This document shows, piece by piece, positions 1 through 64,000 of a DNA stretch of 64,000 nucleotides. Position 1 is the stretch's first letter, and each line of letters starts with the position of its first letter. A program made the position numbers and the translations under genes. The stretch spans positions 67,493-131,492 of the forward strand of contig CAZIPW010000001.1 in NCBI GenBank assembly GCA_964541675.1. The letters run 5' to 3'. The notes beneath the pieces were generated by a model. That model searched no databases. It saw only the letters and a program-made list of their open reading frames with translations, and was not told where the DNA came from. This stretch comes from an uncultured Verrucomicrobiota bacterium. GTDB taxonomy: Bacteria > Verrucomicrobiota > Verrucomicrobiia > CAZIPW01.

Positions 1-417
1 GCGAACCCGCCGGTCTGCCGCATCATGGATTTTGGCAAGTTTCGCTATGAGCTGGCCAAGAAGGAAAAAGGCCCCAAAATCATCACCAAACTCAAGGAGA
101 TAAAATTCCGCGTCCGCATAGAGCAGAATGACTATGCGACGAAATTGCGCCACGCAGAGGAATTTCTGTGGGAGAACAACAAGGTAAAGCTGACCCTGTC
201 TTTCCGAGGCAGGGAGATGGGGCACACCGAGCTTGGCCGGGAGGTCATCCTGCGCGCCCTGGCGGATCTGGCCCATGTAGCCACTCCAGACGCGGAGCCA
301 AGGTTGTCGGGACGTGCCATCAATGTGATGCTCTCTCCGCTCCCGCAATCCAAGCGCAAACGGCGTTTCACCGAGATAGAAACCCAAACATCACCGCAGC
401 CCGAACAGCCGGAATAA
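1..417 (+). CDS. infC: translation initiation factor IF-3, C-terminal portion (5' end lies outside the window)
   Basis: The reading frame is open from nt 1 with no stop before the first ATG at 25. The translation KEIKFRVRIEQNDYATKLRHAEEFL...FRGREMGHTELGREVI matches the conserved IF-3 C-domain. Confidence 0.75.
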   Translation, partial: ANPPVCRIMDFGKFRYELAKKEKGPKIITKLKEIKFRVRIEQNDYATKLRHAEEFLWENNKVKLTLSFRGREMGHTELGREVILRALADLAHVATPDAEPRLSGRAINVMLSPLPQSKRKRRFTEIETQTSPQPEQPE

Positions 418-419
418 AT

Positions 420-1397
420 ATGGCGCGGATTCTGCGATTCGCCCGCGTGCTGGCAGCGGTTCTCTTTTTACCGTTTGGTTTGCACGCGCTCAGCATTGGT
501 GGGGAGGACTACCTTCCGTTGTCTTTCGTCGCGCAAAGACTGGGTATGCGCTGCGCTCTTTCGCCGGATGGCAAAGATGCGAGTCTTGCTGGCAATCTAC
601 AGAGTTTCAAGGCGACCCTCAATCAGAAGGGCAGCACGATCAACGGTACGCGCGTCTGGCTCAACTATCCGATAGCGGAATCCAAAGGCAGCCTCTATCT
701 CAGCCGATTGGACTATGAGCATACCCTCATGCCCATCCTGCGTCCCGGGGCGTTCAATCTCTCCCGTTATCACTTGCGTCGTATTGTTCTAGATCCGGGA
801 CACGGTGGCAAAGACACGGGCGCGCGCAATCCGCGTATGCATACCAACGAAAAGACTTTTACGCTGGATGTGGCGGGGCGGGTCAAGCAGCGTCTGGAAG
901 CGCTCGGCTATCAGGTTATTTTTACTAGAAACTCCGATAGATATGTGGAGCTTAAAGATCGTTCCGCCCTGGCCAATGCCGTTCATGCGGATCTCTTCGT
1001 CAGCATTCATTTCAACTCGGCTGCACCCAATATTACCGGTGTGGAGACATACTCTTGTACGCCGCAGGGAGCCCCCTCGTCTTCCAGCGCCGAGCCGGAG
1101 GCCTCGGATGAGGATTTTCAGCCCGGTAACGCCCACGATGTCGCCAGCTTATGCCTGGCCTACGAGGTACAGAGGAGTTTGGTTTCGAGTCTGCGCGCTC
1201 CCGATAGGGCGGCCCGGCACGCGCGGTTTGTGGTATTGGAAGGCCTTCACTGTCCCGGTATTTTGGTTGAGGGAGGCTTTATTACTTCCCCGACCGAGGG
1301 CTCTCGCCTTACCAGTTCGATGTATCGCCAGCAGCTGGCGAACGCCATTGTCGAGGGCATCCGCGGCTACCACAGGAAGATTCTTGGGATGAGGTAG
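420..1397 (+). CDS. N-acetylmuramoyl-L-alanine amidase (Amidase_3/AmiC type), secreted
   Basis: The track ORF 168..1397 overlaps infC; an in-frame ATG at 420 gives the signal-peptide-like start MARILRFARVLAAVLFLPFGLHA. The Amidase_3 core IVLDPGHGGKDTGARN...ADLFVSIHFNSA is present. Confidence 0.8.
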   Translation: MARILRFARVLAAVLFLPFGLHALSIGGEDYLPLSFVAQRLGMRCALSPDGKDASLAGNLQSFKATLNQKGSTINGTRVWLNYPIAESKGSLYLSRLDYEHTLMPILRPGAFNLSRYHLRRIVLDPGHGGKDTGARNPRMHTNEKTFTLDVAGRVKQRLEALGYQVIFTRNSDRYVELKDRSALANAVHADLFVSIHFNSAAPNITGVETYSCTPQGAPSSSSAEPEASDEDFQPGNAHDVASLCLAYEVQRSLVSSLRAPDRAARHARFVVLEGLHCPGILVEGGFITSPTEGSRLTSSMYRQQLANAIVEGIRGYHRKILGMR

Positions 1398-1531
1398 AAG
1401 TTATTGCGACGGGATTATGCAGATAGCCATTGTGCCTTTAGAAAAGAGGCTTCTGCAACAAGACTGCGTGTTCAGGTTTGCTAACATATTGGTGTCCTTG
1501 ATTTTTGGGCTAAAAGAAGTACAATTGATGG

Positions 1532-2092
1532 ATGAGAGGCGTGAGTGACAGAAGGGGAATTCCTTTGAAGCAGAATATGGTCCCTGTTTATGTTCAACGG
1601 ATAGAAGAAAGTTCATCTGGCATCAATACCCATGCCAGCACGATGAAACCGCATGGGGTTTATACGACACCCGCTAATGTCATAAGCCCTCACCAAGAGT
1701 TAGGGGGCAATATCTTTTTCTGGGAATTGAACCCCAGCGCAAGTGTTTTGGATTTGAGCACATCTAGTCCCATACCAATAAGAGAAATGGCAATCGATAG
1801 TGGCACAGGAGTCCATGCTGCCAGTAAATTATTAGGTACTGAGAGATTTCAGCAATTGCTTGGGAGAACTAAAACTCAGTTGATTCAATGGGCTGATGAC
1901 AACCTTACCAAAGCTGACTATGGAAGATATTACGACAATCAAGAAGTATTGGAGGCTATCGGTGGACAATTGGCACGCCAACACGGCTTTGATATCCTTT
2001 ACCGTTACGATCAGACCATGCCAGAGTTTAGCGAGGTAGTCTTGTTGAGTGAAAGGGCAGGAAAACCGATATCAGAAGTGCCTGAGATCTGA
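1532..2092 (+). CDS. hypothetical protein (ORFan) inside a low-GC insertion
   Basis: 186-aa ORF with no recognisable motif. It lies in a ~0.85 kb stretch that is visibly more AT-rich than the flanks (by eye, mid-40s % vs ~57%). Confidence 0.4.
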   Translation: MRGVSDRRGIPLKQNMVPVYVQRIEESSSGINTHASTMKPHGVYTTPANVISPHQELGGNIFFWELNPSASVLDLSTSSPIPIREMAIDSGTGVHAASKLLGTERFQQLLGRTKTQLIQWADDNLTKADYGRYYDNQEVLEAIGGQLARQHGFDILYRYDQTMPEFSEVVLLSERAGKPISEVPEI

Positions 2093-2266
2093 AGTAACAA
2101 GTCATCTTTTTCTGGAAAGAACAGACTTTCAGTCCCCAAAAATATGACTCTATTGCTTTGGCCAAATTGGTACCTTTGACCGGCTGCCCATATGATTCGT
2201 TAAACAAGCTCCATTTTTAAAGGCGGTATAATACCATCATCGTGCAACCCTCCTCAGGAAGCCAAA

Positions 2267-3145
2267 CTACCCTACCAGCCCCTCGATATACTCCTCCAAC
2301 TCAAATCTCCTCAAGTCTTCCAGTCCTTCTCCCAGCCCAGCAAAATACACAGGTAGCTTTAGTTCTTGATAAAGCCCCACAAGGGCCCCTGCTTTTGATG
2401 AACCGTCCAGTTTGGTGATGATGAGCCCGGTAAGTGGCAGCGCTTCAGCAAAAGCTCTGGCCTGAGCGAGCGTATTTAGCCCGAGAGTCGCGTCCAAGAC
2501 AAGCAGAGTATGCTGGGGGGCTGTCTGATCCACCTTTTTGATGGCGCGATCAATCTTGCGTAGTTCCTCCATGAGCCTCTCCTTGGTATGGAGCCGACCC
2601 GCCGTATCGATAAGAAGCGTGTCCATGCTCCGGGCTTTTGCGGCCCGTAGGGCATCAAAGGCGACAGCTGCCGGATCGGCTCCAGTGCGACTCTCAATAA
2701 GCGGTACTCCCGCCCGCCCCGCCCACAAGCTCAGCTGATCGTTGGCGGCGGCGCGGAAGGTGTCCGCCGAACCGATAATCGGTTTTCTTCCCTCTGTCTT
2801 GAATGCGTGCGCCAGCTTGGCGACCGTGGTCGTTTTCCCTGCGCCATTGATTCCCAGAATGAGAATCGTATTGAGACCCTCCTTCCATTCCCAATTGCCT
2901 GCGATGCCCCGCAGCTTCTCTCTAAGGACATTTTTGAGCGTTTCGGCAGCCGAATGGCCTTTCAAATTCTCCTTTGAAAGTTCCTTTAACACTTGTTTTG
3001 TTGTTTCAAGCCCCAGATCTGTCTGAAGAAGTGTTGCTTCCAATTCCTCAAGGTCTTGAGCAGTCGGTATGCCCCGCAATTTCCCAATGGCAGCGGTGAT
3101 GTTATGGGATGCCTTCTCCAGGCCTTTTTTAAAAAAAGAAAACAT
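2267..3145 (-). CDS. ftsY: signal recognition particle receptor FtsY
   Basis: SRP-GTPase NG-domain motifs: GINGAGKTTTVAKLA (P-loop), DTAGRLH, and a TKLDG-type motif. Confidence 0.85.
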   Translation of the reverse strand: MFSFFKKGLEKASHNITAAIGKLRGIPTAQDLEELEATLLQTDLGLETTKQVLKELSKENLKGHSAAETLKNVLREKLRGIAGNWEWKEGLNTILILGINGAGKTTTVAKLAHAFKTEGRKPIIGSADTFRAAANDQLSLWAGRAGVPLIESRTGADPAAVAFDALRAAKARSMDTLLIDTAGRLHTKERLMEELRKIDRAIKKVDQTAPQHTLLVLDATLGLNTLAQARAFAEALPLTGLIITKLDGSSKAGALVGLYQELKLPVYFAGLGEGLEDLRRFELEEYIEGLVG

Positions 3146-3148
3146 ATT

Positions 3149-3586
3149 TTACTTGACGGGTTCTCTCAGGCTTCTGCCCAAGGTCGGGGCAATTTTGTCC
3201 AGGATGCCGTTGATAAACTTTCCCGACTCCTCGTTGGAGAAACTCTTGGCCAGGTCAATGGCCTCATTCATCGTTACAACCGGTGGAATGTCAGGCCGAT
3301 TGTAAAACTCATAGATGGCCAGCCTCAATATGGTCAGGTCCACCTTGTGAAGACGGGAACGATCCCAGTTTTCCAGCCTTTCGTCTATGATCTTGTCAAT
3401 CTTGTCGAGGTTCTGGAGTGTTCCAATGATCAGTTGTTTGCAAAACTCCCTGTCGTCAATGGGCAACTCGAAGGCCTCCCATATTGTTTCCAGAGAGTGA
3501 TCCATTTCGCTCATGGGAAGCTTGTTGATTTCCCAAAAATACAGGAATTGGATGACGGCTTCTCTTAATTGGCGGCGTTTGGGCAT
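3149..3586 (-). CDS. nusB: transcription antitermination factor NusB
   Basis: 145 aa. RQLREAVIQFLYFWE...LDRSRLHKVDLTILRLAIYEF...VTMNEAIDLAKSF follows the NusB family pattern. It sits just downstream of the epimerase gene and upstream of ftsY on the same strand. Confidence 0.8.
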   Translation of the reverse strand: MPKRRQLREAVIQFLYFWEINKLPMSEMDHSLETIWEAFELPIDDREFCKQLIIGTLQNLDKIDKIIDERLENWDRSRLHKVDLTILRLAIYEFYNRPDIPPVVTMNEAIDLAKSFSNEESGKFINGILDKIAPTLGRSLREPVK

Positions 3587-3595
3587 GAGAGTTCA

Positions 3596-4525
3596 TTATA
3601 ACTCATTCTTGGCCCATTCCCAAGTTTTTTTCATGCTCTCTCTCAGGGTATATTGGGGCGCAAAGCCGAGTACCGCGCGCGCCTTCGTGATATTGGCATG
3701 GGTGGCCAGCTGGTCTCCCGGACGCGGGGGCAGTTTTTTGACTTTCAGTTTTTTGCCGCTGATCTGCTGCGCGAACTCAAGGGCTTCAGCCGTGGTGTTG
3801 GTTTTATCATTTCCCAGGTTGAATATCTCGCCCCGGACCTGGGGCAGCTTCTGTAGTGCCAGCATCGTCCCGTTGACGATGTCTCCGACATATGTATAGG
3901 AACGCTCGTGCGACAGGCTCCCCTCATACAGGGGGAATTCCGTGTCTTTTTTGAGCGCGCTGTATAGCATGGGAATGAGCTTGTCCGGCCTCTCTCTCTC
4001 CCCGAATACCGAGAAATACCGCAGGGAGCAAGCCAGCAGACGTCCCTGTCGAACCGCGCTCAACACGGCCTGTTCGCCGGCCAGTTTGCTGACGCCGTAA
4101 GCGGATGCGGGCTGGGGCAGAGTGTTTTCATCCCCGCAGGCCTTAAACCCGTATACGGAGGAGGTTGACACATGAACCATGCCGATATTGGTCCCCGCAA
4201 GAGCCTCCACGAGCGCCACGGTCGCGTGAAGGTTGTTTCGGATATAACTCTCGTATGAGGTCCCAGCACTGTTTCCGGGTTGAGCGGCCGCGTGTATCAC
4301 AAAATCAATCCCCTCTAAAATGCCGGAGAGCGGATCCATGCTCAGGTCGAGCTCGTGGACAAGAATTCCCTCCTTGGAAAGCATTCTGGCGGTCCGGCGT
4401 TTGATGCCAGGGTCGTAATAGGCGTCAAAATTATCGACGATATGCACGCGGTGGCCCCCCTGTTTGGCTGCCAGAGCCAGATGCGAACCGATGAAACCAG
4501 CGCCTCCGGTGATAAGGATGTTCAT
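3596..4525 (-). CDS. NAD-dependent epimerase/dehydratase family protein (UDP-sugar 4-epimerase-like)
   Basis: N-terminal Rossmann motif MNILITGGAGFIGSHL plus SDR-extended features (a YxxxK-like motif). Confidence 0.8.
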   Translation of the reverse strand: MNILITGGAGFIGSHLALAAKQGGHRVHIVDNFDAYYDPGIKRRTARMLSKEGILVHELDLSMDPLSGILEGIDFVIHAAAQPGNSAGTSYESYIRNNLHATVALVEALAGTNIGMVHVSTSSVYGFKACGDENTLPQPASAYGVSKLAGEQAVLSAVRQGRLLACSLRYFSVFGERERPDKLIPMLYSALKKDTEFPLYEGSLSHERSYTYVGDIVNGTMLALQKLPQVRGEIFNLGNDKTNTTAEALEFAQQISGKKLKVKKLPPRPGDQLATHANITKARAVLGFAPQYTLRESMKKTWEWAKNEL

Positions 4526-4579
4526 TCATATCTATTATAGGTTTTTTGCGCTGCTATCAAGACTCTTGCAAAGTATAAA

Positions 4580-4852
4580 ATGGCCTCCAAGAATAGAAGT
4601 ATGCTGGAGCGCAGCTATATAATTGGAAAGGATTGCACACTGCACGCGCGGCCTGCTGCCGCATTGCTCAAGATAGCCAAAACGCACGGGTGCGAGGTTT
4701 CCCTCAAGACGACAAAGGGCTGGGAGAAAGCTGGCATCATGAATCTGCTGCTTTTGAAGACCACGCCTGGCATTAAAATCACGCTGAGAGCAGACGGCGG
4801 CTCGGAAGAAGAGTGTCTGGCAGCCATTAGACTTCTCCTGGAAGGAGTCTAA
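4580..4852 (+). CDS. ptsH: HPr-family phosphocarrier protein (no EI/EII gene nearby)
   Basis: 90 aa. CTLHARPAAALLKIA matches the HPr His15 region (GxHARPA). Overall length and pattern fit HPr; the Ser46 region looks altered. Confidence 0.6.
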   Translation: MASKNRSMLERSYIIGKDCTLHARPAAALLKIAKTHGCEVSLKTTKGWEKAGIMNLLLLKTTPGIKITLRADGGSEEECLAAIRLLLEGV

Positions 4853-4891
4853 TACAAGGTCCGGTCTGGATCGGTTCCATCGAGGCTTGTC

Positions 4892-5644
4892 TTGGACCGG
4901 TTTATGCAATATAAGTGTTTGCAGATGCTTAGAGCCCGCATACTTTTTTGTGCGCTTATGTGCGCGGCAACCCTGCACGGGGCGGTTGACCTGACAATTC
5001 TCCAGCAACAAGGCTCAATAAGCGATTATGCCGGTATCTTCCCTGTCAAGGAGCGCGCGGTTCTAGAAGAACTGTTGGCGGAGCTCAATAACCGTTATGA
5101 TGTTCAGGTGAGCCTCGTGACCCTGCCCAATTTGGGCGAAACTCCCATAGAGCGGGCCACGCAGTCCCTCTATGACGCGTGGGATATGGGACGGGGAACA
5201 CTCAACAAATCAGCCCTGATCCTATTGAGTGCGGGTGATGGGCAGATGCATATATATGTGGGCATGGGATTGCGGGGAGTCCTCTCCACAAAGTGGATCG
5301 ACGCGCGTGCGGCGGAGTTATCTCCATTAATGGAACACCACCGCTACGAGGATGCCTGTGTCAATGCCATCGCGGTTGTTGTGCGCAGAATTCACGATAA
5401 TGCCTCGGATCTTCCAAAACTGAATACTGTCATGGTGCAGAGCCCCGGGATGGCTGCGGCGGCAGTGTCTGATCGCAAGGCTCTTCCCATCGCGGGAGTG
5501 ATCGCCTTGGCATTTGGGGCTTTATTGGTCATTTCCACCCTTATGCAGGCAGGTAACCGTCAGGCGTCTGTCTACGATATGGGCAGGGATTTTGAACGCA
5601 ATCGTACCGGGCCTTTTGGGAGCAAGAAGCCCAGATGGCTCTAA
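4892..5644 (+). CDS. TPM-domain (TLP18.3/Psb32/MOLO-1) protein, membrane anchored
   Basis: N-terminal signal/TM segment, the TPM pattern YAGIFPV...VQVSLVTLPNLGE...LILLSAGDGQMHIYVGMGLRGVL, and a C-terminal TM helix. Confidence 0.6.
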   Translation: MDRFMQYKCLQMLRARILFCALMCAATLHGAVDLTILQQQGSISDYAGIFPVKERAVLEELLAELNNRYDVQVSLVTLPNLGETPIERATQSLYDAWDMGRGTLNKSALILLSAGDGQMHIYVGMGLRGVLSTKWIDARAAELSPLMEHHRYEDACVNAIAVVVRRIHDNASDLPKLNTVMVQSPGMAAAAVSDRKALPIAGVIALAFGALLVISTLMQAGNRQASVYDMGRDFERNRTGPFGSKKPRWL

Positions 5645-5650
5645 TGCTTT

Positions 5651-6382
5651 ATGTTCACGTTTAAAAAACAAACACCAGAAGAATATGCCGCCAAGCTCAA
5701 AGAGATGCTTGGGGGTTGTCTTCGTTCGGTCACTCTCTACGGGTCTGCCACAACGGCCGACCATATTAAGGGAACCTCCGACTACAATGTTCTTGTGATT
5801 GCCGACAAATGGAGTGTTCTGGAACTCAATCAAGTGTCCAAGGTGTCCCAAAGATGGATGCGCGAAGGAAATGCCCCGCCTCTTCTCTTCACACCATACC
5901 GCTGGCAGTCCATGGTAGAGACCTTTCCCATAGAAGTACTGGACATGAAACAGGCTTATCGTGTGGTATTGGGAGAGGATTTTCTCAAGTCAACCAAGGT
6001 ACAGGCCGTACATCTGAGGCTCATGACCCAGCGCGAGATTGGCAGTCTAAAAATACAGCTGCGCCAGGGCTTTCTGTATGCAAACGGCGAGCCCCGCAAG
6101 ATCGCGCACCTTATGGTAAAGACGCTCTCCGCGACACTGGCACTATTCCGCGCAGCTTTAAGGCTGTATGTTGACGCGGTACCCACAAAAAAGATAGAGG
6201 CCTTGCCCATGCTCGCGGAGAGAATCAAGGGCATTGACGTGGAGGCAATTCAAACCATTCATAATCTCAAACACGGCAGCCTGAAAATATCCAAAGTCAA
6301 TCCACTCAACCTTTTCCAGAGATATATTGATAGCCTTACGGTTGTCGGAGACGCCATCAATCCAGATGTTAAGAAAGCGTGA
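5651..6382 (+). CDS. AadA-like (ANT(3'')-family fold) nucleotidyltransferase-domain protein with D-x-N in place of the catalytic D-x-D
   Basis: TLYGSATTADHIKGTSDYNVLVI aligns with the AadA nucleotidyltransferase motif HLYGSAVDGGLKPHSDIDLLVTV. The second catalytic Asp is replaced by Asn. The stop overlaps the start of the next gene by 4 nt. Confidence 0.55.
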   Translation: MFTFKKQTPEEYAAKLKEMLGGCLRSVTLYGSATTADHIKGTSDYNVLVIADKWSVLELNQVSKVSQRWMREGNAPPLLFTPYRWQSMVETFPIEVLDMKQAYRVVLGEDFLKSTKVQAVHLRLMTQREIGSLKIQLRQGFLYANGEPRKIAHLMVKTLSATLALFRAALRLYVDAVPTKKIEALPMLAERIKGIDVEAIQTIHNLKHGSLKISKVNPLNLFQRYIDSLTVVGDAINPDVKKA

Positions 6383-6714
6383 GTATGTCGGAGTGCGTGA
6401 TTCCAGAAATGCGGGTGGGCAAGATTATTGCCGTGGAGGAACCAGAGGGTTTGCGCAATAAAGCCTGGGTGATGACTCTGGATTTTGGTCCCTATGGAAT
6501 CAAAAAATCGGTGGGGCAATTTAAAAATTTCAGTGCCGAAGAGATGATTGGCCGATTGGTTGTGGCTGTAGTGGGTCTGGGGACCAAAAAGGTGGGATCC
6601 TATAGCAGCGAATGCCTGGTACTGGGCACGATGGTTGACGCGGCGGACCATAATCTGGGTCATTACTTCATTGAACCCAGCCCCAAGTCAAAATTGGGAG
6701 ACCTGATCGGATAG
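6379..6714 (+). CDS. csaA: CsaA-like tRNA-binding (Myf/EMAP) domain protein
   Basis: 111 aa. It aligns along its whole length with B. subtilis CsaA (MRVGKIIAVEEPEG...LDFG..GIKKSVGQ...VVAVVGL...SECLVLG). Translationally coupled to the upstream nucleotidyltransferase gene. Confidence 0.7.
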   Translation: MSMSECVIPEMRVGKIIAVEEPEGLRNKAWVMTLDFGPYGIKKSVGQFKNFSAEEMIGRLVVAVVGLGTKKVGSYSSECLVLGTMVDAADHNLGHYFIEPSPKSKLGDLIG

Positions 6715-6720
6715 CGGAAC

Positions 6721-7902
6721 CTAGCCGTTTCTTCGTTTGGGCTTGGGCTTTTCCTGAATGTCGTCAAGAGGCGTCCAGTTGTATTCGAACCCTTCCAGTT
6801 TCTTGCGCTCAATGGATCTTCCAAGAAGCCGCTCAATGGCCCGCAGGGGTTCAACGTCCGCCGCGGTCAGCATGGAGTATGCGTCGCCTTCGGCACCCGC
6901 GCGTCCTGTACGTCCTATGCGGTGAATGTAGTCCTCGGCGTGTTCGGGGATATTGTAGTTGATCACATGGCTCACAGAGCTGATATCAAGCCCTCGTGCC
7001 GCTATGTCAGTAGCCACCAGTATCTGTGCCTTGCCATCTTTGAAATCTTTCAGCGCACGCGTTCTTTCGCTTTGCGACCGATCCGCATGAATGACCGCCA
7101 CAGGGTGTCCCTCCTTCTGCAGCTTCCTGGCCACTCCATCGGAGCCGTGCTTGGTGCGGCAAAAGATGATGACACTCTTGTGATGGATCTGTTTGAGAAG
7201 ATGCTTGAGCAGTTCGAGCTTCTGGCGGTCGTCCACGGGCAGCATATAGTGGCTGATTGTGTCAGCCGCCGAGAGCTTCCGGTTGACGGCGATGGGTTCA
7301 GGGTTCTTGAGCGCCCAGTTCGCGAGCCGGTCTATTTCCTGCGGGACGGTTGCGCTGAAAAGCAGGGTCTGCCGGACTCTGGGCGTCATTTCGACGATTC
7401 GGCGCACATCCGGCATGAATCCCATGTCCAGCATACGGTCAACCTCGTCCAGTACGAGAATCTCAATCTCGCGCAGATTCAGCGCGCGTTCCTCCACATG
7501 ATCCAGAAGTCTGCCGGGGGTTGCGATTATCACGTCGCTGCCGCGCGAGAGGGCTTCCCGCTGGCTGCCGTATCCCACGCCGCCGTGCAGAAGCGCGTAT
7601 TTCAGGCCGACAGTCGACCCCAGTTTGTCAAAATTCTCGATTACCTGGGCAGCCAGTTCGCGGGTAGGCTCCAAGATGAGGGCTCTTGGAGGGCTTTTGG
7701 GGCGATGATTCCAGAGTTTTTGGATAATGGGAAGAGCGAAGGCCGCCGTCTTGCCGGTACCGGTCTGGGCCGATCCGATGACATCGCGTCCGGAGAGTAT
7801 CACGGGAATAGCCTGGGCCTGAATGGGCGTGGGTTCTGTATAGCCCATGCGCGTAATGGCTTCCAAGAGGGGGGCGGATAGTCCTAGATTATCAAATGAC
7901 AT
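6721..7902 (-). CDS. DEAD-box ATP-dependent RNA helicase (RhlE-like)
   Basis: Q-motif (GYTEPTPIQ), motif I AQTGTGKTAAF, DEVD, SAT, HRIGRTGR. Confidence 0.85.
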   Translation of the reverse strand: MSFDNLGLSAPLLEAITRMGYTEPTPIQAQAIPVILSGRDVIGSAQTGTGKTAAFALPIIQKLWNHRPKSPPRALILEPTRELAAQVIENFDKLGSTVGLKYALLHGGVGYGSQREALSRGSDVIIATPGRLLDHVEERALNLREIEILVLDEVDRMLDMGFMPDVRRIVEMTPRVRQTLLFSATVPQEIDRLANWALKNPEPIAVNRKLSAADTISHYMLPVDDRQKLELLKHLLKQIHHKSVIIFCRTKHGSDGVARKLQKEGHPVAVIHADRSQSERTRALKDFKDGKAQILVATDIAARGLDISSVSHVINYNIPEHAEDYIHRIGRTGRAGAEGDAYSMLTAADVEPLRAIERLLGRSIERKKLEGFEYNWTPLDDIQEKPKPKRRNG

Positions 7903-7933
7903 TTTCTCATCCTATCCTATATAAACCCCTCGG

Positions 7934-8980
7934 TCAAACCGCATCCTCTGGTGCTGCCGGCTCCTTTTCGATTATTGGGAGTTGGATGTTGGCCACAAGC
8001 TGCCCATAATTTGGATCTATGGCAGCCATTCGCTTCTCAAGCGGCGGATGGGTGGCCATCAGGTCTATCCCATTCATCCCCGATGTGGCGAAGAAGAAAT
8101 GTGCCAACCCCGCGGCGTGATGATGTTCGATCTGCGATCCGGCTTGTATTTTGGCCAGCGCCATGACCATGGCCTGCGGATTTCGGGTGAATTGAACCGA
8201 CGAGGCGTCCGCCAGAAATTCCCGTTGGCGGCTGATGAGTGCCTGGATGACCCGGCCGAAGAAGAACCCCACCGATCCGATCACAAGGAGCGCAAAACCA
8301 AAGATCATGAAGGCCACGGCCCCGCGCCGACGATCGGAAGAACCACCTCCGCTGGCGCTGTTTAGCGCAAACCGTCCCATGATCGAGACCAGAAAAAGCC
8401 CCCATATCCAGCCTGCCAGCTGAATGTTGAGTTTGCAGTCGCCGTTGAGCAGGTGGCTGAACTCGTGCCCGATGACGGCCTGCAGCTCCTCGCGGTTGAG
8501 ATAATTGAGGGTGCCCCGCGTGACGACCACGACGGCGTCCCTGGGAGAAATGGCCGCGGCAAAGGCATTGATTTCGGGTTCGTCGTCAAGAACTCCGACC
8601 TGGGGAACAGAGTATCCGGAGGCGAGGGACATCTCTTCCACCACGTTGAGAAGTATCCTCTCTTGTTCATCCTGCGTGTTGCGGTCTATGGCGCGCGCGC
8701 CCACGCTTTGGGCCACGGAAAGCCCGCCGCCGGAGAGTTCGGCGACTTTAAAAAAGGTCCCGCCCAAAATGACGGCCACTGTCCCGCCCACACACCAGAG
8801 GAAGGTGGCCAGGTCAAAGCTGTCAATGGGAGCGCGATACCAAAGGGGGCTGTCGTAATGCATGGCCATGGTATAGGCCGCGTAGACGCCCAGAGCGGTG
8901 AGAACGACAGCCAGGACAAAGAGGATAATGGCGATCCCGGTTCTTTGTTTGGCTTGTTCTTGTGCTCCGAAAAAATCCAT
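7934..8980 (-). CDS. htpX: M48-family zinc metalloprotease (HtpX-like), membrane
   Basis: HExxH motif (GHEFSHL), N-terminal TM helices, periplasmic-facing peptidase domain. Adjacent to lemA, as commonly seen. Confidence 0.75.
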   Translation of the reverse strand: MDFFGAQEQAKQRTGIAIILFVLAVVLTALGVYAAYTMAMHYDSPLWYRAPIDSFDLATFLWCVGGTVAVILGGTFFKVAELSGGGLSVAQSVGARAIDRNTQDEQERILLNVVEEMSLASGYSVPQVGVLDDEPEINAFAAAISPRDAVVVVTRGTLNYLNREELQAVIGHEFSHLLNGDCKLNIQLAGWIWGLFLVSIMGRFALNSASGGGSSDRRRGAVAFMIFGFALLVIGSVGFFFGRVIQALISRQREFLADASSVQFTRNPQAMVMALAKIQAGSQIEHHHAAGLAHFFFATSGMNGIDLMATHPPLEKRMAAIDPNYGQLVANIQLPIIEKEPAAPEDAV

Positions 8981-8983
8981 GAA

Positions 8984-9574
8984 TTAGAATTGCACCTTGG
9001 GGGCGGCGCGCTCGGCGTCATTGGTAATTTCAAAAAGCGAGGCATCCTGGAACCCGAACATTCCGGCCAAGACCACGTTGGGGAAGGTCTGACGGGCGGT
9101 GTTGTATTTCATTACCGCGTCGTTGTAAGCCTGACGGGCAAAGGAGACTTTGTTCTCGGTGGAGGTCAATTCCTCGGAGAGTTGTCTCATATTAGCGTCG
9201 GCTTTCAGGTTCGGATAACTTTCGGCGACGGCCATGAGGCGTCCGAGGGTCCCGGTCAGGACTCCTTCGGCGCTTGCCAGGCCAGCCACGGCTGCTGCGT
9301 CCGTTGCGTCGCCGCCGACCTTCTGATGGGCGGTGTAGGCGGTGTTGCGGGCGGCGATCACGGCTTCGAGCGTCTGGCTCTCATGCTTGAGGTAGCCCTT
9401 GGCGGTCTCCACGAGGTTGGGAATCAGATCGTAGCGGCGTTTGAGCTGGACGTCTATTTGCGCGAAAGCATTCTTGAATTGATTGCGGAAGGCGACGAGG
9501 GTGTTGTAGATGCCAATGATAGCGATCACAAGGACGACTACCACGACGATGCCGATTATAAGTGGGATATTCAT
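8984..9574 (-). CDS. lemA: LemA-family protein
   Basis: N-terminal TM helix followed by LVAFRNQFKNAFAQIDVQLKRRYDLIPNLVETAKGY, which is typical of LemA. Its stop overlaps the htpX start region. Confidence 0.8.
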   Translation of the reverse strand: MNIPLIIGIVVVVVLVIAIIGIYNTLVAFRNQFKNAFAQIDVQLKRRYDLIPNLVETAKGYLKHESQTLEAVIAARNTAYTAHQKVGGDATDAAAVAGLASAEGVLTGTLGRLMAVAESYPNLKADANMRQLSEELTSTENKVSFARQAYNDAVMKYNTARQTFPNVVLAGMFGFQDASLFEITNDAERAAPKVQF

Positions 9575-9667
9575 ACGAGGGAGAGTCTAGGGTATTTGAA
9601 GGAGGTTTGTAAGAAAAAAGTGGTGGGGGTGGGGCGGGTCTAATTAATAGGCATATGTTAGTATATA

Positions 9668-9698
9668 ATCACTGTTATTGTCACTGTTTAACAGTGAT
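9668..9698. promoter_or_regulatory. tripartite TCACTG/CAGTGA repeat element (site A), about 95 bp upstream of the lemA start
   Basis: ATCACTG-ttatt-GTCACTG-tttaa-CAGTGAT. Hexamer cores begin at 9669, 9681 and 9692 (11-12 bp phasing). On the minus strand the element directly adjoins a TATATACT -10-like box. Confidence 0.45.
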
Positions 9699-9939
9699 AA
9701 TTGGGTAATGTACACCGTGTTGCACGAAGCTATAGAAATCCCATAAAATGGGCAGTGGGGCTTATTGGACTTATAGGACATATAAGAAGCTGGATTTTTT
9801 TGACTGGTAAAAGATAAAGATTGCTAAGGGCATTATATCAGGTTTTTGGGAGGGGGGTATGAACAAGACCTTCGGGACATTTGCGACTTTCAGGACAGGA
9901 AGGATAAACACCCTGCCTGGCTTCAGTCAGAAGCCGATT

Positions 9940-11220
9940 CTATATCTTCGTGCCACTTGGTACAGTAGTGCCCGCCGTTACCACCAGCACACCGTCACGC
10001 ACCACAATTCCATCCTTGTCGTAGAGATCCGGTTTGCCTTCCGGGCTCAGAACCACATTGTCCCCGATGCGCACATTCTTGTCGATGATGCAGTTGGTGA
10101 AGCGGCAGTTCTTCCCGATACCCATTGGGGGAATGCTCTTCTCGTCGTTGTGCAGTTGTTCCTCAAAAGTCTCATAGCAATCCTGTCCCATCGTGACGAC
10201 ATTTTCAAGCACCGTTCCCTCGCGGATGATGGTTCGCAGTCCTATGACACATCTTTTGAGAGCGGACTTTTGGATGATGGTCCCATCGGAGATAATAACG
10301 CGGTCGAGGGTTGAAGCCGTGACTTTGGAAGAGGGGAGAAAGCGCGGCTGGGTGTAAATCGCGGCTTCCTCCTCAAAGAATTCAAAGGGCGGATGTTCAT
10401 CTGCCAGATCCAAATTGGCGTTAAAGAACGCCGCCACGGTGCCGATGTCCTCCCAGTAATCGTCAAAGATGAAGGCGTACATGGGGACCTTCCCCAAAAG
10501 CGACGGGATAATCTCCTTGCCGAAGTCGGTCGCGTTGTTGTCTAGGGCTTCGTAGAGCGTCTTGCAATTGAAAACGTAAATACCCATGTTGGCCAGGACC
10601 TTCTTCTGGCCCTCGTTGCGTTTGATGCCATCCATGAGAGAGTCGGGAATAACCAGGCTTTCAATGATCTTTGGGTCTTTGGGTTTTTCAACAAACTCAG
10701 AGATCGCCAGGTTGTCACGCACCCGCATGATGCCCAGTCCGGGCGCACGGTTTGCCGGGGTCGGGTTGGCCGCAAGGGTCAGCGCCGCTCCCGTCGAGAG
10801 GTGCTGCTCTATGAAAGAGCGGAAATCCATCCGGTAGAGCTGGTCGGCCGAGATGATCAGAAACAGGTCATCCCCCTTGGCTCCGAAGTGTTTCAGATTC
10901 TTGCGGATGCAGTCCGCCGTTCCCTGGTACCAGTCGGAGGTCTGCTCGGTCTGTTCGGCGGCCAGGATGTCCACAAACCCACCCCCAAAAGAGTCGAATT
11001 TGTATGACTCCCTGATATGCTTGTGGAGCGAGGCGGTATTGAACTGCGTCATCAGATAGATGCGGTTGAGTCCCGAGTTCAGACAGTTGGAAATGGGGAT
11101 ATCCACAAGCATATATTTGCCCGCCAGCGGCACGGCCGGTTTGCAGCGGTTTTTGGTGAGCGGATAAAGACGGGTGCCTCTTCCGCCGCCCATGATGGCA
11201 CAGATGACCTGGGAGCCCAT
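9940..11220 (-). CDS. glgC: glucose-1-phosphate adenylyltransferase
   Basis: N-terminus IMGGGRGTRLYPLTKNRCKPAVPLAGKYMLVDIPISNCLNSGL, plus the left-handed beta-helix C-domain characteristic of GlgC. Confidence 0.85.
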   Translation of the reverse strand: MGSQVICAIMGGGRGTRLYPLTKNRCKPAVPLAGKYMLVDIPISNCLNSGLNRIYLMTQFNTASLHKHIRESYKFDSFGGGFVDILAAEQTEQTSDWYQGTADCIRKNLKHFGAKGDDLFLIISADQLYRMDFRSFIEQHLSTGAALTLAANPTPANRAPGLGIMRVRDNLAISEFVEKPKDPKIIESLVIPDSLMDGIKRNEGQKKVLANMGIYVFNCKTLYEALDNNATDFGKEIIPSLLGKVPMYAFIFDDYWEDIGTVAAFFNANLDLADEHPPFEFFEEEAAIYTQPRFLPSSKVTASTLDRVIISDGTIIQKSALKRCVIGLRTIIREGTVLENVVTMGQDCYETFEEQLHNDEKSIPPMGIGKNCRFTNCIIDKNVRIGDNVVLSPEGKPDLYDKDGIVVRDGVLVVTAGTTVPSGTKI

Positions 11221-11295
11221 ATGGACAAACTTTGACGGAATGAAAGACGCCCGGCAAATCTAATCCAAAGGGATATTTATGCCGTTTAAACATCC

Positions 11296-12990
11296 ATGGG
11301 TCTACGCAAACGTTATCTGGCTGTCTGGCTGGGTGTTCTCATCATGCTGCTTCTGGCGGCGGGGTGGGGAATTCAAAACACCTATGATCTGCTTCTGAGC
11401 CTGCAGTGGCAGAAAGAGGCCGCCTCTTTAAGGCAACGACTGGATCGTACGTTGGTTGACAGGGAACTGCAATTGGGGGTGCTGGCCGAGAGTCTTGGCG
11501 CGCGCCTCAAGGATCCCGGGAGCGACGCCCTCCCAGCGGACTGTTCGAATCTTATCTCCCGCTTGGATATCAGCGAGGTGGTCTGGCATTCCCCGACGCA
11601 GATGCGGGTTCTGTATCCGGCTGCCGCTCAGGCACAGCCGAAAGTCTGGCGTGCCACGCTCTATGATTTTTTTCGTACCTCCACAATGCAGGTGGGTATT
11701 GAGATCACCGAATTTGGCCCGCGCCTTCTGGATATAGAGCCTCTTTTGCAGGAGGGTCAGACGGGAGGGCTGGAAGTCTGCGCGTCCCTGGAGAGGTTCA
11801 TGCGCACTTTTGCGTCCCGCGAGGGAGTGGAGATGGCTCTGGTAACGCAGAAGGGGCAATCCCGCAAGATCCTGTGCGCCTCGGCTCCGCTGCCTGGGGC
11901 GATATCCGAAAGTCCTGTTTATAAACGATATTCGGGCGGGCGCTCCCGTGGACTTTTTGACAAGGGGGGCGTTCTGTGGGGGATTATCATAGCTGATGAC
12001 GTTGAATATTCCTCCGCCCTGGCTCCTTCCGCCGGCAGTCCCACGCGGATGGTGCTGTGGACAAATTATACCGACGCAGCCGCGCAGCTGGCGACACAGC
12101 GCAATTTGGTAATGGGGCTTTCGGCAGTGCCCATAACGCTTCTATGGCTGGGTGTTTTCTATTATTTCTTTTATCATCGCCACAAGCTGCGTCTTCTTGA
12201 GGAGGCCGCGAGGCGGCAGCTGCTTGTCTCCAACATCTCCCTGAAGACAGAAGTGGAATCGCGCCAGATGGCGGAGGAATCCCTGCGCGGAATCTCTTCC
12301 GAGCTGTACGCGGACCACGAGAGGAATCTAGCGCTCCTGGAAAAGATTTCCCATAGAATCAAATTGGACGCCTCTGCTACTCTCGGTTTCCTGGATCTTG
12401 CCCTGGCCGGGGGGGTATCTCTCAGAGAGAACCTGGACGCGCTTAAAATCATGGCAAACCAGCATCTCTTTATGGCTGACAACATTGCGGCCTGGCTGCG
12501 CCGCCGCAAGGGGCCTCTGGCCAAAGCAGATTGTGTATTGCGTCGTATAGCCGAGACTACTTCCCAAAACCTTGGGAAGTGGTACGGGGAGAAAAAAGTC
12601 TCAATCAGCATTAATATCGCTGATACCATCCTGGTGAATGCAGACTCATCGCTTCTGGAGATCCTTCTGAGAAACATCCTTGTCAATGCCCTGAAATATT
12701 CCCCGCCTGGCTCTTCGGTGGAAATAACAGCCCGTGCTCTGCGGTCAGGGGTCGAACTTTATGTGGCCGATGGGGGCAGCGGAATCCCGGGCGAGATCAT
12801 GAAAAAACTATTTGATCCCACCGACAGACCATTAAGCCCGGGCGTGGATGGCGAACAGGGTTTGGGGTTGGGACTGCCCATTGTTAAATGGATCTGCGAG
12901 GCTCATTCAGCGCAGATACGGGTCATATCAGCCGGCGAGCAGGGTTGCCGCGTGGTATTCTTCTTCCCCAGTCCGGAAAAGAAAGATTAG
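11296..12990 (+). CDS. sensor histidine kinase (orphan, no cognate regulator adjacent)
   Basis: N-terminal TM helix, a periplasmic domain, a second TM helix, a coiled-coil/HisKA-like region, and a C-terminal HATPase_c domain (NALKYSPPGSSVEI...DGGSGIP...GLGLGLPIV). Confidence 0.7.
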   Translation: MGLRKRYLAVWLGVLIMLLLAAGWGIQNTYDLLLSLQWQKEAASLRQRLDRTLVDRELQLGVLAESLGARLKDPGSDALPADCSNLISRLDISEVVWHSPTQMRVLYPAAAQAQPKVWRATLYDFFRTSTMQVGIEITEFGPRLLDIEPLLQEGQTGGLEVCASLERFMRTFASREGVEMALVTQKGQSRKILCASAPLPGAISESPVYKRYSGGRSRGLFDKGGVLWGIIIADDVEYSSALAPSAGSPTRMVLWTNYTDAAAQLATQRNLVMGLSAVPITLLWLGVFYYFFYHRHKLRLLEEAARRQLLVSNISLKTEVESRQMAEESLRGISSELYADHERNLALLEKISHRIKLDASATLGFLDLALAGGVSLRENLDALKIMANQHLFMADNIAAWLRRRKGPLAKADCVLRRIAETTSQNLGKWYGEKKVSISINIADTILVNADSSLLEILLRNILVNALKYSPPGSSVEITARALRSGVELYVADGGSGIPGEIMKKLFDPTDRPLSPGVDGEQGLGLGLPIVKWICEAHSAQIRVISAGEQGCRVVFFFPSPEKKD

Positions 12991-13766
12991 CTTTTTTGCC
13001 GGAGGATTTCGTACAAGATGGCGCCTGTAGCCACGCTGACATTCAGGGAGTCTCCGATTCCGCGCATGGGCAGGCTGATCTTTTCGTCGGCGCTGTCCAA
13101 TATTTCCTGTGTCAGCCCCCGTGCCTCGCTTCCGATGGCGACGGCAGTGGGCCCCTTCAAATCGGCCTGCCATAGGCTCCTGGTGGCGGCCGGAGAAGTC
13201 GCCACGAGCCGCAATTTGTGTTTCTTGATCCAGTTCAGTGCGTCGTTCCAATTGGCCGTTGCGTAGGGGACGCTGAAGGCGCCTCCCGCGCTGCCTCGCA
13301 GTACATTGGGATTGAAGAGGTCTATGGAGAGATTGCAGCCAATCACCGCGTCGACGCCGACGGCGTCACAGGTTCTAAGCAGGGTGCCAAGATTGCCCGG
13401 CTTCTCGATATCTTCAGCCAATATGACGAGCGTGGGCGCTTTGACCTGAAGGCGGGAGAGATCGGTGGGCCATGTCCGGGCCTCAACGAGCAGCCCCGCG
13501 GGGTTCTCGCGGTAGCAAACAGCCCCGTAAGCGTGTTTTCCAAGTTCGACCAGTTTGATTCCCCGGTCCAAGATTTTCTTTAGAAGAGGGGTTTCAAAAG
13601 GAAAGGCGTCGCAAAGGTAGGCTGTTTCAAGAACGACTTTTTTGTCAAGGGCACGTTCAATTTCCCGCTGCCCATCAATGAGAAAGAGCCCCGACTCCCG
13701 TCTTCCCCGAGCCTCGCGCAGTTCCTTGAGACGTTTGATGATGGCGTTCTGGCGGCTTTCTATCAC
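12987..13766 (-). CDS. TrmH/SpoU-family RNA 2'-O-methyltransferase (RlmB-like)
   Basis: SpoU motifs LVILAEDIEKPGNLGTLLRTCDAVG and ISLPMRGIGDSLNVSVATGAILYE. Confidence 0.7.
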   Translation of the reverse strand: MIESRQNAIIKRLKELREARGRRESGLFLIDGQREIERALDKKVVLETAYLCDAFPFETPLLKKILDRGIKLVELGKHAYGAVCYRENPAGLLVEARTWPTDLSRLQVKAPTLVILAEDIEKPGNLGTLLRTCDAVGVDAVIGCNLSIDLFNPNVLRGSAGGAFSVPYATANWNDALNWIKKHKLRLVATSPAATRSLWQADLKGPTAVAIGSEARGLTQEILDSADEKISLPMRGIGDSLNVSVATGAILYEILRQKS

Positions 13767-13780
13767 ACCCTTGATTATCC

Positions 13781-13987
13781 CTATTTGGAGGTAAGGTTGT
13801 TGCGGCCCTGCTTGACGAGCCTGGTGAAGCGCCGCTGCTCCTTGGCGCTCAACCCCGTGTATTTGCGGTGAAGAATCCTGCCCGTGTCGGTGACGTATTG
13901 GGGCTGCTTGGAGGCATCAATAAAGTTCATCTGCAAAACATTCTTGGTTTTGACCGGGGTGGGGGAGGATTCGGACTTTTCTGACAT
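13781..13987 (-). CDS. rpsR: 30S ribosomal protein S18
   Basis: 68 aa. YVTDTGRILHRKYTGLSAKEQRRFTRLVKQGR aligns with the S18 core (Y.TE.GKI.P.R.TG..AK.QR.LA.AIKRAR). It is not in the usual rpsF-rpsR-rplI context. Confidence 0.65.
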   Translation of the reverse strand: MSEKSESSPTPVKTKNVLQMNFIDASKQPQYVTDTGRILHRKYTGLSAKEQRRFTRLVKQGRNNLTSK

Positions 13988-14055
13988 AGGGGGGCATTAT
14001 CCCATATCAGGCGGGTGATGGCAAGGCTAAAAAACGCGCTTTCGGGCGGGCTTGG

Positions 14056-15906
14056 TCAGAAGATCGGCTGGAGCATCTCAATAAGGCTGGAGACCAGCCG
14101 CTGGTTGGCGCGGCCCTTCAACTGGGCTTGCTGGGAGATAATCTTGCGGCGGTCCCTGACTAGGGCAAGCGGGGTGTTGTTGCGCATCACAATGCAGTCC
14201 TCCATGACCGTTCCATCACTCCACATATGGGCGTTGTAGCGCAGGAAGGAAATGAAAAAATCCGCCTCACGGGGATCGTAGGTATAGACCAGATTGGCGG
14301 GCAGAAAGATCTCCACAAGCCAGGGCGCCATGGGAGAAGTAACTTTGTATATCCTGGTGTCGTGTGTCTTTTTGAGATGCGCGACCAGCATCTCGACGGC
14401 TTCGCGGTGGCTGGTGCCCCAATAATCGGTGTCAAAGTCGGCGTAAGCCTTTTCCTCGCCGCCCACGAGACTGTTAAAGAAAATATATTGATACGGATGC
14501 AGGAGAAAATCCTCCCTGACAACCAGCAGGCTGCCGAAAAGGATCAGGCATATCAGGGAGGTTCGCAGATGGAACCTTATGAGAACGAAGAGTCCGATGA
14601 GGGCCACCACAAAAGCGGATATTAGGAATCCATCCATATATCCCCGATAGAAAAGCGGCCAGAGAACCGCCCGTTCCATGACAAAAGTGGCGCACATGAT
14701 GAGCAGGATTCCCACGGGAAGACCCAGCAGAATGCGCGTCAGGATGGATGGAGACTTTAGTGAGGAAATCCAGTCAAAAACCGTGCCGACTGCCAGGGCG
14801 TTGAGGACCGCCCAGGGTCCCAGTACAAAGAGAAAATGCCGAATGCCGTCATACAAAGTGGCGTGTTTAATGGCAACAACCACGATTGGAAAGAGAAAAC
14901 AGAAGGCCACCAGGCCAATGGAGAGACGGTTTAGAACAGCTCTTCTGTCAGACTTGATGAAGACCAAACTCCATAAGCCGATGATGCCTCCCAGGATGCC
15001 GATGGCTATCAGAAATATCGGGGTTGTGATGGAGAGCATCTCCGGCATATAGAACCACGGCAGGTGGGTGGCGGGATAGACGCGACCATTGAGTACCACC
15101 GGGCCGTTCCACGGGTATTCGCCGATCCGCATCAGGGTATGGACGATCGCGGTGAGAGGATTCTGATGCGCGAAGGGCCACCAAGGCAGAAGTATGACAA
15201 AGGCTCCCAGAACAACCGTCGTCATCATGCCCGCGTAATGAACGGCTCTGCTCCACGGGAGATCATCCCTGCGCTTTAGCCAGAGTCTGACTGCAAAAGC
15301 CAAGGCCATGAAGGCGAAGAAAAAGGCACCTCCCATGCGGACGCCAAGAGTCAGTCCATAGGTCAGTGTCAGGATGGCGATAAATCCCGGAGTGATCTTG
15401 GGAATGGAGATGACTTTGATCGTCTGGTAAAGCGACCAGATGTACATACAGGCAAAGGGAATGTCCTTCGGGTTGATGAACATATGCCCGTAGAAGTGCG
15501 GAAAGAGCGTCAGAAAAAATGCCGACAGGAACCCCGTGCGCGCTCCGCCAAGCTGTTTGCCGACCTTGTACGCGCCAAAGACGGTCAGTATGCCGAAGAC
15601 GGCGCTCAGCAGATGATCGGAGTAGACCATTCCCAGGCTGCCAGGACCGAAGAGTCCGGTTTTAAACAGCAGCTGGTGAACGAGATCATAGAAGCCAGGA
15701 TAGTTGTCCTCGGGATTGTCGTAGGGCTGCCAGTGCCCCGAGAAGGCGTTCTCGTAATAGGCGAACTTCTTGGCGCCTTCGGTGTTCCGGTAAAATTCAT
15801 CCCAGCTCATCCCATAGTCGCTGAAAGTTTTGAGAGAGATTCCCAGTAGGAGGATCAGCAGCGCGGCGGTGGCCCACCTCCACGGGAATGCGGCTCGGGA
15901 TAACAT
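14056..15906 (-). CDS. GT-C fold glycosyltransferase, family 39/ArnT(PMT_2)-like polytopic membrane protein
   Basis: 616 aa with more than 12 predicted TM helices and the loop/helix organisation typical of ArnT/PMT-type undecaprenyl- or dolichyl-phosphate-sugar transferases. Confidence 0.5.
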   Translation of the reverse strand: MLSRAAFPWRWATAALLILLLGISLKTFSDYGMSWDEFYRNTEGAKKFAYYENAFSGHWQPYDNPEDNYPGFYDLVHQLLFKTGLFGPGSLGMVYSDHLLSAVFGILTVFGAYKVGKQLGGARTGFLSAFFLTLFPHFYGHMFINPKDIPFACMYIWSLYQTIKVISIPKITPGFIAILTLTYGLTLGVRMGGAFFFAFMALAFAVRLWLKRRDDLPWSRAVHYAGMMTTVVLGAFVILLPWWPFAHQNPLTAIVHTLMRIGEYPWNGPVVLNGRVYPATHLPWFYMPEMLSITTPIFLIAIGILGGIIGLWSLVFIKSDRRAVLNRLSIGLVAFCFLFPIVVVAIKHATLYDGIRHFLFVLGPWAVLNALAVGTVFDWISSLKSPSILTRILLGLPVGILLIMCATFVMERAVLWPLFYRGYMDGFLISAFVVALIGLFVLIRFHLRTSLICLILFGSLLVVREDFLLHPYQYIFFNSLVGGEEKAYADFDTDYWGTSHREAVEMLVAHLKKTHDTRIYKVTSPMAPWLVEIFLPANLVYTYDPREADFFISFLRYNAHMWSDGTVMEDCIVMRNNTPLALVRDRRKIISQQAQLKGRANQRLVSSLIEMLQPIF

Positions 15907-15944
15907 TGCGGCATTTTAGCAGACCGGATTGAAAGCGCAAGAGT

Positions 15945-17645
15945 TTGATTTCCCCACCGGGGTTGTGTAGGATCTTTATCATGTCTAATATACTGTCCGA
16001 TGCCACGATTGAGCGGCTTATACCTGGGCGGCTGCCCTCGGTTGAGGAAATCGAGGCCAGGTACCCCGCACGCAAACTAAAGGAGGGGCAGATCGTCACC
16101 CGTCAGGCGCCCAGTCCAACGGGCATGATGCACATAGGCACCCTGATGATGGTCCTTGTGTCCGAGAAAATTGCGCACCAGACGGGAGGGGTGATGATGC
16201 TGCGCATAGAGGATACCGATACCAAGCGCGAGGTGGAGGGCGCCACGCAGGTGATCCTGGACGGCATCAGGCATTTTGGTTTACAGGTGGACGAGGGCCC
16301 GATTTCGGAAACAGAAGAGAAGGGCGCCTACGGTCCCTATACGCAAAGCAGGCGAATCGAAATCTATCAGGCCTATGCCAAAAAATGGCTCAAAGAGGGC
16401 AAGGCCTATCCGTGTTTTGCCACCGATGAACAGATAGAGGACATCCGCAAGGCGCAGGTACACGATAACATCCGTCCGGGTTACTATGGCAAATGGGCCA
16501 TTGGCAGAACACTGACCGAGGAGGAGATCAGCAAGAATCTGGACGAGAAGAAGCCCTTTGTCATCCGTTACCTCAATCCGGCCGATCCCGAGAAGCGGAT
16601 TCGCGTGCAGGATCTTCTCAAGGGCGAGAGGGAATTTCCCCAGTACGACCTCGACATCCCGCTACTCAAATCCTCGGACGGGCTGCCAACCTACCATTTC
16701 GCGCACGTGATCGACGATCATCTGATGGGCACGACCCACGTCCTGCGCACCGATGAGTGGTTCTCCTCGCTGCCGCTGCATATACAGCTCTTCCGCGAGA
16801 TGGGCTGGAAGGCGCCCAAATACGCGCATATGTCCCCGGTGCAGAAGCTCGATAACGGGGACCGCCGCAAGCTCTCCAAGAGAAAAGACCCCGAGGCAAG
16901 CGTCATGATGTATATCCAGAAAGGTTATCCCGAAGAGGCCGTTATTGAATATCTTCTAAACATCGCGAATTCCAACTTTGAAGACTGGCGGAAGGCCAAT
17001 CCTGCAAAGAGCTGGAGGGAGTTTGAAGTCAGCTTCAAGAAGATGGGAGACACGGGGGCGCTTCTGGATATGGTGAAGCTCGACAACATCAGCAAGAATG
17101 TGGTGGCGCGCTTCTCGTCCGAGGAAATTTTCAAACGCGCCTATGCCTGGGCGCAGAAGTACGACGCCAAGCTCAAGGGACTTATGGATTCCCATCCGGA
17201 CTATGTCCGGCAGATCCTCAATATTGAACGTACCGCGCCCAAGGTCCGCAAGGACATTACCACCTGGTCCAATCTTTTTGGAGAGCTCTCCTATTTCTTC
17301 GACGAGCATTTTGAGCTCACCAAAGAGGAGGCGCTCAAACTCCTGCCGGGATTTGCGCCAGCAGATCTTGCGGGAATTGCCAAAGAGTTTTGTGACGGCT
17401 ACAGCGCGACCGACAGCAAGGACGAATGGTTTGCGAAGGTGAAGGCGATCGCTCAAAAGCGCGGCTATGCCGTCAACGCGAAGGAGTTTCAGGCCAACCC
17501 GGCGGCTTTCAAGGGGAACGTCTCGGATGTGGCCAAGATTTTTCGTATCCTCCTGACTGGCAAAGCACAAACTCCGGATTTGCACTCTGTTATGCTGGTG
17601 ATGGGAAAAGACAGATGCATGAGGCGGCTTGAGATTTTGGGATAG
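15945..17645 (+). CDS. gltX: glutamate--tRNA ligase (class I, GluRS family)
   Basis: The HIGH region appears as PSPTGMMHIGTLMM, the KMSKS motif as KLSKRK, and LRIEDTDTKRE is present. The true start is probably MSNIL at ~15981. Confidence 0.8.
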   Translation: MISPPGLCRIFIMSNILSDATIERLIPGRLPSVEEIEARYPARKLKEGQIVTRQAPSPTGMMHIGTLMMVLVSEKIAHQTGGVMMLRIEDTDTKREVEGATQVILDGIRHFGLQVDEGPISETEEKGAYGPYTQSRRIEIYQAYAKKWLKEGKAYPCFATDEQIEDIRKAQVHDNIRPGYYGKWAIGRTLTEEEISKNLDEKKPFVIRYLNPADPEKRIRVQDLLKGEREFPQYDLDIPLLKSSDGLPTYHFAHVIDDHLMGTTHVLRTDEWFSSLPLHIQLFREMGWKAPKYAHMSPVQKLDNGDRRKLSKRKDPEASVMMYIQKGYPEEAVIEYLLNIANSNFEDWRKANPAKSWREFEVSFKKMGDTGALLDMVKLDNISKNVVARFSSEEIFKRAYAWAQKYDAKLKGLMDSHPDYVRQILNIERTAPKVRKDITTWSNLFGELSYFFDEHFELTKEEALKLLPGFAPADLAGIAKEFCDGYSATDSKDEWFAKVKAIAQKRGYAVNAKEFQANPAAFKGNVSDVAKIFRILLTGKAQTPDLHSVMLVMGKDRCMRRLEILG

Positions 17646-17657
17646 GAGTTTGTACCT

Positions 17658-18641
17658 ATGAAAACTACACAATGTCTTAATCCACAGATTGGGTTAGGAA
17701 CATTCTCTTTTTCCAATGTATTCAGCCCAGTTACCCAAACGGAAGCAGCCGGAATCTTGGCTGCTTTTATGGAAATGGGTGGCCACTATATTGAAACCGC
17801 CCCAAGTTATCCGGTGAATGCGGTGAAGCTTGGAGATATCCTCAAGGATCTTGGAAGAGACAGGTTCTTTTTGGCAACGAAATGCGTTGTGGGCGTAGAT
17901 GCCGATGGACATAAGATTACAAGTGGAAAGAAAGAATTTATCCGGCGACAATGCGAAGAAGAACTAAAAAGGCTGGGAGTATCGCACTTGGATTTGCTGC
18001 AGACTCATGTGCTGCCGGATGATACCCCCGTCGCAGAGACCATACAATGTATGGAAGAGTTGAGACGTGAGGGAATAGTTCGATTTATCGGAGTCTCCAA
18101 TGCGACGGAAGTGCAGTTGATAGAGTGCCTGAAATACGGGCGGATGGATTTTGTGCAAAATAGATTGAGCCTGCTCCACAGGGAATCCTTGGGGGATATA
18201 AGGGAATTCTGCGCAAAAGTAGGCGCTATACTAAATCCTTATCAGATACTGGAAAGAGGGCTTTTGACAGACAACCCTACTGCGGCAAAAGGATGGAGTA
18301 GCAACGACTTGCGGGCAAAGAAGCCGGAGTATAATGGCCAGCCGCTGGAAGTTATCCGCTATTGGCTAGATACTGAACTTCAGTCTATTGCGAGAACCGC
18401 GGGACTTTCTCTGGAAGAGATCGCCATTCGATGGATCTTTAGCCAGGTGCCATCGGCAGTACCGGTTTTAGGGGCAACTTCGGTGCAGCAAGTTAGACGC
18501 AATATGCGCACTAGGGCCGTTCCCTTGTCTGCGGAATTACTCGAGCAGGTTGAAAAAGCTTTTGCCAGACTGAAGGCAAAAGTTAGTAAGGATTATTCCC
18601 TCTCTATAGAGAAGTTTAGGGGACTTTCATCCTGGCGGTGA
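17658..18641 (+). CDS. aldo/keto reductase family oxidoreductase
   Basis: AKR (alpha/beta)8 fold pattern, including IETAPSYP, LATKCV, GVSHLDLLQTHV and FIGVSNA. Confidence 0.75.
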   Translation: MKTTQCLNPQIGLGTFSFSNVFSPVTQTEAAGILAAFMEMGGHYIETAPSYPVNAVKLGDILKDLGRDRFFLATKCVVGVDADGHKITSGKKEFIRRQCEEELKRLGVSHLDLLQTHVLPDDTPVAETIQCMEELRREGIVRFIGVSNATEVQLIECLKYGRMDFVQNRLSLLHRESLGDIREFCAKVGAILNPYQILERGLLTDNPTAAKGWSSNDLRAKKPEYNGQPLEVIRYWLDTELQSIARTAGLSLEEIAIRWIFSQVPSAVPVLGATSVQQVRRNMRTRAVPLSAELLEQVEKAFARLKAKVSKDYSLSIEKFRGLSSWR

Positions 18642-18697
18642 TCGTATGGTTTGGATTGTGGGTTGAAAATACTGTGACGGCGGGATAGCCTTGTTTC

Positions 18698-19384
18698 GTG
18701 GAAAGGCTTACGCCCATAGTTGATTCCCGCTACGAGAGAAAAGACCTCTGCGCCTTCCCAACCCTTAAGGCTCTCTACAGGTTTGCCCTTTCCCACGTGC
18801 AAAAGTACCGCGCGCGGGAGTTGGCCGCGACCTGGAGGAGAATAAAGGAGTACGCGCGTTTGCGGCTCACCGAGGAGAGATTCCTGAAGGAGTACCTGTG
18901 GTGCGTGTATGTGGCGGGATTCTCCGCTCAGACGGTCTCCAAAAAGTACGATGAGCTGCTCAAGGCCCACAAAGTGCTGGATGTACGGGGAGCATTCTAT
19001 CCGATCACCCAAAGGGAACTGCTTCCCAAAACCTACTGCAGGGCCCCTCTCAAGATCATAAGAAACCGCGCGAAATGCGAGGCTATCCGCAGGACGCGCC
19101 TTTTGATACTGGAGAAGGGCTGGGTGGCCTTTGAGAAAGAGTTTCTGGACCGTCGTAGTCCGGAGAGTTTGCAGAGGCTTCCGTTCATTGGCCCGATACT
19201 GGCCTGCCATCTGGCGCGCAATCTGGGGAATACCGAGGTGTGCAAACCGGATGTCCACCTGGTAAGGCTGGCCAAGCATTATGGTTTTGGTTCTGTTCAA
19301 CTTATGTGCGAATCTTTGGGACGCCCTGCGGGAAAGGTCGATCTGATACTGTGGTATACGAGCGCGGATAACAGGACGAGATAA
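18698..19384 (+). CDS. HhH-GPD superfamily DNA glycosylase-like protein (monofunctional type)
   Basis: EYLWCVYVAGFSAQTVSKKYDELL resembles the EndoIII N-terminal helix (LL.AVLLSAQ.TD..VNKAT). LPFIGPILACHLARNLGNTEVCKPDVHLVRLAKHYGF aligns with the HhH-GPD segment LPGVGRKTANVVL...VDTHIFRV, including the catalytic Asp; there is no Lys at the bifunctional-enzyme position. Confidence 0.45.
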   Translation: MERLTPIVDSRYERKDLCAFPTLKALYRFALSHVQKYRARELAATWRRIKEYARLRLTEERFLKEYLWCVYVAGFSAQTVSKKYDELLKAHKVLDVRGAFYPITQRELLPKTYCRAPLKIIRNRAKCEAIRRTRLLILEKGWVAFEKEFLDRRSPESLQRLPFIGPILACHLARNLGNTEVCKPDVHLVRLAKHYGFGSVQLMCESLGRPAGKVDLILWYTSADNRTR

Positions 19385-19448
19385 GGTGCCATGCACGGGC
19401 TAAAAAGTATGTTGTAGATATCGAGTATATAATATACTATAAATCGCT

Positions 19449-20759
19449 GTGGATCCTGCCAAGCCCAAGTCCAAGCGTAAGCCAGAACCGTTTAGTCATG
19501 AGATCGTATACTTTATTGTAAACGGAGGCGGCAGGGAGTGTCACAGAAAAATCTATCCCTCAAGGTTACATGCTCTCGCGCTGGCGATCGGGATTAGGTA
19601 TGGCAATTTGGACGAAAATATACGAAAGGTATATGCGCAAGAGCTTGTCAGTCGTATGTCGGGCTATATTGAGCAATCCTGCGCGCAGGCGGGGGTATCC
19701 GCGGCGGCCTGCAAACGGGTCTTCGCCACAAACGCCGGTCAAGTGGTGGGGATAACCTTTAGGAGAAGATACAAAAATCCCAATTACATGGGTGTTTCTT
19801 CGAAAGAGATCGGGGGCGGGACGCGCATACTGACTAGAAGCGAAAAAGAACTTAACGCCAGCATCTTTGTCATGAAACTCTCTCATACGATCCAGTGGCT
19901 TGTTCAGGACAAGAGAACAAGGCGGGTAATAAGAGATTTTCAAGTGATTGGCAGTCTGAGAACTGATCCAGACAGATTTCCCAGAATAGAGAAGTTGGCG
20001 GCTCCTCAACTTGGAAAATTCATGAAATCGGGCATCCGCGGGATTGACAGGGAGTCTCAACTGCAGGAGGGGCGGTTGGCTTTGTGGGCGGCAGCCCGAG
20101 GGTATGAGGCAAGAAACTTCTCAACCTTTGGCCATTTTGCCAGGGTGGCGCTCGATCACAAATTCTGCAATCTGCTTCGATATAGCCTGGCCGACAAACG
20201 ACGCGTCAACCGTTCTTTGGTGCCAATCGGTGGAAATATCGGGGATTCCTATACGGGCAGTCAGGTCGACAGTGTCTCATACGCCCATTGGGAGGCGCAG
20301 CAGAGCATATACGATGCTGCAGATGAAGAGATTGGTCGCAGAATCAGACACAATGGGTTACCCGCTTTGGGCGTGCTTAGAAGCAAACTCGGAGGGGATG
20401 CCGCCGCGGTCAAGCTTTTCGAGATGTTGGTGCACGGCAACCCCGAAAGAACCGTCAGTGGAGCGGATCTAAACGGCGAGGTGCTCCCTGGAATGTCTCC
20501 GTTTGCCAAATGGCTGCTCTACAAAAAGAATTTCGGCCTAAAAGGGTTTGAGAGGGAGGCCAGATTCCGGGGTGACGGTAATGATGGGACGTTCTGGGAA
20601 AAACTGCCGGAGGCGGATGAATCGAATTTCCCACATCTGAATGAAGGGACGGTAGAGGTGTCGGATAGCCTGCCTGACGCGGCGGAGAAATACCTTGACG
20701 AGTATCATGGTGTGGCGCAAGTGGAGATGGGGGATTATGATGCCGACTCTTGGGAGTAA
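19449..20759 (+). CDS. hypothetical 436-aa protein with an internal sigma-70 region-2-like segment
   Basis: ESQLQEGRLALWAAARGYEARNFSTFGHFARVALDHKFCNLLR resembles sigma70 region 2.2-2.4 (LIQEG.LGL.KA...F...FSTYA.WWIRQAI.R). No clear region-4 HTH was recognised. An AT-rich promoter-like stretch (tatataatatactataaa) lies upstream. Confidence 0.35.
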   Translation: MDPAKPKSKRKPEPFSHEIVYFIVNGGGRECHRKIYPSRLHALALAIGIRYGNLDENIRKVYAQELVSRMSGYIEQSCAQAGVSAAACKRVFATNAGQVVGITFRRRYKNPNYMGVSSKEIGGGTRILTRSEKELNASIFVMKLSHTIQWLVQDKRTRRVIRDFQVIGSLRTDPDRFPRIEKLAAPQLGKFMKSGIRGIDRESQLQEGRLALWAAARGYEARNFSTFGHFARVALDHKFCNLLRYSLADKRRVNRSLVPIGGNIGDSYTGSQVDSVSYAHWEAQQSIYDAADEEIGRRIRHNGLPALGVLRSKLGGDAAAVKLFEMLVHGNPERTVSGADLNGEVLPGMSPFAKWLLYKKNFGLKGFEREARFRGDGNDGTFWEKLPEADESNFPHLNEGTVEVSDSLPDAAEKYLDEYHGVAQVEMGDYDADSWE

Positions 20760-20937
20760 ACTGACATAAGATTAGCCCCTCCCCAAACTCTGGTATAATC
20801 TCTTCCGTGCATACCGATTCTTTCCCACTCAGAATAATTCTCCAGGGGCTTCCTATATGTCCAATAGGTACTATAAGTCCTACGGCCTCTCTCGGTATGC
20901 CCGCAGCCCCATATCAAACTAAGGATAACACCCTATC

Positions 20938-21021
20938 ATCACTGATAAACCGTGAGATAGCAGTGATTATGAGGCAAATGCTTCCCTCAAGATCACTGTG
21001 GAGCAGTGATTTTGCAGTGAT
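20938..21021. promoter_or_regulatory. two adjacent tripartite TCACTG/CAGTGA repeat clusters (sites B1 and B2), ~70 bp upstream of rbfA
   Basis: B1 (20938-20967) is ATCACTG-ataaa-CCGTGAG-atag-CAGTGAT. B2 (20992-21021) is ATCACTG-tggag-CAGTGAT-tttg-CAGTGAT. Spacing within each cluster is 11-12 bp for cores matching the consensus; B1's last hexamer follows the degenerate CGTGAG by 10 bp. Confidence 0.45.
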
Positions 21022-21088
21022 TCCCAAACAGGCTCCCCAAGTTTGCTCGTTGCGGTTTCCATGTGTTTGCTGTATGCTTGGAACTCTT

Positions 21089-21475
21089 ATGAACGAACCC
21101 GAAGGCCGCATGACGCGCGTGGACAAGCTCCTATACCAGAGTCTTGCGGAAATATTGCGCGTGCGTTATCCCAAAGAGACGCTCGCCATTACCTTGACGG
21201 GCGTCAAGTGTTCGCCGGATCTTTTCAACGCGCACGTCTCCTACTCGGTGATGAATGACGACAAGAAAAGCGCGGTGGATTTTTTCAGGAAGAACGCGCG
21301 GGAAATTGGCCGAGCCATGGCCAAGGACGTGGCACTCAAGCGCCACCCAAAACTGCATTTTATCTACGATGAGTCGATCAAGAACATGGCCTCTGTTGAT
21401 AGGCTCTTGCACGAGATGATGGATACGCATGAACTTCCGCCGATCGAGATGGAGACGAAGAAGAAGCAAATATGA
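21089..21475 (+). CDS. rbfA: ribosome-binding factor A
   Basis: MTRVDKLLYQSLAEILRV...ITLTGVKCSPDLFNAHVSYSV matches the RbfA pattern (R..RV...I...L....DPRL..VTIT.VE.S.DL..A.VY.S). Start could be 21074, 21089 or 21110. The track ORF begins at 20807, which is too far upstream. Confidence 0.7.
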   Translation: MNEPEGRMTRVDKLLYQSLAEILRVRYPKETLAITLTGVKCSPDLFNAHVSYSVMNDDKKSAVDFFRKNAREIGRAMAKDVALKRHPKLHFIYDESIKNMASVDRLLHEMMDTHELPPIEMETKKKQI

Positions 21476-21733
21476 TAGATTTACTCGACATTGATACAAC
21501 TCCCACCCCCCACCTCCTCCCCGCGGGAAGGGGATATATGGTGGGACTTCAGCCCCAGTGCCCCAGAACCAATACCAATACCGAGAGGGAATTTCATCGT
21601 CTTGCGATCAGTCCTGCCCGATTCCGACGTGTCGGGGTTAAGTGGCAGGGCGGCATAGCTCAGCCGTGGGCGCACTGCTCTAAGTCCACGGCTACATTAC
21701 CCGTAGCGAATAGAAGGGGCAGATATATCATCT

Positions 21734-22732
21734 ATGGCTAAAACAATACCCACGCTCAGAGATCTGGCCCAGACCCTCAAAAAGCTGAAGGGGCCGATAG
21801 TGGTTGTGGGACACGCCCACCCCGACGGTGACTGCGTGGGTTCCACCGTGGGTCTGGTGGAGGTGCTGCGCGGCATGGGCAAGGAGGCGTATGGTATGTG
21901 TCCGGATGCCATACCGGAAGAGCTACGCTTTATCATCGAGGGGACATCCTGGCTGGCGACCGATTTGAAGGCACTGGATGGGAAGACGGTTATTGTGGTG
22001 GACACGGCTACGAGCAAGCTATTGGAGAACTTTTCGGGCATCTCGCCTGCGCTGGTGATAGATCACCACTCCAGCCGGACCGCGTTCGGGGAGGCCGAGT
22101 ATGTGGACGCAGATGCCTCCAGCGTGTCGCAGATCATTGTCGAATTGGCCCGGGAGCATCGCCTCAAAGTAAGCAAGACGGGCCTTTTGGCCCTGTACAG
22201 CGGGATGCTCACCGATACCTACCGGTTTTTGTACGGGACTGAAAAAGATAGTTATTTCAAAACCCTGCAGGCAGCTTCGTGGATCGCCGAGCAGGGGGTG
22301 AACGTGAAGCGTGCCACAGAAACGCTGACGGCCACTTATACGAGGGAATTCTTGAATCTGTTGAGTCTGGCGTTGAGCAAGGCCGAGTTTATGGAGGATG
22401 GCAAACTGGTTTTGGTCGGGCTCTCCGAGGAGGAGATCAAAAAGGCTGGCGGAACCCTGCAGGACAAGGATATCCTGGTGAGCTTCCTGCGTTCCATCAA
22501 GGGAGTGGAGATGTCTGCTGTCCTTATGGAGTCAAAAGGAAAGAGTTTTGGGAGCGTTCGTGCCACGGAGGCCTCCCAGAAGGCCAACAAGCTTTGCGAG
22601 GTTTTTGGCGGGGGCGGACATGATCGGGCGGGCGGAATAAGGAACATGGAGGTCCCCCTGGGCGAACTTTTGCCTCGCTTCCGAAAAGAATTTCTGGCAC
22701 ACTGGAAGGTTTATGGCCCAAAGCAGATTTAG
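21734..22732 (+). CDS. nrnA: DHH/DHHA1 phosphoesterase (NrnA-type bifunctional oligoribonuclease/pAp phosphatase)
   Basis: DHH motif [13 protein letters not shown], a DHHA1 GGGGH motif near the C-terminus, and the conserved rbfA-DHH-truB gene order. Confidence 0.75.
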
Positions 22733-23456
22733 ATTTCCGGAGACTTTCAGCGGGATACTCTTTATTGACAAGCCGATGGGATGCACTTCCCACGACGTGG
22801 TGGACTGCGTCAGGCACACTCTGGGTATGAAAAGGGTGGGGCACGCCGGGACGCTGGACCCCATGGCTACCGGACTTTTGATCATTCTGGTGGGACAGGC
22901 GACCAAGACCTCCCAATTCCTGATGGGGTTGGACAAGACGTACACCGGGACTTTGAAGTTGGGCGAGACGACCGACAGCCACGACGCCGACGGCGAGGTA
23001 ACCCAAACGCGCCCGGTGGAGGGAATAACAGCCGAGAGCCTTACCGCCGTGATGAAGGGATTTATTGGGGATCAGTATCAGATGCCTCCCATGTTCAGCG
23101 CCAAGAAACAGGGTGGACAGACCCTTTACAAGCTGGCTAGGCAGGGCATCGAGGTGGAGCGCGAGCCGAGGTTTATCCGTATCAGCGCACTCAACATTGG
23201 CAGCATCAATCTGCCCTTCGCCGATTTTGAAGTCATGTGCAGCAAAGGGACCTACGTCAGAACCCTGGCTCATGATATCGGCGAGAAGCTCCGTTGTGGA
23301 GCGCATCTGACAGCCCTACGGCGCACGGCCATCGACAAATTTACCGTGGATATGTCCGTGAAACTGGCGGACTTTGAGAACATGGATGAGGTGGCGATCC
23401 GCCAGGCGGTAAGGCCGACCTTCCAGGTGGTGCCAGCAAGGGTGCTGGGATCTTAG
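22713..23456 (+). CDS. truB: tRNA pseudouridine(55) synthase
   Basis: [17 protein letters not shown]...[14 protein letters not shown], including the catalytic Asp motif, and a PUA-less short TruB core. Confidence 0.85.
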
Positions 23457-23505
23457 TTTGGGACTTTCATCGGGCGGGCTTTTGTGAGATCTGATCAATA
23501 GTAGG

Positions 23506-23790
23506 CTACCGCTTCGGAATGTTTTTTTGCAGCAACTCGCGGACTTCGCGCGGGTCGGTCTCTTCAAGTTCGCGGCCCTTGCGTTTCAGATCCTCGCAGG
23601 TCTTGGTAACGCCTTCGGTAACAGCCTCGTGCGAGGCTTCTGAGCCGCCCACAAGCGTGAACTGTTCTGCGCGCGTAATGCGTTTGTGGCCGTCGTCTTT
23701 TTCAATGATAAGACCCAGCAAGTAAGCCCTGCGCTTCCTTCCGGAGGAGGAAGCGCGCCTGCGCGGAGCTGGAGTATCATTGTCTTTCAT
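23506..23790 (-). CDS. small basic hypothetical protein, translationally coupled to scpA
   Basis: The 94-aa ORF begins at an ATG (23790-23788) that overlaps the scpA TGA stop, giving ATGA. The sequence MKDNDTPAPRRRASSSGRKRR... has no recognisable ScpB winged-helix. Confidence 0.35.
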   Translation of the reverse strand: MKDNDTPAPRRRASSSGRKRRAYLLGLIIEKDDGHKRITRAEQFTLVGGSEASHEAVTEGVTKTCEDLKRKGRELEETDPREVRELLQKNIPKR

Positions 23791-24548
23791 ACGGCCACGG
23801 CTTTTTTTTCGATGGAGATCTCTCCAAAGCTTTCGGACTGGACAAGGTCGATCTCTCCAAGTCGGGCAAGCTCCAAAATGGCGACAAACATGGCCGCTAT
23901 CCACCGAATCTCGCGCGGGCCTGTCTTTAGAATGGCCGAGAACTCCATGGTGGGAGTGGCTTTAAGATTCTCCAGGATGCTTTCAATGGCCTGGCTGACG
24001 GTGTATTCATCGAGGGCTATCTCGCCGATGGCCACCCTTTCCAAAAGCCTGCGGATCAAGGCTCCATAGCTGGACATAAGCTCAAAGCGATCAAACGGCC
24101 TGAGGGGTCTTTCGGGGGCCATCTGCGCCCTGAAACACGGATAGGAGAGCGCCTGCTCATGCATCTTCTCCTCAAGCAGGGTGCCGCTCTTTTTGAGTTT
24201 CTGATATTCGAGCAGTTGCCGCACCAGCTCGGCGCGGGGATCCGGCCCCAACGCCGCGGATTCCTTCAATTCCTCGTTGGTGTGTGCCCTGCTCTCGCGG
24301 GGCAGGAGCATCTGGCTCTTGATCCGGAGGAGTTCCGCAGCCATGACAAAGTATTCTCCGATAAGTGGAAGTTCCATTTTCCCCATGGCCTTGAGCGTTT
24401 CCAGGTACTGCCTGGTGATGAGCTCCATGGGCAGTTCCAGGATGTCCACCTCGTTGAGTTTGACCAGATGCAAAAGCAGATCCAGCGGACCTTCAAAGAC
24501 TTCCAAGGCCACCATCGGATCCTCTTCTGGGAGTATGCCGTCTCTCAT
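23787..24548 (-). CDS. scpA: segregation and condensation protein A (kleisin)
   Basis: ALEVFEGPLDLLLHLVKLNEVDILELPMELITRQYLETL...AAELLRIKSQMLLP is typical of ScpA. Confidence 0.75.
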   Translation of the reverse strand: MRDGILPEEDPMVALEVFEGPLDLLLHLVKLNEVDILELPMELITRQYLETLKAMGKMELPLIGEYFVMAAELLRIKSQMLLPRESRAHTNEELKESAALGPDPRAELVRQLLEYQKLKKSGTLLEEKMHEQALSYPCFRAQMAPERPLRPFDRFELMSSYGALIRRLLERVAIGEIALDEYTVSQAIESILENLKATPTMEFSAILKTGPREIRWIAAMFVAILELARLGEIDLVQSESFGEISIEKKAVAV

Positions 24549-24610
24549 GGGTACATTCTAAAGAGAGCCCCGCTGTTAGGCAAGAAATGAAACCTATTTT
24601 GATTATCCGA

Positions 24611-27229
24611 CTATGGCAGGTGGTTGATCCAATCGTTGAATCGGTCGCCTTCCTCCCCGTGAAAGAGGTCTTTGTCATCAAAGGGTTCCACGTTTTTGAT
24701 GTCCATCAGGCGCGAGAACCGCAGGCGCCGGAATGTGCCAATGGAATATTCTTTGATCGGCTCCAGAATTGCGTTGGGATTCATTTGATCGCTGGAAAGG
24801 TCCTTGTATCGGTGGGTGGCCGGTTCATATTCAAGGGACTGCATGAGATAAACCGGCGGATTGTTCGGGGCCCCGATGAAATACTTGGTGGCAGGCAGCT
24901 CGTTATTGATGGCCCGGGTGGGAAGGGCCTCGATGCCATAGACAGTCCACAGCATGGGCATCTCCGCGATGATCATGTAACGCTCATCCTTGTGCTCGTC
25001 CATGAACAGTTTGGCGAATTTGGCCTCCACCATGGGATAGTAAAAGCCCGCGTACTCGCGCGACGAAGCGCACGGGATGGTGTGCCCCACAAAGCCAATC
25101 GCTATGGTGGTGCCCAGAAGCGCATAATAGACCCGTTCCTTGACATAGGCAAAGTAGACAAAGCTCAGTACCGCCAATATGGCAAGACATATCAGGATAT
25201 GCGATAGGTTCCATCCCTTTTCTGGATTATATAGAAAGCCCTGTAGCCAGCCGAAGTAGAACCATACGGCCATGAGGAAGAAAAGGGCGTATCCCAGAAT
25301 TCCTCCTCTGACCCAGCGCGTCCATACGATGCCCGATGTCAGCGCAAAGAGCAGATACAGAGGCAATGTCAGCCTCACGACCATGTAATGGCTCATATCG
25401 AAGGCGTAGCACATTAGCAGCAGGAAATACAGGCCAAAACCCACGAGAAAGGTCCAGAAAACCAGGGTGGGGCGCTCCTCGTCCTCATAGGCCAACCTGG
25501 GGGTTCTCAAAAGCCCTATACTGATCATCAGCCCTGTTAGAGAGAGAGCCAGATACCAGGGCGTCATCTTGGGATCACCGCCATATTGGGACCAATAGTA
25601 AGGCATACTGGAGCAGATAAGAGCCAATAACGCGAAGAAAGGCATGAAAACCCAAGCGGCCCATTTGGGAACATTCGGGGTGGTGGTCAGTATGCGCCAT
25701 ATGGCGCGGCCCAGTACGCCAAAGAGAATAAGAATCAGCAGGGTTTGCGCCAGCGTAACATACCATAATCCATGAAAACACGCGGTGTGATCGCTGATGC
25801 ACAGACAAACTGTCAAGAAACCGGCGCAGCGGATAGAGAGGGCAAGGAAAAGGGTGGAGAAAAGCCACATCGACCATCTGGGCACTGTGCGAATCGTTGC
25901 CAGTATGCCAAAGACGATTACACTCAGTATTCCCAGGAAAGAGACAAGGGGCGCGTTGGGAAACTGCCGGATCCATGCGAAGAAGAAATGCAGCGTCTGC
26001 ATGAAACCATTGTCATAGTAATCCAGACTGAAGGGCTGGGAGAGCCCGACGGAGAAGAGCTCCCAAAAGTCCTTGTCCACCAGGAACGCCCTTTGCTGCC
26101 ATATGACGGGAATCAGCAGCACGGGAACGACCCACATTCCCCATGGAATTATGGCCTTCTTGGATATCGCCATACATGATAGAATGATTGGTGGTATGGG
26201 GACGAGGAAAAGTATCCACAAGAGATTGTGCAAAGTTAACCAGGAAACGATTGTTTCCATGAATATCATTGGGGTAAAGGATATCCTGGAGATTGCCGCC
26301 AGACATGCGAAAGCAAATACCAGCGCAGGGATGGTGCCGATACCCAAAAATATTTTCAGACCAGCATTTGTGTTTTCGGGTGAGGGTTTTTTGTCGGACA
26401 GGCTCCAACCCATGAGGGCGACAATGCCGACAGGAATAAGGAACAGCGCCGACTCATAACGCACCTGGGAGAGCATGATGGCAGTCAGCCAGAGCGCGGA
26501 GAGCATTCTTGAGGTCGGACGCTCCAGATAGTCCATGGCCACCTTGATTGTCAGGAGTATCATGACCAGGTTGAGTATCTCAAACCCTGCCCCGCTGGAC
26601 TGATGCCATATCAGGGGGATACTGGCGAGCAGCCCTACGGATACCAGTCCCGCCGCCTGCCCCGCTATTTTTGAGGCAACCACCCAGGCGAGTACAAACA
26701 TGGCCAGGGTCAGGAAGGAGTTCAGATAGAACGCGTTTTCGACGCGGTATCCAGTCAGATCATGCAGGGTGCAGACCAGGAATGGAAAAAAATTCGGCCT
26801 CTTGTCCACGTATCCTTCGGTAAAGTACACGCCATCCACCTGCTTCGCGTTCGAGACCACATAGACCTCCCTGTGAAAATGCATCATGCGGGAGGTATTG
26901 ATGAGGACAGGTTCGTCTTCCAAAATTTTGAAGTTTTTTTCCTCTCCGAGCTGCATGACCAGCCACGCGCCCAGGATAACTAAGGCAGCCAGCAGATACT
27001 TTCTGTCCCAAAGCCATAGATAGCCTTCCTTTTTCAGAAGGGCGGGGTATGCCCTTATAAGGGAAACCAGCCACAATAGAAAACATCCCAGGATCATCCA
27101 ATAGCCCCAGCAGCGGATCCACAGGATGGCTGTTTGATTGGAGACAAGCTCCAGAGGCCAGGGCCAGCCAATCAGGAGACAGATCGCGGATAGAACGCAA
27201 AAAAGGGTTAGCTTAAGGCCGTTGGACAT
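24611..27229 (-). CDS. very large polytopic membrane protein (872 aa; >20 predicted TM helices plus ~150-aa C-terminal soluble domain), possible GT-C-like glycosyltransferase
   Basis: Hydrophobicity pattern only; no catalytic motif could be confirmed. It lies immediately upstream of the two pseudopilin genes on the same strand. Confidence 0.45.
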   Translation of the reverse strand: MSNGLKLTLFCVLSAICLLIGWPWPLELVSNQTAILWIRCWGYWMILGCFLLWLVSLIRAYPALLKKEGYLWLWDRKYLLAALVILGAWLVMQLGEEKNFKILEDEPVLINTSRMMHFHREVYVVSNAKQVDGVYFTEGYVDKRPNFFPFLVCTLHDLTGYRVENAFYLNSFLTLAMFVLAWVVASKIAGQAAGLVSVGLLASIPLIWHQSSGAGFEILNLVMILLTIKVAMDYLERPTSRMLSALWLTAIMLSQVRYESALFLIPVGIVALMGWSLSDKKPSPENTNAGLKIFLGIGTIPALVFAFACLAAISRISFTPMIFMETIVSWLTLHNLLWILFLVPIPPIILSCMAISKKAIIPWGMWVVPVLLIPVIWQQRAFLVDKDFWELFSVGLSQPFSLDYYDNGFMQTLHFFFAWIRQFPNAPLVSFLGILSVIVFGILATIRTVPRWSMWLFSTLFLALSIRCAGFLTVCLCISDHTACFHGLWYVTLAQTLLILILFGVLGRAIWRILTTTPNVPKWAAWVFMPFFALLALICSSMPYYWSQYGGDPKMTPWYLALSLTGLMISIGLLRTPRLAYEDEERPTLVFWTFLVGFGLYFLLLMCYAFDMSHYMVVRLTLPLYLLFALTSGIVWTRWVRGGILGYALFFLMAVWFYFGWLQGFLYNPEKGWNLSHILICLAILAVLSFVYFAYVKERVYYALLGTTIAIGFVGHTIPCASSREYAGFYYPMVEAKFAKLFMDEHKDERYMIIAEMPMLWTVYGIEALPTRAINNELPATKYFIGAPNNPPVYLMQSLEYEPATHRYKDLSSDQMNPNAILEPIKEYSIGTFRRLRFSRLMDIKNVEPFDDKDLFHGEEGDRFNDWINHLP

Positions 27230-27369
27230 AGATGATTCGAGGAATTCGAACAGCCACTTCTAAAAAATGCGGAGTATATTGGCGAGACAAAACTCAGGAC
27301 AGTTTCTCTGCCGGTAAAAAAAGAACCCCGGGTTATGCCAGGGTTCTCTTTGATTGACTTCAAGGAGTG

Positions 27370-27723
27370 TTATTCGTAGGTGTAAACCACACGATCATTG
27401 CCGGCAGCGGTGGCGACCAGATTGCTGGTCGTGCCCGCATTATTCTGTACAACGGTCAGAGTGCTGTATGTCTCTCCGGCGATGACCTTGATGGGAGCAA
27501 AGCGCCCATCGTGGATCAGCTGGTTGTAAGTGGCCTGCGTGGTACCTTTATCAAGAAGGTATTGCTCGCCAGCCGAGGCGATCTGACGGAGGTTGTTCAA
27601 GATGGTCTTTTCACGGGCCTCTTGGCGTACTTTGTTAAAAGCGGGGATCGCCATGACAGCCAGAAGGCCGATGATGACCACCACGATCATGATTTCAACG
27701 AGCGTAAACGCTTTGTTTTTCAT
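27370..27723 (-). CDS. prepilin-type N-terminal cleavage/methylation domain protein (type II secretion/type IV pilus pseudopilin-like), copy 1
   Basis: MKNKAFTLVEIMIVVVIIGLLAVMAIPAF is a class III signal peptide (G-FTL-E motif). Confidence 0.7.
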   Translation of the reverse strand: MKNKAFTLVEIMIVVVIIGLLAVMAIPAFNKVRQEAREKTILNNLRQIASAGEQYLLDKGTTQATYNQLIHDGRFAPIKVIAGETYSTLTVVQNNAGTTSNLVATAAGNDRVVYTYE

Positions 27724-27812
27724 AGGATATTTGTTTTTATACTCCCCAAAGATAAAATGCGCAACAGAAAAAATCTATGGCGCGCTTTAATAATGGTTTC
27801 TAATATAGGCGC

Positions 27813-28166
27813 CTATTCATAGGTATATACGACACGGTCGCTGCCGGCCGCGGTTGCCACAAGAGTGCTCGTGGAACCGGTGTTGTTTTGAATAACCTTC
27901 AGGCCGCCGTAAGTTTCCCCTGCAATGGCTTTAATGGGAGCAAAGCGTCCATCGTGGATCAGCTGGCTGTAAGTGGCCTGCGTGGTACCTTTATCGAGCA
28001 GGTACTGCTCACCACCCGAGGCGATCTGACGGAGGTTGTTCAAGATGGTCTTTTCACGGGCCTCTTGGCGTACTTTGTTAAAAGCGGGGATCGCCATGAC
28101 AGCCAGAAGGCCGATGATGACCACCACGATCATGATTTCAACGAGTGTAAACGCTTTGTTTTTCAT
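27813..28166 (-). CDS. prepilin-type N-terminal cleavage/methylation domain protein, copy 2 (tandem paralog)
   Basis: Same N-terminus, MKNKAFTLVEIM.... The track ORF is extended to an upstream GTG at 28205. About 85-90% of residues are identical to copy 1. Confidence 0.7.
   Translation of the reverse strand: MKNKAFTLVEIMIVVVIIGLLAVMAIPAFNKVRQEAREKTILNNLRQIASGGEQYLLDKGTTQATYSQLIHDGRFAPIKAIAGETYGGLKVIQNNTGSTSTLVATAAGSDRVVYTYE
28044..28166. repeat. 123-nt block identical (1 mismatch) to 27601..27723, i.e. the 5' coding ends of the two pseudopilin genes
   Basis: Direct comparison of the two stretches. The next ~60 nt are also highly similar, while the 3' halves and the upstream regions diverge. 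Confidence 0.8.
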
Positions 28167-28272
28167 AATGAAAATATCCACTTCCCCTGCTTGAGCGGCG
28201 GGCACGCTTCCACCTTAGAAGATCCATATCCAAGAGCAAGAAGAAAATAAAAGACAATAAGGAGATTTCATT

Positions 28273-29298
28273 CTATGCCTTTATTTTTCCGAAGATCATG
28301 CGGCCTCCAGCGGAAGGAAGGATGGAGAGAACCTCTACCTCAACTGTTTTACCCATCTTGTCTCTTGAGTTTTCCACGACAACCATCGAACCATCACCCA
28401 GATAGCCTACAGTCTGCCCGGGCTCCTTGCCCTGTTTGACCAGTTGGACGGAGAGTATTTCACCGACAACCGTCTCTGAGCGCAGGCTCCTGACCAATGC
28501 GTTGAGATTCAGACATTCCACACTATGGAATTCCGCCAGTTTGGCGAGGTTCATATCTGTCGTAAGCAGCCGTGCCCTGAGGCTACCCGATAGAAAAATA
28601 AGTTTGTCATCCACCGACTGCCCATGCTTGATGTTGCTTTCATGGACACGGATCTCCATATGGGACATCTTCTTGAGTTCAGCCAGGCTTTCCAGTCCTT
28701 TTCTACCGCGCGTGCGTCTATTGGCGTCATCGCTGTCGGCTATCTGATGGAGTTCATCCAATACAAACTGGGGTATGACCAGGATATTGGAGAGGAACTT
28801 TGCCCCGCAGATTCCGACAATCCTGCCGTCTATGAGTGCGGATGTATCGACGACGACCAGGGAATTGTTTGCTTCCTGCGGTACAAATCTGACAAATGGA
28901 ATGATAAAGTTGAAATCGTCTTTGCCCCGGAGTGCCACCACGGCCCCCAGATACATGAAGATTGCGAACAAAGCCAGGCGAATAACATAGATGATTTCGG
29001 GGTTTCCCATCTTGTCGCCGAGCTCCAGGATGGGGGAGATGGAAATAATTTTGGCGGCCAGCCAGCCGATAAAGATGCCCAATGTCAGGCTGGTAAACCC
29101 CCGCAGCGAGAAGCCCCGCAGAAATATATCCACGACGATGACAAGACACGCGATGGATCCGGCTATGTATACGCCGTGTGCAGTACTGATATGCCACTCC
29201 GGAGTAAACAGGCATATCAGATAACCGCTCAGAGTGGCCAATACGAAAAATACGACACGGATGATGAGAAGGTTCCAATTCATGCCTTGAACCATCAT
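28273..29298 (-). CDS. PIN/TRAM-domain membrane protein (YacL-like)
   Basis: N-terminal TM helices; a PIN domain (VVDTSALIDGRI...IPQFVLDELHQIADS); a C-terminal TRAM-like beta barrel (GQTVGYLGDGSMVVVENS...GKTVEVEVLSI). Confidence 0.7.
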   Translation of the reverse strand: MMVQGMNWNLLIIRVVFFVLATLSGYLICLFTPEWHISTAHGVYIAGSIACLVIVVDIFLRGFSLRGFTSLTLGIFIGWLAAKIISISPILELGDKMGNPEIIYVIRLALFAIFMYLGAVVALRGKDDFNFIIPFVRFVPQEANNSLVVVDTSALIDGRIVGICGAKFLSNILVIPQFVLDELHQIADSDDANRRTRGRKGLESLAELKKMSHMEIRVHESNIKHGQSVDDKLIFLSGSLRARLLTTDMNLAKLAEFHSVECLNLNALVRSLRSETVVGEILSVQLVKQGKEPGQTVGYLGDGSMVVVENSRDKMGKTVEVEVLSILPSAGGRMIFGKIKA

Positions 29299-29438
29299 AT
29301 GACAAAGTTTATCCCGTGCAAGGCAGATGTTTCATTAGGCGGGTCGTTGAACCTATGCCCCTAATCATTGGAGTACCAGTCTCCGGGGCACAAAATTGGG
29401 GGATGACATCCGGCGGATATTCCCCCATGATGGAGAAT

Positions 29439-30017
29439 ATGAGTACGTTGCCAAACAGAGAAAACCAACAAATGCTCCCTTTTGCGAACTGCCCTGTTCC
29501 GGTATATCTGGTTCCCCGTGAGCTGGATTTGCAAAGCGCCTGCGCGGCCCTTGCCAGGGAGTCCATCATTGGTTTTGACACGGAAACAAGGCCGGCTTTC
29601 CGACCAGGCGAGCGATATACTCCCGCACTGATGCAACTGGCCTCAAGCAGTGCGATATACCTTGTCCAATTGCATGTGATTAGAAAGCTCAAAGTGCTGC
29701 AGGATCTGCTGTTGCTTCCGGCTTTGAAAGTGGGGGTGGGCATTCATGAAGATTTGCGCAGGCTTATCCCGCATTTCAATTTGAAGGCCGGCAGTAAATG
29801 CACCCAATTTATCGACCTGACGTTGCTGGCCAGGTCGAAGGGGGTGACGTCCGGAAGCCTCCGTGGATTAACGGAAGAACTTTTGGGCAGGAGGCTTTCG
29901 AAATCCGCGCAGCTGACCAACTGGGCCAGACCCGATTTGACGTATGCCCAGCTGAGGTACGCGGCGCTCGATGCCTGGGTGAGCAGGGAGGTCTTCTTGA
30001 AACTGGAGAAACGGTAG
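29439..30017 (+). CDS. 3'-5' exonuclease domain protein (RNase D/DnaQ-like fold)
   Basis: IIGFDTETRPAF...ALMQLASSSAIYLVQLH, plus a later acidic motif (YAALDAWV). The track ORF starts at 29316. The start used here (29439, MSTLP...) is a guess; 29472 is equally possible. Confidence 0.55.
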   Translation: MSTLPNRENQQMLPFANCPVPVYLVPRELDLQSACAALARESIIGFDTETRPAFRPGERYTPALMQLASSSAIYLVQLHVIRKLKVLQDLLLLPALKVGVGIHEDLRRLIPHFNLKAGSKCTQFIDLTLLARSKGVTSGSLRGLTEELLGRRLSKSAQLTNWARPDLTYAQLRYAALDAWVSREVFLKLEKR

Positions 30018-30025
30018 CGGGCCGA

Positions 30026-30772
30026 CTATCTCCACTCTGCGGTGATGCCTTGTTTGGTCAGCTCCTGGATGATGGCACTCTGCTCGTCCCGCGTGGGACT
30101 CTTTTTTAAGGCTGGATTGTTGACATTCTCTGAGCTTCTGAATGCCTGGAGATAATACTTCTCCGTGCTCCTGATGTATGAGCCTATTAGCCTGGGATTG
30201 ATGGGCAGTTCCGGTACGACGGTGGTGCGCCATTCATAGGAAATGCCGCTGTGGCGGATGAGATCCATGGATCGTTTGATGTCTTGGGTCCTGACATCGG
30301 ATGCTGTGACTGTGGCGTAGTGAGCCCACTCGGACTTGAGATCCATCGCTATGTAGTCTGCCAATTTGTCGTGCAGGATTCCCTCCAACCGATCGGGGAA
30401 AACACCATTGGTGTCGAGCTTGATAGCGAACCCAAGCTGACGCAGCCGACGCAGGAAATCGGGAAGATCCGACTGGAGGGTAGGCTCGCCGCCACTGACG
30501 ACAACGCCATCAAGCTGCTTTTTTCTGGACTCCAAATATTGCCATATCTCCGCCTCGGGAATCGTTTTCTCAAACAACTCGGGCTTTACTAGTGATGGAT
30601 TATGGCAGAACTGGCACCTCCACGGACAGCCCTGGGTAAAGATCACGGCGGCGATCCTCCCCGGGAAGTCGATAAAACTGACCTTTTGTAAACCGCCTAT
30701 TTTCATTTGTGGTAGACTGCCTTGGTAACCGGATGGGATCCTCATTATCCACTCAACATTGGTACACACCAA
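30026..30772 (-). CDS. nrdG: anaerobic ribonucleoside-triphosphate reductase activating protein (radical SAM)
   Basis: KVSFIDFPGRIAAVIFTQGCPWRCQFCHNP (a CxxxCxxC-type cluster) immediately downstream of nrdD. The likely start is internal, MKIGGLQ at ~30706. Confidence 0.75.
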   Translation of the reverse strand: MVCTNVEWIMRIPSGYQGSLPQMKIGGLQKVSFIDFPGRIAAVIFTQGCPWRCQFCHNPSLVKPELFEKTIPEAEIWQYLESRKKQLDGVVVSGGEPTLQSDLPDFLRRLRQLGFAIKLDTNGVFPDRLEGILHDKLADYIAMDLKSEWAHYATVTASDVRTQDIKRSMDLIRHSGISYEWRTTVVPELPINPRLIGSYIRSTEKYYLQAFRSSENVNNPALKKSPTRDEQSAIIQELTKQGITAEWR

Positions 30773-30861
30773 AGAGGGTATGGGGGCACTGCCCCCAATA
30801 TGTTTCCCTCCCTGTGGGAGGGGCAGGGGTGGGTGTTGTATGAATGCTGAGTCAAGTTTGT

Positions 30862-33060
30862 TTACGCCTCGGCCTTGAGCAGCTCGGAAGTATCCTCGTT
30901 GGAGATGCTCTCTGCCAGTTTGCCGACATCGGCGGGTCTTCTCATCGTGTACTCGGCCTGCTTGCCGTCATTCCATTGCTGGACCGGACGCAGGTAACCG
31001 ACGATGCGGGAATAAACTTCGCTTTCAGTCCCGCAATGGGGGCACTTGTGGTGCTCACCGGAGAGGTATCCGTGGTTGGAGCATACCGAAAAGGTGGGCG
31101 TCAACGAGAAGTAGGGGAGCCTGTAGCTGGTGGCGATCTTGTGGACCAGTTTTTTTACGACATCCGGATCCTTGATGCTTTCGCCCAGGAACAGGTGAAC
31201 GACCGTGCCTCCGGTGTAGCGGGTCTGCAGTTCCTCCTGATGATCCAGAATCTTGAAGATATCGTCGGTGTGAGTGACCGGCATATGGCTGGAATTGGTG
31301 TAGTAGGGATGCTTGTTGCCCGGATTGGCGCAGACAATGGAATCACCGAAAGTCGTGCGGTCCTTGCGGGCAAGACGATAGGAGGTTCCTTCGGCGGGGG
31401 TGGCTTCCAGATTGTAGTGGTTGCCCGTCTCAGTCTGATATTTGACAAGGCGCTCTCTCATAAAATCCAGCGTCTTGCGCGCGAACTCATGTCCCTTGGG
31501 GTCGCAGATATCCACATTTAACAGGTTCAGACAGGCCTCGTTCATTCCCAACAGTCCGATGGTGGAAAAGTGATTCTTCCAGTATTGGCCGGTCTTCTCT
31601 TTCATGTCCTTCAGGTAATAGATGGTGTACGGATACAGGCCAGCGGCAGTCAGCTTCTCCAGGAATTTTCTCTTCATTTCAAGGCTGGTGGCGGCCAGAT
31701 CCATGACCTTGGCGAGCTTCTCGCAGAAGTCGATCTCATCCTTGGACTCTTTGGCGAGCCTGGGCAGATTGATGGTGACAACCCCGATCGATCCGGTGAG
31801 CGGGTGCGCGCCGAAGAGGGCTCCGCCGCGGCGTTCCAGCTTGGTATTGTCTATACGCAGGCGGCAGCACATACTACGGGCATCCGCGGGATCCATGTCG
31901 GAATTGATGTAATTGCTGAAGTAGGGAATGCCGTACTTGCCAGTCATCTCCCACAGTCCCTTCAGGTTCGGATTATTCCAGTCAAAGTCCTTGGTCAGAT
32001 TGACGGTTGGAATCGGGAAGGTAAAGACCCGTCCGGAGGCGTCTCCCTCGGTGATAACTTCAAAGAAGACCTTGTTGAACAGATCCATCTCCTTCTGGAA
32101 CTCTCCGTAGGTCTCTTTTTGCGGTTTGCCGCCGACAATGACGTGCGTGTTCTGGTAGTGCTTGGGGCACTCCAAATCAAGCGTGACGTTGGTGAACGGG
32201 GTCTGGAACCCGACGCGTGTCGGCACATTCATGTTGAACATGAATGACTGCATACACTGTTTGAGGGTCTTGTAGTCCAGATTGTCGTAGCGGATGAAAG
32301 GAGCCAGAAGTGTGTCGAAGTTGGAGAAGGCCTGGGCACCGGCTGCCTCGCCCTGCAAGGTGTAGAAGAAGTTGACGACGTGCCCGAAAGCAGTGCGCAG
32401 ATGGGAGGCGGGCTTGGTCTCAATCTTCCCGGGTACTCCGCGGAAGCCCCTCATCAGCAGGTCTTCGAGGCTCCAGCCGACGCAGTAAACGGAAAGCAGC
32501 TGCAGATCGTGGATGTGGAAGGAACCCCTTTCGTGGGCGTCCTTGATCTCGGGCGTGTAAATCTTGTTTAGCCAGTAGCTTTGGCTGATGGAGGAGGCCA
32601 TGTAGTTGTTGAGTCCCTGGAGCGAGAAGGCCATGTTGGCGTTCTCTTTTACCTGCCAGTCGAGCTTGCTGATATACTCCTCTATGCGCTGGATGTCGGC
32701 GTTCTCCTGGATCTCACGCAGTCTGGCATGCTGGTCGCGGTAAACAATAAAAGCCTTGGCGGTCTTTTTGTAGGAGCTGGCCAGAAGCACCTCTTCAATC
32801 ACGTCCTGGAGCTGTTCGACGGAAGGAGCGGGGCTGTCGACAAGGGTGAGAGCCATATGGATGGCCTTGGCTGTCAGGCGAATGGCGATCTCCTCGTTGT
32901 ACTCTCCGGTGGCCTCTCCGGCTTTCTGGATGGCGCTCTTGATGCGTTTGGCGTCAAATGGGACCAGTCTGCCATCGCGTTTTCTGATCAAAGTAAAAAG
33001 TCCGGTTTGGGACGCGACGAAGGCCTGCAGGTCCGAGGTGGGGGATGAAGCTTCTATCAT
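30862..33060 (-). CDS. nrdD: anaerobic ribonucleoside-triphosphate reductase (class III, glycyl radical)
   Basis: N-terminal ATP-cone (LIRKRDGRLVPFDAKRIKSAI); C-terminal Zn ribbon CPHCG; glycyl-radical motif RIVGYLRP; 732 aa. Confidence 0.9.
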   Translation of the reverse strand: MIEASSPTSDLQAFVASQTGLFTLIRKRDGRLVPFDAKRIKSAIQKAGEATGEYNEEIAIRLTAKAIHMALTLVDSPAPSVEQLQDVIEEVLLASSYKKTAKAFIVYRDQHARLREIQENADIQRIEEYISKLDWQVKENANMAFSLQGLNNYMASSISQSYWLNKIYTPEIKDAHERGSFHIHDLQLLSVYCVGWSLEDLLMRGFRGVPGKIETKPASHLRTAFGHVVNFFYTLQGEAAGAQAFSNFDTLLAPFIRYDNLDYKTLKQCMQSFMFNMNVPTRVGFQTPFTNVTLDLECPKHYQNTHVIVGGKPQKETYGEFQKEMDLFNKVFFEVITEGDASGRVFTFPIPTVNLTKDFDWNNPNLKGLWEMTGKYGIPYFSNYINSDMDPADARSMCCRLRIDNTKLERRGGALFGAHPLTGSIGVVTINLPRLAKESKDEIDFCEKLAKVMDLAATSLEMKRKFLEKLTAAGLYPYTIYYLKDMKEKTGQYWKNHFSTIGLLGMNEACLNLLNVDICDPKGHEFARKTLDFMRERLVKYQTETGNHYNLEATPAEGTSYRLARKDRTTFGDSIVCANPGNKHPYYTNSSHMPVTHTDDIFKILDHQEELQTRYTGGTVVHLFLGESIKDPDVVKKLVHKIATSYRLPYFSLTPTFSVCSNHGYLSGEHHKCPHCGTESEVYSRIVGYLRPVQQWNDGKQAEYTMRRPADVGKLAESISNEDTSELLKAEA

Positions 33061-33407
33061 TTTCGAAAGGTTTTTGAGGGTTTCTGAGGTTTTTTTACCG
33101 ACTGGGCCTTTTATTTACATTTTACTATAGGTTGTGTGTCTAAACTTTCGAAACCACATTCGGTAGGGGCTTTTATGATCCAAAAGCACGCGGGAGAAAA
33201 GACAATTTTGTCTTTCGGTCTATGGTTTTAGTGATGCTTAAGAGTGGTATAAGAGGACTTTCTAGAGCGTGTTTTTTTAAAAAAATTCCTGGAAAACCAC
33301 AGGGAGCTTTCATTCAGGGCTCTGTGGTCGCAAACCACTGCCTCTTAATTTGTAATTTTACCTTACAGCCGGATGGGGTTGCCAAAAAATATTTTTATCT
33401 CAAGAAA

Positions 33408-34478
33408 CTACGCGGAGCGCGCGCGTCCCTCCTCCACCTGCCAGATTTTCCATTTTCCGGATTCCGAAGTGGGCATGATCGTGCCGCTCGCAAAGACCTG
33501 CAGATTTCCCACGGAGGCCCAAAACGCCTTCTGGCGGGCGGGATCGAGCTCCAAAAGCAGATCGTCGCACACAAGAACCGGCGCAATCCGCAGTTTCTCG
33601 TACAAAAGCTGCAATCCCGCCAGTTTGATGGCCAGGACCAGCGAGAACTTCTGCCCTTCGGAGGCGTAGAGCTCTGCAGACAGCCCGTTGAGCGTGATCA
33701 GAAGATTGTCCCGATGCGGGCCTTTCGAGGTATGCCCCAACGCGCGGTCTTTCCCCTCGCGCAACTCCAGCCATAGTTTTTCCAGCTCCTCGGCGAGGGC
33801 ATTGGGCGCGTAGATGAGCCCGGGGATCTCTTTGGCGGGGGCAAAGGATGCGAAGGCCTTTGAGAATTTATCCATGAGCAGCTCAACGGCCCGCTGCCTG
33901 CTTTTGATGATGCGGCGCGCGGTCGCGGCCATGACGCTCTCAAAGGCCTCGAATTCCTTCGGGGAAGGGAAGGGCTCTGCCTGCAGAAGCTGATTGCGGC
34001 TTCGGACAGCCTTCTCATATTCAAAAAGGCACCCCCGGTAGGCCGGATCCATCTGCGCGATAAGCCGGTCGATCTCCTCACGACGCGACTCCGGTCCGCC
34101 GTAGATAAGCGCGCGGTCGGCAAGAGTCAGCGCCACCACGGGAAAGACGCCGGAGAGCTCCCCGACTGTTTTGATCGGCTCATTGTCGAGGGTGGCGCGT
34201 CTTGACGAGGGGGTGATGGCCACGCCCAGGACAGTCTCCCCGCGTTTCTCATGTTGCCAATGACTGCGAATGACGGCTTCGGGGCGGCCTTCCATGACGA
34301 GAGCCTCGCGCTTTTTGGTGCGGAAGGAATCGAGCGTGCCGGCATAGGCGAGAGCCTCCAGTATGTTTGTTTTTCCCTGGCCGTTACCACCCAGGAAGAA
34401 ATGCCTGTCGCCCTCAAAATCAAGCCGCGCGCTGGCGATGTTTCTAAAAGAGTCCAACTCGAGGCGGGTCAGGCGCAT
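33408..34478 (-). CDS. recF: DNA replication and repair protein RecF
   Basis: MRLTRLELDSFRNIASARLDFEGDRHFFLGGNGQGKTNILEAL (Walker A), plus the C-terminal signature and Walker B motifs. Confidence 0.85.
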   Translation of the reverse strand: MRLTRLELDSFRNIASARLDFEGDRHFFLGGNGQGKTNILEALAYAGTLDSFRTKKREALVMEGRPEAVIRSHWQHEKRGETVLGVAITPSSRRATLDNEPIKTVGELSGVFPVVALTLADRALIYGGPESRREEIDRLIAQMDPAYRGCLFEYEKAVRSRNQLLQAEPFPSPKEFEAFESVMAATARRIIKSRQRAVELLMDKFSKAFASFAPAKEIPGLIYAPNALAEELEKLWLELREGKDRALGHTSKGPHRDNLLITLNGLSAELYASEGQKFSLVLAIKLAGLQLLYEKLRIAPVLVCDDLLLELDPARQKAFWASVGNLQVFASGTIMPTSESGKWKIWQVEEGRARSA

Positions 34479-34542
34479 CTGTCTATCCTATGGGATTGAT
34501 GGGATATTGTCGATTCAACTGTCAAAGAGCGGTTACCCAAAA

Positions 34543-34572
34543 ATCACTGCAGAATCACTGCTCCACAGTGAT
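34543..34572. promoter_or_regulatory. tripartite TCACTG/CAGTGA repeat element (site C), 65-95 bp upstream of the recF start
   Basis: ATCACTG-caga-ATCACTG-ctcca-CAGTGAT; hexamer cores at 34544, 34555 and 34566. Confidence 0.45.
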
Positions 34573-34584
34573 TTTTCCTTAGGG

Positions 34585-34770
34585 CTGGGTGCGTACGCCA
34601 CGGGTTGAAACCCGAGACTCGATCGGGGCTAGAGTACTTCCATAAATTATGTGGTCCGTGATTCCACGCGCCCCCCGTAAAGAGCACCCTCCTTCGCCGA
34701 GGCTTCGGAGGGCAGGCCTCCACCGGGGGCTATACAAGGCAACCCACAAGGGGTTGGGCTGATTGGAAAT
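34585..34770. ncRNA. GC-rich, stem-loop-dense intergenic segment; candidate structured RNA of unknown class
   Basis: There is no convincing ORF here. Local hairpins include ccctcc...ggaggg, ggagg-cagg-cctcc and cggg-ttgaaa-cccg. It does not match the tmRNA, SRP RNA or RNase P conserved regions I can recall. Confidence 0.15.
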
Positions 34771-34941
34771 AACATATGTTTTATGTAAGTGTTCTAACGC
34801 GAGGACACTTTGCGCTTTGGTATAATCAATGGGCTCCGGGATATGCCAGGATACTTTTGGTGGGCCCTTGTTTCCCCAAACAAAACAGCCTGCCGCAACT
34901 GGATGGTTGTGCATGGCGGCATTATACCACTTCCCTTGGTA

Positions 34942-34972
34942 CCCTCTCTTTTACTAGCCCATCTCCTTGTTT
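34942..34972. repeat. ~30-nt remnant of the 3' end, plus downstream flank, of a LivK-like binding-protein gene
   Basis: ccctctcttttactagcccatctccttgtt matches cccctcttttaccagcccatctccttgtt (35482-35510), which is the stop region of the first array gene. The element is otherwise isolated. Confidence 0.5.
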
Positions 34973-34986
34973 TTATCCGAGATTAA

Positions 34987-35265
34987 TCAGTCACCTCCAG
35001 CCCGTTTTAAGGCCTCGGCGGCTTCCTCGGGCTTACCCATTCGCTTCGCGCAGGTCGCAAGGGACAGCCACACTCGCCGCGGGGGAGAAGGCTCGCGCCT
35101 AACAATCTCCCGATATACCCCATAAGCCTCTTCTGGCTCATTATTCCTCAAAAGTTCCTCGGCCTTAGCTATCAAGTAGGAAATGCACTCTTGACGAGAC
35201 ATTTTTGCGGTAATGTGCGAATTGAAGCTATAGTCTTCAGCTCCGTCAGAAAATAAATCTTTCAT
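34987..35265 (-). CDS. small TPR-like hypothetical protein
   Basis: 92-aa ORF with one or two TPR-like helix pairs (EEAYGVYREIV...LSLATCAKRMGKPEEAAEALKRA). Weakly supported. Confidence 0.3.
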   Translation of the reverse strand: MKDLFSDGAEDYSFNSHITAKMSRQECISYLIAKAEELLRNNEPEEAYGVYREIVRREPSPPRRVWLSLATCAKRMGKPEEAAEALKRAGGD

Positions 35266-35489
35266 TGCGCCTTGTTCCAGTTTGCATCTGGTGGATACGC
35301 TGTCAAGATCCCTTCGCCAAAGGGCTGGACGGTGACTCTAGTGGGTACGCCTTGTATCACTCCAACGAGGTTCACTACAGACATAGGTGCCGGGTCCTTG
35401 AGGGACGCGTATTCTTTGTACGTGGTCGGCGTGTTGGCGATGGGCCATGTACCCTAGATTATGTCGGCGTCAGACCACTATCCCCTCTT

Positions 35490-36575
35490 TTACCAGCCCA
35501 TCTCCTTGTTGAGGTCGGCGAAATCGGGCGAGGGTATCGCTCTGCCGTGATCGTATTTTAGAATTTTAAAGGCCATGCGGAAGTTCCGGCTGGGGCCGGG
35601 ATAGATCATGCCCGATGCCCCGCGCCAAGGACTAAGCCCAGTCATTGCTTTTATCAATTCATCAGAGCCGGGTGCCTTGTCGGGAAACTTCTCGAATCCT
35701 TTTATGATTGTCTGCATCTGGTCGTAACCGTAACTGGCATAGAAAGGCGGCTCATGTTTGTATTTTGCCCTGTAGGCTGTGTTAAATGCTTCATCTGGAT
35801 TGCTGTCGCTAATGTAGGATATTCCCTCGGCGATCTTTGGCTCAGGCAAGGCCTCGAAGTACCCTGTTATTCTACAAGTCAATCCCATCTCTTTTGACTG
35901 GCGTAGGATGATCTCCGTTTCCGGCTGGTTCCCCCACACCAATAAAATGTCGGGCTTTGCCTCTTTGACTCTTATGAGCATGGTTCTGAAGTCTTGTACG
36001 GGTACATTATATGTCTCGTGGTAGACGATTGTGAGCGTTTTATCATTTTTTAGGGGCGCGAGGAAATCGGGGACGGCGTAATTGTAGTCTGCCGAGTTCT
36101 CTTGCAGGATTGCAATGCGGCACGCGCTCCACCTCTTGATCATCTTGTATTGGATGGCCGCATAGTCGTCGCAGAAAGGCGCGAGATTGATGGTGTAGTG
36201 ATATTTTTGAGTCCAGTAAAGGTCCCATTCACCGGCCATATGAAGGATCTTTTTTCCTTCCGAGATCGGACAGACCGCCATTGCCGTGGGGCCCCAGATG
36301 CTGCAAATGACATTGACCTTGTCGACATTTGCAAACTTTTGGGCAACAAGAGAAGCCCTTCCAGGCTTGTACTCTGAATCCTCGAAGATCAGCTTGTACT
36401 GATGATGCGTGGGCCCGCATTCGGCCAATGCGTATTGCATACCCTCCCTCATACCTTCTCCAAGAAAGGCGTTCTCTCCGGAGAATGGCAGCACAGCACC
36501 GATCTTAATGACGTCGGCCTGGGCTACGCCCCAAAGCGCGGCGGCCAGCATAAGTGTAAGAAATGTATGCTTCAT
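35490..36575 (-). CDS. LivK-like periplasmic solute-binding protein (Peripla_BP_6 family), array copy 1
   Basis: Signal peptide, then ADVIKIGAVLPFSGENAFLGEGMREG. The pattern aligns with E. coli LivJ (IKVAVVGAMSGP...G...G...AI...N). C-terminus ...FADLNKEMGW. The track ORF extends to 36638. Confidence 0.6.
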   Translation of the reverse strand: MKHTFLTLMLAAALWGVAQADVIKIGAVLPFSGENAFLGEGMREGMQYALAECGPTHHQYKLIFEDSEYKPGRASLVAQKFANVDKVNVICSIWGPTAMAVCPISEGKKILHMAGEWDLYWTQKYHYTINLAPFCDDYAAIQYKMIKRWSACRIAILQENSADYNYAVPDFLAPLKNDKTLTIVYHETYNVPVQDFRTMLIRVKEAKPDILLVWGNQPETEIILRQSKEMGLTCRITGYFEALPEPKIAEGISYISDSNPDEAFNTAYRAKYKHEPPFYASYGYDQMQTIIKGFEKFPDKAPGSDELIKAMTGLSPWRGASGMIYPGPSRNFRMAFKILKYDHGRAIPSPDFADLNKEMGW

Positions 36576-36579
36576 AAAA

Positions 36580-37662
36580 TCACCAGCCCATCTCCTTGTT
36601 GAGATCCGCAAACTCCGGGTCGGGGACAATCTGTCCATCTTTAAATTCTGTCATCCGGTCTCCGATTTTAAGGAGTCTATCGGCCCCAGGCGTTATGTAT
36701 CCTGACGCCCCCTGCCAGGGCTGTAGTTTCCCCATCCGGGTCATGAATTCCTGTGCGGAGGGTTTCCCGTCAAAGCCCTCACAGCTTTTGATAATGGCCT
36801 CCATCTGGTCGTAGCCAATGGCGCTTATGGCAACGGGTTTATGATGAAACCGCTTCTCAAAGCGTTCCGCGAAATCAGGGGTCATGTTGTTAACGCATAC
36901 AAAGCGGATTCCCTCCGCCCGTTGGCGATCATGGATGTCTTCCAGGTATCCCGATAGCTTGCAAGTCAGCCCAAGTTCTTTGGCCTGTCGCAGGATAATC
37001 TCAGATTCAGGCAGTACCGCCCAGATTGCAAGGGCGTCAGGTTTTTGCCCGTTGATCTTTGTCAGCAGGGTGCGAAAGTCGCGCACAGGCGCGTTGAATT
37101 TCACGTAGGCTACCAACTGCATCTGTGGGTCTTTTTTGATGGTCTCCCGAAGATGTTCCACCACGGGCGTCCAGTCGGCCAGGTTGGCCTGGATGACGGC
37201 GATCCTATGCGCCCCCATTCTTTTGAACAGGCGCAGTTGAAGGTCCGCAAAATCATCGCTGGGGGAAGTCAGAGTGGCGGTATAATGATTTTTGGTTACC
37301 TGTTCAAGGTTCCAGGTGTTGGCAAAGTGTACGATGTGCTTTTGTTCCGCCAGGGGGCATATGGCATTGGCTTCCATAGTCCACATGGAAACAATGATAT
37401 CCACGTGGTCGATGTCGATGAGCTTCTTGGCGGCCAGAAAGGAACGGCTGGGAATGAACTCGCCATCCTCATAGATAACCGCGTAGGTGTGTTTTGTATG
37501 CGCGTGCTCTTCCACGCAGAGCGTCATGCCTTCTTTCTTTGCGTTTCCGGCCCAGTCGTATTCCCCGCTTAGTGGCAGCACAGCCCCGATCTTGATGACA
37601 TCGGCCTGGGCGGCGCAAAATATGCCCATCGTTGCGATTAATGTTGCGAATGGTATCTTCAT
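36580..37662 (-). CDS. LivK-like periplasmic solute-binding protein, array copy 2
   Basis: MKIPFATLIATMGIFCAAQADVIKIGAVLPLSGEYDWAGNAKKEG...DLNKEMGW. It lies 4 nt from copy 1. Confidence 0.6.
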   Translation of the reverse strand: MKIPFATLIATMGIFCAAQADVIKIGAVLPLSGEYDWAGNAKKEGMTLCVEEHAHTKHTYAVIYEDGEFIPSRSFLAAKKLIDIDHVDIIVSMWTMEANAICPLAEQKHIVHFANTWNLEQVTKNHYTATLTSPSDDFADLQLRLFKRMGAHRIAVIQANLADWTPVVEHLRETIKKDPQMQLVAYVKFNAPVRDFRTLLTKINGQKPDALAIWAVLPESEIILRQAKELGLTCKLSGYLEDIHDRQRAEGIRFVCVNNMTPDFAERFEKRFHHKPVAISAIGYDQMEAIIKSCEGFDGKPSAQEFMTRMGKLQPWQGASGYITPGADRLLKIGDRMTEFKDGQIVPDPEFADLNKEMGW

Positions 37663-37666
37663 AAAT

Positions 37667-38749
37667 TTACCAGCCCATCTCCTTGTTCAAATCTTCAAAT
37701 AATGGATCGGGGACCATCTGTCCGTTCTCGTACTTCACGTATTTGAAAGCCTGGGCAATCATGCGATCGGGACGGGGTGCGCAGATTCCGGAAGCCCCGA
37801 CCCACGGCGGCAGGTGCGTGGCTTTGTCTATCAGCGCCAGCCCGTCTGGCTTATGGTCAAAACTTTCGTAGACCTTGATAAGGGCCTGCATCTGGTCGTA
37901 GCCCAAGTTGACCCCATAGGCGGGCTCCTTGTGAAAGCGTTCTTTGTAGGCGGCCACCCAGGCTCCCGCGGGATTTGTCGCGCAGAAGAAATGCATTCCT
38001 TCGCCGAGTTTCTTCTCGTTGAGATCCTCGTAGTAGCCGGAGATCCGGTATTTCATCCCCAACTCGCGTGACTGCCGCAGGATGATCTCCGATTCCGGCA
38101 GAAGGGACCATACGACAAGGATGTCTGGACGCTCCTCATTGATCTTGGCCAGCATGGTGCGGAAATCCCGGGTCGGAGAGATGAATTTCTCGTTGGCAAC
38201 AATCTCCAGGGAGGGGTCTTTCCTGATCTCAGCGAGTAGATAAGGGATGGCGTACATCCAGTCAGCGGAGTATTGCCACAGAATCGCCACGCGTTTGCAG
38301 CGCAGGCGTTCTATAATTTTGGTCTGCATGGCCGCCTGAACGTCGCAGGGCTGGGAAATCTTGAATGTATATTTGTGCTTGGGCAGATCGTTGAGATTGT
38401 AATCCTGCGCGAAGTTCGGGATCTTTTTGGCGTCGGCTATGGGCTCCACCGCGGAGAGCTCCACGCTCCAAAGGCTGGTCAGTATATCCACCCTGTCAAT
38501 GTTGATCAGCTTTTGCGCTGCCAGGGACGTTCTTCCCGGGACGAATCCCGTGTCTTCGTATATGACCTTATACTGGTGCTTGGTTTTACCTTCCGCCTCG
38601 GAAAGCGCCATCTGCATACCCTCCTGATTGGCCTTGCCGACAAAGTCGTACTCGCCACTTAGTGGCAAGAGGGCTCCGATCTTGATGACGTCGGCCTGGG
38701 CGGCGCATAGCGCCAGGGTCGCAATGAGTAACGTGAGCGTTCTTTTCAT
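37667..38749 (-). CDS. LivK-like periplasmic solute-binding protein, array copy 3
   Basis: MKRTLTLLIATLALCAAQADVIKIGALLPLSGEYDFVGKANQEG...DLNKEMGW. Confidence 0.6.
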   Translation of the reverse strand: MKRTLTLLIATLALCAAQADVIKIGALLPLSGEYDFVGKANQEGMQMALSEAEGKTKHQYKVIYEDTGFVPGRTSLAAQKLINIDRVDILTSLWSVELSAVEPIADAKKIPNFAQDYNLNDLPKHKYTFKISQPCDVQAAMQTKIIERLRCKRVAILWQYSADWMYAIPYLLAEIRKDPSLEIVANEKFISPTRDFRTMLAKINEERPDILVVWSLLPESEIILRQSRELGMKYRISGYYEDLNEKKLGEGMHFFCATNPAGAWVAAYKERFHKEPAYGVNLGYDQMQALIKVYESFDHKPDGLALIDKATHLPPWVGASGICAPRPDRMIAQAFKYVKYENGQMVPDPLFEDLNKEMGW

Positions 38750-38753
38750 AAAT

Positions 38754-39839
38754 TTACCAACCCATCTCCTTGTTAAGATCGGCGAAATCGGGATCGTCGA
38801 TCATGACGGCGTTGCGGTATCTGACAACCTTAAGCGGTGCGCTGATAACCCTGTCGGAGCGGGGCCTTATGAGTCCACAGGCTCCCATCCAGGGCTTTAG
38901 CTGCGAGGCGGCCCTGATCAACTCCAAAGCAGCGGGTTTGTGATCAAAGCTCTCATAGGCTTTGATGATGGTTGTCATCTGGTCGTAGCCGAAGTTGGTT
39001 CCATAGGCCGGATCGTGTTTGTATTTGGCCCTGTATCTCTCAATCCATTCTCCCGCGTTGTTGGTGAAACAGATAAAGGTTATGCCTTCCGCCAGTTTTT
39101 TGTCCGACATATCCTCGTAGTACCCCGTGATCCGGCAGTTGATCCCTATCTCTTTGGCCTGCCTGAGTATGATTTCCGATTCCGGCATAATCGAGAGAAC
39201 GATGAGGGTGTCGGGGTTGGTCTCCTTGATTTTTGCCAACGTAGTGCGGAAATCTCGGACAGGGGAGTTAAAGCTTTCATTAAAGACCAATTTGATCGAT
39301 GGATCGCCCTTGAGCGCGCTGAGGATGTACGGCACCCCGTACACCCAGTCGGCGGAGTTCTGCCACAGAAGGGCGATGCGCTTGCAACCCCAGCGTTGCG
39401 CCAGTTTGAGGTTGATTTGGGCGTACTCATCGCAGGGGGCCGATAGAGACATGGTATATTTCCACTTCTGGGTCCAGATCAGATCCCAGTCGTTGGCCAT
39501 GTGCGGAATCTTTTTGGCCTCGCACAAGGGTCCCACCGCCGAGGCCTCCGGACCCCACATACTGTTGACGATATCGACTTTATCCACATTGATAAGCTTT
39601 TGGGCGGCCAGAGAGGTCTTGCTGGGCATAAACCCGCAGTCCTCGACTATGAGTTTGTACTCATGTCTGGATTTGCCCTTACATTCATCGAGTGCCATCT
39701 GCATACCATCCAGCGTGGCTTTTCCGGCGAAATCGTACTCGCCACTTAGCGGCAGCACGGCGCCAACTTTGATGACGTCGGCTTGTGCGGCGCACATGAG
39801 CCCCAGGGTTATGACCAATGTTGCGAATGTATTCTTCAT
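38754..39839 (-). CDS. LivK-like periplasmic solute-binding protein, array copy 4
   Basis: MKNTFATLVITLGLMCAAQADVIKVGAVLPLSGEYDFAGKATLDG...DLNKEMGW. The track ORF is extended upstream across the previous gene end. Confidence 0.6.
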   Translation of the reverse strand: MKNTFATLVITLGLMCAAQADVIKVGAVLPLSGEYDFAGKATLDGMQMALDECKGKSRHEYKLIVEDCGFMPSKTSLAAQKLINVDKVDIVNSMWGPEASAVGPLCEAKKIPHMANDWDLIWTQKWKYTMSLSAPCDEYAQINLKLAQRWGCKRIALLWQNSADWVYGVPYILSALKGDPSIKLVFNESFNSPVRDFRTTLAKIKETNPDTLIVLSIMPESEIILRQAKEIGINCRITGYYEDMSDKKLAEGITFICFTNNAGEWIERYRAKYKHDPAYGTNFGYDQMTTIIKAYESFDHKPAALELIRAASQLKPWMGACGLIRPRSDRVISAPLKVVRYRNAVMIDDPDFADLNKEMGW

Positions 39840-39843
39840 AAAT

Positions 39844-40929
39844 TTACCACCCCATCTCCTTGTTGAGGTCGGCGAACTGTGGATCATCAATCATGATGGC
39901 GTTCCGGTATTTGACAATCCAGAGCGGCTGCACCAGCATGCCATCCGCGCGGGGGCGCATGAGTCCGGAAGCCCCCATCCAGACGGGCATCTTTCTGGCG
40001 GCCTGGACCAGTGCCATGCCGTCGGGTTTGTGCTCAAAACCTTCATAAGCATGGATGAGGCTCTCCATCTGGTCATAGCCAAAGTTGGTGCTGTATGCCG
40101 GGTCATGTTTGTACATGGCCTTGTACCTCTTGACCCAGCTCTTCTCGGGGTTGGTAAAGCAGATGAAGGACATCCCTTCACCCAGTTTTTTCTCGGACAG
40201 ATCCTCGTAGTACCCAGTCATTCGGCAGGCAATTCCAAGTTCGCGCGCCTGCCTCAGGATGATTTCCGACTCCGGCAGGATCGACAAAACGATGATAAGA
40301 TCGGGTCTGGCCTCTTTTACTCTCGTTAGAACCGTCCGGAAATCCCTGACGGGGGCGTTGAAGCTCTGGTTGAATACGATGGTGATGCTTGGATCGCTTT
40401 GAAGGGCCTTCTGAACATAGGGAAACCCGTAAATCCAATCGGCGGAGTGCTGCCATAGGAGAGCCACGCGGTGGCACCCCCAACGCTGAACCATCTTTAG
40501 CTGCATTTCTGCGTACAGGTCGCAGGGAGCGGCCAGATCCAGGGTGTATTTGTATTTCTGTACCCATACCAAGTCCCAGTCGTTGGCCATGTGCGGAATT
40601 CTCCTGGCTTCGGCCAGGGGGGCCACCGCCATTGCCCCTGCCCCCCAGATGCTGCAAATACAATCGACTTTGTCGATGTTGAGAAGTTTTTGGGCCGCCA
40701 GAGAGGACTTGCCTGGCTGAAATTCGCCGTCTTCGCAAAAGAGTCTGTATTGATGTCTGGTATTGCCCTGTGCTTCAGTGAGAGCCATCTGCATACCGTC
40801 GAGTTGGGCTTTGCCAACGAAATCGTATTCGCCGGTGAGCGGCAACACCACTCCCACCTTGATGACGTCGGCGTGTGCGGCGCACACCAGCCCTAAAATT
40901 AAGGCCCCTGTGGAGAATATTCCCTTCAT
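39844..40929 (-). CDS. LivK-like periplasmic solute-binding protein, array copy 5
   Basis: MKGIFSTGALILGLVCAAHADVIKVGVVLPLTGEYDFVGKAQLDG...DLNKEMGW. Confidence 0.6.
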   Translation of the reverse strand: MKGIFSTGALILGLVCAAHADVIKVGVVLPLTGEYDFVGKAQLDGMQMALTEAQGNTRHQYRLFCEDGEFQPGKSSLAAQKLLNIDKVDCICSIWGAGAMAVAPLAEARRIPHMANDWDLVWVQKYKYTLDLAAPCDLYAEMQLKMVQRWGCHRVALLWQHSADWIYGFPYVQKALQSDPSITIVFNQSFNAPVRDFRTVLTRVKEARPDLIIVLSILPESEIILRQARELGIACRMTGYYEDLSEKKLGEGMSFICFTNPEKSWVKRYKAMYKHDPAYSTNFGYDQMESLIHAYEGFEHKPDGMALVQAARKMPVWMGASGLMRPRADGMLVQPLWIVKYRNAIMIDDPQFADLNKEMGW

Positions 40930-40933
40930 AAGG

Positions 40934-42013
40934 TTACCACCCCATCTCCTTGTTGAGGTCGGCGAACTGTGGATCGTCGATGAGTTGTCCATTCTTATAC
41001 GTTACCACCTTAAAGGGCATGGTGATCATCCCATTTTTGTGGGGCGTAATGATCCCTGAGGCTCCTACCCAGGAAGGCATAACTTTGGCCCCCCTTACAA
41101 ACTCCTCGGCGCCGGGTTTGTGATCAAACTGCTCACAGTCATGTATAATGGCCGCCATCATATCATAACCGTAGCTGGTGCTGTAAGGAGGTTCTTTATG
41201 GAAACGGGCCTTGTAGCTCTCAAACCATTGACTGGCGGGATTGGTGAAGCAGATGAAAGAGATCCCCTTGACCAGTTTTCTTTCACTGATGTCCTCAAAA
41301 TACCCCGTGATACGGCAGCCGATTCCCAGCTCTCTGGCCTGCCTGAGCACAATTTCCGATTCCGGCAGGATTGTCAGGGAGAAGATCAGATCCGGTTTTT
41401 GCTCGTTGATCTTCATGAGGATGGTCCTAAAATCACGCACGGGTGGATTAAAGGTCTCGCACGCGACAATCGCCATACCGGGCTGTTTCTTTAACTGATC
41501 TATAATATAGGGCATGGTGTATACTGAGAATCCTGAATTCGGGTAAAGAATCGCCACGCGTTTTGTGCCCCAACGGCGCATCATTTTGATAAGAAGAGTG
41601 GCATAGTCGCTGCAGGATTGACTGACGTTAACTGTGTACTTATAACCCTCCACCCATCTAAGCGTCCAGTCGGAAGCCACGTGCGGGATCTTTTTGCTGT
41701 CGCAGATGGGACACACCGCGATCGCCTCATCTCCACCCATGCTGACCAATATATCTGCGTGATCGATGGTTGTAAGCTTCCGCGCGGCAAGCGCGGTGCG
41801 TCCTGGCTTAAGCTCCGTATCTTCGCATATAAGTTTATACCGATGTTTGGTGCTTCCCGCATCGGCAAGCGCCAGTTGCATACCATCAAGGGTTGCCTTT
41901 CCCATGAAGTCATACTCCCCCGTGAGCGGCAATAGCACCCCCACCTTGATGACGTCGGCCTGTGCGGCGGTTGCCAGCAGAGCAAACAGCAGGGTCGGGA
42001 GCAACCTCTTCAT
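40934..42013 (-). CDS. LivK-like periplasmic solute-binding protein, array copy 6
   Basis: MKRLLPTLLFALLATAAQADVIKVGVLLPLTGEYDFMGKATLDG...DLNKEMGW. Confidence 0.6.
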   Translation of the reverse strand: MKRLLPTLLFALLATAAQADVIKVGVLLPLTGEYDFMGKATLDGMQLALADAGSTKHRYKLICEDTELKPGRTALAARKLTTIDHADILVSMGGDEAIAVCPICDSKKIPHVASDWTLRWVEGYKYTVNVSQSCSDYATLLIKMMRRWGTKRVAILYPNSGFSVYTMPYIIDQLKKQPGMAIVACETFNPPVRDFRTILMKINEQKPDLIFSLTILPESEIVLRQARELGIGCRITGYFEDISERKLVKGISFICFTNPASQWFESYKARFHKEPPYSTSYGYDMMAAIIHDCEQFDHKPGAEEFVRGAKVMPSWVGASGIITPHKNGMITMPFKVVTYKNGQLIDDPQFADLNKEMGW

Positions 42014-42020
42014 GCGCGCA

Positions 42021-43244
42021 TTATAGGCCGGGATTGAGCATCCTGCCAAGAAAAAGGATCGAACCGGTACGGTTGTCGCGGATCAGATAGATGAAGGGAT
42101 GGTCGGCACGGAAAACAAATGTTTTCTTGGGCATGACTGGCATACCCATGCACTCCATCATTACCGCCGTGGCCGCCGCCGCTTCGGTGCCTTCCTCATA
42201 GACGTCTATATAGGCCTTGTGGATCACGGCTGAGATGAATAAATCGCGCATACCGTCCATGCCTGAGAAGTCAGCCTCACCCGATATGAAGGCGCGCGTC
42301 ATTCCCAGCGATTCCAGGGCTTCTTTCAGTTGAAAGCGGCCGGTGGACTTGAATTTTGGCAGATAAATATTCACCTGCTCTGGGGACATCTGCGCAATCC
42401 AGGACTCGAGCTTTCGGGAATCAAGCTCTCTTTCAATTTGATTGAATTGGGTGGGATCCTTCGGGAGCAGGATAACCATGGAAGCCGTGCCCCACGCGTA
42501 GGGCAGGCTGATCATTTGAAGTTGTTCGGTCTCCAGATAGGGAACGCGTTCCTCTTCATTCATGAGGCTGACAGAAACGCTTTTGCCTTTCCCCAAGTGA
42601 AAATCTACGGGATGGGTAAGTTCCTTCTGGAAGGGTTTCTTCCAGCCGCCCTTAAAATAGATGGCATTTACCAGAACCATCCTCGTGGACGGGTTGATCA
42701 TACCCGGGGATATCAGGTTTTGTATCTTTTCGTGTGTCTTGTCGCTTACCCAACCGTTGATTTTGACCCCCGTGGGTTCGGCTTGGGTGACGAAATCCGC
42801 CTGGTTTATCTCTGAGTCGAAGTTTTCCTTTATGTTCCGCAGATACTCTGCCAGGAAGGGGTGGTCTTTTTGGGCCCACAGGCCGTTGGCAATCTCAAGC
42901 TCGAGGCCGGGCTGAAGCGATGGAGGCTCATTGGGCGGCGTGAGGGCTTTCGTCAGGGAGCTAAAACTTTTGGGCAGAGCCGCAGGGGTGGCTGCATAGC
43001 GAAGGCCCCCCTTTATTTCCGCGGCAGTCTCTCCTCTGGCTCCCGCGTAGACCATGCCGAGGCAGCTTGAGATGCTGTAGGGCGAGAAAAAGAGATTGCC
43101 GTCCTGCTTGGCCAACCGCTGGTAAAGATCAAAGGCGAACTGGTTGTTGCCTCGGACGAGTGTGGAGGTCTCCTGCGCCATGAGGGGAGTCAAAAGCGCA
43201 CAGTATACCAGTGCGAGAACCACGGGTCGTTTAATGTTTTTCAT
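42021..43244 (-). CDS. secreted serpin (serine protease inhibitor family)
   Basis: Signal peptide; serpin N-terminal helices (NQFAFDLYQRL...NLFFSPYSISSCLGMVYAGARGETAAEI); hinge and reactive-centre loop (EEGTEAAAATAVMMECMGMP); C-terminal FRADHPFIYLIRDNRTGSILFLGRM. Confidence 0.8.
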   Translation of the reverse strand: MKNIKRPVVLALVYCALLTPLMAQETSTLVRGNNQFAFDLYQRLAKQDGNLFFSPYSISSCLGMVYAGARGETAAEIKGGLRYAATPAALPKSFSSLTKALTPPNEPPSLQPGLELEIANGLWAQKDHPFLAEYLRNIKENFDSEINQADFVTQAEPTGVKINGWVSDKTHEKIQNLISPGMINPSTRMVLVNAIYFKGGWKKPFQKELTHPVDFHLGKGKSVSVSLMNEEERVPYLETEQLQMISLPYAWGTASMVILLPKDPTQFNQIERELDSRKLESWIAQMSPEQVNIYLPKFKSTGRFQLKEALESLGMTRAFISGEADFSGMDGMRDLFISAVIHKAYIDVYEEGTEAAAATAVMMECMGMPVMPKKTFVFRADHPFIYLIRDNRTGSILFLGRMLNPGL

Positions 43245-43264
43245 GAAAGAGAAAACGTCGGACG

Positions 43265-44065
43265 CTATGGAATCTTCAGCACCTGGCCGAGTTTGAGATT
43301 CCTCGGGCTGGAGAGCACGTCCTTGTTGGCCTCGTATATCTCCTTCCAGCGGGAAGAGGCGCCATAGAATTTTTTGGCGATCGTTGAAAGGGTATCTCCC
43401 TCCTGTATGGTGTACTGTCTTCCGCTTGCCGCCGACTTGGCCGCGGGTGCCGTCGCAGGGACAGTCTCGCCGATCTTGATCTTGGCTTTGGACTCGGACA
43501 GGATGCCCATGCCGCCGCTGCCGTTGGGGCCGGGACCCTGGGCATCAAGAGCCAGCCGGGCCTGATCGGCTGCTTTGTAATGTTCAATTTCCTCCTGGGC
43601 CTTCTGGAGCTGGGTTTTCAGGGCTGTGTTCTCGGTACGCTCCTTGTCCAGAAGCTCCTTCAAGTCGAGACTGTCCACTTCGCTGCCAAAGGGTCCGGCG
43701 GGGAGACTTCTGGCAAATTCTTTCTTGGCGGTCATGATCAGCTGTTTGACCCGTTCCGCCTGTTCGGTGTTGCCGGAGGTGCGCAGATATTCATGGAAGT
43801 GATAAATGGCCAGTATCGGTTCATTAAAGCGGTTCAAATACAGCAGTCCCACCTCCAGATGGCTCTCGGGAGCCGATTGTCTTCTCTCAATGACGCTTTG
43901 GAACGCCTGTAGGGCCTCGTCCGGGCGTCCTTCGCGCAGGCACTGTTTGCCGCGGCGGAAAGCGCTCTCTTCCTGCTCCGAGAGGAGGGCCCCTGGTCCC
44001 CGTTCGCAGCCGACGACAATAAGTCCGGCAATAACGACGAGTGATAAGATGCCCCAAGCTCTCAT
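43265..44065 (-). CDS. secreted protein with TPR-like N-region, coiled coil and C-terminal LysM peptidoglycan-binding domain
   Basis: Signal/TM N-terminus; C-terminus YTIQEGDTLSTIAKKFYGASSRWKEIYEANKDVLSSPRNLKLGQVLKIP, which is LysM. Confidence 0.65.
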   Translation of the reverse strand: MRAWGILSLVVIAGLIVVGCERGPGALLSEQEESAFRRGKQCLREGRPDEALQAFQSVIERRQSAPESHLEVGLLYLNRFNEPILAIYHFHEYLRTSGNTEQAERVKQLIMTAKKEFARSLPAGPFGSEVDSLDLKELLDKERTENTALKTQLQKAQEEIEHYKAADQARLALDAQGPGPNGSGGMGILSESKAKIKIGETVPATAPAAKSAASGRQYTIQEGDTLSTIAKKFYGASSRWKEIYEANKDVLSSPRNLKLGQVLKIP

Positions 44066-44214
44066 AAGCGCACTTTATATGCGCATTTTGCGTTGGGCTC
44101 AAGCCACTTTTTACCTGTCTTCGCAAAAAGCGTGGTGGTTCTTGGGCGGATTTTTGCCGTGCTCCAATTTCCCCTCGACTTTGAGGATGATCTTCACCAT
44201 GCTGGACCAAAATA

Positions 44215-46278
44215 ATGTACTGGCTTATCTTTCTGCTCCTGCCTTTCTCTCTGTTCGCGCAAAGGAATCTGACGTCGGATCTCCCAATGGAGTTTGACGG
44301 GGTTAACAATGCCCTGGTCGCGCGCCAGAATGCGACCTTTACCGCCAAAGGAGTGGTGCTCGTTGCCGACGAGATCCGCTACAGCAAGAAAACACAGGAG
44401 GCCGTTGCCACGGGAAACGTAAGACTCAATATAAAAGGCATCCGCATGGTGGCGGCCAAGGCCACCTATAAATCTCCGACAGGCTATTTCACGGCGGAGG
44501 ACTTTCGTCTGGGCTTCTTCCCTGTGATGGTCACGGGAAAGTCGCTGGAGGGTACCGTCAAGGAGATAAAGCTCCACCACAGCATTGTCTACGCCTCGCA
44601 GTCCGGGCGTATCGTTCCCAATGTGTGTTCCGGCGAGATGATATTGCATCCGGAGCAGGAGTCGACCCGGGTTGAATTGATCAATTCGCTGTTGCGGGTG
44701 GGTCCGGCCCCTGTTCTTCCTGTGCCCTACCTGAATGTCAATGTTCCCAAAAACGATGATTCCGATATCCGTATTACGCTGGGAGGCGACGGCGCCTATG
44801 GTTTTTATGCCCGTACCTCCAGCCTGTATCCTGTCAGTGACAGCCTGATGGCCGGTGGAAACCTGGACTACTATAGCCGCCGGGGTGTCATGGCCGGCCC
44901 AGCCTACAACTATCAGAGCCCGGGCGGGAATATCCAGAGCACCTTGAACTCCGGATATATCTACGATGACAATCCGGCCGTTCGCGGTGTTGACATTCGG
45001 GGGCAACCCATTCCGGCTGGTCGTGGATTCGTGGACTTCCGTTACAAACAGGACGCCGGTCCCCTGCAGATAACCGAACAGACCCAGTACTGGAGCGACT
45101 CCGAAGTCCTGCGCGACTTTCGTCCCAATCTGTACAGCCAGCAGCAGGCTCCGGAGTCCTACGCGGAGGCCGTATTGCCACTCACGGACAGCTATCTGAG
45201 CGTCTTTACGCGTTATGATCCCAATAATTTTGATGACGTCCCTGAATCCATGCCGGAAGTGCGTTTCGACCGCATGGCGACTCCTGTCGGCGACACGGGG
45301 GCGTATTGGAGCTATTTCAATTCGGTGGCGCACATTGACGAAAGCCCGCTCTTCTACGATCGCTATGATGGGATACTGACGGTGGAGCGCCCCACGGCGT
45401 TGACCTCCTGGTGGCAGTTCAATCCCGTCGTTGCCACGCGTTACACCTATTGGGATAATACCATAGCCGGTTCCCCCAACAGCTCCTACACGCGGTTACT
45501 CGGTGAATTCGGTTTCGACAGCCAGTGGAGCCTCTACAAAATCTATGACATCAAGAATGAGACCTGGGGCATTGACGGCCTCAAGCATACCATCCAGCCA
45601 ATCATCCAGTACCGCTATATGCCGGCTGCAAGCGCCGGAGCAGGGCAGATTCCCGACATAGAAGGCCGCGTCTTCGATACCAACCTGCGCCCCACCGACT
45701 TTTTTTACATGGCAGACGTGGATAATCTCCAGTCGATGAACTTGATGCGTTTTGGACTCAAACAGGCTCTGCAGACGCGCGATGACACAAAGGGTGACTT
45801 CCCGACCCGTGACCTGATGACACTGGAGTTCTATCAAGACTACAACTTTACCGCCACGCAGAACCACCCGCATTGGGATAGCTTTTATACCCTCGCGGAG
45901 ATCTCGCCGAATGATTGGATTTCGATCGGAATATTCACCCGCATGAGCGTGGAGGACCTTACCTGGCAGGAAGACCGGCTTTATGTCACGCTCAAGGATG
46001 GCGACTACCGCTCGATCAACTTCTCCACTCGCTTCCTTCAGGATAATGACATCAACCAGTATCAGGTCACCTACATTCAGAAGCTGACCGACAGGCTCTC
46101 CGTGGTCGGCACTCTGGCCTACGATTTTGATCTGCACAACTTCACAGATGTCATGATCGCCCTCTCGCAGAGAATGCGCGATGGGTGGACGATAGAGTAC
46201 GGAGTCCAGCGGAGGGTTGACGATACGCGGGACTCGGATACGGGGGTGACCGTGCACTTCCACTGGTCGAGCTATTAG
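44215..46278 (+). CDS. lptD: LPS-assembly protein LptD (OstA family outer-membrane beta-barrel)
   Basis: Signal peptide; OstA-like N-domain (ATFTAKGVVLVADEIRYSKKTQEAVATGNVRL); a long C-terminal region rich in alternating aromatic residues, typical of a large beta-barrel. Confidence 0.6.
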   Translation: MYWLIFLLLPFSLFAQRNLTSDLPMEFDGVNNALVARQNATFTAKGVVLVADEIRYSKKTQEAVATGNVRLNIKGIRMVAAKATYKSPTGYFTAEDFRLGFFPVMVTGKSLEGTVKEIKLHHSIVYASQSGRIVPNVCSGEMILHPEQESTRVELINSLLRVGPAPVLPVPYLNVNVPKNDDSDIRITLGGDGAYGFYARTSSLYPVSDSLMAGGNLDYYSRRGVMAGPAYNYQSPGGNIQSTLNSGYIYDDNPAVRGVDIRGQPIPAGRGFVDFRYKQDAGPLQITEQTQYWSDSEVLRDFRPNLYSQQQAPESYAEAVLPLTDSYLSVFTRYDPNNFDDVPESMPEVRFDRMATPVGDTGAYWSYFNSVAHIDESPLFYDRYDGILTVERPTALTSWWQFNPVVATRYTYWDNTIAGSPNSSYTRLLGEFGFDSQWSLYKIYDIKNETWGIDGLKHTIQPIIQYRYMPAASAGAGQIPDIEGRVFDTNLRPTDFFYMADVDNLQSMNLMRFGLKQALQTRDDTKGDFPTRDLMTLEFYQDYNFTATQNHPHWDSFYTLAEISPNDWISIGIFTRMSVEDLTWQEDRLYVTLKDGDYRSINFSTRFLQDNDINQYQVTYIQKLTDRLSVVGTLAYDFDLHNFTDVMIALSQRMRDGWTIEYGVQRRVDDTRDSDTGVTVHFHWSSY

Positions 46279-46526
46279 CCCTTTCGGCGTTGGGCTAATG
46301 TGTGACTTCACGCTCTCACGAGGGGGCATCTTTTTTCTGTTATAATGCCTGCACGCAATACTATGTCCAAAACATCGACATCCCCTCCCATGACTCTCAT
46401 TCGTCCCGGAATTCCGTTGTCCCTCTCTTCTCAATCGGCCTACTCTCAAAGTATGTCTGCTTTCAATTATACACCATATATTGCCTATATTACAGTCAAA
46501 CACAATAATACACAAGTTACCCAATC

Positions 46527-46557
46527 ATCACTGATAAACAGTGACAATAACAGTGAT
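46527..46557. promoter_or_regulatory. tripartite TCACTG/CAGTGA repeat element (site D), about 100 bp upstream of the uvrB start
   Basis: ATCACTG-ataaa-CAGTGAC-aataa-CAGTGAT; cores at 46528, 46539 and 46551. It sits inside a longer 13-nt inverted repeat, ccaatcatcactg...cagtgatgattgg (46521-46563). Confidence 0.45.
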
Positions 46558-46661
46558 GATTGGATATAAACACGCTATTTATAAAAATACTCTGGGAGGG
46601 CCTTCGTACGGTTCCCCCAATCCTCCTTGCCTAATCTCTCCAAATCGCTGAAAAAAGAAGA

Positions 46662-48674
46662 ATGCTCTTTAATCTCCAAAGCAAATACTCCCTTGCCGGC
46701 GACCAGCCCGCGGCGCTTGAGGCTTTGGAGAAATCTCTCAGGGATGGAAACCGCTTTCAGACCCTCTTGGGCGTAACCGGCTCCGGCAAGACCTTCACGA
46801 TGGCCAACCTGATCCAAAAACTCGACCGACCCGCGCTTGTCATTTCCCATAACAAAACTTTGGCGGCCCAGCTTTACGGAGAATTCAAAAACTTTTTTCC
46901 CCAGAACGCCGTCGAGTATTTCGTCAGCTACTACGACTATTACCAGCCGGAAGCCTACATTCCCCAGACCGACACCTATATCGAAAAGGATTCCGCCATC
47001 AACGAGGAGATCGAGCGGCTGCGGCTTTCGGCCACTTCCTCGCTGATGTCACGCCGCGATGTGATCGTGGTGGCGAGCGTCTCCTGTATTTACGGCTTGG
47101 GAAGTCCGGAGGATTTCAAAGAGATGATGCTGGAACTCAAGCCCCGCATGGCGATTTCCCGGCAGAAGGTGCTGGAGCACCTGGCCGAGATCCAATACGC
47201 CCGCAATGATTATGATTTCAAGCGCGGAGTCTTCCGCGTGAGGGGCGAGAGCGTGGACATTTACCCGAGCTACCTGGAGAGCGCCATCCGGGTCAGCTGG
47301 TTTGGCGACGAAGTGGAGTCGCTCAGGGAACTCGATCCGGTGAGCGGCAAGATAGGGGCGTCTCTCGACAAATTTCTGCTTTTCCCTTCTACGTCCCACG
47401 CTACTCCGCGCCATAAACTTGAACAGGCCTTCGGACCAATCCGTTCCGAGTTGGACGGACGCGTGGCCGAACTGGAGGCGCAAAACAAGCTGGTGGAAGC
47501 GCAGCGGCTCAGGATGCGCACCGAGTACGATCTGGAGATGCTCCGCGAGATCGGGTTTTGTTCGGGGATCGAGAATTACTCGCGGCACATTTCGGGCAGG
47601 CCTCCCGGCAGCAGGCCAGACTGTCTGCTCGATTATATGCCCAAAGAAACGCTGGTCTTCCTAGACGAGAGTCACGTCAGCTGGCCGCAGATTCGGGGTA
47701 TGTTCAACGGCGATCGGGCGCGCAAGCAGCGGCTGGTCGACTACGGTTTTCGGCTCCCTTCGGCCCTCGACAACCGCCCCATGATGCCGGACGAGTTTTT
47801 GGGAACCGTGGGACAAATCGTTTTTGCCTCGGCGACTCCCGCCGATTACGAGTTGCAGAACTCCGCGGTGGTGGCCGAGCAGGTGGTGCGCCCGACGGGA
47901 CTGTTGGATCCAGAGATGATTGTGCGCCCCCTTGAAGGGCAGGTGGAAGATCTCATCAATGAGGCGGTGAAAGCGGCAAAGGAGGGGGAGCGCATCCTGG
48001 TCACTACTCTCACGAAACGCATGAGCGAGGATCTGACCGATTACCTGCGTGACCGAAAGTTGAAAGTGGAGTATCTGCACTCCGATATCGACGCGCTTGA
48101 GCGCGTGGAGATTTTGCGCAAACTGCGTCTGGGCGACTTTGATGTCCTGGTGGGGGTCAATCTTCTGCGTGAGGGGCTTGACCTGCCGGAGGTGGCGCTG
48201 GTGGCGATCCTCGATGCCGACAAGGAGGGTTTTTTGCGCTCAACGACGAGCCTTATCCAGACGGCGGGGCGGGCAGCGAGGCATATTAAGGGGCGGGTGA
48301 TCCTCTATGCCGACAACATGAACGACTCTCTGAAGGCCACTCTCGAAATTACCTCCAAGCGTCGTCAGAAACAGGAGGCCTACAACAGGAAGCACGGGAT
48401 CACCCCAAAAGGGGTCAAACGCGCGATAGAAGAGAGCATGAAACAGGCGGCTGTTGCCGAGCCGGAGAGGATCTTCGGCGAAGAAGAGGATATCAAGGAT
48501 GCGATTGCCGAGATGGAAAAGGAGATGCTGGAAGCCGCTGACAGGCTGGACTTTGAGCGTGCCGCGATCTTGCGCGATCAGATAGCCAGGATCAAGGGCA
48601 GTGGTGCCTCCAAGAAATCCAAGAGTTCTTTCTCGCCAGGGGGCATAAAAGCTGCTAGGATGAAGCCGTACTAA
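46662..48674 (+). CDS. uvrB: excinuclease ABC subunit B
   Basis: N-terminus resembles E. coli UvrB (GDQPAALEAL; Walker A GVTGSGKTFT). Also the beta-hairpin region, the helicase motifs and the C-terminal UVR domain. Confidence 0.95.
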   Translation: MLFNLQSKYSLAGDQPAALEALEKSLRDGNRFQTLLGVTGSGKTFTMANLIQKLDRPALVISHNKTLAAQLYGEFKNFFPQNAVEYFVSYYDYYQPEAYIPQTDTYIEKDSAINEEIERLRLSATSSLMSRRDVIVVASVSCIYGLGSPEDFKEMMLELKPRMAISRQKVLEHLAEIQYARNDYDFKRGVFRVRGESVDIYPSYLESAIRVSWFGDEVESLRELDPVSGKIGASLDKFLLFPSTSHATPRHKLEQAFGPIRSELDGRVAELEAQNKLVEAQRLRMRTEYDLEMLREIGFCSGIENYSRHISGRPPGSRPDCLLDYMPKETLVFLDESHVSWPQIRGMFNGDRARKQRLVDYGFRLPSALDNRPMMPDEFLGTVGQIVFASATPADYELQNSAVVAEQVVRPTGLLDPEMIVRPLEGQVEDLINEAVKAAKEGERILVTTLTKRMSEDLTDYLRDRKLKVEYLHSDIDALERVEILRKLRLGDFDVLVGVNLLREGLDLPEVALVAILDADKEGFLRSTTSLIQTAGRAARHIKGRVILYADNMNDSLKATLEITSKRRQKQEAYNRKHGITPKGVKRAIEESMKQAAVAEPERIFGEEEDIKDAIAEMEKEMLEAADRLDFERAAILRDQIARIKGSGASKKSKSSFSPGGIKAARMKPY

Positions 48675-48726
48675 ACAGGAAAAAACAAAAAAGAGGGCAA
48701 TCCGGCCCTTCTGGTTAGGATAGAAT

Positions 48727-51156
48727 ATGCAATTGAAAGAAAAAATGCTCGAGCTGCTTGGACGGCCCGATTACACGCCGCTTGGAGCCAAAGAACTCTT
48801 CGATAAGATTCAGGCCGAAACACAGAACGAACAGAAGGCCGAATTCGATCGGGACCTCAGGGAGCTGGTTGACAGAGGACAGATCGTGGCCATAAAAGAT
48901 GGCCGCTACTGTCTGCCTTCCGATGCCGACCTGATTGTGGGCCGCATACACTTCCGGCAGAGCGGCTCGGCGACGGTTTTTCCGGAGAATGCCAGTGAGA
49001 ACATCAGCATCCCCTCGGAAGAGACGGGAGTGGCCATGCACGGCGACCAGGTGGTTGTCCGGCTCATCTCGCCCAGTGGCGCACGGCGCTACCGAATGGG
49101 TCCGCGCGGCAAGGCTGTCCTTGAAAACAAGGAGAGAACGGGGAAGGTCATCCGTATTCTGCGCCGCGCGCACACGCGCCTGACGGGCACTCTCGCCAAG
49201 GAGAAGCGTTTTTTCAACGTCATCCCCGACGATCCCCGCATCGTGCGCAATATTCTGGTGGCCGATCCGGCCTCCTCCACGGTTGTTCCTCAGCCGAAAA
49301 CCGGCGACAAAGTGGTGGTCGAACTGGAGGAATGGAAACAGAAGCATCTCAATCCGGAGGGCCGCATCACGGCCGTTCTTGGCAGATCCCACGAACCCAA
49401 GACCGAGCATACCGCGATACTCGTCCAGTACGGTCTTGAAAAGGAGTTCCCTCCCGAAGTGGAGGAGGAGGCTCACATTATGAGCGCTCCCGTCAGCGAT
49501 TCCCAGCGCGAGGGAAGGCTCGATCTGCGCAAGCAGCCGGTTTTTACGATTGATCCCGACGACGCAAAGGATTTTGACGATGCCCTGCATCTGGAACGCT
49601 TTCCCGATGGCCGCATCCAGGTCGGCATACATATTGCGGACGCGTCGGCCTATGTGAGGCCCGGCAGCGCTCTTGACAGGGAGGCCGAGCGCCGCGGAAA
49701 CTCCACCTACCTGGTGGGCGAGGTTGTTCCCATGCTGCCGCACTCGCTCTCAAGCGGGATCTGCAGTCTGAAGGAAGACGAGGATCGGCTGACCAAATCG
49801 GTGATAGTAACCTTCAGTCCCCACGGTGAAATCGAAAAGACCGAGTTTGCCAATACTGTCATCCGCAGCATCAAAAGGCTCAGCTACAGGCAGGCCAAAC
49901 TGATCATGGATGAGGATGATTTTCAAAAGATCAGGGAGGCCCCGCAGCCGCCCGATTACATGACCGGTTTCGCGGGCAAGCCGCTCAAGGCGCTTGGCAA
50001 CTCGGAACTGCATCTTCTCCAATCGCATATCCGCCAGATGTGGAGCCTGGCCAGAAGGCTGCGCTCGGCCCGCATGAAAGCCGGCAGCCTCGATTTGGAT
50101 ATGCCGGAGGCCAAAATTTATCTGAACGCTGAGGGTTATCCCGACAGAATCGTGAGGGTGGAGCACGACGAGAGCCATCAACTCATCGAGGAGTTCATGC
50201 TCCTGGCAAACGAGGCGGTGGCAAAGGCCTTCAGCCGCGCGAAGCTCTCCTGTATCTATCGCGTCCACGACAAACCCGATCAGGCCAAACTGGACGAACT
50301 TAGAGAGAGTCTGCTGCTTATGGGGGTGCGGGTCGGGGACCTGAGCAATCAAAAAGAGGTGGCCCGCTTTATTGAGTTGACCCACTCTCATCCCAAAGGC
50401 GTCTACCTGCGGGGGCTATTTCTGAGAAGCCTCAAGCAGGCCTGCTATCGCGCCAGCCCCGACGGCCACTATGGATTGGCCCTTGCGGACTACGCCCACT
50501 TTACTTCTCCCATACGCCGTTACGCGGACACCACGGTGCATCGCGTTTTTGACGCGTATCTGTACAAAAATGCCCTGCCGACAGCTCCGAAAACACAGCC
50601 TGCTGTCTATAACACGGGTGTCCTGGAGCGGATAGCGGAGCATATCTCAAGCACCGAGCAGAACAGTACCGATGCCGAGAGGCAGAGCGTAAAGAACCGG
50701 CTCCTGGAGTTCTTCGAGATCGAGACGCGGAGAAACCCCAAGAATCGTTTTGAGGCGACCATATCCGACGTGAAGAACCACGGAATATTTGTGGAGCTGT
50801 CCGAATCGATGGCTTGGGGGTTTGTGCACGTTTCGACCATGCAAAGCGACTTTTACTCCCTAAGCGACGACGGTCAGTCCCTTGTGGGGAGGAAGACGCA
50901 GCGCAGATTCGCCATTGGCGATAAGGTTTCCGTGGTGGTGGACAAAGTGGACCGTTTCAAGCGTCAGATGGACTTTAGTCTGGCCAAGGAAGGCGGGAAG
51001 ACCCTGCCGCCGATTCCCGCCGCGGTCGTGGCCGACCGGAAGAAAAAGGCCGGTCAGGCCCAGGTTGAGAAGAGACGTGATGAACGCCGCGCCAGCCACC
51101 GACGTCCAGAGCCTCCCCAGGCACGCTACCCATTCAAGAAGAGGCACAGAAATTAG
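48727..51156 (+). CDS. rnr: ribonuclease R
   Basis: N-terminal cold-shock/OB region, an RNB catalytic domain (DPDDAKDFDDALH), a C-terminal S1 domain, and a basic tail. Confidence 0.9.
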   Translation: MQLKEKMLELLGRPDYTPLGAKELFDKIQAETQNEQKAEFDRDLRELVDRGQIVAIKDGRYCLPSDADLIVGRIHFRQSGSATVFPENASENISIPSEETGVAMHGDQVVVRLISPSGARRYRMGPRGKAVLENKERTGKVIRILRRAHTRLTGTLAKEKRFFNVIPDDPRIVRNILVADPASSTVVPQPKTGDKVVVELEEWKQKHLNPEGRITAVLGRSHEPKTEHTAILVQYGLEKEFPPEVEEEAHIMSAPVSDSQREGRLDLRKQPVFTIDPDDAKDFDDALHLERFPDGRIQVGIHIADASAYVRPGSALDREAERRGNSTYLVGEVVPMLPHSLSSGICSLKEDEDRLTKSVIVTFSPHGEIEKTEFANTVIRSIKRLSYRQAKLIMDEDDFQKIREAPQPPDYMTGFAGKPLKALGNSELHLLQSHIRQMWSLARRLRSARMKAGSLDLDMPEAKIYLNAEGYPDRIVRVEHDESHQLIEEFMLLANEAVAKAFSRAKLSCIYRVHDKPDQAKLDELRESLLLMGVRVGDLSNQKEVARFIELTHSHPKGVYLRGLFLRSLKQACYRASPDGHYGLALADYAHFTSPIRRYADTTVHRVFDAYLYKNALPTAPKTQPAVYNTGVLERIAEHISSTEQNSTDAERQSVKNRLLEFFEIETRRNPKNRFEATISDVKNHGIFVELSESMAWGFVHVSTMQSDFYSLSDDGQSLVGRKTQRRFAIGDKVSVVVDKVDRFKRQMDFSLAKEGGKTLPPIPAAVVADRKKKAGQAQVEKRRDERRASHRRPEPPQARYPFKKRHRN

Positions 51157-51162
51157 GGAGTG

Positions 51163-52464
51163 CTAACCGCGCAATCCCTCAATCAGCTTCTCCAGAGGCA
51201 GCTCGATCTCTTTTCCCGTGGTCAGCTCTTTGACCTTGCAGATATTATTCGAGAGTTCGTCATCTCCCAGGATAAGAACTTTCCGGGCTCCGGCCTTGTC
51301 GGCGGCCTTCATCTGTTTGCCAAACCCCAGGGACTTAAGCGAGATTTCCACCGAGAAACCCGCGTCGCGCAGTTTTGGCAGCAGCTCCAGCGCCTTCGCG
51401 CGTGTGGTCGGGCTGGTATAGGCCAGGTACAAGTCGCAGGCGTCGACAAACTTGGGCAGAAGACTGCGTTCCGCCAGCGGTACCAGCAGCGTGACATCGC
51501 TCATCCCTATGCCCACGGCGGGCATATCGGGCCCACCCAGTTTCTTGACGAGGTCGTTGAATCTTCCTCCGCCTGCAAGAGCCCTTCCCGTGAGCCCCCC
51601 CTGGTCATCCTTCTCGAACACTTCAAAGACAAATCCCGTGTAGTAGGCCAGGCCGCGAACGATGCTAAGATCAACACCGATGTAATCGGAGAGCCCCATC
51701 GTTGCCAGATCGGCCAGCAGTGCCTTCCAGTTGTCGAGGCGTGCGGTCAGAGATTCGGAGTTCTTTCCCTCCAAAAGCTTTTCCAGCGCATCTAGCGATT
51801 TGATTTCGAGCATACCTTTGACAGTAACGGTAAGCCCGGGCTTAATGGCCTCCAGTTTTTTCTTTATTTCGGCAGGATCCTCACGTTCCCATTTGTCGAT
51901 GGTCTGCAGGACGATCATGGCGTTTTCCAGAGAGATCCCAAGGGTAAACAGTAGCTCCAGCCACAGGGTGCGGTCACTCAGACGCACCACGAAATCTTTT
52001 TGTGTTAGTCCAAACGCGCGGAAGATATCAATGGCAAACGAGATGATCTCAACCTCGGCGGTAGTGCCGGGCTCATCAAAGATGTCGGCGTTGAGTTGGT
52101 AGAACTCCCTGCCGCGCCCTTTTTGCATACGCTCGTAGCGGAAGCATTGGGGTATACTAAACCACCGGATCGGACGCTTGAGACTGGCAGCCCTGGCGCC
52201 TATCATAACTGCCGCATAGGGCGTTATTTCGGCTGGAAGAGTCACCTCCCGGTCTCCCTTATCCTTAAAGTTGAATAGCTGGCCGACGATCTCCGGTCCG
52301 GATTTGACGGTGAAGAGTTCTGTGGGTTGCAAAGTGGGGACGACATATTCCACGAAGTTATGAGCACGGCAGACCTGCCTCCATTTGGCGAAGATGAAGT
52401 TGCGTACCTGGCACTCTTCAGGGTAAAAGTCCCGGAAGCCGGGGAGGGGATCGAAGTTTGGCAT
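51163..52464 (-). CDS. hisS: histidine--tRNA ligase
   Basis: Class II aminoacyl-tRNA synthetase motifs (MPNFDPLPGFRDFYPEE; the LRYDLTVP-type signature appears as VTLPAEITPY) and a C-terminal anticodon-binding domain. Confidence 0.9.
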   Translation of the reverse strand: MPNFDPLPGFRDFYPEECQVRNFIFAKWRQVCRAHNFVEYVVPTLQPTELFTVKSGPEIVGQLFNFKDKGDREVTLPAEITPYAAVMIGARAASLKRPIRWFSIPQCFRYERMQKGRGREFYQLNADIFDEPGTTAEVEIISFAIDIFRAFGLTQKDFVVRLSDRTLWLELLFTLGISLENAMIVLQTIDKWEREDPAEIKKKLEAIKPGLTVTVKGMLEIKSLDALEKLLEGKNSESLTARLDNWKALLADLATMGLSDYIGVDLSIVRGLAYYTGFVFEVFEKDDQGGLTGRALAGGGRFNDLVKKLGGPDMPAVGIGMSDVTLLVPLAERSLLPKFVDACDLYLAYTSPTTRAKALELLPKLRDAGFSVEISLKSLGFGKQMKAADKAGARKVLILGDDELSNNICKVKELTTGKEIELPLEKLIEGLRG

Positions 52465-52585
52465 GGAAGGAGTCTAGTTCATTTAGCACTTTCTTTCAAG
52501 ACTCTGCGCACGATTCTCTGTGACGGTGGGCAGTCCCATCTTCTTCAGTTCCTCGTCCGTAATGACCTTGATGTCTAGTATGATG

Positions 52586-53206
52586 TTATCTGTTTCCAAA
52601 TCCTATTCCCCTCGATCGCTGACTGGTGAGGCTCTGTCCATCCACGCAACGATTGCGAAGATGCACAATATCTTCCACAGGCTCATTCTGACCCAAGTTG
52701 CTATAGACGGATATGGCTATACTACTGCACTCAATATAGGCCGAACAGTGGTAACCATTGATCATCGCCAAAGGAACAAGACCGAGGCCTTTTTGAGAAG
52801 AAGCGTTGACCAACAGTGCTTTGGCTGCGTTTGGCCCTGCCACCAGAAGCGATTTCTGGGAGATTGCCATAAGGCTTGATCCAAGACCTGTGGCTGCCTG
52901 TGTGAGTGTGTCGGGAGAGCTGACCTCCAAGAGAACAATGGGCGGTTCTTCAAGGCGTGCGATCTCGGGAAAGTTGGAAATGTCTACTCTTCCGTAGATG
53001 TCAAGGCCATGCCGGCCATAAAACTCCACCGTCTGCCGGAGTTTTGGCGTTGGCTTTGGGCTGCCAGGGTCTTGTGTGGAGTCCGCGAGGACAATATTCC
53101 GATCATGCAATCTGCGGCGCAGGCATCGAATAGTCTGTAGGACCTGGGCGCAGGGAGCGTCCAGGGAGGTGGTAAGGATGACTTGGGAGAGAGAGGAATT
53201 TTTCAT
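52586..53206 (-). CDS. CoA-binding-domain-like protein (YccU/YneT-like Rossmann core plus ~60-aa C-terminal extension); function unknown
   Basis: The segment ISNFPEIARLEEPPIVLLEVSSPDTLTQAATGLGSSLMAISQ...AGPNAAKALLVNASSQKGLGLV aligns in pattern with the YccU CoA_binding_2 core (TLADVPEKVDMVDVF...AIAIGAKTLWMQ...AREAGLSVV). The call rests on weak similarity only. Confidence 0.4.
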   Translation of the reverse strand: MKNSSLSQVILTTSLDAPCAQVLQTIRCLRRRLHDRNIVLADSTQDPGSPKPTPKLRQTVEFYGRHGLDIYGRVDISNFPEIARLEEPPIVLLEVSSPDTLTQAATGLGSSLMAISQKSLLVAGPNAAKALLVNASSQKGLGLVPLAMINGYHCSAYIECSSIAISVYSNLGQNEPVEDIVHLRNRCVDGQSLTSQRSRGIGFGNR

Positions 53207-53222
53207 AAAGATATTTTTGGGG

Positions 53223-53254
53223 AAACAAAAAACCGCAGCGTTTTTGCTGCGGTT
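53223..53254 (-). terminator. intrinsic terminator (attenuator) in the leader of the 52586..53206 gene
   Basis: On the minus strand: AACCGCAGC-AAAAAC-GCUGCGGUU followed by UUUUUUGUUU. This is a 9-bp GC-rich stem plus U-tract, ending 17 nt before the ATG at 53206. Confidence 0.5.
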
Positions 53255-53272
53255 TGGAAAGACCTGGAATCG

Positions 53273-53344
53273 CTATGCGCGAGCACTCGGCCTTTGCAAA
53301 ACCGCAAAGGTCCAATGCCACCAGGCGCAGAGATTCATTAACAT
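53273..53344 (-). CDS. candidate Trp-rich leader peptide (23 aa: MLMNLCAWWHWTFAVLQRPSARA)
   Basis: An ATG lies 12 nt after a -10-like box. Codons 8-11 are UGG UGG CAU UGG. The stop codon is 18 nt before the terminator stem. The leader segment UUGCGGUUUU can pair with the 5' arm of the terminator (AAACCGCA). Confidence 0.35.
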   Translation of the reverse strand: MLMNLCAWWHWTFAVLQRPSARA

Positions 53345-53355
53345 AATGTTGATGA

Positions 53356-53385
53356 ATACTATCACACTATCCTGTAAGAAGTCAA
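53356..53385 (-). promoter_or_regulatory. sigma70-like promoter (TTGACT-18 nt-TAGTAT) driving the leader and the 52586..53206 gene
   Basis: The minus-strand sequence cTTGACTtcttacaggatagtgtgaTAGTATtcatcaacattATG shows the two boxes; their spacing was counted directly. Confidence 0.3.
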
Positions 53386-53424
53386 GAGGTTTGCAATTAA
53401 AACCCCGTTTGGTAGGATAAAGCC

Positions 53425-54258
53425 ATGTTGGACCTTAAAGAACTCCCCCAGATTGGCGCCACGCACGCCGCCCTGAAGGACTATCTGGCCTACCGCGACA
53501 ACCTGCATGGCAATCCGGAAAGGCTTCTGCCGATTGAGGGCCTGTGGGCGCATGAGGTGGCCATCAAGCAGCACGTGGAGATCCGCACGGCCTTCATCTG
53601 TCTGGAACTTCTCAAGAGCCTTGAGTATGAGAGCATGGCGCAGGCGGTGGCGCAGAAGGCGGGTAGGACTTTCATAGTCTCGGAGAAGGTTTTCGAGAAG
53701 ATCTCCGAGCGGGAGGGACCTTCGGGAGTTGCCAGTATCGTGAAGCCAGTCAACTTTTTTGAGAATGATTTTGGCCCGCTTTCCAAAGTCAAACGCATCG
53801 TTATCATGGACGCGGTCGAGATTCCGGGCAACGTGGGGACGATCCTGCGGGCTCTCGATGGGCTGGGGGAGAGCGCTCTCGTTCTGACCAATAGGCGCGT
53901 TAGACTGACCCATCCGAAAGTGGTGAAGGGGTCGTTGGGCGCTGTTTTCACCGTTCCTCTTATTACAGCCGGAGTGCCGGAGGTGCTTGCGTACCTTGCC
54001 CAGAACAAAATCCTGCTTTTTGCCGCCGATAGCAGTAATAAGGCAAAGGTCGTTGATTTTTCCGCGGCCAGTATTCCCGAAAAATTTGCGTTGGTCCTGG
54101 GCTCGGAGAAATACGGCATCCCGCAGGAGATCTATGACGCCAAACCGACTGGCATCAGGATCCCGATGTCGGGGGTCTGCGACTCGCTCAACGTTTCAAT
54201 TGCCGGTGCGATACTGCTCTACGGACTGGTGATGAGAGGGGAAACTAACTGCTCTTGA
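53425..54258 (+). CDS. TrmH/SpoU-family RNA methyltransferase (second copy in window)
   Basis: IVIMDAVEIPGNVGTILRALDGLG, IPMSGVCDSLNVSIAGAILLYGL, and an N-terminal substrate-binding extension. Confidence 0.7.
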   Translation: MLDLKELPQIGATHAALKDYLAYRDNLHGNPERLLPIEGLWAHEVAIKQHVEIRTAFICLELLKSLEYESMAQAVAQKAGRTFIVSEKVFEKISEREGPSGVASIVKPVNFFENDFGPLSKVKRIVIMDAVEIPGNVGTILRALDGLGESALVLTNRRVRLTHPKVVKGSLGAVFTVPLITAGVPEVLAYLAQNKILLFAADSSNKAKVVDFSAASIPEKFALVLGSEKYGIPQEIYDAKPTGIRIPMSGVCDSLNVSIAGAILLYGLVMRGETNCS

Positions 54259-54886
54259 TCAACCCCTGCTCCATCGCAAAACGCGTAAGGGAGGCCGCGT
54301 TGTGGAGATTCAGTTTACGCATCAGATTGGAGCGGTGATTGTCCGCCGTCTTGACGCTGATATTGAGCTTGGCGGCGATATCCTTGGTGGTATTTCCCAT
54401 CGCAATAAGCCGCAGTATCTCCAATTCGCGGCGGGTCAGATCCTGAATGGACGGCACGGCCTGCGCCGGAACCGCCAGCGCGTCATGGACGATCTTTGTC
54501 ACCTCCGGGCCGAAGTAGTTGCCGCCGTTGCCCACCGCCTGAATGGCGTTTTTGAGCTCCGAAAGCGGGGCCGTCTTCTCCACAAAACCATGCGCTCCCG
54601 CCTGCGTCATCTCGCGGACAAGCTGGGGGGAATAATAACCCGAGAAGGCCAGAACGCGCGTGGATGGCAAACCCTTGGAGATTCTGCGCATCAGCTCCAC
54701 CCCTCCGGTGTCGGGAAGCATAATGTCCAGCATAACCAGATCTGGCTTCTGCTCGGCGCAAAGCTTCCACGCCTCTTCGCCGCTGCCAACTTGGGCAATC
54801 ACGGAAAATGTCGGATCGGAATCGATCACCTGCGCGATCATCTCCCGAACAGCGGTCTGGTCTTCAACGATGACAACCGTTTTCAT
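54245..54886 (-). CDS. two-component response regulator, NarL/LuxR family (orphan)
   Basis: REC domain (VIVEDQTAVRE...DLVMLDIMLPDTGG) and a C-terminal LuxR-type HTH (LTRRELEILRLIAMGNTTKDIAAKLNISVKTADNHRSNLMRKL). Confidence 0.8.
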   Translation of the reverse strand: MKTVVIVEDQTAVREMIAQVIDSDPTFSVIAQVGSGEEAWKLCAEQKPDLVMLDIMLPDTGGVELMRRISKGLPSTRVLAFSGYYSPQLVREMTQAGAHGFVEKTAPLSELKNAIQAVGNGGNYFGPEVTKIVHDALAVPAQAVPSIQDLTRRELEILRLIAMGNTTKDIAAKLNISVKTADNHRSNLMRKLNLHNAASLTRFAMEQGLIKSS

Positions 54887-55186
54887 AAATTCCCATTGTA
54901 TAGGGGGAAGACCCTAGAAGTCAATGACATTGAAAGGATGCCGGTTTGAGAGAAAAAACTGGCATTAAACTCCACTCGCTCAATGCCCCAGCATTGAAAT
55001 ACTGGGCTGAGGGTCTTTCAGACGTTGCGTCGTTTTCCTTTCCCGATGAATCGGGATCGCCACGACGCCAATAATAATGTTTTGAAATTGATTATCGGCG
55101 TCACGGCGGGATCGCAGAGCACGGATAGTGACGCAATCCCCGACTTGTCGGGGCACAGCCAACCATTTCAATGGCGGGTCAAAGAC

Positions 55187-55744
55187 TTACGCTCTGCCCT
55201 GGTAGGATCCATCTTCCGTCGACACCTTGACCTTCTCTCCAACCTTGATGAACAAGGGAGCCTGAACTGCCAAACCCGTCTGCAGAATGATCGTCTTGGT
55301 TGGCGAGCTGGAGGTGTCCCCACGAACGGCATCGGGGGCCTCTTTGACGACCATCTCAACGCTGGCGGGAAGCTCAACGCGCACAGCCTTGCCCTCAACG
55401 AAGAGCACATTGTACGTGGTGCCCTCGACCATGTACTGGCGCAGATCCTCAACCATGCGGGTCGGGATAATACTGTCTTCGTAGCTTTCGGGGTCCATGA
55501 AGTGGAAGCCCATGTCATCCACGAAGGAAAACTCCATTGGCTTTGTGTCGGTCTCCATGAAGGAGACGGTGTCGGAATTCATAAACTTGTATTCCAACGT
55601 GGAACCGTCCAGGAGGCACTTGAGGCCAGCCTGCACAAAGCTTGGGCGGCGTCCCGGCGTGCGGTGATCGATGGAAGTGACCGCGTAGGGCTTGCCATTG
55701 TGGTTTATGACTTTGCCTTTGCGAAGTTCTGTGGGAGTTGCCAT
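55187..55744 (-). CDS. efp: elongation factor P
   Basis: 185 aa. MATPTELRKGKVINHNGKPYAVTSIDHRTPGRRPSFVQAGLKCLLDG resembles the EF-P KOW/OB N-region. Confidence 0.9.
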   Translation of the reverse strand: MATPTELRKGKVINHNGKPYAVTSIDHRTPGRRPSFVQAGLKCLLDGSTLEYKFMNSDTVSFMETDTKPMEFSFVDDMGFHFMDPESYEDSIIPTRMVEDLRQYMVEGTTYNVLFVEGKAVRVELPASVEMVVKEAPDAVRGDTSSSPTKTIILQTGLAVQAPLFIKVGEKVKVSTEDGSYQGRA

Positions 55745-55829
55745 GGGAGAAAATCATAGCAAAAGTTCCCGAAGACGGTCAACAGCCAAAAAGCTTGCCT
55801 GGGAGGGCTGATTTCCCAACGATAAACGT

Positions 55830-56318
55830 ATGGAATTTGAGAAGAAGATACTCAAAACGCCCCAGGAGATCAAGAAGTGGCGGGAATCCCTGCGCCAGTC
55901 CGGGAAAAAACTGGTCGTTACCAACGGATGCTTCGATCTGTTGCATCTGGGGCACGTTACCTACCTGCAGCAGGCACGGAATCTGGGAGATGCGCTGCTA
56001 GTGGGGCTTAATAGCGACAAGAGCGTCTCCGAGCTCAAAGGTCCGACCCGTCCGGTCAATTCCGAGCATGATCGCGCGGCGGTGCTGGCCGCCCTCGAGT
56101 CTGTCAACGGCGTATGCGTGTTTACGGGAGCGCGTTGCACGGAGCTTTTGAGGCAGGTTGAGCCGGACATCTACTGCAAGGGGGGAGATTACACGATTGA
56201 GAGCCTGAACGCGGAGGAGAGGGGAGCCCTGCAGGCGATGGGCAGCAAAATTGTCATTCTGCCGGTGGTGCCGGCGAGATCGACGACGGAGACGCTCAAA
56301 AAGATCGCGAGACTTTAG
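55830..56318 (+). CDS. D-glycero-beta-D-manno-heptose 1-phosphate adenylyltransferase (HldC / RfaE domain II-like cytidylyltransferase fold)
   Basis: LVVTNGCFDLLHLGHVTYLQQARNLGDALLVGLNSDKSV is the HxGH nucleotidyltransferase motif; 162 aa. Confidence 0.7.
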   Translation: MEFEKKILKTPQEIKKWRESLRQSGKKLVVTNGCFDLLHLGHVTYLQQARNLGDALLVGLNSDKSVSELKGPTRPVNSEHDRAAVLAALESVNGVCVFTGARCTELLRQVEPDIYCKGGDYTIESLNAEERGALQAMGSKIVILPVVPARSTTETLKKIARL

Positions 56319-57325
56319 CGGAGGGTGGCGATGGAGGCTTTACCCCTCTTTGTCGAAAGTATCTCCCGCCAGAGCGCGAAGGTCTTCCTGATATCGTAGT
56401 TCTCGCGTACGCTACGGAGAGCCGCTTCGCTGTAAGTGGCATACACCTCTTCGTTTGTCAATTTCTCTAGGGAGGCCAGCCAATCAGCATCGCTTTCCGC
56501 CACCATGACACCCCCGTGGCTCGCGATCTCCGCGGGGCCGCCCTGGGACATATTCCCCACGATTGGAACCCCGTGCGACATGAAGAGAAGCGCCGTGATG
56601 GAGTATTTTCCTTTGGCAAACTCGTCGGAGAAGTCCAGAGGAACAAGGCCAACTGTGAGCCGGGAGAAAAACCCAGATTCTGCCTGCGGTGACCAGGGGG
56701 TATACTCAAAAGGCAGGTGCAGAACCGGTCTTTTATTGCACATGACGCGCAACCGCGCCCGCGGATATTTATTCAAAAAATTGGCAAGAGGCTCCTGGCG
56801 TGCCTCAAGATATTGTAGACTGCTGGCGGAGCCCGACCAGCCAAGAATGAATCTAGCATCGGAGGGAAGTGTTCGAGGGGAGGGCTCTGGTTGCGACAAT
56901 GCCAGTCCTGTAGGAATGATATGTACTCTCCTGGCATAACGCCGGGCATAGGCGGCCAGATATTCGTTGGTACAGCTGACCTCGTCGGCGCGCGAGAGCC
57001 ACCAATGCAGCCGGGAGTCGACGCGCCACTGGGTCAGGGCATTATAGGGGCGTCCCTGACGCAGCCAGAGAGCATCATCAAACTCAAACACGAGTTTCTT
57101 CGCGAAGGCTCTGATAAGCCATCCCCAGGCAACAGGCAAGAGACACTTTTGATTGATGACCACGTCAGCCTGTCGGCAGTGCCTCAAATGGGAGAATCGC
57201 AGATCCCTTTTACTGACGGACTCAAAAGCATCTCCGGTGGCCTTATGCAGGGGCGCGTAATTCAAGAGCCGCCAGCGGGTGCTGGGAGCCGTTGAATCTC
57301 CGAAGGTAATGGCAAAGAGCTTCAT
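56315..57325 (-). CDS. glycosyltransferase (GT-B fold, GT1/GT4-like)
   Basis: Two-lobed length; C-terminal nucleotide-sugar-binding-like region (ILGWSGS...RLRVMCNK...LVPLDFSDEFAKGKYSITALLFMSHGVPIV). Sits within the glycan cluster. Confidence 0.45.
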   Translation of the reverse strand: MKLFAITFGDSTAPSTRWRLLNYAPLHKATGDAFESVSKRDLRFSHLRHCRQADVVINQKCLLPVAWGWLIRAFAKKLVFEFDDALWLRQGRPYNALTQWRVDSRLHWWLSRADEVSCTNEYLAAYARRYARRVHIIPTGLALSQPEPSPRTLPSDARFILGWSGSASSLQYLEARQEPLANFLNKYPRARLRVMCNKRPVLHLPFEYTPWSPQAESGFFSRLTVGLVPLDFSDEFAKGKYSITALLFMSHGVPIVGNMSQGGPAEIASHGGVMVAESDADWLASLEKLTNEEVYATYSEAALRSVRENYDIRKTFALWREILSTKRGKASIATLR

Positions 57326-57339
57326 GCGGGGACTCTATT

Positions 57340-58212
57340 CTAGAATAGTTCCGGGTCGTTCTCGTGGGACTTGAGTTCAGCCAGAAGCTTTTCCTCGTTT
57401 ATGTTGCGATACTGTACGCCGGCATTGCTTATCCAATTGTTTTCACTGAAGCGATCGCGCCTGTCGCGCACGCAACGTAAAACGCAAAAATGGTCGGCCT
57501 TGCTCCAATGGACACCGCGCCACACTGTGGTACCCTTTTGGTGCTTGAGCAGGCTGTGGCAGCCCCGGGCGAACTGCGCGCCGCTGCGGGGCCTGACAAC
57601 GCAGGGCTTCGCGTAGTCCTTTATACCAGCCTCTCCGTGACGGCGTTGGAACAGCGGCGGCTTTGTCCGGTCTATGTCGGTATCTGTCGTATGACGGTAG
57701 GATTGGAACATTTCACAGGTGATCACATTGCCTTTTTCCCTGGCGAGAGCTTCCCGCGGATTTGCGTTTTCAAACGGCCAAGGATAGACGAACTCGTCCG
57801 CGTCCACGCATATTGCAAAATCAGCGGATGATCTCCTTACGGCTCGGTTCATCTGGTCTATTTTGATCATGTCGTCGAACCCGTTGGGAAACTCGAAGGG
57901 GATAATGTCAAGCCCCTTGAAGCCGCACTTTGCCGCCGTTTCTTCCAGTTCACGGCGCGTGCCGTCAGGGGACTCATTGTAAAACACAGTGATTTTATCC
58001 ACCCACGGGGCGTAATGCCTTACAAACAATGGTGCGATGAACGCCTCGTTGTACATCATCGTGATGACCTCTATCTTTCCCGTTGCAGGACGCCTGAAGA
58101 TGGCGTATTTAAGCCATGTAAGGAAACCGAGCAGCCGTGTCTGATGCTTCCAGAGAGAAGTCCTCATATGGAGCCAACGACGCGTAAAAGCTAGTTTAAT
58201 GTCTTTGATCAT
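57340..58212 (-). CDS. glycosyltransferase, GT2/GT-A-like (DxD-containing)
   Basis: EVITMMYNEAFIAPLFVRHYAPWVDKITVFYNESPDGT...AICVDADEFVYP. The start is placed at MIKDIK (58212) to avoid a 155-nt overlap with the methyltransferase gene; the track ORF runs to 58407. Confidence 0.45.
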   Translation of the reverse strand: MIKDIKLAFTRRWLHMRTSLWKHQTRLLGFLTWLKYAIFRRPATGKIEVITMMYNEAFIAPLFVRHYAPWVDKITVFYNESPDGTRRELEETAAKCGFKGLDIIPFEFPNGFDDMIKIDQMNRAVRRSSADFAICVDADEFVYPWPFENANPREALAREKGNVITCEMFQSYRHTTDTDIDRTKPPLFQRRHGEAGIKDYAKPCVVRPRSGAQFARGCHSLLKHQKGTTVWRGVHWSKADHFCVLRCVRDRRDRFSENNWISNAGVQYRNINEEKLLAELKSHENDPELF

Positions 58213-58252
58213 ATGGTCTAGATATCCGCCATGAGGCGTTTGCCGAATGGGT

Positions 58253-58975
58253 TCACGATCGTCTGAGGAGCCCAATCCCAATTGAACGGTCATTGGAAGA
58301 GGTATTGAGGAATTCGCAGGCTGATCTATCTTTCTTCTTGAGTTCTTCCCAGAAACGCCAAACTTCCATTCCCAAATCGAGGGCACCGGGGGAAACAAAA
58401 ATATCATGAAAGGCGATGATTCCCCCGGTCCTTACAAGCGCAGAGTATTGTTCATAGTCCCGTTTGACACCTTCGTAGCAATGATCACCGTCGATAAAGA
58501 GAAAGTCCACCTTCTGGCCGTTCAGAATCTTTTGGACTTTCAGAAGAGACTCCTGCCTGTGTGAATCGTCGCGCAGCAAGTGCAGTTTCTGCCCAGGCGC
58601 GGAAAAGCATTGGTAAAGCTTGGTTCTTTTGTCATGGTAGCCGCCGCCGAATTTCCCGCCTGGCAGATCCAGACTTATAAGGGTGGCGTTGGGATCCGCG
58701 ACCTGGCACCACAGGTAAAGCGAACCGCCGTGGCACGTGCCGATTTCCAGAACGACCTTGGGCTTTAACGCGCATACTTCCCGATATAACGCGGCGATTT
58801 CCTCGTGGGACTGTATGGGCGCAATTCTCCTGTAATGTCCCTCGCCCTTGTATATAAAAGGGATGGCCAAACGGGTCGATGGAGTCTTTAGGCTCCTTTC
58901 CAGTTTGCGCAAGCGGCGTTTGGAAATGGCAAAGCAGAATGGATCCAGGAGATCCTTAAGGAAGGATTTCAGCAT
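58253..58975 (-). CDS. class I SAM-dependent methyltransferase, CmcI/Methyltransf_24-like (sugar O-methyltransferase type)
   Basis: VLEIGTCHGGSLYLW...LISLDL...FLFIDGDHCYEGVKRDYEQYSALVRTGGIIAFHDI. The start is taken at the internal Met MLKSF (240 aa); the track ORF upstream extension has no support. Confidence 0.6.
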   Translation of the reverse strand: MLKSFLKDLLDPFCFAISKRRLRKLERSLKTPSTRLAIPFIYKGEGHYRRIAPIQSHEEIAALYREVCALKPKVVLEIGTCHGGSLYLWCQVADPNATLISLDLPGGKFGGGYHDKRTKLYQCFSAPGQKLHLLRDDSHRQESLLKVQKILNGQKVDFLFIDGDHCYEGVKRDYEQYSALVRTGGIIAFHDIFVSPGALDLGMEVWRFWEELKKKDRSACEFLNTSSNDRSIGIGLLRRS

Positions 58976-59044
58976 CCAATAATGCAATGCTTTTTGGAGC
59001 CAATTGACAAGATATAAAAGTCGACAGCTGATGGGTGTTCTCCT

Positions 59045-60130
59045 ATGGTTTGTGGTATGCGGGGAAGAAGGATAACAACTGTTACAATGGTTAAGAATGA
59101 AGCAGACATAATAGAGTCGTTTATCCGATACCATGCCGCGATTGTGGATGAAATGGTCGTTGTCAATCATTTTAGCAGCGACCGAACCGTGGAGATCCTG
59201 GAGAAGTTGGTGAGGGAGGGGTTGCCGGTGCGGATCAGCCATGCGAAAGAAGTGGAATGGAACCAATCGCAGGTGACCACCCGTCTTGCGTATCAGGCCA
59301 TCGAAGAATGGGGCGCTGACCTGGTTCTGCCCTTGGACGCGGATGAATTCTTGGTGGCCGCAGACGGCTCGGTAAATCCCAGGATGCTGTTGGATCAGCT
59401 GGAAGAAAGAGCCCTGCACATTATACTGTGGCGAAATTATTTTCCCCACGCTTCCGACAACCCCCGGGAACCGGTGATTCCCCGGAGACTTGTTTATCGT
59501 GTCGATGACGGGGTTGAGCAGAGGGGCAAGACGATGTTGTTCAAATCGATGGCGCAAGAGTGTTCTCCCGCCATATCAATGGGAGGGCATGGTCTGGTGA
59601 TGAGCCGCCGCTCCAGAAAGCGTTTTCCACAGCGGATCGCGTCCGCCTTGCGCATGGCGCATTTTCCCGTTCGCTCCATCCACCAAATTATTTCAAAAAT
59701 CTATGTCAGTCATCTGACATTGCTCAGTCGTTATGACGCCAAGCTGGCGCAGGGGATCCATGTCCAAAAGCTTTATGCGGAGTTGAAGAAGGGTGGATCT
59801 GTGGACGTGGAAGATATGCAGAGGATGGTGGCCGATGCGTACTTGGTTGGGAGTCCCCGCCAATTCAAGCTCATCAAGGACCCGCTGACGGCTCCATTCT
59901 TGCCGTCACTGGAACTTCGTTATACTGCCGCGGATGAAATCAACATTCTGCACAATGTTCTGGAATGCAGCGAGGACTTGGCGGTGAAATATGCGAAGTT
60001 GAAAAAAGATGAGCATTCCGTTTCCAAAACGGCGGCCCTGTTTGTCAAAACCCTGGGAGGATATCTCTGGCAGACAATCTTGCGTACCTTTCTGGGAAAC
60101 AAACGGGAAGTGGACAGCTACCATCCATAG
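59045..60130 (+). CDS. glycosyltransferase family 2-like protein
   Basis: ITTVTMVKNEADIIESFIRYHAAIVDEMVVVNHFSSDRTVEIL...LVLPLDADEFL (DxD motif). Confidence 0.55.
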   Translation: MVCGMRGRRITTVTMVKNEADIIESFIRYHAAIVDEMVVVNHFSSDRTVEILEKLVREGLPVRISHAKEVEWNQSQVTTRLAYQAIEEWGADLVLPLDADEFLVAADGSVNPRMLLDQLEERALHIILWRNYFPHASDNPREPVIPRRLVYRVDDGVEQRGKTMLFKSMAQECSPAISMGGHGLVMSRRSRKRFPQRIASALRMAHFPVRSIHQIISKIYVSHLTLLSRYDAKLAQGIHVQKLYAELKKGGSVDVEDMQRMVADAYLVGSPRQFKLIKDPLTAPFLPSLELRYTAADEINILHNVLECSEDLAVKYAKLKKDEHSVSKTAALFVKTLGGYLWQTILRTFLGNKREVDSYHP

Positions 60131-60161
60131 CCATTTTCTCCGCTTGCGTATGTAGCGCTTT

Positions 60162-61211
60162 TTGTTGAATTTCAATGTAGATATGACTAGGATAGGGAGA
60201 GTGAAAGTCCTATTTATAAAGCTCAAGCATATCGGGGATGCGCTCATCATGACGCCGGCCCTGGCTGCCGCCAGAAGTCTGTGGCCGGATGCCCGGATCG
60301 ACGCGCTGGTAAGAGGGTCCACGGAGGGAATCCTGAAGGGATGCCTGGCGCTGAACAATATCTACACAACTGCAGTTCCTGAAAAGCGTCTGCGCAAGGG
60401 GGTCCAGTTCATGAGGGATGTCCGCCTTATCAATAAGCTGCGCCAGGAGAAATACGACTGGATTTTTGAGCTTTCCGGGAACGACAGGGGCCGGTTTATG
60501 GCGGTGGCCATAGGGGCGAAGAATCTCTGCGCGAATACCCGCCGGAAGTTTCCCGTCTGGGCGCGTCCTTTCTTCAACAGGAAGAGCACGGCGGATTATA
60601 CCGGCACGCACTGGGTCTTGCGGGATCTGGATCTGGTAAAAACCTGCGCGGGCTATGAAGGCGAGGCGCCCTCCCTGCAGTTTGACAGATCGTTTGCCGA
60701 CTGGAGCTGGGTGCAGGGGCATCTGAAGGACTCTCCCATTGTCTTGCATCCGGTCACGCGCTGGAAACGGAAGATGTGGCCGCTCGACAAGTGGAAGCTC
60801 CTGGCCCAAAAGCTCTCGCAGATAGCGCCTCTGGTCATCTCGTCGGGGCCCTCGGCTGAAGAGATCGAGTTTGCCGGGCAGATCGCGCCAGCGTGCCCAC
60901 AGCGGGTCATAGTGACCGAGGGAGCCCTTGATTGGTCGCAGATGGCGGGGCTTCTCTATAGCAGCCGGATGCTCGTGAGCCTGGATACGGCCACCATGCA
61001 TTTGGGTGCGGCCTGCCAGATCCCGCTGGTGGCTATCTTTGGTCCGGGCGATCCGGTGGAGTTTGGTCCCTGGCAATGTCCCAGCGAGGTGGTGCGTCCG
61101 CCGTCGTCGGCACTCTTGGAGCCATCGGAGAGTGTTATCGCCTCCATAGGGGTGGAGGATGTTTTTGAAGCCTGCCAGAGAGTGCTGACGGAGAAGGAAG
61201 CCAGAGTGTAG
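60162..61211 (+). CDS. ADP-heptose:LPS heptosyltransferase (GT9 family)
   Basis: VKVLFIKLKHIGDALIMTPALAAARSLWPDARIDALV is the hallmark GT9 N-terminus; the C-terminal domain has GPGDPVEFGPW. Confidence 0.7.
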   Translation: MLNFNVDMTRIGRVKVLFIKLKHIGDALIMTPALAAARSLWPDARIDALVRGSTEGILKGCLALNNIYTTAVPEKRLRKGVQFMRDVRLINKLRQEKYDWIFELSGNDRGRFMAVAIGAKNLCANTRRKFPVWARPFFNRKSTADYTGTHWVLRDLDLVKTCAGYEGEAPSLQFDRSFADWSWVQGHLKDSPIVLHPVTRWKRKMWPLDKWKLLAQKLSQIAPLVISSGPSAEEIEFAGQIAPACPQRVIVTEGALDWSQMAGLLYSSRMLVSLDTATMHLGAACQIPLVAIFGPGDPVEFGPWQCPSEVVRPPSSALLEPSESVIASIGVEDVFEACQRVLTEKEARV

Positions 61212-61213
61212 CC

Positions 61214-62308
61214 CTATTGTATTATTTGAGAGCCTTCTTTGGTTACCAAGCGGACACTTGCGGGCGAGAGGAATACACCCTGTGGTGTGCACTCAATGTG
61301 TCCCAGCAGGGAATTGAAATCCCTCTTTTCGAGGAGGACCCTGGCGGCGTCCCGTCCGGTGGGGATGCCTGGGCACTTGGCGTGTTCAAAGCCGTAAACC
61401 ATCAATTTGAGATAGTCATAGGAATTTAGCAGGTCGTTTTGCGGGGCTTCATGTCCATAGGCGGCCCTGTATTTAAGTAGAAACGGGCGCTCAACGGCTC
61501 CCGTCGAAACATAGTAGGATCCGACAAAAGGTGTCCTGTCTCCCACGATATCGAAGGACCAGACGCTTGTGAGAGGAATCTTTGGCTCTTGTTCCCGAAT
61601 CTGCCTGCCCAGGATATCGACCTCCGGCAGGAGTGTCATGATAAACACGGCGTCGGGCTTTGCCTGGCGTATTTTGAGGATGAAGGTCCGGAAATCCCTC
61701 TCACCGGGAATGACCTTGAAGTCGCGTATGAGGGTAATGCCACTGCCAGTCGATTCTTTCTCCATGTCGTCACACGTTTGCTTGCAGGCTTGAAAGACTG
61801 CCTCGACGATCGCCACGCGTTTCCATCCCTTCTCTTTGGCCAGGGACACCCATTGCCTGGCCAGTACTTCCGGAGGAGTGGTATGCACAAAATTGGTTTT
61901 GCCATCGGCAATCGAGGTGTCAAAGGAGTCGTTAAAATGCAAGACACCGGACTTGGCGGCCAGTGGCTTGATAACATTGCCCGCCACGCTGCCGACAGAG
62001 GACAAGGCGCTTACGTGATCCTGGCTGATAAGCTTTTGCGCGGCCAAATTTGTAAGTCGGCCCTGATACTGGTCGTCTTCAAAGATAAATTCATATCTGA
62101 AGCGGGTGGGCTGAGACTGAATATCGCGTATGGCGAGGTCTGCCGCTTCTTTAAAGGTCTTTCCGAGAAAGCTGGAATCTCCGGAGAAGGGTGCTATGAC
62201 GCCGATCTTGATGACCGGTCGGGTATCTCCAGGACCGGAAGCGGCTACCAAGCGAGTCGCTACCAGCAAGCACGACAGCATGAGCAAAACGAGACAGTCT
62301 GTCTTCAT
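61214..62308 (-). CDS. LivK-like periplasmic solute-binding protein (Peripla_BP_6), seventh paralog in window
   Basis: Signal peptide, then PVIKIGVIAPFSGDSSFLGKTFKEAADLAIRDI. It is more divergent than the six array copies. Confidence 0.6.
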   Translation of the reverse strand: MKTDCLVLLMLSCLLVATRLVAASGPGDTRPVIKIGVIAPFSGDSSFLGKTFKEAADLAIRDIQSQPTRFRYEFIFEDDQYQGRLTNLAAQKLISQDHVSALSSVGSVAGNVIKPLAAKSGVLHFNDSFDTSIADGKTNFVHTTPPEVLARQWVSLAKEKGWKRVAIVEAVFQACKQTCDDMEKESTGSGITLIRDFKVIPGERDFRTFILKIRQAKPDAVFIMTLLPEVDILGRQIREQEPKIPLTSVWSFDIVGDRTPFVGSYYVSTGAVERPFLLKYRAAYGHEAPQNDLLNSYDYLKLMVYGFEHAKCPGIPTGRDAARVLLEKRDFNSLLGHIECTPQGVFLSPASVRLVTKEGSQIIQ

Positions 62309-62347
62309 GCCTTCATTCTTCCCAAAGGTACAGGTCTGTCAACGCTG

Positions 62348-63979
62348 TTACTTGAATTGCTCCTGTATCCACCCCCGCAGCACATCTGCGTCCTTGTCGG
62401 GTAGGGCGGTGGCAATGATGGTCAGTGCCTTCAGAATCTCCTCCTTGTTGTCCAGCAGCTCTTTGGGGAAGGGCTTGGAGACAATCCCGTACATTTTCTT
62501 ATAAAAAATATCCCTGGCGACTTGTGCCTTGTTATGCTGCGTCTCGTAGGCGGCGTAGCGGATGAGCCCGCGGAGCCTTATATCATCTTCCGGACGTTCG
62601 CTAAGGGCCAGAAACTCGCCTTCCGCGGCCGGGTCAGCCGTGATTTCATCTATAGTTGCGCGCAGAAACTCTATCTCCTGCGCGTCCTGAACGCCCAGCG
62701 TGCTTTCTTTCAACGCCTCAATGATGGTGCGGGCCTTTTCGGGGTGGCCGATCAGGGCCCAGCGCTTTGCCATAAGAATCAACGGCCTAATCCTTTCTCC
62801 CGGCGCGAGGCTCTCAATGGCTTTCTGGTCCTGGGCCAGCAGCTCTGGCGGGTTTCCCAGACTTTCGGCATCAATGAGCATCAGTCTGACGCGGTCGCCA
62901 TTTGGCAGGTCGCCTATTTTGGGGGCTATCTCCATGGCGGTTTCGCCGCGCCCTTCAATGAGCGCCTGTTCAAAGCCCAGCAGCGCGAACTCTCTGGAAA
63001 CTGTCTTGCGACTTAATATGCCGTCCAGCATCTGTCTGGCCTCGTCGCGCCTGCCCAACTGCATCAATAGCTGGTACTTCTCCATCTCGAAGTAGTCCTT
63101 ATATGGAGCTTCATTGGAGACGGCCAGGCCCTCAAGCTTTGATAGCGCCGCCTCGGGCTTTGTGGCGGAGAGGGAATCTATCCGCAGATAGTCAATGGGC
63201 CAGCGCTCTTGGGACTGGATGCTGTGCCGCTCAAACGGCTTGTAGGCGTCCTCGACGTTGCCTTCGTGGTCGCGAATGTACAATAGATAAGCCAGGAGCG
63301 CCTGGGAGAACTCGGCGGAATTCTGCTTTAAGAGCGCCGTACGGGCATCATCGGGTCGGTCTGCCTTTAAGTAGGAGAGGACTGTTTGCAGAAGGTGGGA
63401 AGGATATTTGCTATAGGCGATGGCGGCGTCAGAGTAGTCGCCATTCTGATACAAGATATCGCCGATCTGCCTGGAAATCTCGTCGGATTCGGCTTTGGTT
63501 GTGGACGGGAGCGCTCTCCACTTGGCGAGCGCGTCCGCGGCCTCCCTCCTTCTGGGGGTGGGCAGATTTTCCGCTGCCACGGCAAGCGTTGAGTAGTAGA
63601 CCGACCTCCATGATGAAGCTATTGTTTCGCCGCTTATGGCGGTGAGCAGCTTGTAGGCGTGGGAGAACGCGCCTTTTTGAATGTAATTTTGGGCCAGGAG
63701 CATGGCCACGGTTGGCTGCGATTTTCTCTGTTTGATCTGATCCTCCACGTCTGTCATATTGATGACGGTTTCGCGCGCGCACAGTCCGACCGCGAAAGAG
63801 AGCAGCTCTGGCGATTCCAGGTCTGGAAGCGCCTTCATCAGGGCAGTGGCACGTTCCGGCGTCTGCGCGGGATAGCTGTATGCGATAAGAAGCTCGCTCT
63901 CCCCTTTGGGCATCGCGGATGTGTTGCCGAGGATGTACGTGCGGGCGGATGTGCCCTGGCCGGAGCAGATCATTCCCAA
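62348..63979 (-). CDS. TPR-repeat protein (5' end probably outside window)
   Basis: Multiple TPR-like helical repeats. The frame stays open from the TTG at 63979 to the window edge at 64000; the first ATG is at 63973. Confidence 0.5.
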   Translation of the reverse strand: MGMICSGQGTSARTYILGNTSAMPKGESELLIAYSYPAQTPERATALMKALPDLESPELLSFAVGLCARETVINMTDVEDQIKQRKSQPTVAMLLAQNYIQKGAFSHAYKLLTAISGETIASSWRSVYYSTLAVAAENLPTPRRREAADALAKWRALPSTTKAESDEISRQIGDILYQNGDYSDAAIAYSKYPSHLLQTVLSYLKADRPDDARTALLKQNSAEFSQALLAYLLYIRDHEGNVEDAYKPFERHSIQSQERWPIDYLRIDSLSATKPEAALSKLEGLAVSNEAPYKDYFEMEKYQLLMQLGRRDEARQMLDGILSRKTVSREFALLGFEQALIEGRGETAMEIAPKIGDLPNGDRVRLMLIDAESLGNPPELLAQDQKAIESLAPGERIRPLILMAKRWALIGHPEKARTIIEALKESTLGVQDAQEIEFLRATIDEITADPAAEGEFLALSERPEDDIRLRGLIRYAAYETQHNKAQVARDIFYKKMYGIVSKPFPKELLDNKEEILKALTIIATALPDKDADVLRGWIQEQFK

Positions 63980-64000
63980 CAGGTAGTTTCTGACTGTGGG

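Follow-up and report, generated by a model that had tools for sequence, protein, structure and literature searches.

ORF1, a nucleotidyltransferase-like protein encoded within a 64,000-nucleotide stretch of DNA from an uncultured Verrucomicrobiota bacterium (hereafter the window), is probably the soluble component of a membrane module with TPM and LemA and possesses a non-canonical nucleotide site, with the csaA-like gene that follows it (ORF2) being a lineage-specific operon passenger. The link of ORF1 to TPM and LemA is drawn entirely from gene order. An earlier note on the same DNA had suggested that ORF1 and ORF2 could be a dedicated tRNA-directed or toxin-like pair or, equally, a pseudo-enzyme scaffold. 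Both open reading frames that it described are present, and both are real genes: ORF1 has many homologues, while ORF2 scores above the Pfam tRNA_bind cut-off and matches CsaA structures. The partners of ORF1 that are conserved between genomes, however, are the TPM and LemA proteins, which had gone unnoticed. The genes concerned are given in Table 1.

Table 1. Genes at and around the ORF1 locus, in window coordinates.
Gene	Coordinates	Strand	Details
HPr-like gene (PTS-HPr)	4580..4852	+	Pfam PF00381, E 9.3e-14; first gene of the same-strand string
TPM-domain protein gene	4892..5644	+	Pfam PF04536, E 2.8e-19; hydropathy
ORF1	5651..6382	+	ATG start, 243 aa; nucleotidyltransferase-like, ANT/KNTase architecture
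ORF2 (csaA-like)	6385..6714 (6379..6714 from the GTG)	+	109 aa; 111 aa from GTG 6379; CsaA/YgjH/Trbp111-type tRNA_bind OB-fold protein
DEAD-box helicase gene	6721..7902	-	convergent, bounds the operon; ORF list and gene tables
M48 (HtpX-like) membrane peptidase gene	7934..8980	-	Pfam PF01435, E 8.7e-27; hydropathy; 3 nt downstream of lemA
LemA-family protein gene	8984..9574	-	Pfam PF04011, E 5.3e-58; N-terminal transmembrane helix

A promoter scan of positions 4400-7000 returned a single sigma-70-like match, at 4509-4538, just 5' of the HPr-like gene, and in close relatives, too, gene tables place the HPr-like gene 5' of TPM. The TPM gene, for which a second possible start at 4958 would give a product of 228 aa, lies directly upstream of ORF1 on the same strand with a gap of 6 nt. 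At the other end of the string, 6 nt separate the ends of ORF2 and the convergent helicase gene. Hydropathy analysis predicted ORF1 and ORF2 to be soluble and the TPM and LemA proteins to be membrane-anchored; the TPM protein combines a signal-like N-terminus, the TPM domain, a C-terminal transmembrane helix at about 200-218 and, after it, a tail that is short and basic. The locus is surrounded by conserved housekeeping genes (NusB, FtsY, HPr and the DEAD helicase), and neither the ORF list nor the gene tables revealed mobile-element or antitoxin features there. Scans for tRNA genes and Rfam families over the whole window returned no matches. The M48 peptidase and the DEAD-box helicase were also considered as members of a conserved module and rejected, both being found near ORF1 homologues in close relatives only.

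In its single chain of 243 aa, ORF1 combines two domains, one a minimal nucleotidyltransferase and the other a helical bundle of HEPN-like type. Its best structural matches are ANT(4'), ANT(9) and AadA, followed by HalB. These matches confirm the nucleotidyltransferase fold, and the organisation typical of the ANTs, a minimal nucleotidyltransferase domain with a C-terminal helical domain, is found in ORF1. The KNTase architecture is thus common to ORF1 and to ANT(4')-Ia, ANT(9) and AadA/ANT(3'')(9), but sequence identity to these enzymes is a mere 10-14%. ORF1 also differs from HEPN-MNT toxin-antitoxin systems (HepT-MntA), in which the two domains are encoded by separate genes. Members of the ORF1 family do not conserve the D-x-D motif of MNT and have membrane proteins as operon partners, and the HEPN RNase motif R-x4-6-H is absent from the family, which has no conserved histidine and displays the conserved helix motif LFRAALRL.

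Of the metal-binding signature G-S ... D-x-[DE], ORF1 retains G31-S32 but reads S43-D44-Y45-N46 in place of the acidic pair. A profile alignment sets its SDYNLLV opposite the SDIDLLV of AadA, placing N46 at the second aspartate; the earlier description of an AadA-like fold with the second catalytic Asp changed to Asn was therefore accurate. This substitution is a hallmark of the whole ORF1 family and is not peculiar to the window gene, with Asn occupying position 46 in 83/84 genome-locus homologues and in 141 of 150 family representatives. Whereas the ANTs carry two metal-binding aspartates, the family has Asn as the second in nearly all members and is variable at the first: D44 is exchanged for N, G, H, R, Q, T or S in about 15% of the family, and some members read N-x-N, G-x-N or T-x-N. 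Aspartate is kept at position 46 in about 5% of the family, including L069, which itself lies in a normal triad (see below). E95 and G108 are invariant, and G31/S32, E127 and E129 nearly so. In the ANTs, a glutamate acts as the catalytic base (E87 in AadA, E145 in ANT(4')). A metal site shared by D44 and D110 was considered and rejected, as the D44N and D110N substitutions do not go together in the family. Mg2+ can be bound by Asn, and since this is so and a minority of members keep the Asp, the family may still be enzymatic; Asn at a metal-binding position is no proof of inactivity. The pseudo-enzyme or scaffold role that had been suggested fits the family-wide loss of D-x-D, although the conserved partners would then be TPM and LemA.

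A word-index search yielded 44 homologues of ORF1 (E down to 1e-95), and an exhaustive search at E<=1e-3 extended the family to 4,125 cluster representatives at 50% identity. A Pfam scan of ORF1 itself returned no family at E<=1, though 28 of 42 family members match NTP_transf_2 weakly (best E 3.7e-6) and 17 of the 42 match Polbeta. Against the NCBIfam ANT models, ORF1 scored far below the curated values (ANT(9)-Ic, 14.8 bits vs 505; ANT(9), 13.6 vs 340). ORF1 is a member of a large uncurated family for which neither Pfam nor NCBIfam has a model.

The genomic setting of the family was surveyed at 80 loci in 79 species genomes of Verrucomicrobiota (including Kiritimatiellales), Acidobacteriota, Planctomycetota, Elusimicrobia and Lentisphaerae, the homologous loci being searched with a 17-sequence alignment and ORF1 homologues in the neighbourhoods being called by HMM. 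A conserved gene order emerged: a gene for a TPM-domain protein, then the ORF1 homologue, then lemA. The TPM gene lies directly upstream in 68/74 scorable loci, lemA lies directly downstream in 72/78, and the full triad is present in 66 of the 73 loci at which it could be scored. Neighbouring triad genes often overlap by 4 nt. LemA also comes next after the most distant family members tested (27-31% identity), one of which, P0042, has TPM upstream too. Neither TPM nor LemA was found nearby in five of the 80 loci (L064, L066, L072, L077 and L079). In nearly all triads, the TPM protein possesses a C-terminal anchor and a Gly-rich tail of the form ...SGGGG[AS]xxW. Unlike the ANTs, ORF1 is encoded in a conserved TPM/LemA operon and not in a resistance context. 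A literature search turned up no mechanistic study of an operon combining LemA, TPM and a nucleotidyltransferase, nor any report of a middle gene with the nucleotidyltransferase fold. One transcriptome study of Flavobacterium columnare names lemA and a TPM gene among those raised when sppA is deleted, a response that its authors read as one of membrane homeostasis and stress (PMC13236525).

The structural matches raise the question of whether ORF1 is instead an active small-molecule nucleotidyltransferase, either an ANT-type antibiotic modifier or a maker of nucleotide signals, that uses a variant metal site of D-x-N and E95 and whose neighbours are incidental or receive its product as in Hailong HalB/HalA. 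The ranking of the matches (ANTs, then HalB), the near-invariant G31/S32, E95, E127 and E129, as expected for a working pocket, and the members that retain Asp at position 46 all speak for such an enzyme. We nonetheless regard it as unlikely, given the shortfall against the ANT models, the free replacement of D44 and a chromosomal triad spread over several phyla in a manner unlike that of resistance genes. Furthermore, ORF1 has no PADLOC defence-system match above noise; matches to cyclase-type nucleotidyltransferase cores (E 2e-4 and weaker) were rejected as too weak to indicate a defence system. There is no PADLOC match to Hailong, whose membrane effector HalA is unrelated to the partners of ORF1, and PDB titles naming a D21A/D23A mutant of HalB point to a carboxylate pair at 21 and 23, unlike the D-x-N of ORF1.

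In the favoured reading, ORF1 would form the cytoplasmic part of an inner-membrane module with TPM and LemA, docking on the cytoplasmic domain of LemA, on the tail that the TPM protein extends into the cytoplasm, or on both. The conserved cleft formed by G31/S32, N46, E95 and E127/E129 would accommodate a nucleotide or similar ligand, without canonical two-metal nucleotidyl transfer. The window resembles LemA/TPM (YgcG-type) operons in having TPM directly upstream of ORF1, but its lemA gene lies 2.6 kb from ORF1 on the opposite strand, and the slot directly downstream that lemA usually occupies is filled by csaA. The window LemA is nonetheless about 40-45% identical to the LemA proteins of triads. 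The tail of the window TPM protein reads RQASVYDMGRDFERNRTGPFGSKKPRWL and lacks the canonical Gly-rich ending, which is missing in L001 too. In this lineage the module appears to have been remodelled, with lemA displaced and paired with the M48 peptidase gene, the TPM tail changed, and a housekeeping csaA gene in the 3' slot, where it would be co-transcribed and probably translationally coupled.

The identification of ORF2 as CsaA-like held up. It matches Pfam tRNA_bind (PF01588) with 32.4 bits against a cut-off of 27, and its PDB matches comprise CsaA (1gd7, E 9.5e-14; 3g48; 2nzh) and YgjH (3ers). Like CsaA, YgjH and Trbp111, it consists of a single OB-fold of about 110 aa, and its best matches are the CsaA proteins of T. 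thermophilus, B. anthracis, Agrobacterium and B. subtilis together with E. coli YgjH. ORF2 falls under the curated cut-off of every NCBIfam model for CsaA or tRNA-binding proteins (TIGR02222 CsaA, 70.6 bits vs 119.65; NF007494, 70.3 vs 109), and for that reason we place it, on sequence grounds, as a divergent CsaA/tRNA_bind member. The reported overlap between the stop codon of ORF1 and the start of ORF2 exists, but it involves GTG 6379, which overlaps the TGA at 6380-6382 as GTGA, and not an ATG. The in-frame ATG at 6385, used by homologues and most gene callers, lies 2 nt past the stop.

Conservation of the ORF1-csaA arrangement is narrow. Searches with tblastn and with an HMM (at E<=1) showed all 80 homologous loci in species-representative genomes to be free of csaA-like genes out to 6 kb. 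The arrangement is not unique to the window genome, as csaA adjoins an ORF1 homologue in four further lineages, all in one narrow clade near the window organism, with gaps of 1, 2, 13 and 14 nt. Four equally close relatives (L001, L085, L086 and L087; 51-62% identity) did not show the adjacency, and in L086 and L087 no csaA intervenes between the ORF1 homologue and the DEAD-box helicase gene next to it. L084 carries a close csaA homologue on its own, with grpE, dnaJ, yajC and secDF a few genes downstream. A rough tree intermixes csaA-positive and csaA-negative lineages. Since the junction stays tight (1-14 nt) across lineages whose ORF1 homologues are only 55-63% identical, co-expression of the two genes may be under selection within this clade. 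On the best reading, the adjacency reflects lineage-specific operon organisation rather than a defining partnership, and there is no good reason to suppose that ORF1 acts on tRNA.

Could CsaA have been recruited in this clade for a purpose unrelated to tRNA? One such explanation casts it as a chaperone that aids the TPM protein in Sec-dependent export or in insertion into the membrane, or that partly replaces the displaced LemA; the genes of the operon would then make functional sense together. The CsaA of B. subtilis binds both SecA and precursor proteins, the TPM protein has the signal-like N-terminus and C-terminal anchor of a potential client, the L084 homologue stands near grpE, dnaJ, yajC and secDF, and csaA takes the exact slot of lemA elsewhere. 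The adjacency is, however, patchy within the clade, the OB-fold protein CsaA bears no relation to the membrane-anchored helical protein LemA, the L084 neighbourhood was observed only once and the chaperone activity is itself putative; we consider this explanation quite improbable. A literature search returned no mechanistic work on CsaA function. We hold out no greater hope for a bolder version of the module hypothesis, in which the D-x-N ANT-fold family would be the missing cytoplasmic part of the widespread LemA/TPM modules, working as a nucleotide sensor or through unconventional nucleotidyl transfer (for instance to the TPM Gly-rich tail, or in LemA signalling), and the CsaA-type binder of the window clade would be a new input or client replacing LemA.

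The dedicated pair of the earlier note, in which CsaA would recruit tRNA for ORF1 to modify at its 3' end as a MenT/AbiEii-like toxin or modification enzyme, can draw on the tight junction, the genuine tRNA_bind sequence of ORF2 and the confirmed fold of ORF1, but is very unlikely in view of the absence of csaA from the 80 loci, the close relatives without the adjacency, the lone csaA of L084, the conservation of TPM and LemA as partners, the loss of the canonical two-carboxylate site and the housekeeping surroundings. It largely falls by the criterion that the note itself had set, co-conservation of the two genes in other genomes. The proposed likeness to MenT and AbiEii does not extend past membership of the same broad nucleotidyltransferase-fold superfamily: no such model (DUF1814-type) appears among the Pfam matches of ORF1, PADLOC returned only weak nucleotidyltransferase-core matches, and the neighbours are TPM and csaA, with no antitoxin and no mobile or defence-island context. 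A tRNA-directed nucleotidyltransferase with its own tRNA binder would, if real, have amounted to a novel type of tRNA-modifying or toxin system, but the evidence is against it.

The wider importance of ORF1 lies in its family, a very large nucleotidyltransferase-fold group (at 50% identity, at least 4,125 clusters) that lacks a curated model, carries a conserved non-canonical site and, in genomes of several phyla, has a near-obligate position flanked by TPM and LemA genes. Little is understood of LemA and the bacterial TPM proteins, common as they are, and a conserved soluble partner whose fold is recognisable as ligand-binding offers a concrete experimental handle on them. Cultured carriers include Pontiella sulfatireligans F21 (L059) and two Pontiellaceae isolates (L049 and L052).

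ORF1 is the third gene of a compact four-gene string, with gaps of 6 nt to the TPM-domain gene before it and 2 nt to the csaA-like gene (ORF2) after it. The earlier note had taken ORF1 and ORF2 to be real, tightly packed genes, and this was upheld. The reported overlap of the ORF2 start with the ORF1 stop codon (TGA 6380-6382) is provided by a GTG at 6379 (GTGA) and not by the ATG named there, which lies at 6385, 2 nt past the stop, gives a product of 109 aa and is the start chosen by homologues and most gene callers. A promoter scan of positions 4400-7000 returned a sole sigma-70-like match, upstream of the HPr gene, and the sole terminator-like site near the end of the string lies directly 3' of ORF2. 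A single HPr-TPM-ORF1-ORF2 transcript with coupled translation is plausible. ARAGORN detected no tRNA or tmRNA genes across the whole window (1..64000), and an Rfam scan of the same 64 kb gave no family at or above its gathering score.

Features of the ORF1 neighbourhood and of a separate gene cluster in the window
Feature	Position	Strand	Remarks
HPr-like gene	4580..4852	same as ORF1	first of four-gene string
TPM-domain protein	4892..5644	same as ORF1	second of string
ORF1	5651..6382	+	243 aa; third of string
ORF2 (csaA-like)	6379/6385..6714	same as ORF1	fourth of string
DEAD-box helicase gene	6721..7902	convergent to string	its end 6 nt from string's end
M48/HtpX-like membrane peptidase gene	7934..8980	-	after lemA
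lemA	8984..9574	-	3 nt before M48/HtpX-like gene
Six tandem paralogous periplasmic-binding-protein genes	within 35490..43244	-	Pfam Peripla_BP_6; 359-381 aa each; directly downstream of serpin gene
Serpin gene, bacterial	42021..43244		PF00079, E 2e-121

The CsaA-like assignment of ORF2 also holds. The protein scored 32.4 bits against Pfam tRNA_bind (cut-off 27), and its best solved relatives were Thermus thermophilus CsaA (1gd7, E 9.5e-14), other CsaA proteins and Escherichia coli YgjH. It fell under all curated NCBIfam cut-offs (e.g. TIGR02222, 70.6 bits vs 119.65). Thus, ORF2 is a true, divergent CsaA/YgjH/Trbp111-type protein, closest to the CsaA/YgjH proteins. Hydropathy analysis revealed no hydrophobic segment in either ORF1 or ORF2.

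No Pfam family matched ORF1 at E<=1, and sequence comparison linked it only to ANT(9), through marginal hits in the N-terminal part (E 0.013). An AlphaFold2 model built from 42 homologues was confident (mean pLDDT 90.7); in it, a minimal nucleotidyltransferase domain precedes a helical bundle. Foldseek ranked ANT(9) and AadA top for this model (E 4e-6 to 3e-4), with ANT(4') and Hailong HalB next; the label "AadA-like" is therefore correct at the level of fold, at 10-14% identity. ORF1 has the ANT/KNTase fold. ANT-type nucleotidyltransferases are its closest known kind by fold, yet ORF1 lacks their D-x-[DE] motif and fails their curated cut-offs. The two halves of ORF1 most resemble HEPN-MNT pairs, but the R-x4-6-H motif is absent and the domains are fused. 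In a weak profile match (E 0.11 only) the family sequence LyGSaaagdfvkkksdyNlLv aligned to AadA LYGSAVAGGLKP-NSDIDLLV, placing N46 of ORF1 at the second Asp of AadA.

This substitution, previously described as an alteration of ORF1, stands as an observation but is a family-wide trait. A word-index search had returned 44 ORF1 homologues; an exhaustive profile search at E<=1e-3 yielded 4,125 cluster representatives, of which 1,134 reached E<=1e-30. Conservation was counted in 84 sequences from genome loci and the 150 top representatives. Position 46 is Asn in 83/84 and 141/150 (Asp in 8/150), and position 44 is Asp in 74/84 and 126/150, the other representatives having N, G, H, R, Q, T or S. The D-x-N motif is thus shared family-wide. 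In some of the roughly 5% of representatives with Asp at position 46, residue 44 is R, H or Q, and the canonical SDYDILLV (D-x-D) is kept by one homologue from Kiritimatiellia whose TPM/LemA triad is normal (L069:5995-6720). G31, E95 and G108 are invariant in both sets, S32 is invariant in the locus sequences and present in 148/150 representatives, and E127 and E129 are nearly invariant throughout. The window's ORF1 is itself slightly aberrant, with E at D90, A at G36 and Gln (codon 6029..6031) at position 127, which is Glu in 83/84 locus homologues and 147/150 representatives.

Most family members have no more than a single carboxylate across the two canonical metal positions, and in some both are missing (N-x-N, G-x-N, T-x-N); therefore, canonical two-metal nucleotidyl transfer is not what selection keeps. 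What is clearly kept is a conserved polar cleft, which favours a ligand-binding role or some non-canonical reaction and does not prove inactivity. We favour a protein that would bind a nucleotide-like ligand without canonical nucleotidyl transfer catalysis; that ORF1 still works as an enzyme through an unusual site seems unlikely.

Scanning one genome for each species yielded 167 relatives, and the best 80 of these loci, taken with 6-kb flanks, came from Verrucomicrobiota (including Kiritimatiellales, Pontiella and Opitutales), Acidobacteriota, Planctomycetota, Elusimicrobia and Lentisphaerae. Clustering of neighbouring ORFs revealed one recurrent family upstream, a TPM-domain protein, and one downstream, LemA. 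Scored by HMM among scorable loci, TPM lies immediately upstream in 68/74, LemA immediately downstream in 72/78 and the full triad is present in 66/73. The ORF1 homologue and lemA often overlap by 4 nt. lemA also lies directly 3' of the remotest members tested (27-31% identity), of which P0042 additionally has a TPM gene upstream and P0044 an upstream gene interrupted by the contig end. Neither TPM nor LemA was found within 6 kb at five loci: L064, L066 and L079 (Opitutaceae and a Verrucomicrobiota MAG), and L072 and L077 (Elusimicrobia). Conservation of this TPM and LemA context extends over several phyla, and LemA/TPM operons are its closest known kind. No description of a nucleotidyltransferase-fold gene within such operons was found in the literature searched; the one paper of relevance only records that lemA and a TPM gene are raised, with other genes, when sppA is deleted in Flavobacterium columnare (PMC13236525). 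ORF1 represents a non-canonical, uncurated offshoot of the nucleotidyltransferase fold whose operon context is defined.

In the triads, the C-terminal transmembrane helix of the TPM protein leads into a Gly-rich tail, which in canonical triads (L002-L080) ends ...GGFGGGxSGGGG[AS]xxW, and hydropathy gives LemA one N-terminal helix with basic residues after it. By the positive-inside rule, we infer that the TPM tail and most of LemA lie on the cytoplasmic side, where they would meet the ORF1 protein. ORF1 is probably the cytoplasmic subunit of a membrane module of TPM and LemA.

No CsaA-like gene was detected in any of the best 80 loci with their flanks (tblastn; CsaA-clade HMM at E<=1). The order TPM, ORF1 homologue, csaA was found in four further lineages of the window organism's clade (L081-L083; an ENA contig with P0003 and P0050; L094 and L095; L096), with ORF1 homologues 55-63% and CsaA homologues 68-75% identical to the window's and junctions of 1-14 nt. 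It is absent from equally close relatives: nusB comes next in L085, a DEAD helicase gene follows directly in the otherwise syntenic L086 and L087, and L001 has neither csaA nor lemA nearby. Adjacency is thus confined to one clade and patchy within it. Lineages that carry csaA are interspersed with those that lack it in a rough neighbour-joining tree, a pattern compatible with a single gain and several losses or with repeated rearrangement but not with an obligate ORF1-CsaA partnership.

In locus L084 a csaA homologue of 66% identity sits by itself (4086-4400) between ftsK and a mannose-6-phosphate-isomerase-like gene, with grpE, cutA, dnaJ, yajC and secDF a few genes downstream, a placement suggestive of a chaperone or secretion context for this CsaA clade. 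That CsaA serves as a chaperone towards the exported TPM protein is rather improbable. The tRNA-directed enzyme or toxin with a CsaA-like partner, raised in the earlier note, is very improbable: adjacency is its sole support, no MenT/AbiEii-type model matched ORF1, matches to defence-system models stayed within noise, and neither an antitoxin nor a mobile context is present at the locus. We regard csaA as a probable lineage-specific operon passenger, whose co-expression may be of some benefit.

The canonical TPM/LemA module is remodelled in the window's lineage. In both the window and L086, lemA lies ~2.6 kb off on the opposite strand, directly upstream of the M48 peptidase gene, a pair that is not found beside the triads of other phyla. 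The Gly-rich ending is lost from the TPM proteins of the window and L001, which carry the basic tails RQASVYDMGRDFERNRTGPFGSKKPRWL (5490..5644 region) and RHTSIYEVGRDFERNRSGAFGNKKPHYSKT, respectively. In one relative, the TPM/ORF1/csaA string is preceded, at a distance of a few hundred bases, by a DDE_3 transposase gene fragment (L081:2774-3142; L082:165-494), possibly a trace of rearrangement.

Follow-up and report, generated by a model that had tools for sequence, protein, structure and literature searches.

Hexamer clusters upstream of rbfA in a Verrucomicrobiota bacterium lie at the end of a predicted promoter-carrying repeat

Sequence alignments show that the two clusters of hexamers preceding rbfA form the conserved end of one copy of an approximately 250-bp repeat that carries a predicted promoter and is spread before many unrelated genes. 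The repeat is lineage-specific, modular, non-coding and dispersed, and as the clusters belong to it they are not a DNA-damage (SOS) site. The best explanation, to which we give a probability of about one half, is a cassette with a distal promoter and with hexamer triplets that would form an array for a putative DNA-binding regulator.

The clusters upstream of rbfA and the cassette around them

The window, meaning the whole 64,000-nucleotide stretch that was analysed, contains two clusters with six hexamers, one of them degenerate, just 5' of rbfA, as the earlier note had described. The upstream cluster reads ATCACTG-ATAAA-CCGTGA-GATAG-CAGTGAT (20938-20967) and the downstream cluster ATCACTG-TGGAG-CAGTGA-TTTTG-CAGTGAT (20992-21021), with a gap of 26 bp between their cores and 68 bp from the last hexamer to the rbfA ATG at 21089. 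With up to two mismatches allowed, the tripartite pattern occurs three times with 5/5 spacing and twice with 5/6 spacing in the whole window, against means of 0.00 and 0.01, respectively, in 100 dinucleotide-preserving shuffles of the window. Given the near-absence of tripartite sites from shuffled sequence, a chance origin is ruled out and the observation of the clusters is correct, far beyond chance. The five clusters, at 9669-9697 (-), 20939-20966 (+), 20993-21020 (+), 34544-34571 (-) and 46528-46556 (+), hold 14 of the 22 CAGTGA/TCACTG hexamers of the window. Each lies upstream of, and is co-oriented with, the next gene, which is lemA, rbfA, recF or uvrB.

Both rbfA clusters are present as claimed, but they are not two copies of one thing; they belong to subtypes with differing spacers and flanks. 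Type I has the form ATCACTG-WTAAA-CAGTGA-N5/6-CAGTGAT with flanking palindromic arms (TTACCCAATC ... TATTGGGCAA) of 14-16 bp, and Type II the form (A)nATCACTG-TGGAG-CAGTGA-TTTTG-CAGTGAT(T)n, the spacers of which are almost invariant. In both, the triplet is built from the heptamer CAGTGAT as one inverted and two direct copies, 11-12 bp apart from centre to centre. The lineage DNA (232 kb) comprises the window and the retrieved contig loci L006-L035, the contigs being assumed to be one population. It holds 32 sites with at most one mismatch, 18 of Type I and 14 of Type II, in about 27 cassettes. As a perfect-match pattern served to retrieve most loci, these figures are biased in both the quality and the density of sites. 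The parts of the rbfA copy, the genes beyond it and the related sites in the window are as follows.

20776-20784, + strand: C-rich box CCCCTCCCC, the 5' edge of the cassette, 17 bp past the stop codon of the upstream gene (20759)
20776-20799, + strand: C-box plus extended -10, CCCCTCCCC-N5-CTGGTATAAT, the start of the rbfA cassette
20790-20799, + strand: extended -10 promoter-like element CTG-G-TATAAT (predicted promoter P1), directed at the hexamers
20855-20883, + strand: module A core of phased GTCC-type repeats, a block conserved in alignments; the rbfA copy reads ATATGTCCAATAGGTACTATAAGTCCTAC
20896-20938, + strand: module B1 from alignments, diverged in the rbfA copy, with the left arm of the Type I palindrome at its end
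20939-20966, + strand: Type I triplet TCACTG-ATAAA-CCGTGA-GATAG-CAGTGA, with a degenerate middle hexamer; one of the 18 Type I sites
20993-21020, + strand: Type II triplet TCACTG-TGGAG-CAGTGA-TTTTG-CAGTGA, perfect, with spacers kept family-wide; one of the 14 Type II sites
21050-21078, + strand: candidate gene-proximal promoter P2, TTGCGG-17 nt-TATGCT, 10 nt 5' of the rbfA ATG
21089-21475, + strand: rbfA (Pfam RBFA, E=1e-19), the first gene past the cassette
21734-22732, + strand: DHH/DHHA1 gene (nrnA-like), a gene call, after rbfA
22713-23456, + strand: truB, a gene call, after the DHH/DHHA1 gene
9669-9856, - strand: lemA sister cassette, with C-box plus CTGATATAAT at 9832-9856, Type I triplet at 9669-9697 and the lemA ATG at 9574
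46337-46556, + strand: uvrB sister cassette, with CTGTTATAAT at 46337-46346, Type I triplet at 46528-46556 and the uvrB ATG at 46662
34544-34571, - strand: Type II triplet of recF, with the recF ATG at 34478

Alignments extend the homology to about 200 bp 5' of the hexamers, up to a conserved promoter block. Rather than operators that evolved independently at each promoter, the clusters are the 3' modules of a homologous repeat cassette of 250-390 bp. Every cassette has at its 5' end a C-rich box and then a perfect extended -10 element, ACCCCCCTCCCC-AAAAC-CTGnTATAAT or CCCCCCTCCC-N5-CTGnTATAAT, on the same strand as the hexamers. The window contains just three CTGnTATAAT motifs, all of which lie 134-181 bp 5' of a same-strand Type I site. 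Throughout the lineage DNA, all 19 of the 19 motifs that combine the C-box with TGnTAnAAT have a same-strand triplet 100-390 bp downstream, and TGnTATAAT motifs without a C-box generally have no downstream triplet in the same 232 kb. The promoter block is followed by distinguishable modules. Module A (family consensus ATATGTCC-TATAA-GTCC-AATAA-GTCC-TAC), which is also common to the 'long' Type II cassettes, has an alternative in module A' (CACGCAATACCATGCCC), while module B1 (family consensus GGATTTTCACAGCC..ATAATACAACAC..TTACCCAATCA) leads into Type I and module B2 gives the long cassette of about 390 bp, where some 85 bp more of conserved sequence runs past Type II. The rbfA cassette is about 250 bp in length, and the 330-bp intergenic region 5' of rbfA is practically all cassette DNA.

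Tandems in which Type I precedes Type II are seen at five loci, those of rbfA, dnaE (L007), an SBP_bac_5 gene (L011), the L014 gene and pth (L025), with gaps of 26-110 bp from Type I to Type II. The Type I half carries exactly one hexamer mismatch in all five tandems, at a position that differs each time, and the Type II half is perfect. There is therefore no evidence for cooperative occupancy or extra binding, and the strong or cooperative occupancy that the double cluster had been thought to imply is not borne out. The pattern suggests that the upstream Type I copy in the tandems is relaxed and is not cooperating, a comparison weakened by the perfect-match retrieval bias.

Within module A a second phased array, ATGTCC-TATAA-GTCC-AATAA-GTCC-TAC, is visible, with GTCC at a 9-bp period separated by A/T-rich 5-nt spacers. 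It is carried by L006, L009, L015, L019, L024, L027, L035 and the lemA cassette of the window; the rbfA copy (20855-20883) is a variant. It is built like the CAGTGA triplets and may be another protein-binding array. A small open reading frame or leader peptide from the conserved ATGTCC (MSYKSNKSY...) was rejected, as frame-shifting indels are present, the ATG is lost in some copies, all three codon positions carry substitutions and the frame of the rbfA copy closes after 20 codons.

Several cassettes show local peculiarities. In L008 two near-identical long cassettes of about 420 bp (1200-1610 and 3150-3560) lie either side of a xanthine/uracil permease gene; their flanks are conserved past the element, and the 1.3 kb beyond the second copy contain no well-supported gene. 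At uvrB a terminator-like hairpin with a T-run (GCTCTCACGAGGGGGC-ATCTTTTTT, 46312-46327), which closes the LptD-like gene upstream, directly adjoins TGTTATAAT in place of the usual C-box, and the L015 cassette has a comparable G-run/T-run variant at the C-box position. The Type II triplet of recF has a TGGTATAAT element without a C-box 349 bp upstream (34921-34929, minus strand). The stretch of about 0.9 kb 5' of recF (34572-35490) is without a convincing open reading frame and contains G+C-rich hairpin-like stretches and two TGGTATAAT elements, at 34818-34826 (+) and 34921-34929 (-). It gave no Rfam match at E<=5 and could be either an undescribed RNA or decayed cassette DNA.

Genomic context and lineage distribution

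Genes in the loci were called by codon usage, and their start codons and proximal promoters are predictions. By these calls all 32 sites are intergenic and a co-directional gene start follows 21 of the 27 cassettes. Three or four cassettes, L026 (between convergent genes), L027 (antisense between two plus-strand genes), L030 and L008b, are without a co-directional gene, and two are ambiguous; those without one are easier to reconcile with a selfish or free-standing element than with an operator. The genes that follow the cassettes include those of DNA metabolism and translation (dnaE, thrS, pth, a RecD2-type helicase, the CCA-adding enzyme cca, uvrB, recF and rbfA), of energy and transport (atpD, the xanthine/uracil permease, a TonB-dependent receptor and SBP_bac_5) and others (a thioesterase, a sigma-54 response regulator, lemA and several small proteins). 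Information-processing genes may be over-represented in this small sample.

The last hexamer stands 55-69 bp before the start codon in the short Type II cassettes and 85-106 bp before it in 8 of the 11 Type I-only cassettes, and despite this narrow range the intervening stretch cannot be aligned across cassettes. At four of the genes a -10-like hexamer is seen 6-10 nt 5' of the ATG: CATAAT-acattc-ATG at dnaE, TAGGAT-agacag-ATG at recF, TATGCT-N10-ATG at rbfA, and also at the L011 gene. That of rbfA belongs to P2, a weak match read by eye that is not among the reports of the consensus scan. Reading of the sequence ahead of the rbfA ATG revealed no Shine-Dalgarno sequence, nor was one visible at dnaE, recF or the L011 gene, and the mRNAs of these four genes may be leaderless or nearly so.

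Three further identities for the sites were considered and rejected. The GG-N10-GC element of a sigma-54 upstream activating sequence is absent between the sites and the start codons. A replication-oriented signal of the KOPS or Chi type does not fit, as the orientation flips with gene direction within 40 kb, and an invertible promoter (inverton) would have a partner repeat that is missing 5' of the promoter.

The distribution of the element is narrow. A scan of 185,579 genomes, one per species, with the exact pattern gave three matches (Tessaracoccus, Nostoc and an Anaerolineaceae metagenome-assembled genome) where about two are expected by chance, and none of the three had the characteristic flanks. 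The metagenome scan gave 31 loci, 24 of them with shared flanks and all of these from a few JGI samples (Ga0181517, Ga0181520, Ga0181529 and Ga0182030). The RbfA protein of the window was recovered on contigs of Ga0181517 and of an ENA assembly. Overlapping metagenome contigs are identical to one another, and the nearest other UvrB is 78% identical. Among UvrB homologues the named Opitutales and Coraliomargarita matches have 67-69% identity and the closest relatives 74-78%, which places the organism in the Verrucomicrobiota near the Opitutales. At the uvrB loci of four of these relatives (74-78% UvrB identity) no hexamer clusters or C-box promoters were found. From the scan and these empty loci, the element is specific to a narrow lineage and is no ancient regulatory site of uvrB or rbfA.

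One variant cassette, with a C-box plus GTGGTACAAT followed by ATCACTG-AGGAA-CAGTGA-TTTTA-CAGTGAT, is seen at 116-300 of L032 (Ga0182030_10516341), a short contig from another sample that is probably from a sister population. The only viral match, at 7040-7160 of L042 (IMGVR_UViG_3300047478_000224), lies in protein-coding DNA, as a tandem repeat (GAATCCAGTGATGAT...) of an acidic open reading frame rich in Ser, Asp and Glu, and is unrelated to the cassette. With this as the sole match, and none for the C-box promoter among viruses, a phage origin was rejected. In a separate observation, the lineage DNA is strongly depleted of RCATGY words relative to an order-4 Markov model (ACATGT 0 against 28 expected, GCATGC 10 against 62, ACATGC/GCATGT 6 against 42), and CCATGG, CTCGAG and CGATCG are likewise low. 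These deficits suggest that the organism has NspI-like and other restriction-modification systems.

The presence of uvrB, recF, dnaE and a RecD2-type helicase among the downstream genes might suggest that the clusters are SOS boxes, or sites for a different regulator of the DNA-damage response, be it LexA or an analogue, with rbfA included by chance. The LexA box of the Verrucomicrobia has been defined experimentally as a 14-bp palindrome, TGTTC-N4-GAACA, and tandem LexA sites are known at lexA promoters (Erill et al, 2016; PMC4951493). The cassettes share with this system the phylum and some target types, namely repair genes of the uvrB kind. The triplets, TCACTG-N5-CAGTGA-N5/6-CAGTGA, do not match the LexA box, however, and the targets are mostly non-repair genes such as atpD, thrS, pth, cca and those of the permease, the TonB receptor and the thioesterase; the four related genomes have no site 5' of uvrB, and the sites are embedded in a 250-bp repeat. 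Of the core SOS genes (lexA, recA and imuA-imuB-dnaE2), lexA and recA fall outside the DNA that was analysed. An SOS or LexA box is rejected on the motif mismatch, the heterogeneous targets and the lack of conservation in relatives, and damage-regulated operators in general are very improbable. The cassette-linked genes are not a DNA-damage regulon, and the view that the targets reach far beyond one is upheld by dnaE, thrS, atpD, pth, cca, the transporters and the sigma-54 regulator. Of the earlier proposal of a broader stress or growth-rate regulon, the part that stands is that the motif is real and is not specific to SOS. It also differs from the Verrucomicrobia LexA box, and a transcription factor bound to it is kept here as putative.

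Protein site or RNA structure

The earlier note had named an rbfA transcription start upstream of both clusters as a geometry that could speak against it, and the predicted promoter P1 (20790-20799) does lie there, with a start that would fall near 20806. If P1 is active, the hexamers of the cassettes are 130-290 nt inside the transcript, where operators are not usually found and where an RNA element would fit just as well. The hexamers might act in RNA, P1 transcribing a leader or small RNA of 150-300 nt in which H1 pairs with H2 or H3. Such a hairpin could weakly terminate or attenuate transcription, stabilise the 5' end, be processed by an RNase or bind a protein, the UGGAG/AGGAG loop of Type II containing GGA. 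We regard this as rather doubtful, for the reasons that follow.

What speaks for a role in RNA is the direction of the perfectly conserved extended -10 element, which is aimed at the hexamers in every cassette, and the behaviour of Type II. Folded as RNA, Type II sites have energies of -10 to -18 kcal/mol and z-scores of -3 to -7, and the sense strand is the more stable in 14 of 14 (-14.0 against -9.8 kcal/mol for the antisense strand at rbfA), a strand bias in which the copies are not independent because they are nearly identical. The UGGAG/AGGAG loop and its stem, of which three of the seven pairs are G-C, are flanked by A- and U-runs, and the U-run can pair with the upstream A-run. Some cassettes moreover stand alone without a downstream gene, and at L011 a perfect TATAAT lies 4 nt 5' of the Type II hairpin.

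Set against this, RNAalifold recovers only a 6-bp H1:H2 stem with 0 covarying pairs. The 16-bp hairpin of Type I is paired in 77.8% of cells compared with 77.3% in column shuffles (188 of 500 shuffles at or above the observed value), so that its covariation does not exceed that of shuffles and the palindrome exists at the consensus level only. For Type I it is also the antisense strand that is the more stable in 14 of the 18 copies. No Rfam family was matched, even at E<=10, there was no tRNA or tmRNA match, and the test for a structured cis-RNA or riboswitch failed for want of both covariation and an Rfam family. The putative 283-nt rbfA leader has a folding z-score of only -1.9, and the terminator scan detected no intrinsic terminator in 20740-21100. 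In the long family, conservation runs about 85 bp past Type II.

The pattern of conservation points in the same direction. The invariant or nearly invariant alignment columns are those of the C-box, of CTGnTATAAT and of the three hexamers, and the roughly 130 bp between them drift. Types I and II share the same hexamers although their spacers and flanks differ, and conservation extends to two hexamers outside the best hairpin, the middle one in Type I and the third one in Type II. Hexamer mismatches in single copies are uncompensated, and with no compensatory covariation it is the sequence and not the pairing that is under conservation. Taken together, the folding and conservation results favour sequence-specific recognition of three phased half-sites and point to a putative DNA-binding protein. 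Restriction sites and sites of very high affinity would be expected to be avoided throughout the genome. CAGTGA shows no such avoidance, with 40 occurrences observed elsewhere and 40.1 expected under an order-4 Markov model, which weighs against the protein-site reading.

Related elements and a model for the cassette

Putative mobile promoters (PMPs) were described as homologous non-coding sequences 5' of non-homologous genes in one genome, with fragments from -150 to -50 whose alignments span 50 nt or more and reach 80% identity; their families have up to 93 members and a known mobilisation mechanism is not required (Matus-Garcia, Nijveen & van Passel, 2012; PMC3488235). Eleven pairs of cassettes align to this extent, for example cca and L028 (89% over 55 nt) and L033 and atpD (89% over 62 nt), and the family falls under the operational definition of PMPs. 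The rbfA copy is borderline, with 76% identity to L011 over 87 nt and 94-97% identity to five others over 34-35 nt. Like PMPs, the cassettes are homologous non-coding sequence ahead of non-homologous genes; unlike them, they are much longer (250-390 bp) and modular, with an extended -10 promoter at the far end and phased triplets at the near end.

Small non-coding multi-copy intergenic repeats that can be co-transcribed with their neighbours include the Correia elements of Neisseria, the pneumococcal BOX elements and the enterobacterial ERIC and BIME families. BOX elements are modular (A/B/C), and Correia elements can carry promoters and IHF sites. The cassette resembles these families in being small, intergenic, multi-copy and modular and in having a predicted promoter, but it differs in its strong sense bias 5' of genes and in its restriction to one Opitutales-like lineage, and we know of no sequence similarity to any of them. 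REP and REPIN sequences are short imperfect palindromes found mostly at gene 3' ends and linked to a RAYT transposase; Type I is a palindrome with arms of 14-16 bp, but 21 of the 27 cassettes lie 5' of genes in sense orientation.

The cassette might be regarded as a purely selfish, non-autonomous repeat (MITE-, REP- or REPIN-like), its triplets being sites for a mobilising enzyme and any effect on rbfA incidental. Its many copies, strict lineage restriction and absence from the orthologous uvrB loci of relatives would agree with this, as would the shuffling of the A/A' and B1/B2 modules, the copies in non-promoter contexts and the local duplication in L008. We consider it unlikely, since the ends of five long copies, with boundaries uncertain by a few bases, show none of the MITE hallmarks (terminal inverted repeats or target-site duplications, including those of the TA type) and the hexamers are at one end only. 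The same sense orientation, together with the constrained distance to the start codon and the purifying selection on the promoter block, also weighs against a purely selfish element, and no transposase or RAYT gene was seen in the loci, in which a minority of genes are annotated.

For the triplets themselves a parallel can be drawn with operators of the OmpR/PhoB family, such as the pho, PhoP and ArcA boxes, where a winged-helix response regulator binds phased direct repeats near a weak -35. The hexamer/heptamer-N5 direct repeats of the cassette have a similar 11-bp period (12 bp in some Type I sites) and, going by weak promoter predictions, would lie close to or overlap a weak -35. They differ in that an extra inverted copy is always present upstream, and in being embedded in a repeat cassette downstream of another promoter.

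In the preferred explanation, that of a distal promoter with an array for a DNA-binding regulator, the cassette would have spread within the lineage by duplication or mobilisation at the DNA level and would supply the distal promoter P1 to the downstream gene. The triplet would be the binding array of one putative sequence-specific DNA-binding protein, with its three half-sites on one face of the helix. It would sit just upstream of, or overlap, the gene-proximal promoter, a placement proposed because the distance to the start codon is constrained (55-69 bp for Type II and mostly 85-106 bp for Type I). The bound protein would co-regulate all the operons that carry a cassette, either switching the proximal promoter on or off or stopping transcription that comes in from P1. 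At rbfA it would act at the perfect Type II triplet, the mismatched Type I triplet being presumably a decaying remnant and not a cooperative partner. Against this explanation stand the place of the hexamers within a P1 transcript, the strand bias of Type II folding, the cassettes without a co-directional gene, the normal frequency of CAGTGA and cassette ends that show neither terminal inverted repeats nor target-site duplications to account for mobility.

For rbfA itself the consequence is modest: its upstream region is nearly all cassette DNA, with a strong distal promoter predicted. For the scanning of genomes the case carries a caution, in that a motif resembling an SOS box 5' of repair genes was part of a dispersed repeat. 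More broadly, and only tentatively, the cassettes may amount to a 'portable regulon', in which a promoter-plus-operator cassette has spread to the order of 100 intergenic regions under one putative regulator of phased CAGTGAT triplets, its scope covering replication (dnaE), repair (uvrB, recF, recD2), translation (rbfA-truB, thrS, pth, cca), energy (atpD) and transport. If so, a global network would have been built recently by the spread of a cassette and not by site-by-site evolution. Should the cassette indeed deliver both promoter and operator, it would be a clean natural case of large-scale transcriptional rewiring by propagation of a module, and would hint at an unrecognised global regulator in the Verrucomicrobiota.

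Follow-up and report, generated by a model that had tools for sequence, protein, structure and literature searches.

The 64,000-nucleotide window analysed here, the whole stretch of DNA from an uncultured Opitutae lineage inhabiting peat and bog lakes, carries a tandem array of six solute-binding protein genes that is a lineage-specific expansion and adds a new subfamily to a known protein family. The array consists of six consecutive minus-strand genes (g1-g6) running head to tail from position 35490 to 42013. There is, in our assessment, an even chance that its products are six diversified periplasmic receptors that feed a transporter encoded elsewhere.

All six predicted genes are present and intact, with full-length reading frames in every copy. 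In the direction of transcription, the array begins with g6 (40934..42013, 359-aa precursor; Peripla_BP_6 E 7.2e-29), followed by g5 (39844..40929, 361 aa; E 3.1e-29), g4 (38754..39839, 361 aa; E 5.4e-28), g3 (37667..38749, 360 aa; E 8e-27), g2 (36580..37662, 360 aa; E 3.6e-27), which is the most divergent of the six, and g1 (35490..36575, 361 aa; E 5.2e-30), the last gene. The tight spacing expected from the original prediction (4-8 nt) is borne out, but each of the five gaps within the array measures exactly 4 nt (TAA/TGA NTTT ATG), and the 7-nt spacing separates the stop codon of an upstream serpin gene from the g6 ATG rather than two array genes. Similarly, the predicted protein length of 360-380 aa narrows to precursors of 359-361 aa when the MK... 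ATG starts are used; the 371-382 aa ORFs of the mechanical listing were rejected, as they start within the upstream gene, in a different frame from its conserved 3' end. Pairwise amino-acid identity among the copies is 42.5-65.9%. A 9.7-kb stretch containing the array has 0 mismatches among three independent assemblies, and the array is thus not an assembly artefact.

The proposed Peripla_BP_6 fold is supported by all six copies, which match Pfam PF13458 (E 5e-30 to 8e-27) over model positions 2 to ~320-342 of 343 with scores of 95-106 bits, far above the gathering threshold of 31.7 bits, and HMM searching therefore places them in this family rather than in another. The AlphaFold2 model of g4 (pLDDT 94, pTM 0.89) has two lobes of alternating beta-alpha pattern, and Foldseek aligned it with more than 50 solved binding proteins at probability 1.00 and TM 0.65-0.80. 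The best match is 3td9 (E 6.5e-24, TM 0.75), one of several ABC binding proteins at TM ~0.75 (3td9, 4ey3, 4gnr), and the closest solved structures include urea receptors and receptors for lignin-derived aromatic acids. As judged from this model, the six proteins adopt the type I (cluster B, Venus-flytrap) solute-binding fold. Their N-termini read as MK(+), 12-15 hydrophobic residues and A-Q/H-A before DVIK; the predicted AAQADVIK ending is found as AAQA/DVIK in four of the six, with VAQA in g1 and AAHA in g5. Residues 1-20 of the g4 model form a low-confidence helix lying outside the fold. These features match those of a predicted Sec signal peptide with a signal peptidase I site and without a lipobox, as in exported proteins. 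A lipoprotein reading of the signal-peptide Cys, at -4 in four of the six copies, was rejected: the residue before it is M, F, L or V, never G, A or S, and homologues of other species lack the Cys.

The predicted serpin and LysM neighbours lie upstream on the same strand. The exported serpin (42021..43244, minus strand; Pfam Serpin E 2e-121; hinge sequence EEGTEAAAAT) directly precedes g6 and is itself preceded by a TPR, coiled-coil and LysM lipoprotein gene (43265..44065, minus strand; LysM E 6.4e-12, weak TPR matches), the first gene of the apparent operon, whose lipobox VVGC is conserved among orthologues and which has 473 homologues across Opitutae. The downstream neighbour of the array is recF. 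In related Opitutae, the TPR-LysM lipoprotein gene lies directly before recF, with no binding-protein genes between them, and TPR-LysM followed by recF is, on the basis of gene order, the ancestral Opitutae arrangement into which the binding-protein genes (and the serpin) were inserted. The serpin occurs at this site only in the window and in locus L009 and is absent in L006. A functional link of the array to the LysM protein and the serpin is weakened by the ancestral TPR-LysM-recF order and by the presence of the serpin in just two lineages, and the serpin/LysM neighbourhood appears to be largely positional. A sigma-70-like promoter match (TTGGCA-18-TATAAT, 11/12; 42020..42049, minus strand) overlaps the serpin stop 6 nt before the g6 ATG, and its hexamers are also found in L009, but it is only a lead, since the regional total of such matches is not above that of shuffles (10 vs 7.3). 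Downstream, 539 nt from the end of g1, lies a relic binding-protein 3' end (AACAAGGAGATGGGCTAGTAAAAGAG...; 34953..34989, minus strand), with 62% identity over 37 nt, an exact 18-nt core and a TGG to TAG change. Between g1 and the relic is a small TPR ORF of 92 aa (34987..35265, minus strand; TPR_14 E 1.6e-8), which is annotated as a gene in two assemblies and is missing from L006 and L011, where recF follows ~40 nt after the last binding-protein gene. Rfam and tRNA scans of the whole window, including the 1-kb gap after g1, gave no matches. An anti-phage defence-system reading was rejected, as PADLOC returned no match for g4, g7 (a seventh paralogue described below), the serpin, the LysM protein or the small TPR ORF.

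The family is rare, with only ~20 close homologues among 5.8 billion proteins, and every member was recovered from metagenomes of peat or humic bog lakes. A scan of species-representative genomes gave just one distant locus, so no representative of the lineage carries the family; a metagenome scan added two further loci and no more. At the conserved site, copy number ranges from 0 (L023, L024) through 1 (L006), at least 2 (L009) and at least 3 (L011) to 6 in the window. Four of the copies (g1, g2, g4 and g6) are 69-75% identical to orthologues from other species, compared with 48-66% to their home paralogues, with bootstrap values of 89-100. The orthologue of g6 is P0007 in L009 (71% identical, bootstrap 100), that of g2 is P0018 (75%, bootstrap 100) and that of g1 is P0011 (72%, bootstrap 100), which is likewise the last copy before recF in L011; g5 is sister to the g4/P0004 pair (bootstrap 90). 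The comparison of pairwise identity and dN/dS that had been suggested for the six copies gives dN/dS of 0.08-0.18 where estimable (g5 vs g4: dS 1.3, dN/dS 0.18), values of limited use between paralogues because synonymous sites are saturated (pS 0.62-0.80). On these sequence comparisons, the duplications are old and the copies are under purifying selection.

The reported absence of transporter genes extends beyond the window. No Pfam permease or ATPase match and no ORF combining Walker A with LSGGQ occurs within it, and no liv transporter genes lie within ~8 kb beyond each end. Searches by tblastn with E. coli LivH, M, G and F, for which L005 and L020 served as positive controls, found nothing in the window, its flanks (L014, L017) or six family loci. 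Permease and ATPase genes are absent beside members carrying the C-terminal motif in six independent contexts (the window, L004, L006, L009, L011 and L012), and none was found across ~80 kb of the host contig. The cognate BPD_transp_2 permeases and two ABC ATPases that normally accompany binding proteins in loci of HAAT-family importers are thus missing at the array, and a partner transporter is therefore an assumption rather than an observation. The broader clade includes proteins in complete HAAT operons with several binding-protein genes (L020), and a 29%-identical relative adjoins livH in L005. Genes for methyl-accepting chemotaxis proteins or kinases, such as the adjacent partner of a BasB- or LuxP-like signalling protein, do not occur in the operon or its flanks; the nearest histidine kinase (a HATPase_c protein, 11296-12990) is 23 kb from the array.

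A seventh, more divergent paralogue had also been predicted and is real. This gene, g7 (61214..62308, minus strand), encodes a 364-aa protein (Peripla_BP_6 E 7.4e-35; PF13458 score 122 bits) that is 22.5-26.2% identical to g1-g6 and lacks the C-terminal motif. It is an orphan too, lying 39 nt downstream of a gene for a 742-aa TPR protein, itself after lnt and secA, and its relatives include fused two-domain proteins within complete ABC operons. Urea-receptor models TIGR03407 and TIGR03669 score g7 at 20-30 bits, against cut-offs of ~493.

The LivK-like, leucine/amide-binding label of the original prediction lacks support; the family and fold and the transporter absence stand, and diversification is plausible. 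NCBIfam LivJ/LivK and urea models give the array proteins only 15-47 bits against cut-offs of 477-495: PRK15404 scores 30-47 bits (cut-off 477), and the urea (UrtA) models TIGR03407 and TIGR03669 score 15-18 bits for g3, g4 and g6 (cut-offs ~493). The ligand contacts of LivJ, which we take from the LivJ/LivK structure papers to include the alpha-amino-acid anchors Ser79, Thr102, Tyr202 and Glu226, were carried over by an alignment of ~20% identity, whose register fits the strand ends of the model and in which a one-residue shift is possible. In this alignment, the six copies have I, L, V or N at the Tyr202 equivalent, Y, F or L at that of Glu226, D, N or T at position 102 and G, S or T at position 79. 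A branched-chain amino-acid label is unsupported because two of the LivJ anchors, Tyr202 and Glu226, are replaced, and the ligand is probably not a branched-chain amino acid, as far as the aligned residues indicate. The LivJ-contact columns are more variable than the proteins as a whole (mean pairwise identity 0.345 vs an average of 0.51; resampling p ~0.04), and the residues in them differ between paralogues, yet are kept in orthologues from other species. The variable positions correspond to LivJ 18, 77-79, 100-102, 150, 202, 226 and 276. The distinctive pocket-aligned residues of g6 (G78, T102 and F149-S150 in LivJ numbering) are shared with its orthologue, and those of g2 (W17, T79, T100, N102 and V202) recur in P0018. 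It is this combination that makes diversification of ligand specificity, as originally proposed, plausible. With many Trp, Phe and Tyr as well as Asp and Glu residues, the pocket has an acidic, aromatic consensus; tentatively, the ligand may carry an amine or other polar or cationic group.

The C-terminus, described as invariant, ends in FADLNKEMGW in five of the six proteins and in FEDLNKEMGW in g3. The last 13 residues are specific to the family, in that no solved homologue or non-family match aligns past profile position ~351, and conservation of the segment stands at 95-100% among paralogues whose identity is otherwise 42-66%. In the g4 model it forms an amphipathic helix (pLDDT 81-91) with F352, L355 and M359 on one face. 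Other species encode the motif with AACAAAGAG or GAA, and this synonymous variation of the segment between species indicates that the constraint acts on the protein. A Shine-Dalgarno element (AAGGAG within the NKE codons, 16 nt from the next ATG) was rejected as the main cause of the conservation; the motif is retained where no array gene follows, in g1 as the last gene and in the single-copy gene of L006. The codons AAC-AAG-GAG are used in all six motif copies, compared with 65%, 46% and 59% of synonymous pairs elsewhere in the same genes, a uniformity that points to local homogenisation at the junctions as a residual nucleotide-level effect.

Under the preferred reading of trans-acting receptors, one small Opitutae lineage would have acquired a single gene by insertion between TPR-LysM and recF, and old tandem duplications would have followed. 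From the 4-nt gaps, we infer that the array shares a transcript with the LysM and serpin genes and is probably translationally coupled. The proteins would be exported by Sec and cleaved after A-x-A, and each would close on a different, chemically related small ligand. The loaded proteins would most likely hand their ligands to a single HAAT-type ABC permease with its ATPase, encoded in another part of the genome, much as LivJ and LivK or the multiple binding proteins of the archaeal operon L020 share a transporter, and the parts invariant among paralogues, foremost the C-terminal amphipathic helix, may be shared structural or docking elements. Cultured Verrucomicrobia have been reported not to grow on amino acids (PMC5615132), an observation that counts against this reading.

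The consistent lack of transporter genes around every family member also suits periplasmic sensors or envelope-associated binding proteins with a common non-transporter partner (a chemoreceptor, a kinase or the TPR-LysM lipoprotein) on which the C-terminal helix ...EMGW-COOH docks, a possibility that we regard as doubtful. Its 13 terminal residues are family-specific and constrained at the protein level; TPR domains often bind C-terminal peptides, and TPR proteins recur alongside: TPR-LysM precedes the array, the small TPR ORF follows it and the 742-aa protein comes before g7. Signalling Peripla_BP_6 proteins are also documented, for example BasB/BasT (PMC8050422). The LysM-TPR gene, however, is widespread in Opitutae and precedes recF without binding-protein genes in other lineages, so that its adjacency to the array can be purely positional; g7 lacks the motif and still follows a TPR gene; the modelled helix resembles a packed structural element more than it does a docking tail left free; and no sensor kinase or chemoreceptor gene was found nearby, the closest histidine kinase being that 23 kb away. 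The more radical version, in which the family left transport altogether and forms a co-expressed receptor panel docking via the C-terminal helix on a non-transporter partner, possibly the TPR domain of the TPR-LysM lipoprotein, as an envelope-tethered sensing or capture array, seems unlikely.

Still less probable is periplasmic buffering or sequestration, whereby abundant proteins would hold scarce nitrogen compounds or toxic bog solutes (phenolics, amines, metals) and hand-over to a transporter would not be needed. The peat and humic bog-lake origin of all members, the aromatic-acid and urea receptors among the nearest solved structures and the acidic, aromatic pocket consensus are consistent with it, and the tight coupling of six copies suggests high, equal expression. 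Paralogue-specific pockets that have been maintained for so long nevertheless fit specific recognition better than bulk buffering, and we know of no precedent for such a role in the type I binding-protein fold family. That the copies are redundant or decaying duplicates without distinct function, or an assembly artefact, is very improbable: although the relic downstream of g1 indicates that copies or pieces can be lost and copy number differs among lineages, this explanation is already contradicted by the intact frames of all six copies, their low dN/dS, the retention of orthologues across species, the identity of the array in three assemblies and the high-confidence g4 model.

The automatic 'branched-chain amino acid transport' labels on the array proteins are not supported by this analysis, which instead delineates a small, lineage-restricted type I subfamily whose pocket is acidic and aromatic and for which a C-terminal decapeptide is diagnostic. 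Ranging over 0, 1, at least 2, at least 3 and 6 copies, the one conserved chromosomal site offers a clean natural series in which to study how tandem duplication enlarges a receptor repertoire. Given a shared transporter, the six pockets would probably indicate which scarce solutes are important to peat-bog Opitutae; without one, binding proteins would have been recruited to a non-transport role. Should the docking-panel reading prove true, such an array for sensing or capture would occur in a phylum whose cultured representatives reportedly fail to grow on amino acids.

Among known systems, BasB of Halobacterium salinarum is a Peripla_BP_6 protein with a non-transporter partner, the chemoreceptor BasT; BasB and its transducer have consecutive accession numbers (PMC8050422), whereas no transducer gene lies near the array. 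Orphan binding-protein expansions are represented by the Bordetella Bug/TTT family and AdpC of Rhodopseudomonas palustris, which, as far as they are covered by citation in PMC8050422, resemble the array in being over-represented extracytoplasmic receptors encoded away from membrane components, but belong to the TctC fold family and another transporter class and are dispersed rather than in a tight tandem operon. The lignin-aromatic receptors of R. palustris (4ey3, 4eyg, 4evs and CouP 4f8j) are among the best structural matches (TM ~0.75, E ~1e-22), and their hosts meet plant-derived aromatics, as in peat; they are ~20% identical to the array proteins and are annotated as ABC transporter components, whereas the array has no transporter genes and its predicted pocket is acidic as well as aromatic. 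The archaeal HAAT operon L020 (GCA_964373255.1), in the broader clade found by the family profile (E 1.6e-94), likewise encodes several paralogous binding proteins at a single locus, among them a fused two-domain protein, but there two BPD_transp_2 permease genes and two ABC ATPase genes are interspersed with the binding-protein genes, and the proteins resemble g7 and lack the C-terminal motif. Compared with E. coli LivJ/LivK, the array proteins are 20-24% identical (tblastn), have no permease or ATPase genes nearby, have the Tyr202 and Glu226 equivalents replaced, carry an extra invariant C-terminal helix and are encoded in six tandem copies. They nonetheless share with LivJ/LivK and LivHMGF (HAAT) the Peripla_BP_6 family, the two-lobe fold and the Sec signal peptide, and the E. 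coli arrangement, in which a permease can be served by more than one binding protein, follows the same principle on which the preferred reading of the array would rely.

Positions 35490-42013 hold six consecutive minus-strand open reading frames, as the original prediction had read them from the sequence, termed here g1 to g6 by coordinate, with g6 first and g1 last in transcription order. They span 35490-36575 (g1), 36580-37662 (g2), 37667-38749 (g3), 38754-39839 (g4), 39844-40929 (g5) and 40934-42013 (g6), all on the minus strand and each beginning with an ATG that opens an MK... protein. The tight spacing, previously put at 4-8 nt, is in fact 4 nt at every internal junction (TAA or TGA, NTTT, ATG), and an interval of 7 nt separates the serpin stop codon from the ATG of g6. 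The precursors are 359-361 aa long rather than 360-380 aa (mature ~340 aa, pI 6.0-7.7); the 371-382 aa frames of a mechanical ORF list start within the preceding gene in a different frame. Of the proposed signal-peptide ending AAQADVIK, the DVIK is retained but the residues before it vary (A-Q/H-A), and the supposedly invariant C-terminus FADLNKEMGW is found in five copies but reads FEDLNKEMGW in g3. Pairwise identity, calculated for all six, is 42.5-65.9%. A 9.7-kb stretch with the array is identical across three independent assemblies, so the array is not an assembly artefact, and the GC content shows no anomaly. The predicted seventh, divergent paralogue (g7, 61214-62308, minus strand) was confirmed at 22-26% identity and without the C-terminal motif. 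It sits in an apparent envelope-biogenesis string of secA, a 124-aa ORF, lnt (apolipoprotein N-acyltransferase), a 742-aa TPR protein and g7, which has no transporter genes and extends from the window (61214-64000, minus strand, the TPR protein running past the window end) into its flank (L014 2641-11095).

All six proteins were assigned to Pfam Peripla_BP_6 (E 5e-30 to 8e-27), with weaker matches to ANF_receptor. In an AlphaFold2 model of g4, made from a 38-sequence alignment (mean pLDDT 94, pTM 0.89), strands and helices alternate as in a two-lobe binding protein, with a low-confidence helix at residues 1-20 that corresponds to the signal peptide and a last helix at residues 350-358 (pLDDT 81-91). 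Foldseek against the PDB returned solely ABC binding proteins (~14-21% identity, TM 0.65-0.80), namely Thermotoga LivK (3td9), the aromatic-acid receptors of Rhodopseudomonas palustris (4ey3, 4eyg, 4evs), 4gnr, urea-binding UrtA, LivJ and LivK; a profile search of PDB sequences agreed, and no solved chain aligned past profile position 347. The description "LivK-like" holds for domain and fold but is not supported beyond them, as g1-g6 score only 30-47 bits on the NCBIfam LivJ/K model (cut-off 477). The NCBIfam urea models give 15-18 bits (g3, g4, g6) and up to 30 bits (g7), against cut-offs of ~493.

The UvrB protein of the window is 65-69% identical to those of Coraliomargarita, Ruficoccus, Cerasicoccus and Opitutales MAGs, with a few further sequences at 74-78%, which places the host in an uncultured, thinly sampled Opitutae lineage of the Verrucomicrobiota. 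Close relatives of g4 number only ~20 among 5.8 billion proteins (E <=1e-60, >=43% identity), all from peat or humic bog-lake metagenomes, beyond which matches fall to 27% identity, and no GTDB species representative carries the family, that is, the close relatives ending in F[A/E]DLNKEMGW. A profile search run without filters over 1.84 billion representatives yielded 624 proteins at E <1e-30, with the alignment reaching the profile end in family members only. The tier below the family is g7-like and includes fused two- and three-domain proteins, among them single polypeptides of 680-1188 aa (P0163-P0173), one of which lies in an archaeal operon (L020 8001-17893, GCA_964373255.1) that also encodes three more binding proteins, two permeases and two ATPases.

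No homologue outside the family can be aligned over the last 13 residues, yet these are kept in family homologues of other species despite synonymous differences, which indicates constraint at the protein level. In the model this C-terminus is an amphipathic helix that places F352, L355 and M359 on the same face; the motif can be regarded as a diagnostic feature of the family, and its role could be that of a structural latch or of a surface on which a shared partner docks.

Pocket positions were mapped by alignment of the family to E. coli LivJ and LivK, and the columns read were those of the LivJ ligand contacts, which we take to be Tyr18, Leu77-Cys78-Ser79, Ala100-Ala101-Thr102, Tyr150, Tyr202, Glu226 and Phe276. 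In the g4 model the aligned positions lie at strand ends, as expected. The family consensus has F or W at 17, W at 78, D-W-D at 100-102, D-W at 149-150, I, L or V at 202 and Y-[Y/F/L]-E-D at 225-228, so the Tyr202 and Glu226 anchors are not conserved, and the pocket is predicted to be aromatic and acidic. Contact columns vary more among the six copies than the average column (0.345 vs 0.51, p ~0.04), and paralogue-specific pocket residues are common to cross-species orthologues: G78, T102 and F149-S150 in g6 and P0007; W17, T79, T100, N102 and V202 in g2 and P0018; L18, E100 and N202 in g1 and P0011. These patterns support the proposed diversification of ligand specificity and suggest that the specificities have been maintained, although the residues do not identify the ligands. 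Two orphan relatives with the W...WD pocket signature (L019 7151-9059, L022 1625-5953) adjoin cytochrome oxidase assembly genes, one following SURF1 after a 4-nt gap and the other with COX15/CtaA one ORF past the binding-protein gene; this proximity may be coincidental.

The array is old. Where estimable, dN/dS is 0.08-0.18, but synonymous sites are saturated (pS 0.62-0.80), and even the youngest pair, g4/g5, has a dS of 1.3. For four copies (g1, g2, g4, g6) an orthologue from another species is 69-75% identical (bootstrap 89-100), against 48-66% for the best home paralogue, and a g1-type copy is the last before recF both in the window and at L011 (Trout Bog hypolimnion); the array therefore predates the species split and was kept, with gain and loss of copies. 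A relic of a binding-protein 3' end, AACAAGGAGATGGGCTAGTAAAAGAG, in which TGG has become TAG, lies 539 nt downstream of g1 (34953-34989, minus strand), with a 92-aa TPR ORF in between. At L006 and L011 ~40 nt separate the last binding-protein gene from recF, so the segment 34953-35265 (minus strand) either was inserted, with a duplicated gene end flanking it, or is what remains of a seventh copy since lost, and the relic fits copy turnover. In the last 13 codons, third-codon-position identity among the six copies reaches 0.67-0.76, up from ~0.4. The NKE codons are AAC-AAG-GAG in all six (65%, 46% and 59% of synonymous pairs elsewhere in these genes) and AAC-AAA-GAG in all three L011 copies, a likeness within and difference between genomes that suggests local homogenisation at the junctions by gene conversion or unequal recombination. 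Homogenised junctions could in turn drive unequal crossing-over.

Gene order in relatives bears on the serpin and LysM neighbours. The window and its three assemblies read TPR-LysM lipoprotein, serpin, six binding-protein genes, a 1-kb gap, recF and nrdD; L009 reads LysM, serpin and two binding-protein genes to the contig end; L006/L007 (GCA_964485305.1) read LysM, one binding-protein gene, recF and nrdD, with no serpin; and L011 has at least three binding-protein genes, then recF. L012 carries one family member between two g7-like genes in tandem, and L004 a single copy adjoining DoxX. Homologues of the TPR-LysM lipoprotein number 473 across Opitutae, and in more distant lineages its gene directly precedes recF (L023), has a single unrelated gene between it and recF (L025), or is close to recF without a binding-protein gene (L024); RecF identity to the window is 62% (L006), 60% (L011), 60% (L024) and 48% (L023). 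The binding-protein genes and later the serpin are thus insertions into a housekeeping gene pair, and the LysM linkage, though correctly noted, is at least partly positional. The exported serpin (42021-43244, minus strand) has a canonical inhibitory hinge, EEGTEAAAAT, and a predicted P1 Met, counted by hand along the sequence; it is present only in two mutually closest lineages, the window and L009 (2005-3213), between which the reactive loop differs strongly and the body is conserved. Divergent from the LysM gene is a 687-aa exported protein (44215-46278, plus strand) with a sub-threshold LptD_2 match (21.5 bits, cut-off 22.5), and at L023 and L024 an unannotated gene of comparable length (690-692 aa) is found with LysM and recF. 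Two further ORFs of the window lack a Pfam match at E <=0.001, one of 872 aa with ~18 predicted membrane-spanning segments (24611-27229, minus strand) and one of 436 aa (19449-20759, plus strand).

Upstream of the g6 ATG by 6 nt, and overlapping the serpin stop codon, lies a near-consensus sigma-70-type match (42020-42049, minus strand; TTGGCA, 18 nt, TATAAT, 11/12) with both hexamers also in L009, although such matches are no more numerous in the region than in shuffles. It would give a leaderless or nearly leaderless array transcript.

The predicted absence of liv genes extends beyond the window. Pfam scans found no BPD_transp_2 or ABC_tran in the neighbours or any multi-pass membrane ORF of the window, a six-frame scan found no ORF with Walker A and LSGGQ motifs, and tblastn with E. 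coli LivH, LivM, LivG and LivF gave no match in the window or any family-carrying locus. The same queries matched strongly in two positive controls, a proteobacterial relative (L005, 29% identical, livH immediately upstream) and the complete archaeal operon of L020. The apparent operon ends upstream at the divergent, weakly LptD-like gene and downstream at recF and nrdD, and within ~8 kb past each window end lie secA, lnt, gatCAB, pheT and similar genes without a transporter. Liv genes of the same operon immediately beyond the window, which the prediction had named as grounds for refutation, were not found. Of the 169-kb contig, ~80 kb therefore contains no liv-type gene.

The observation thus stood, and its interpretation did so in part. 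Verrucomicrobia in culture reportedly do not grow on amino acids, and the populations of Trout Bog appear to be limited by nitrogen (PMC5615132). The best-supported reading, held with about even confidence, is that the genes encode a set of diversified, exported solute receptors, which would feed a transporter encoded elsewhere, as suggested by the wider clade, which occurs in HAAT operons where one transporter has several binding proteins. Its main rival, a non-transport role exercised through a common partner, seems a good deal less likely; transporter genes that are missing throughout, a C-terminal helix that does not vary and recurrent TPR neighbours would suit it, but it is weakened because the LysM linkage is positional in origin. 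Some binding proteins in this Pfam family signal to receptors (PMC8050422). Sequestration ranks below both and appears improbable, and redundancy or artefact, also below both, is very improbable; a small share of the probability goes to other explanations. Transport through a shared system would follow precedent: in this protein family one permease is normally served by several receptors, and g1-g6 form a new, lineage-restricted subfamily of this well-known kind of protein, expanded in tandem away from any transporter.
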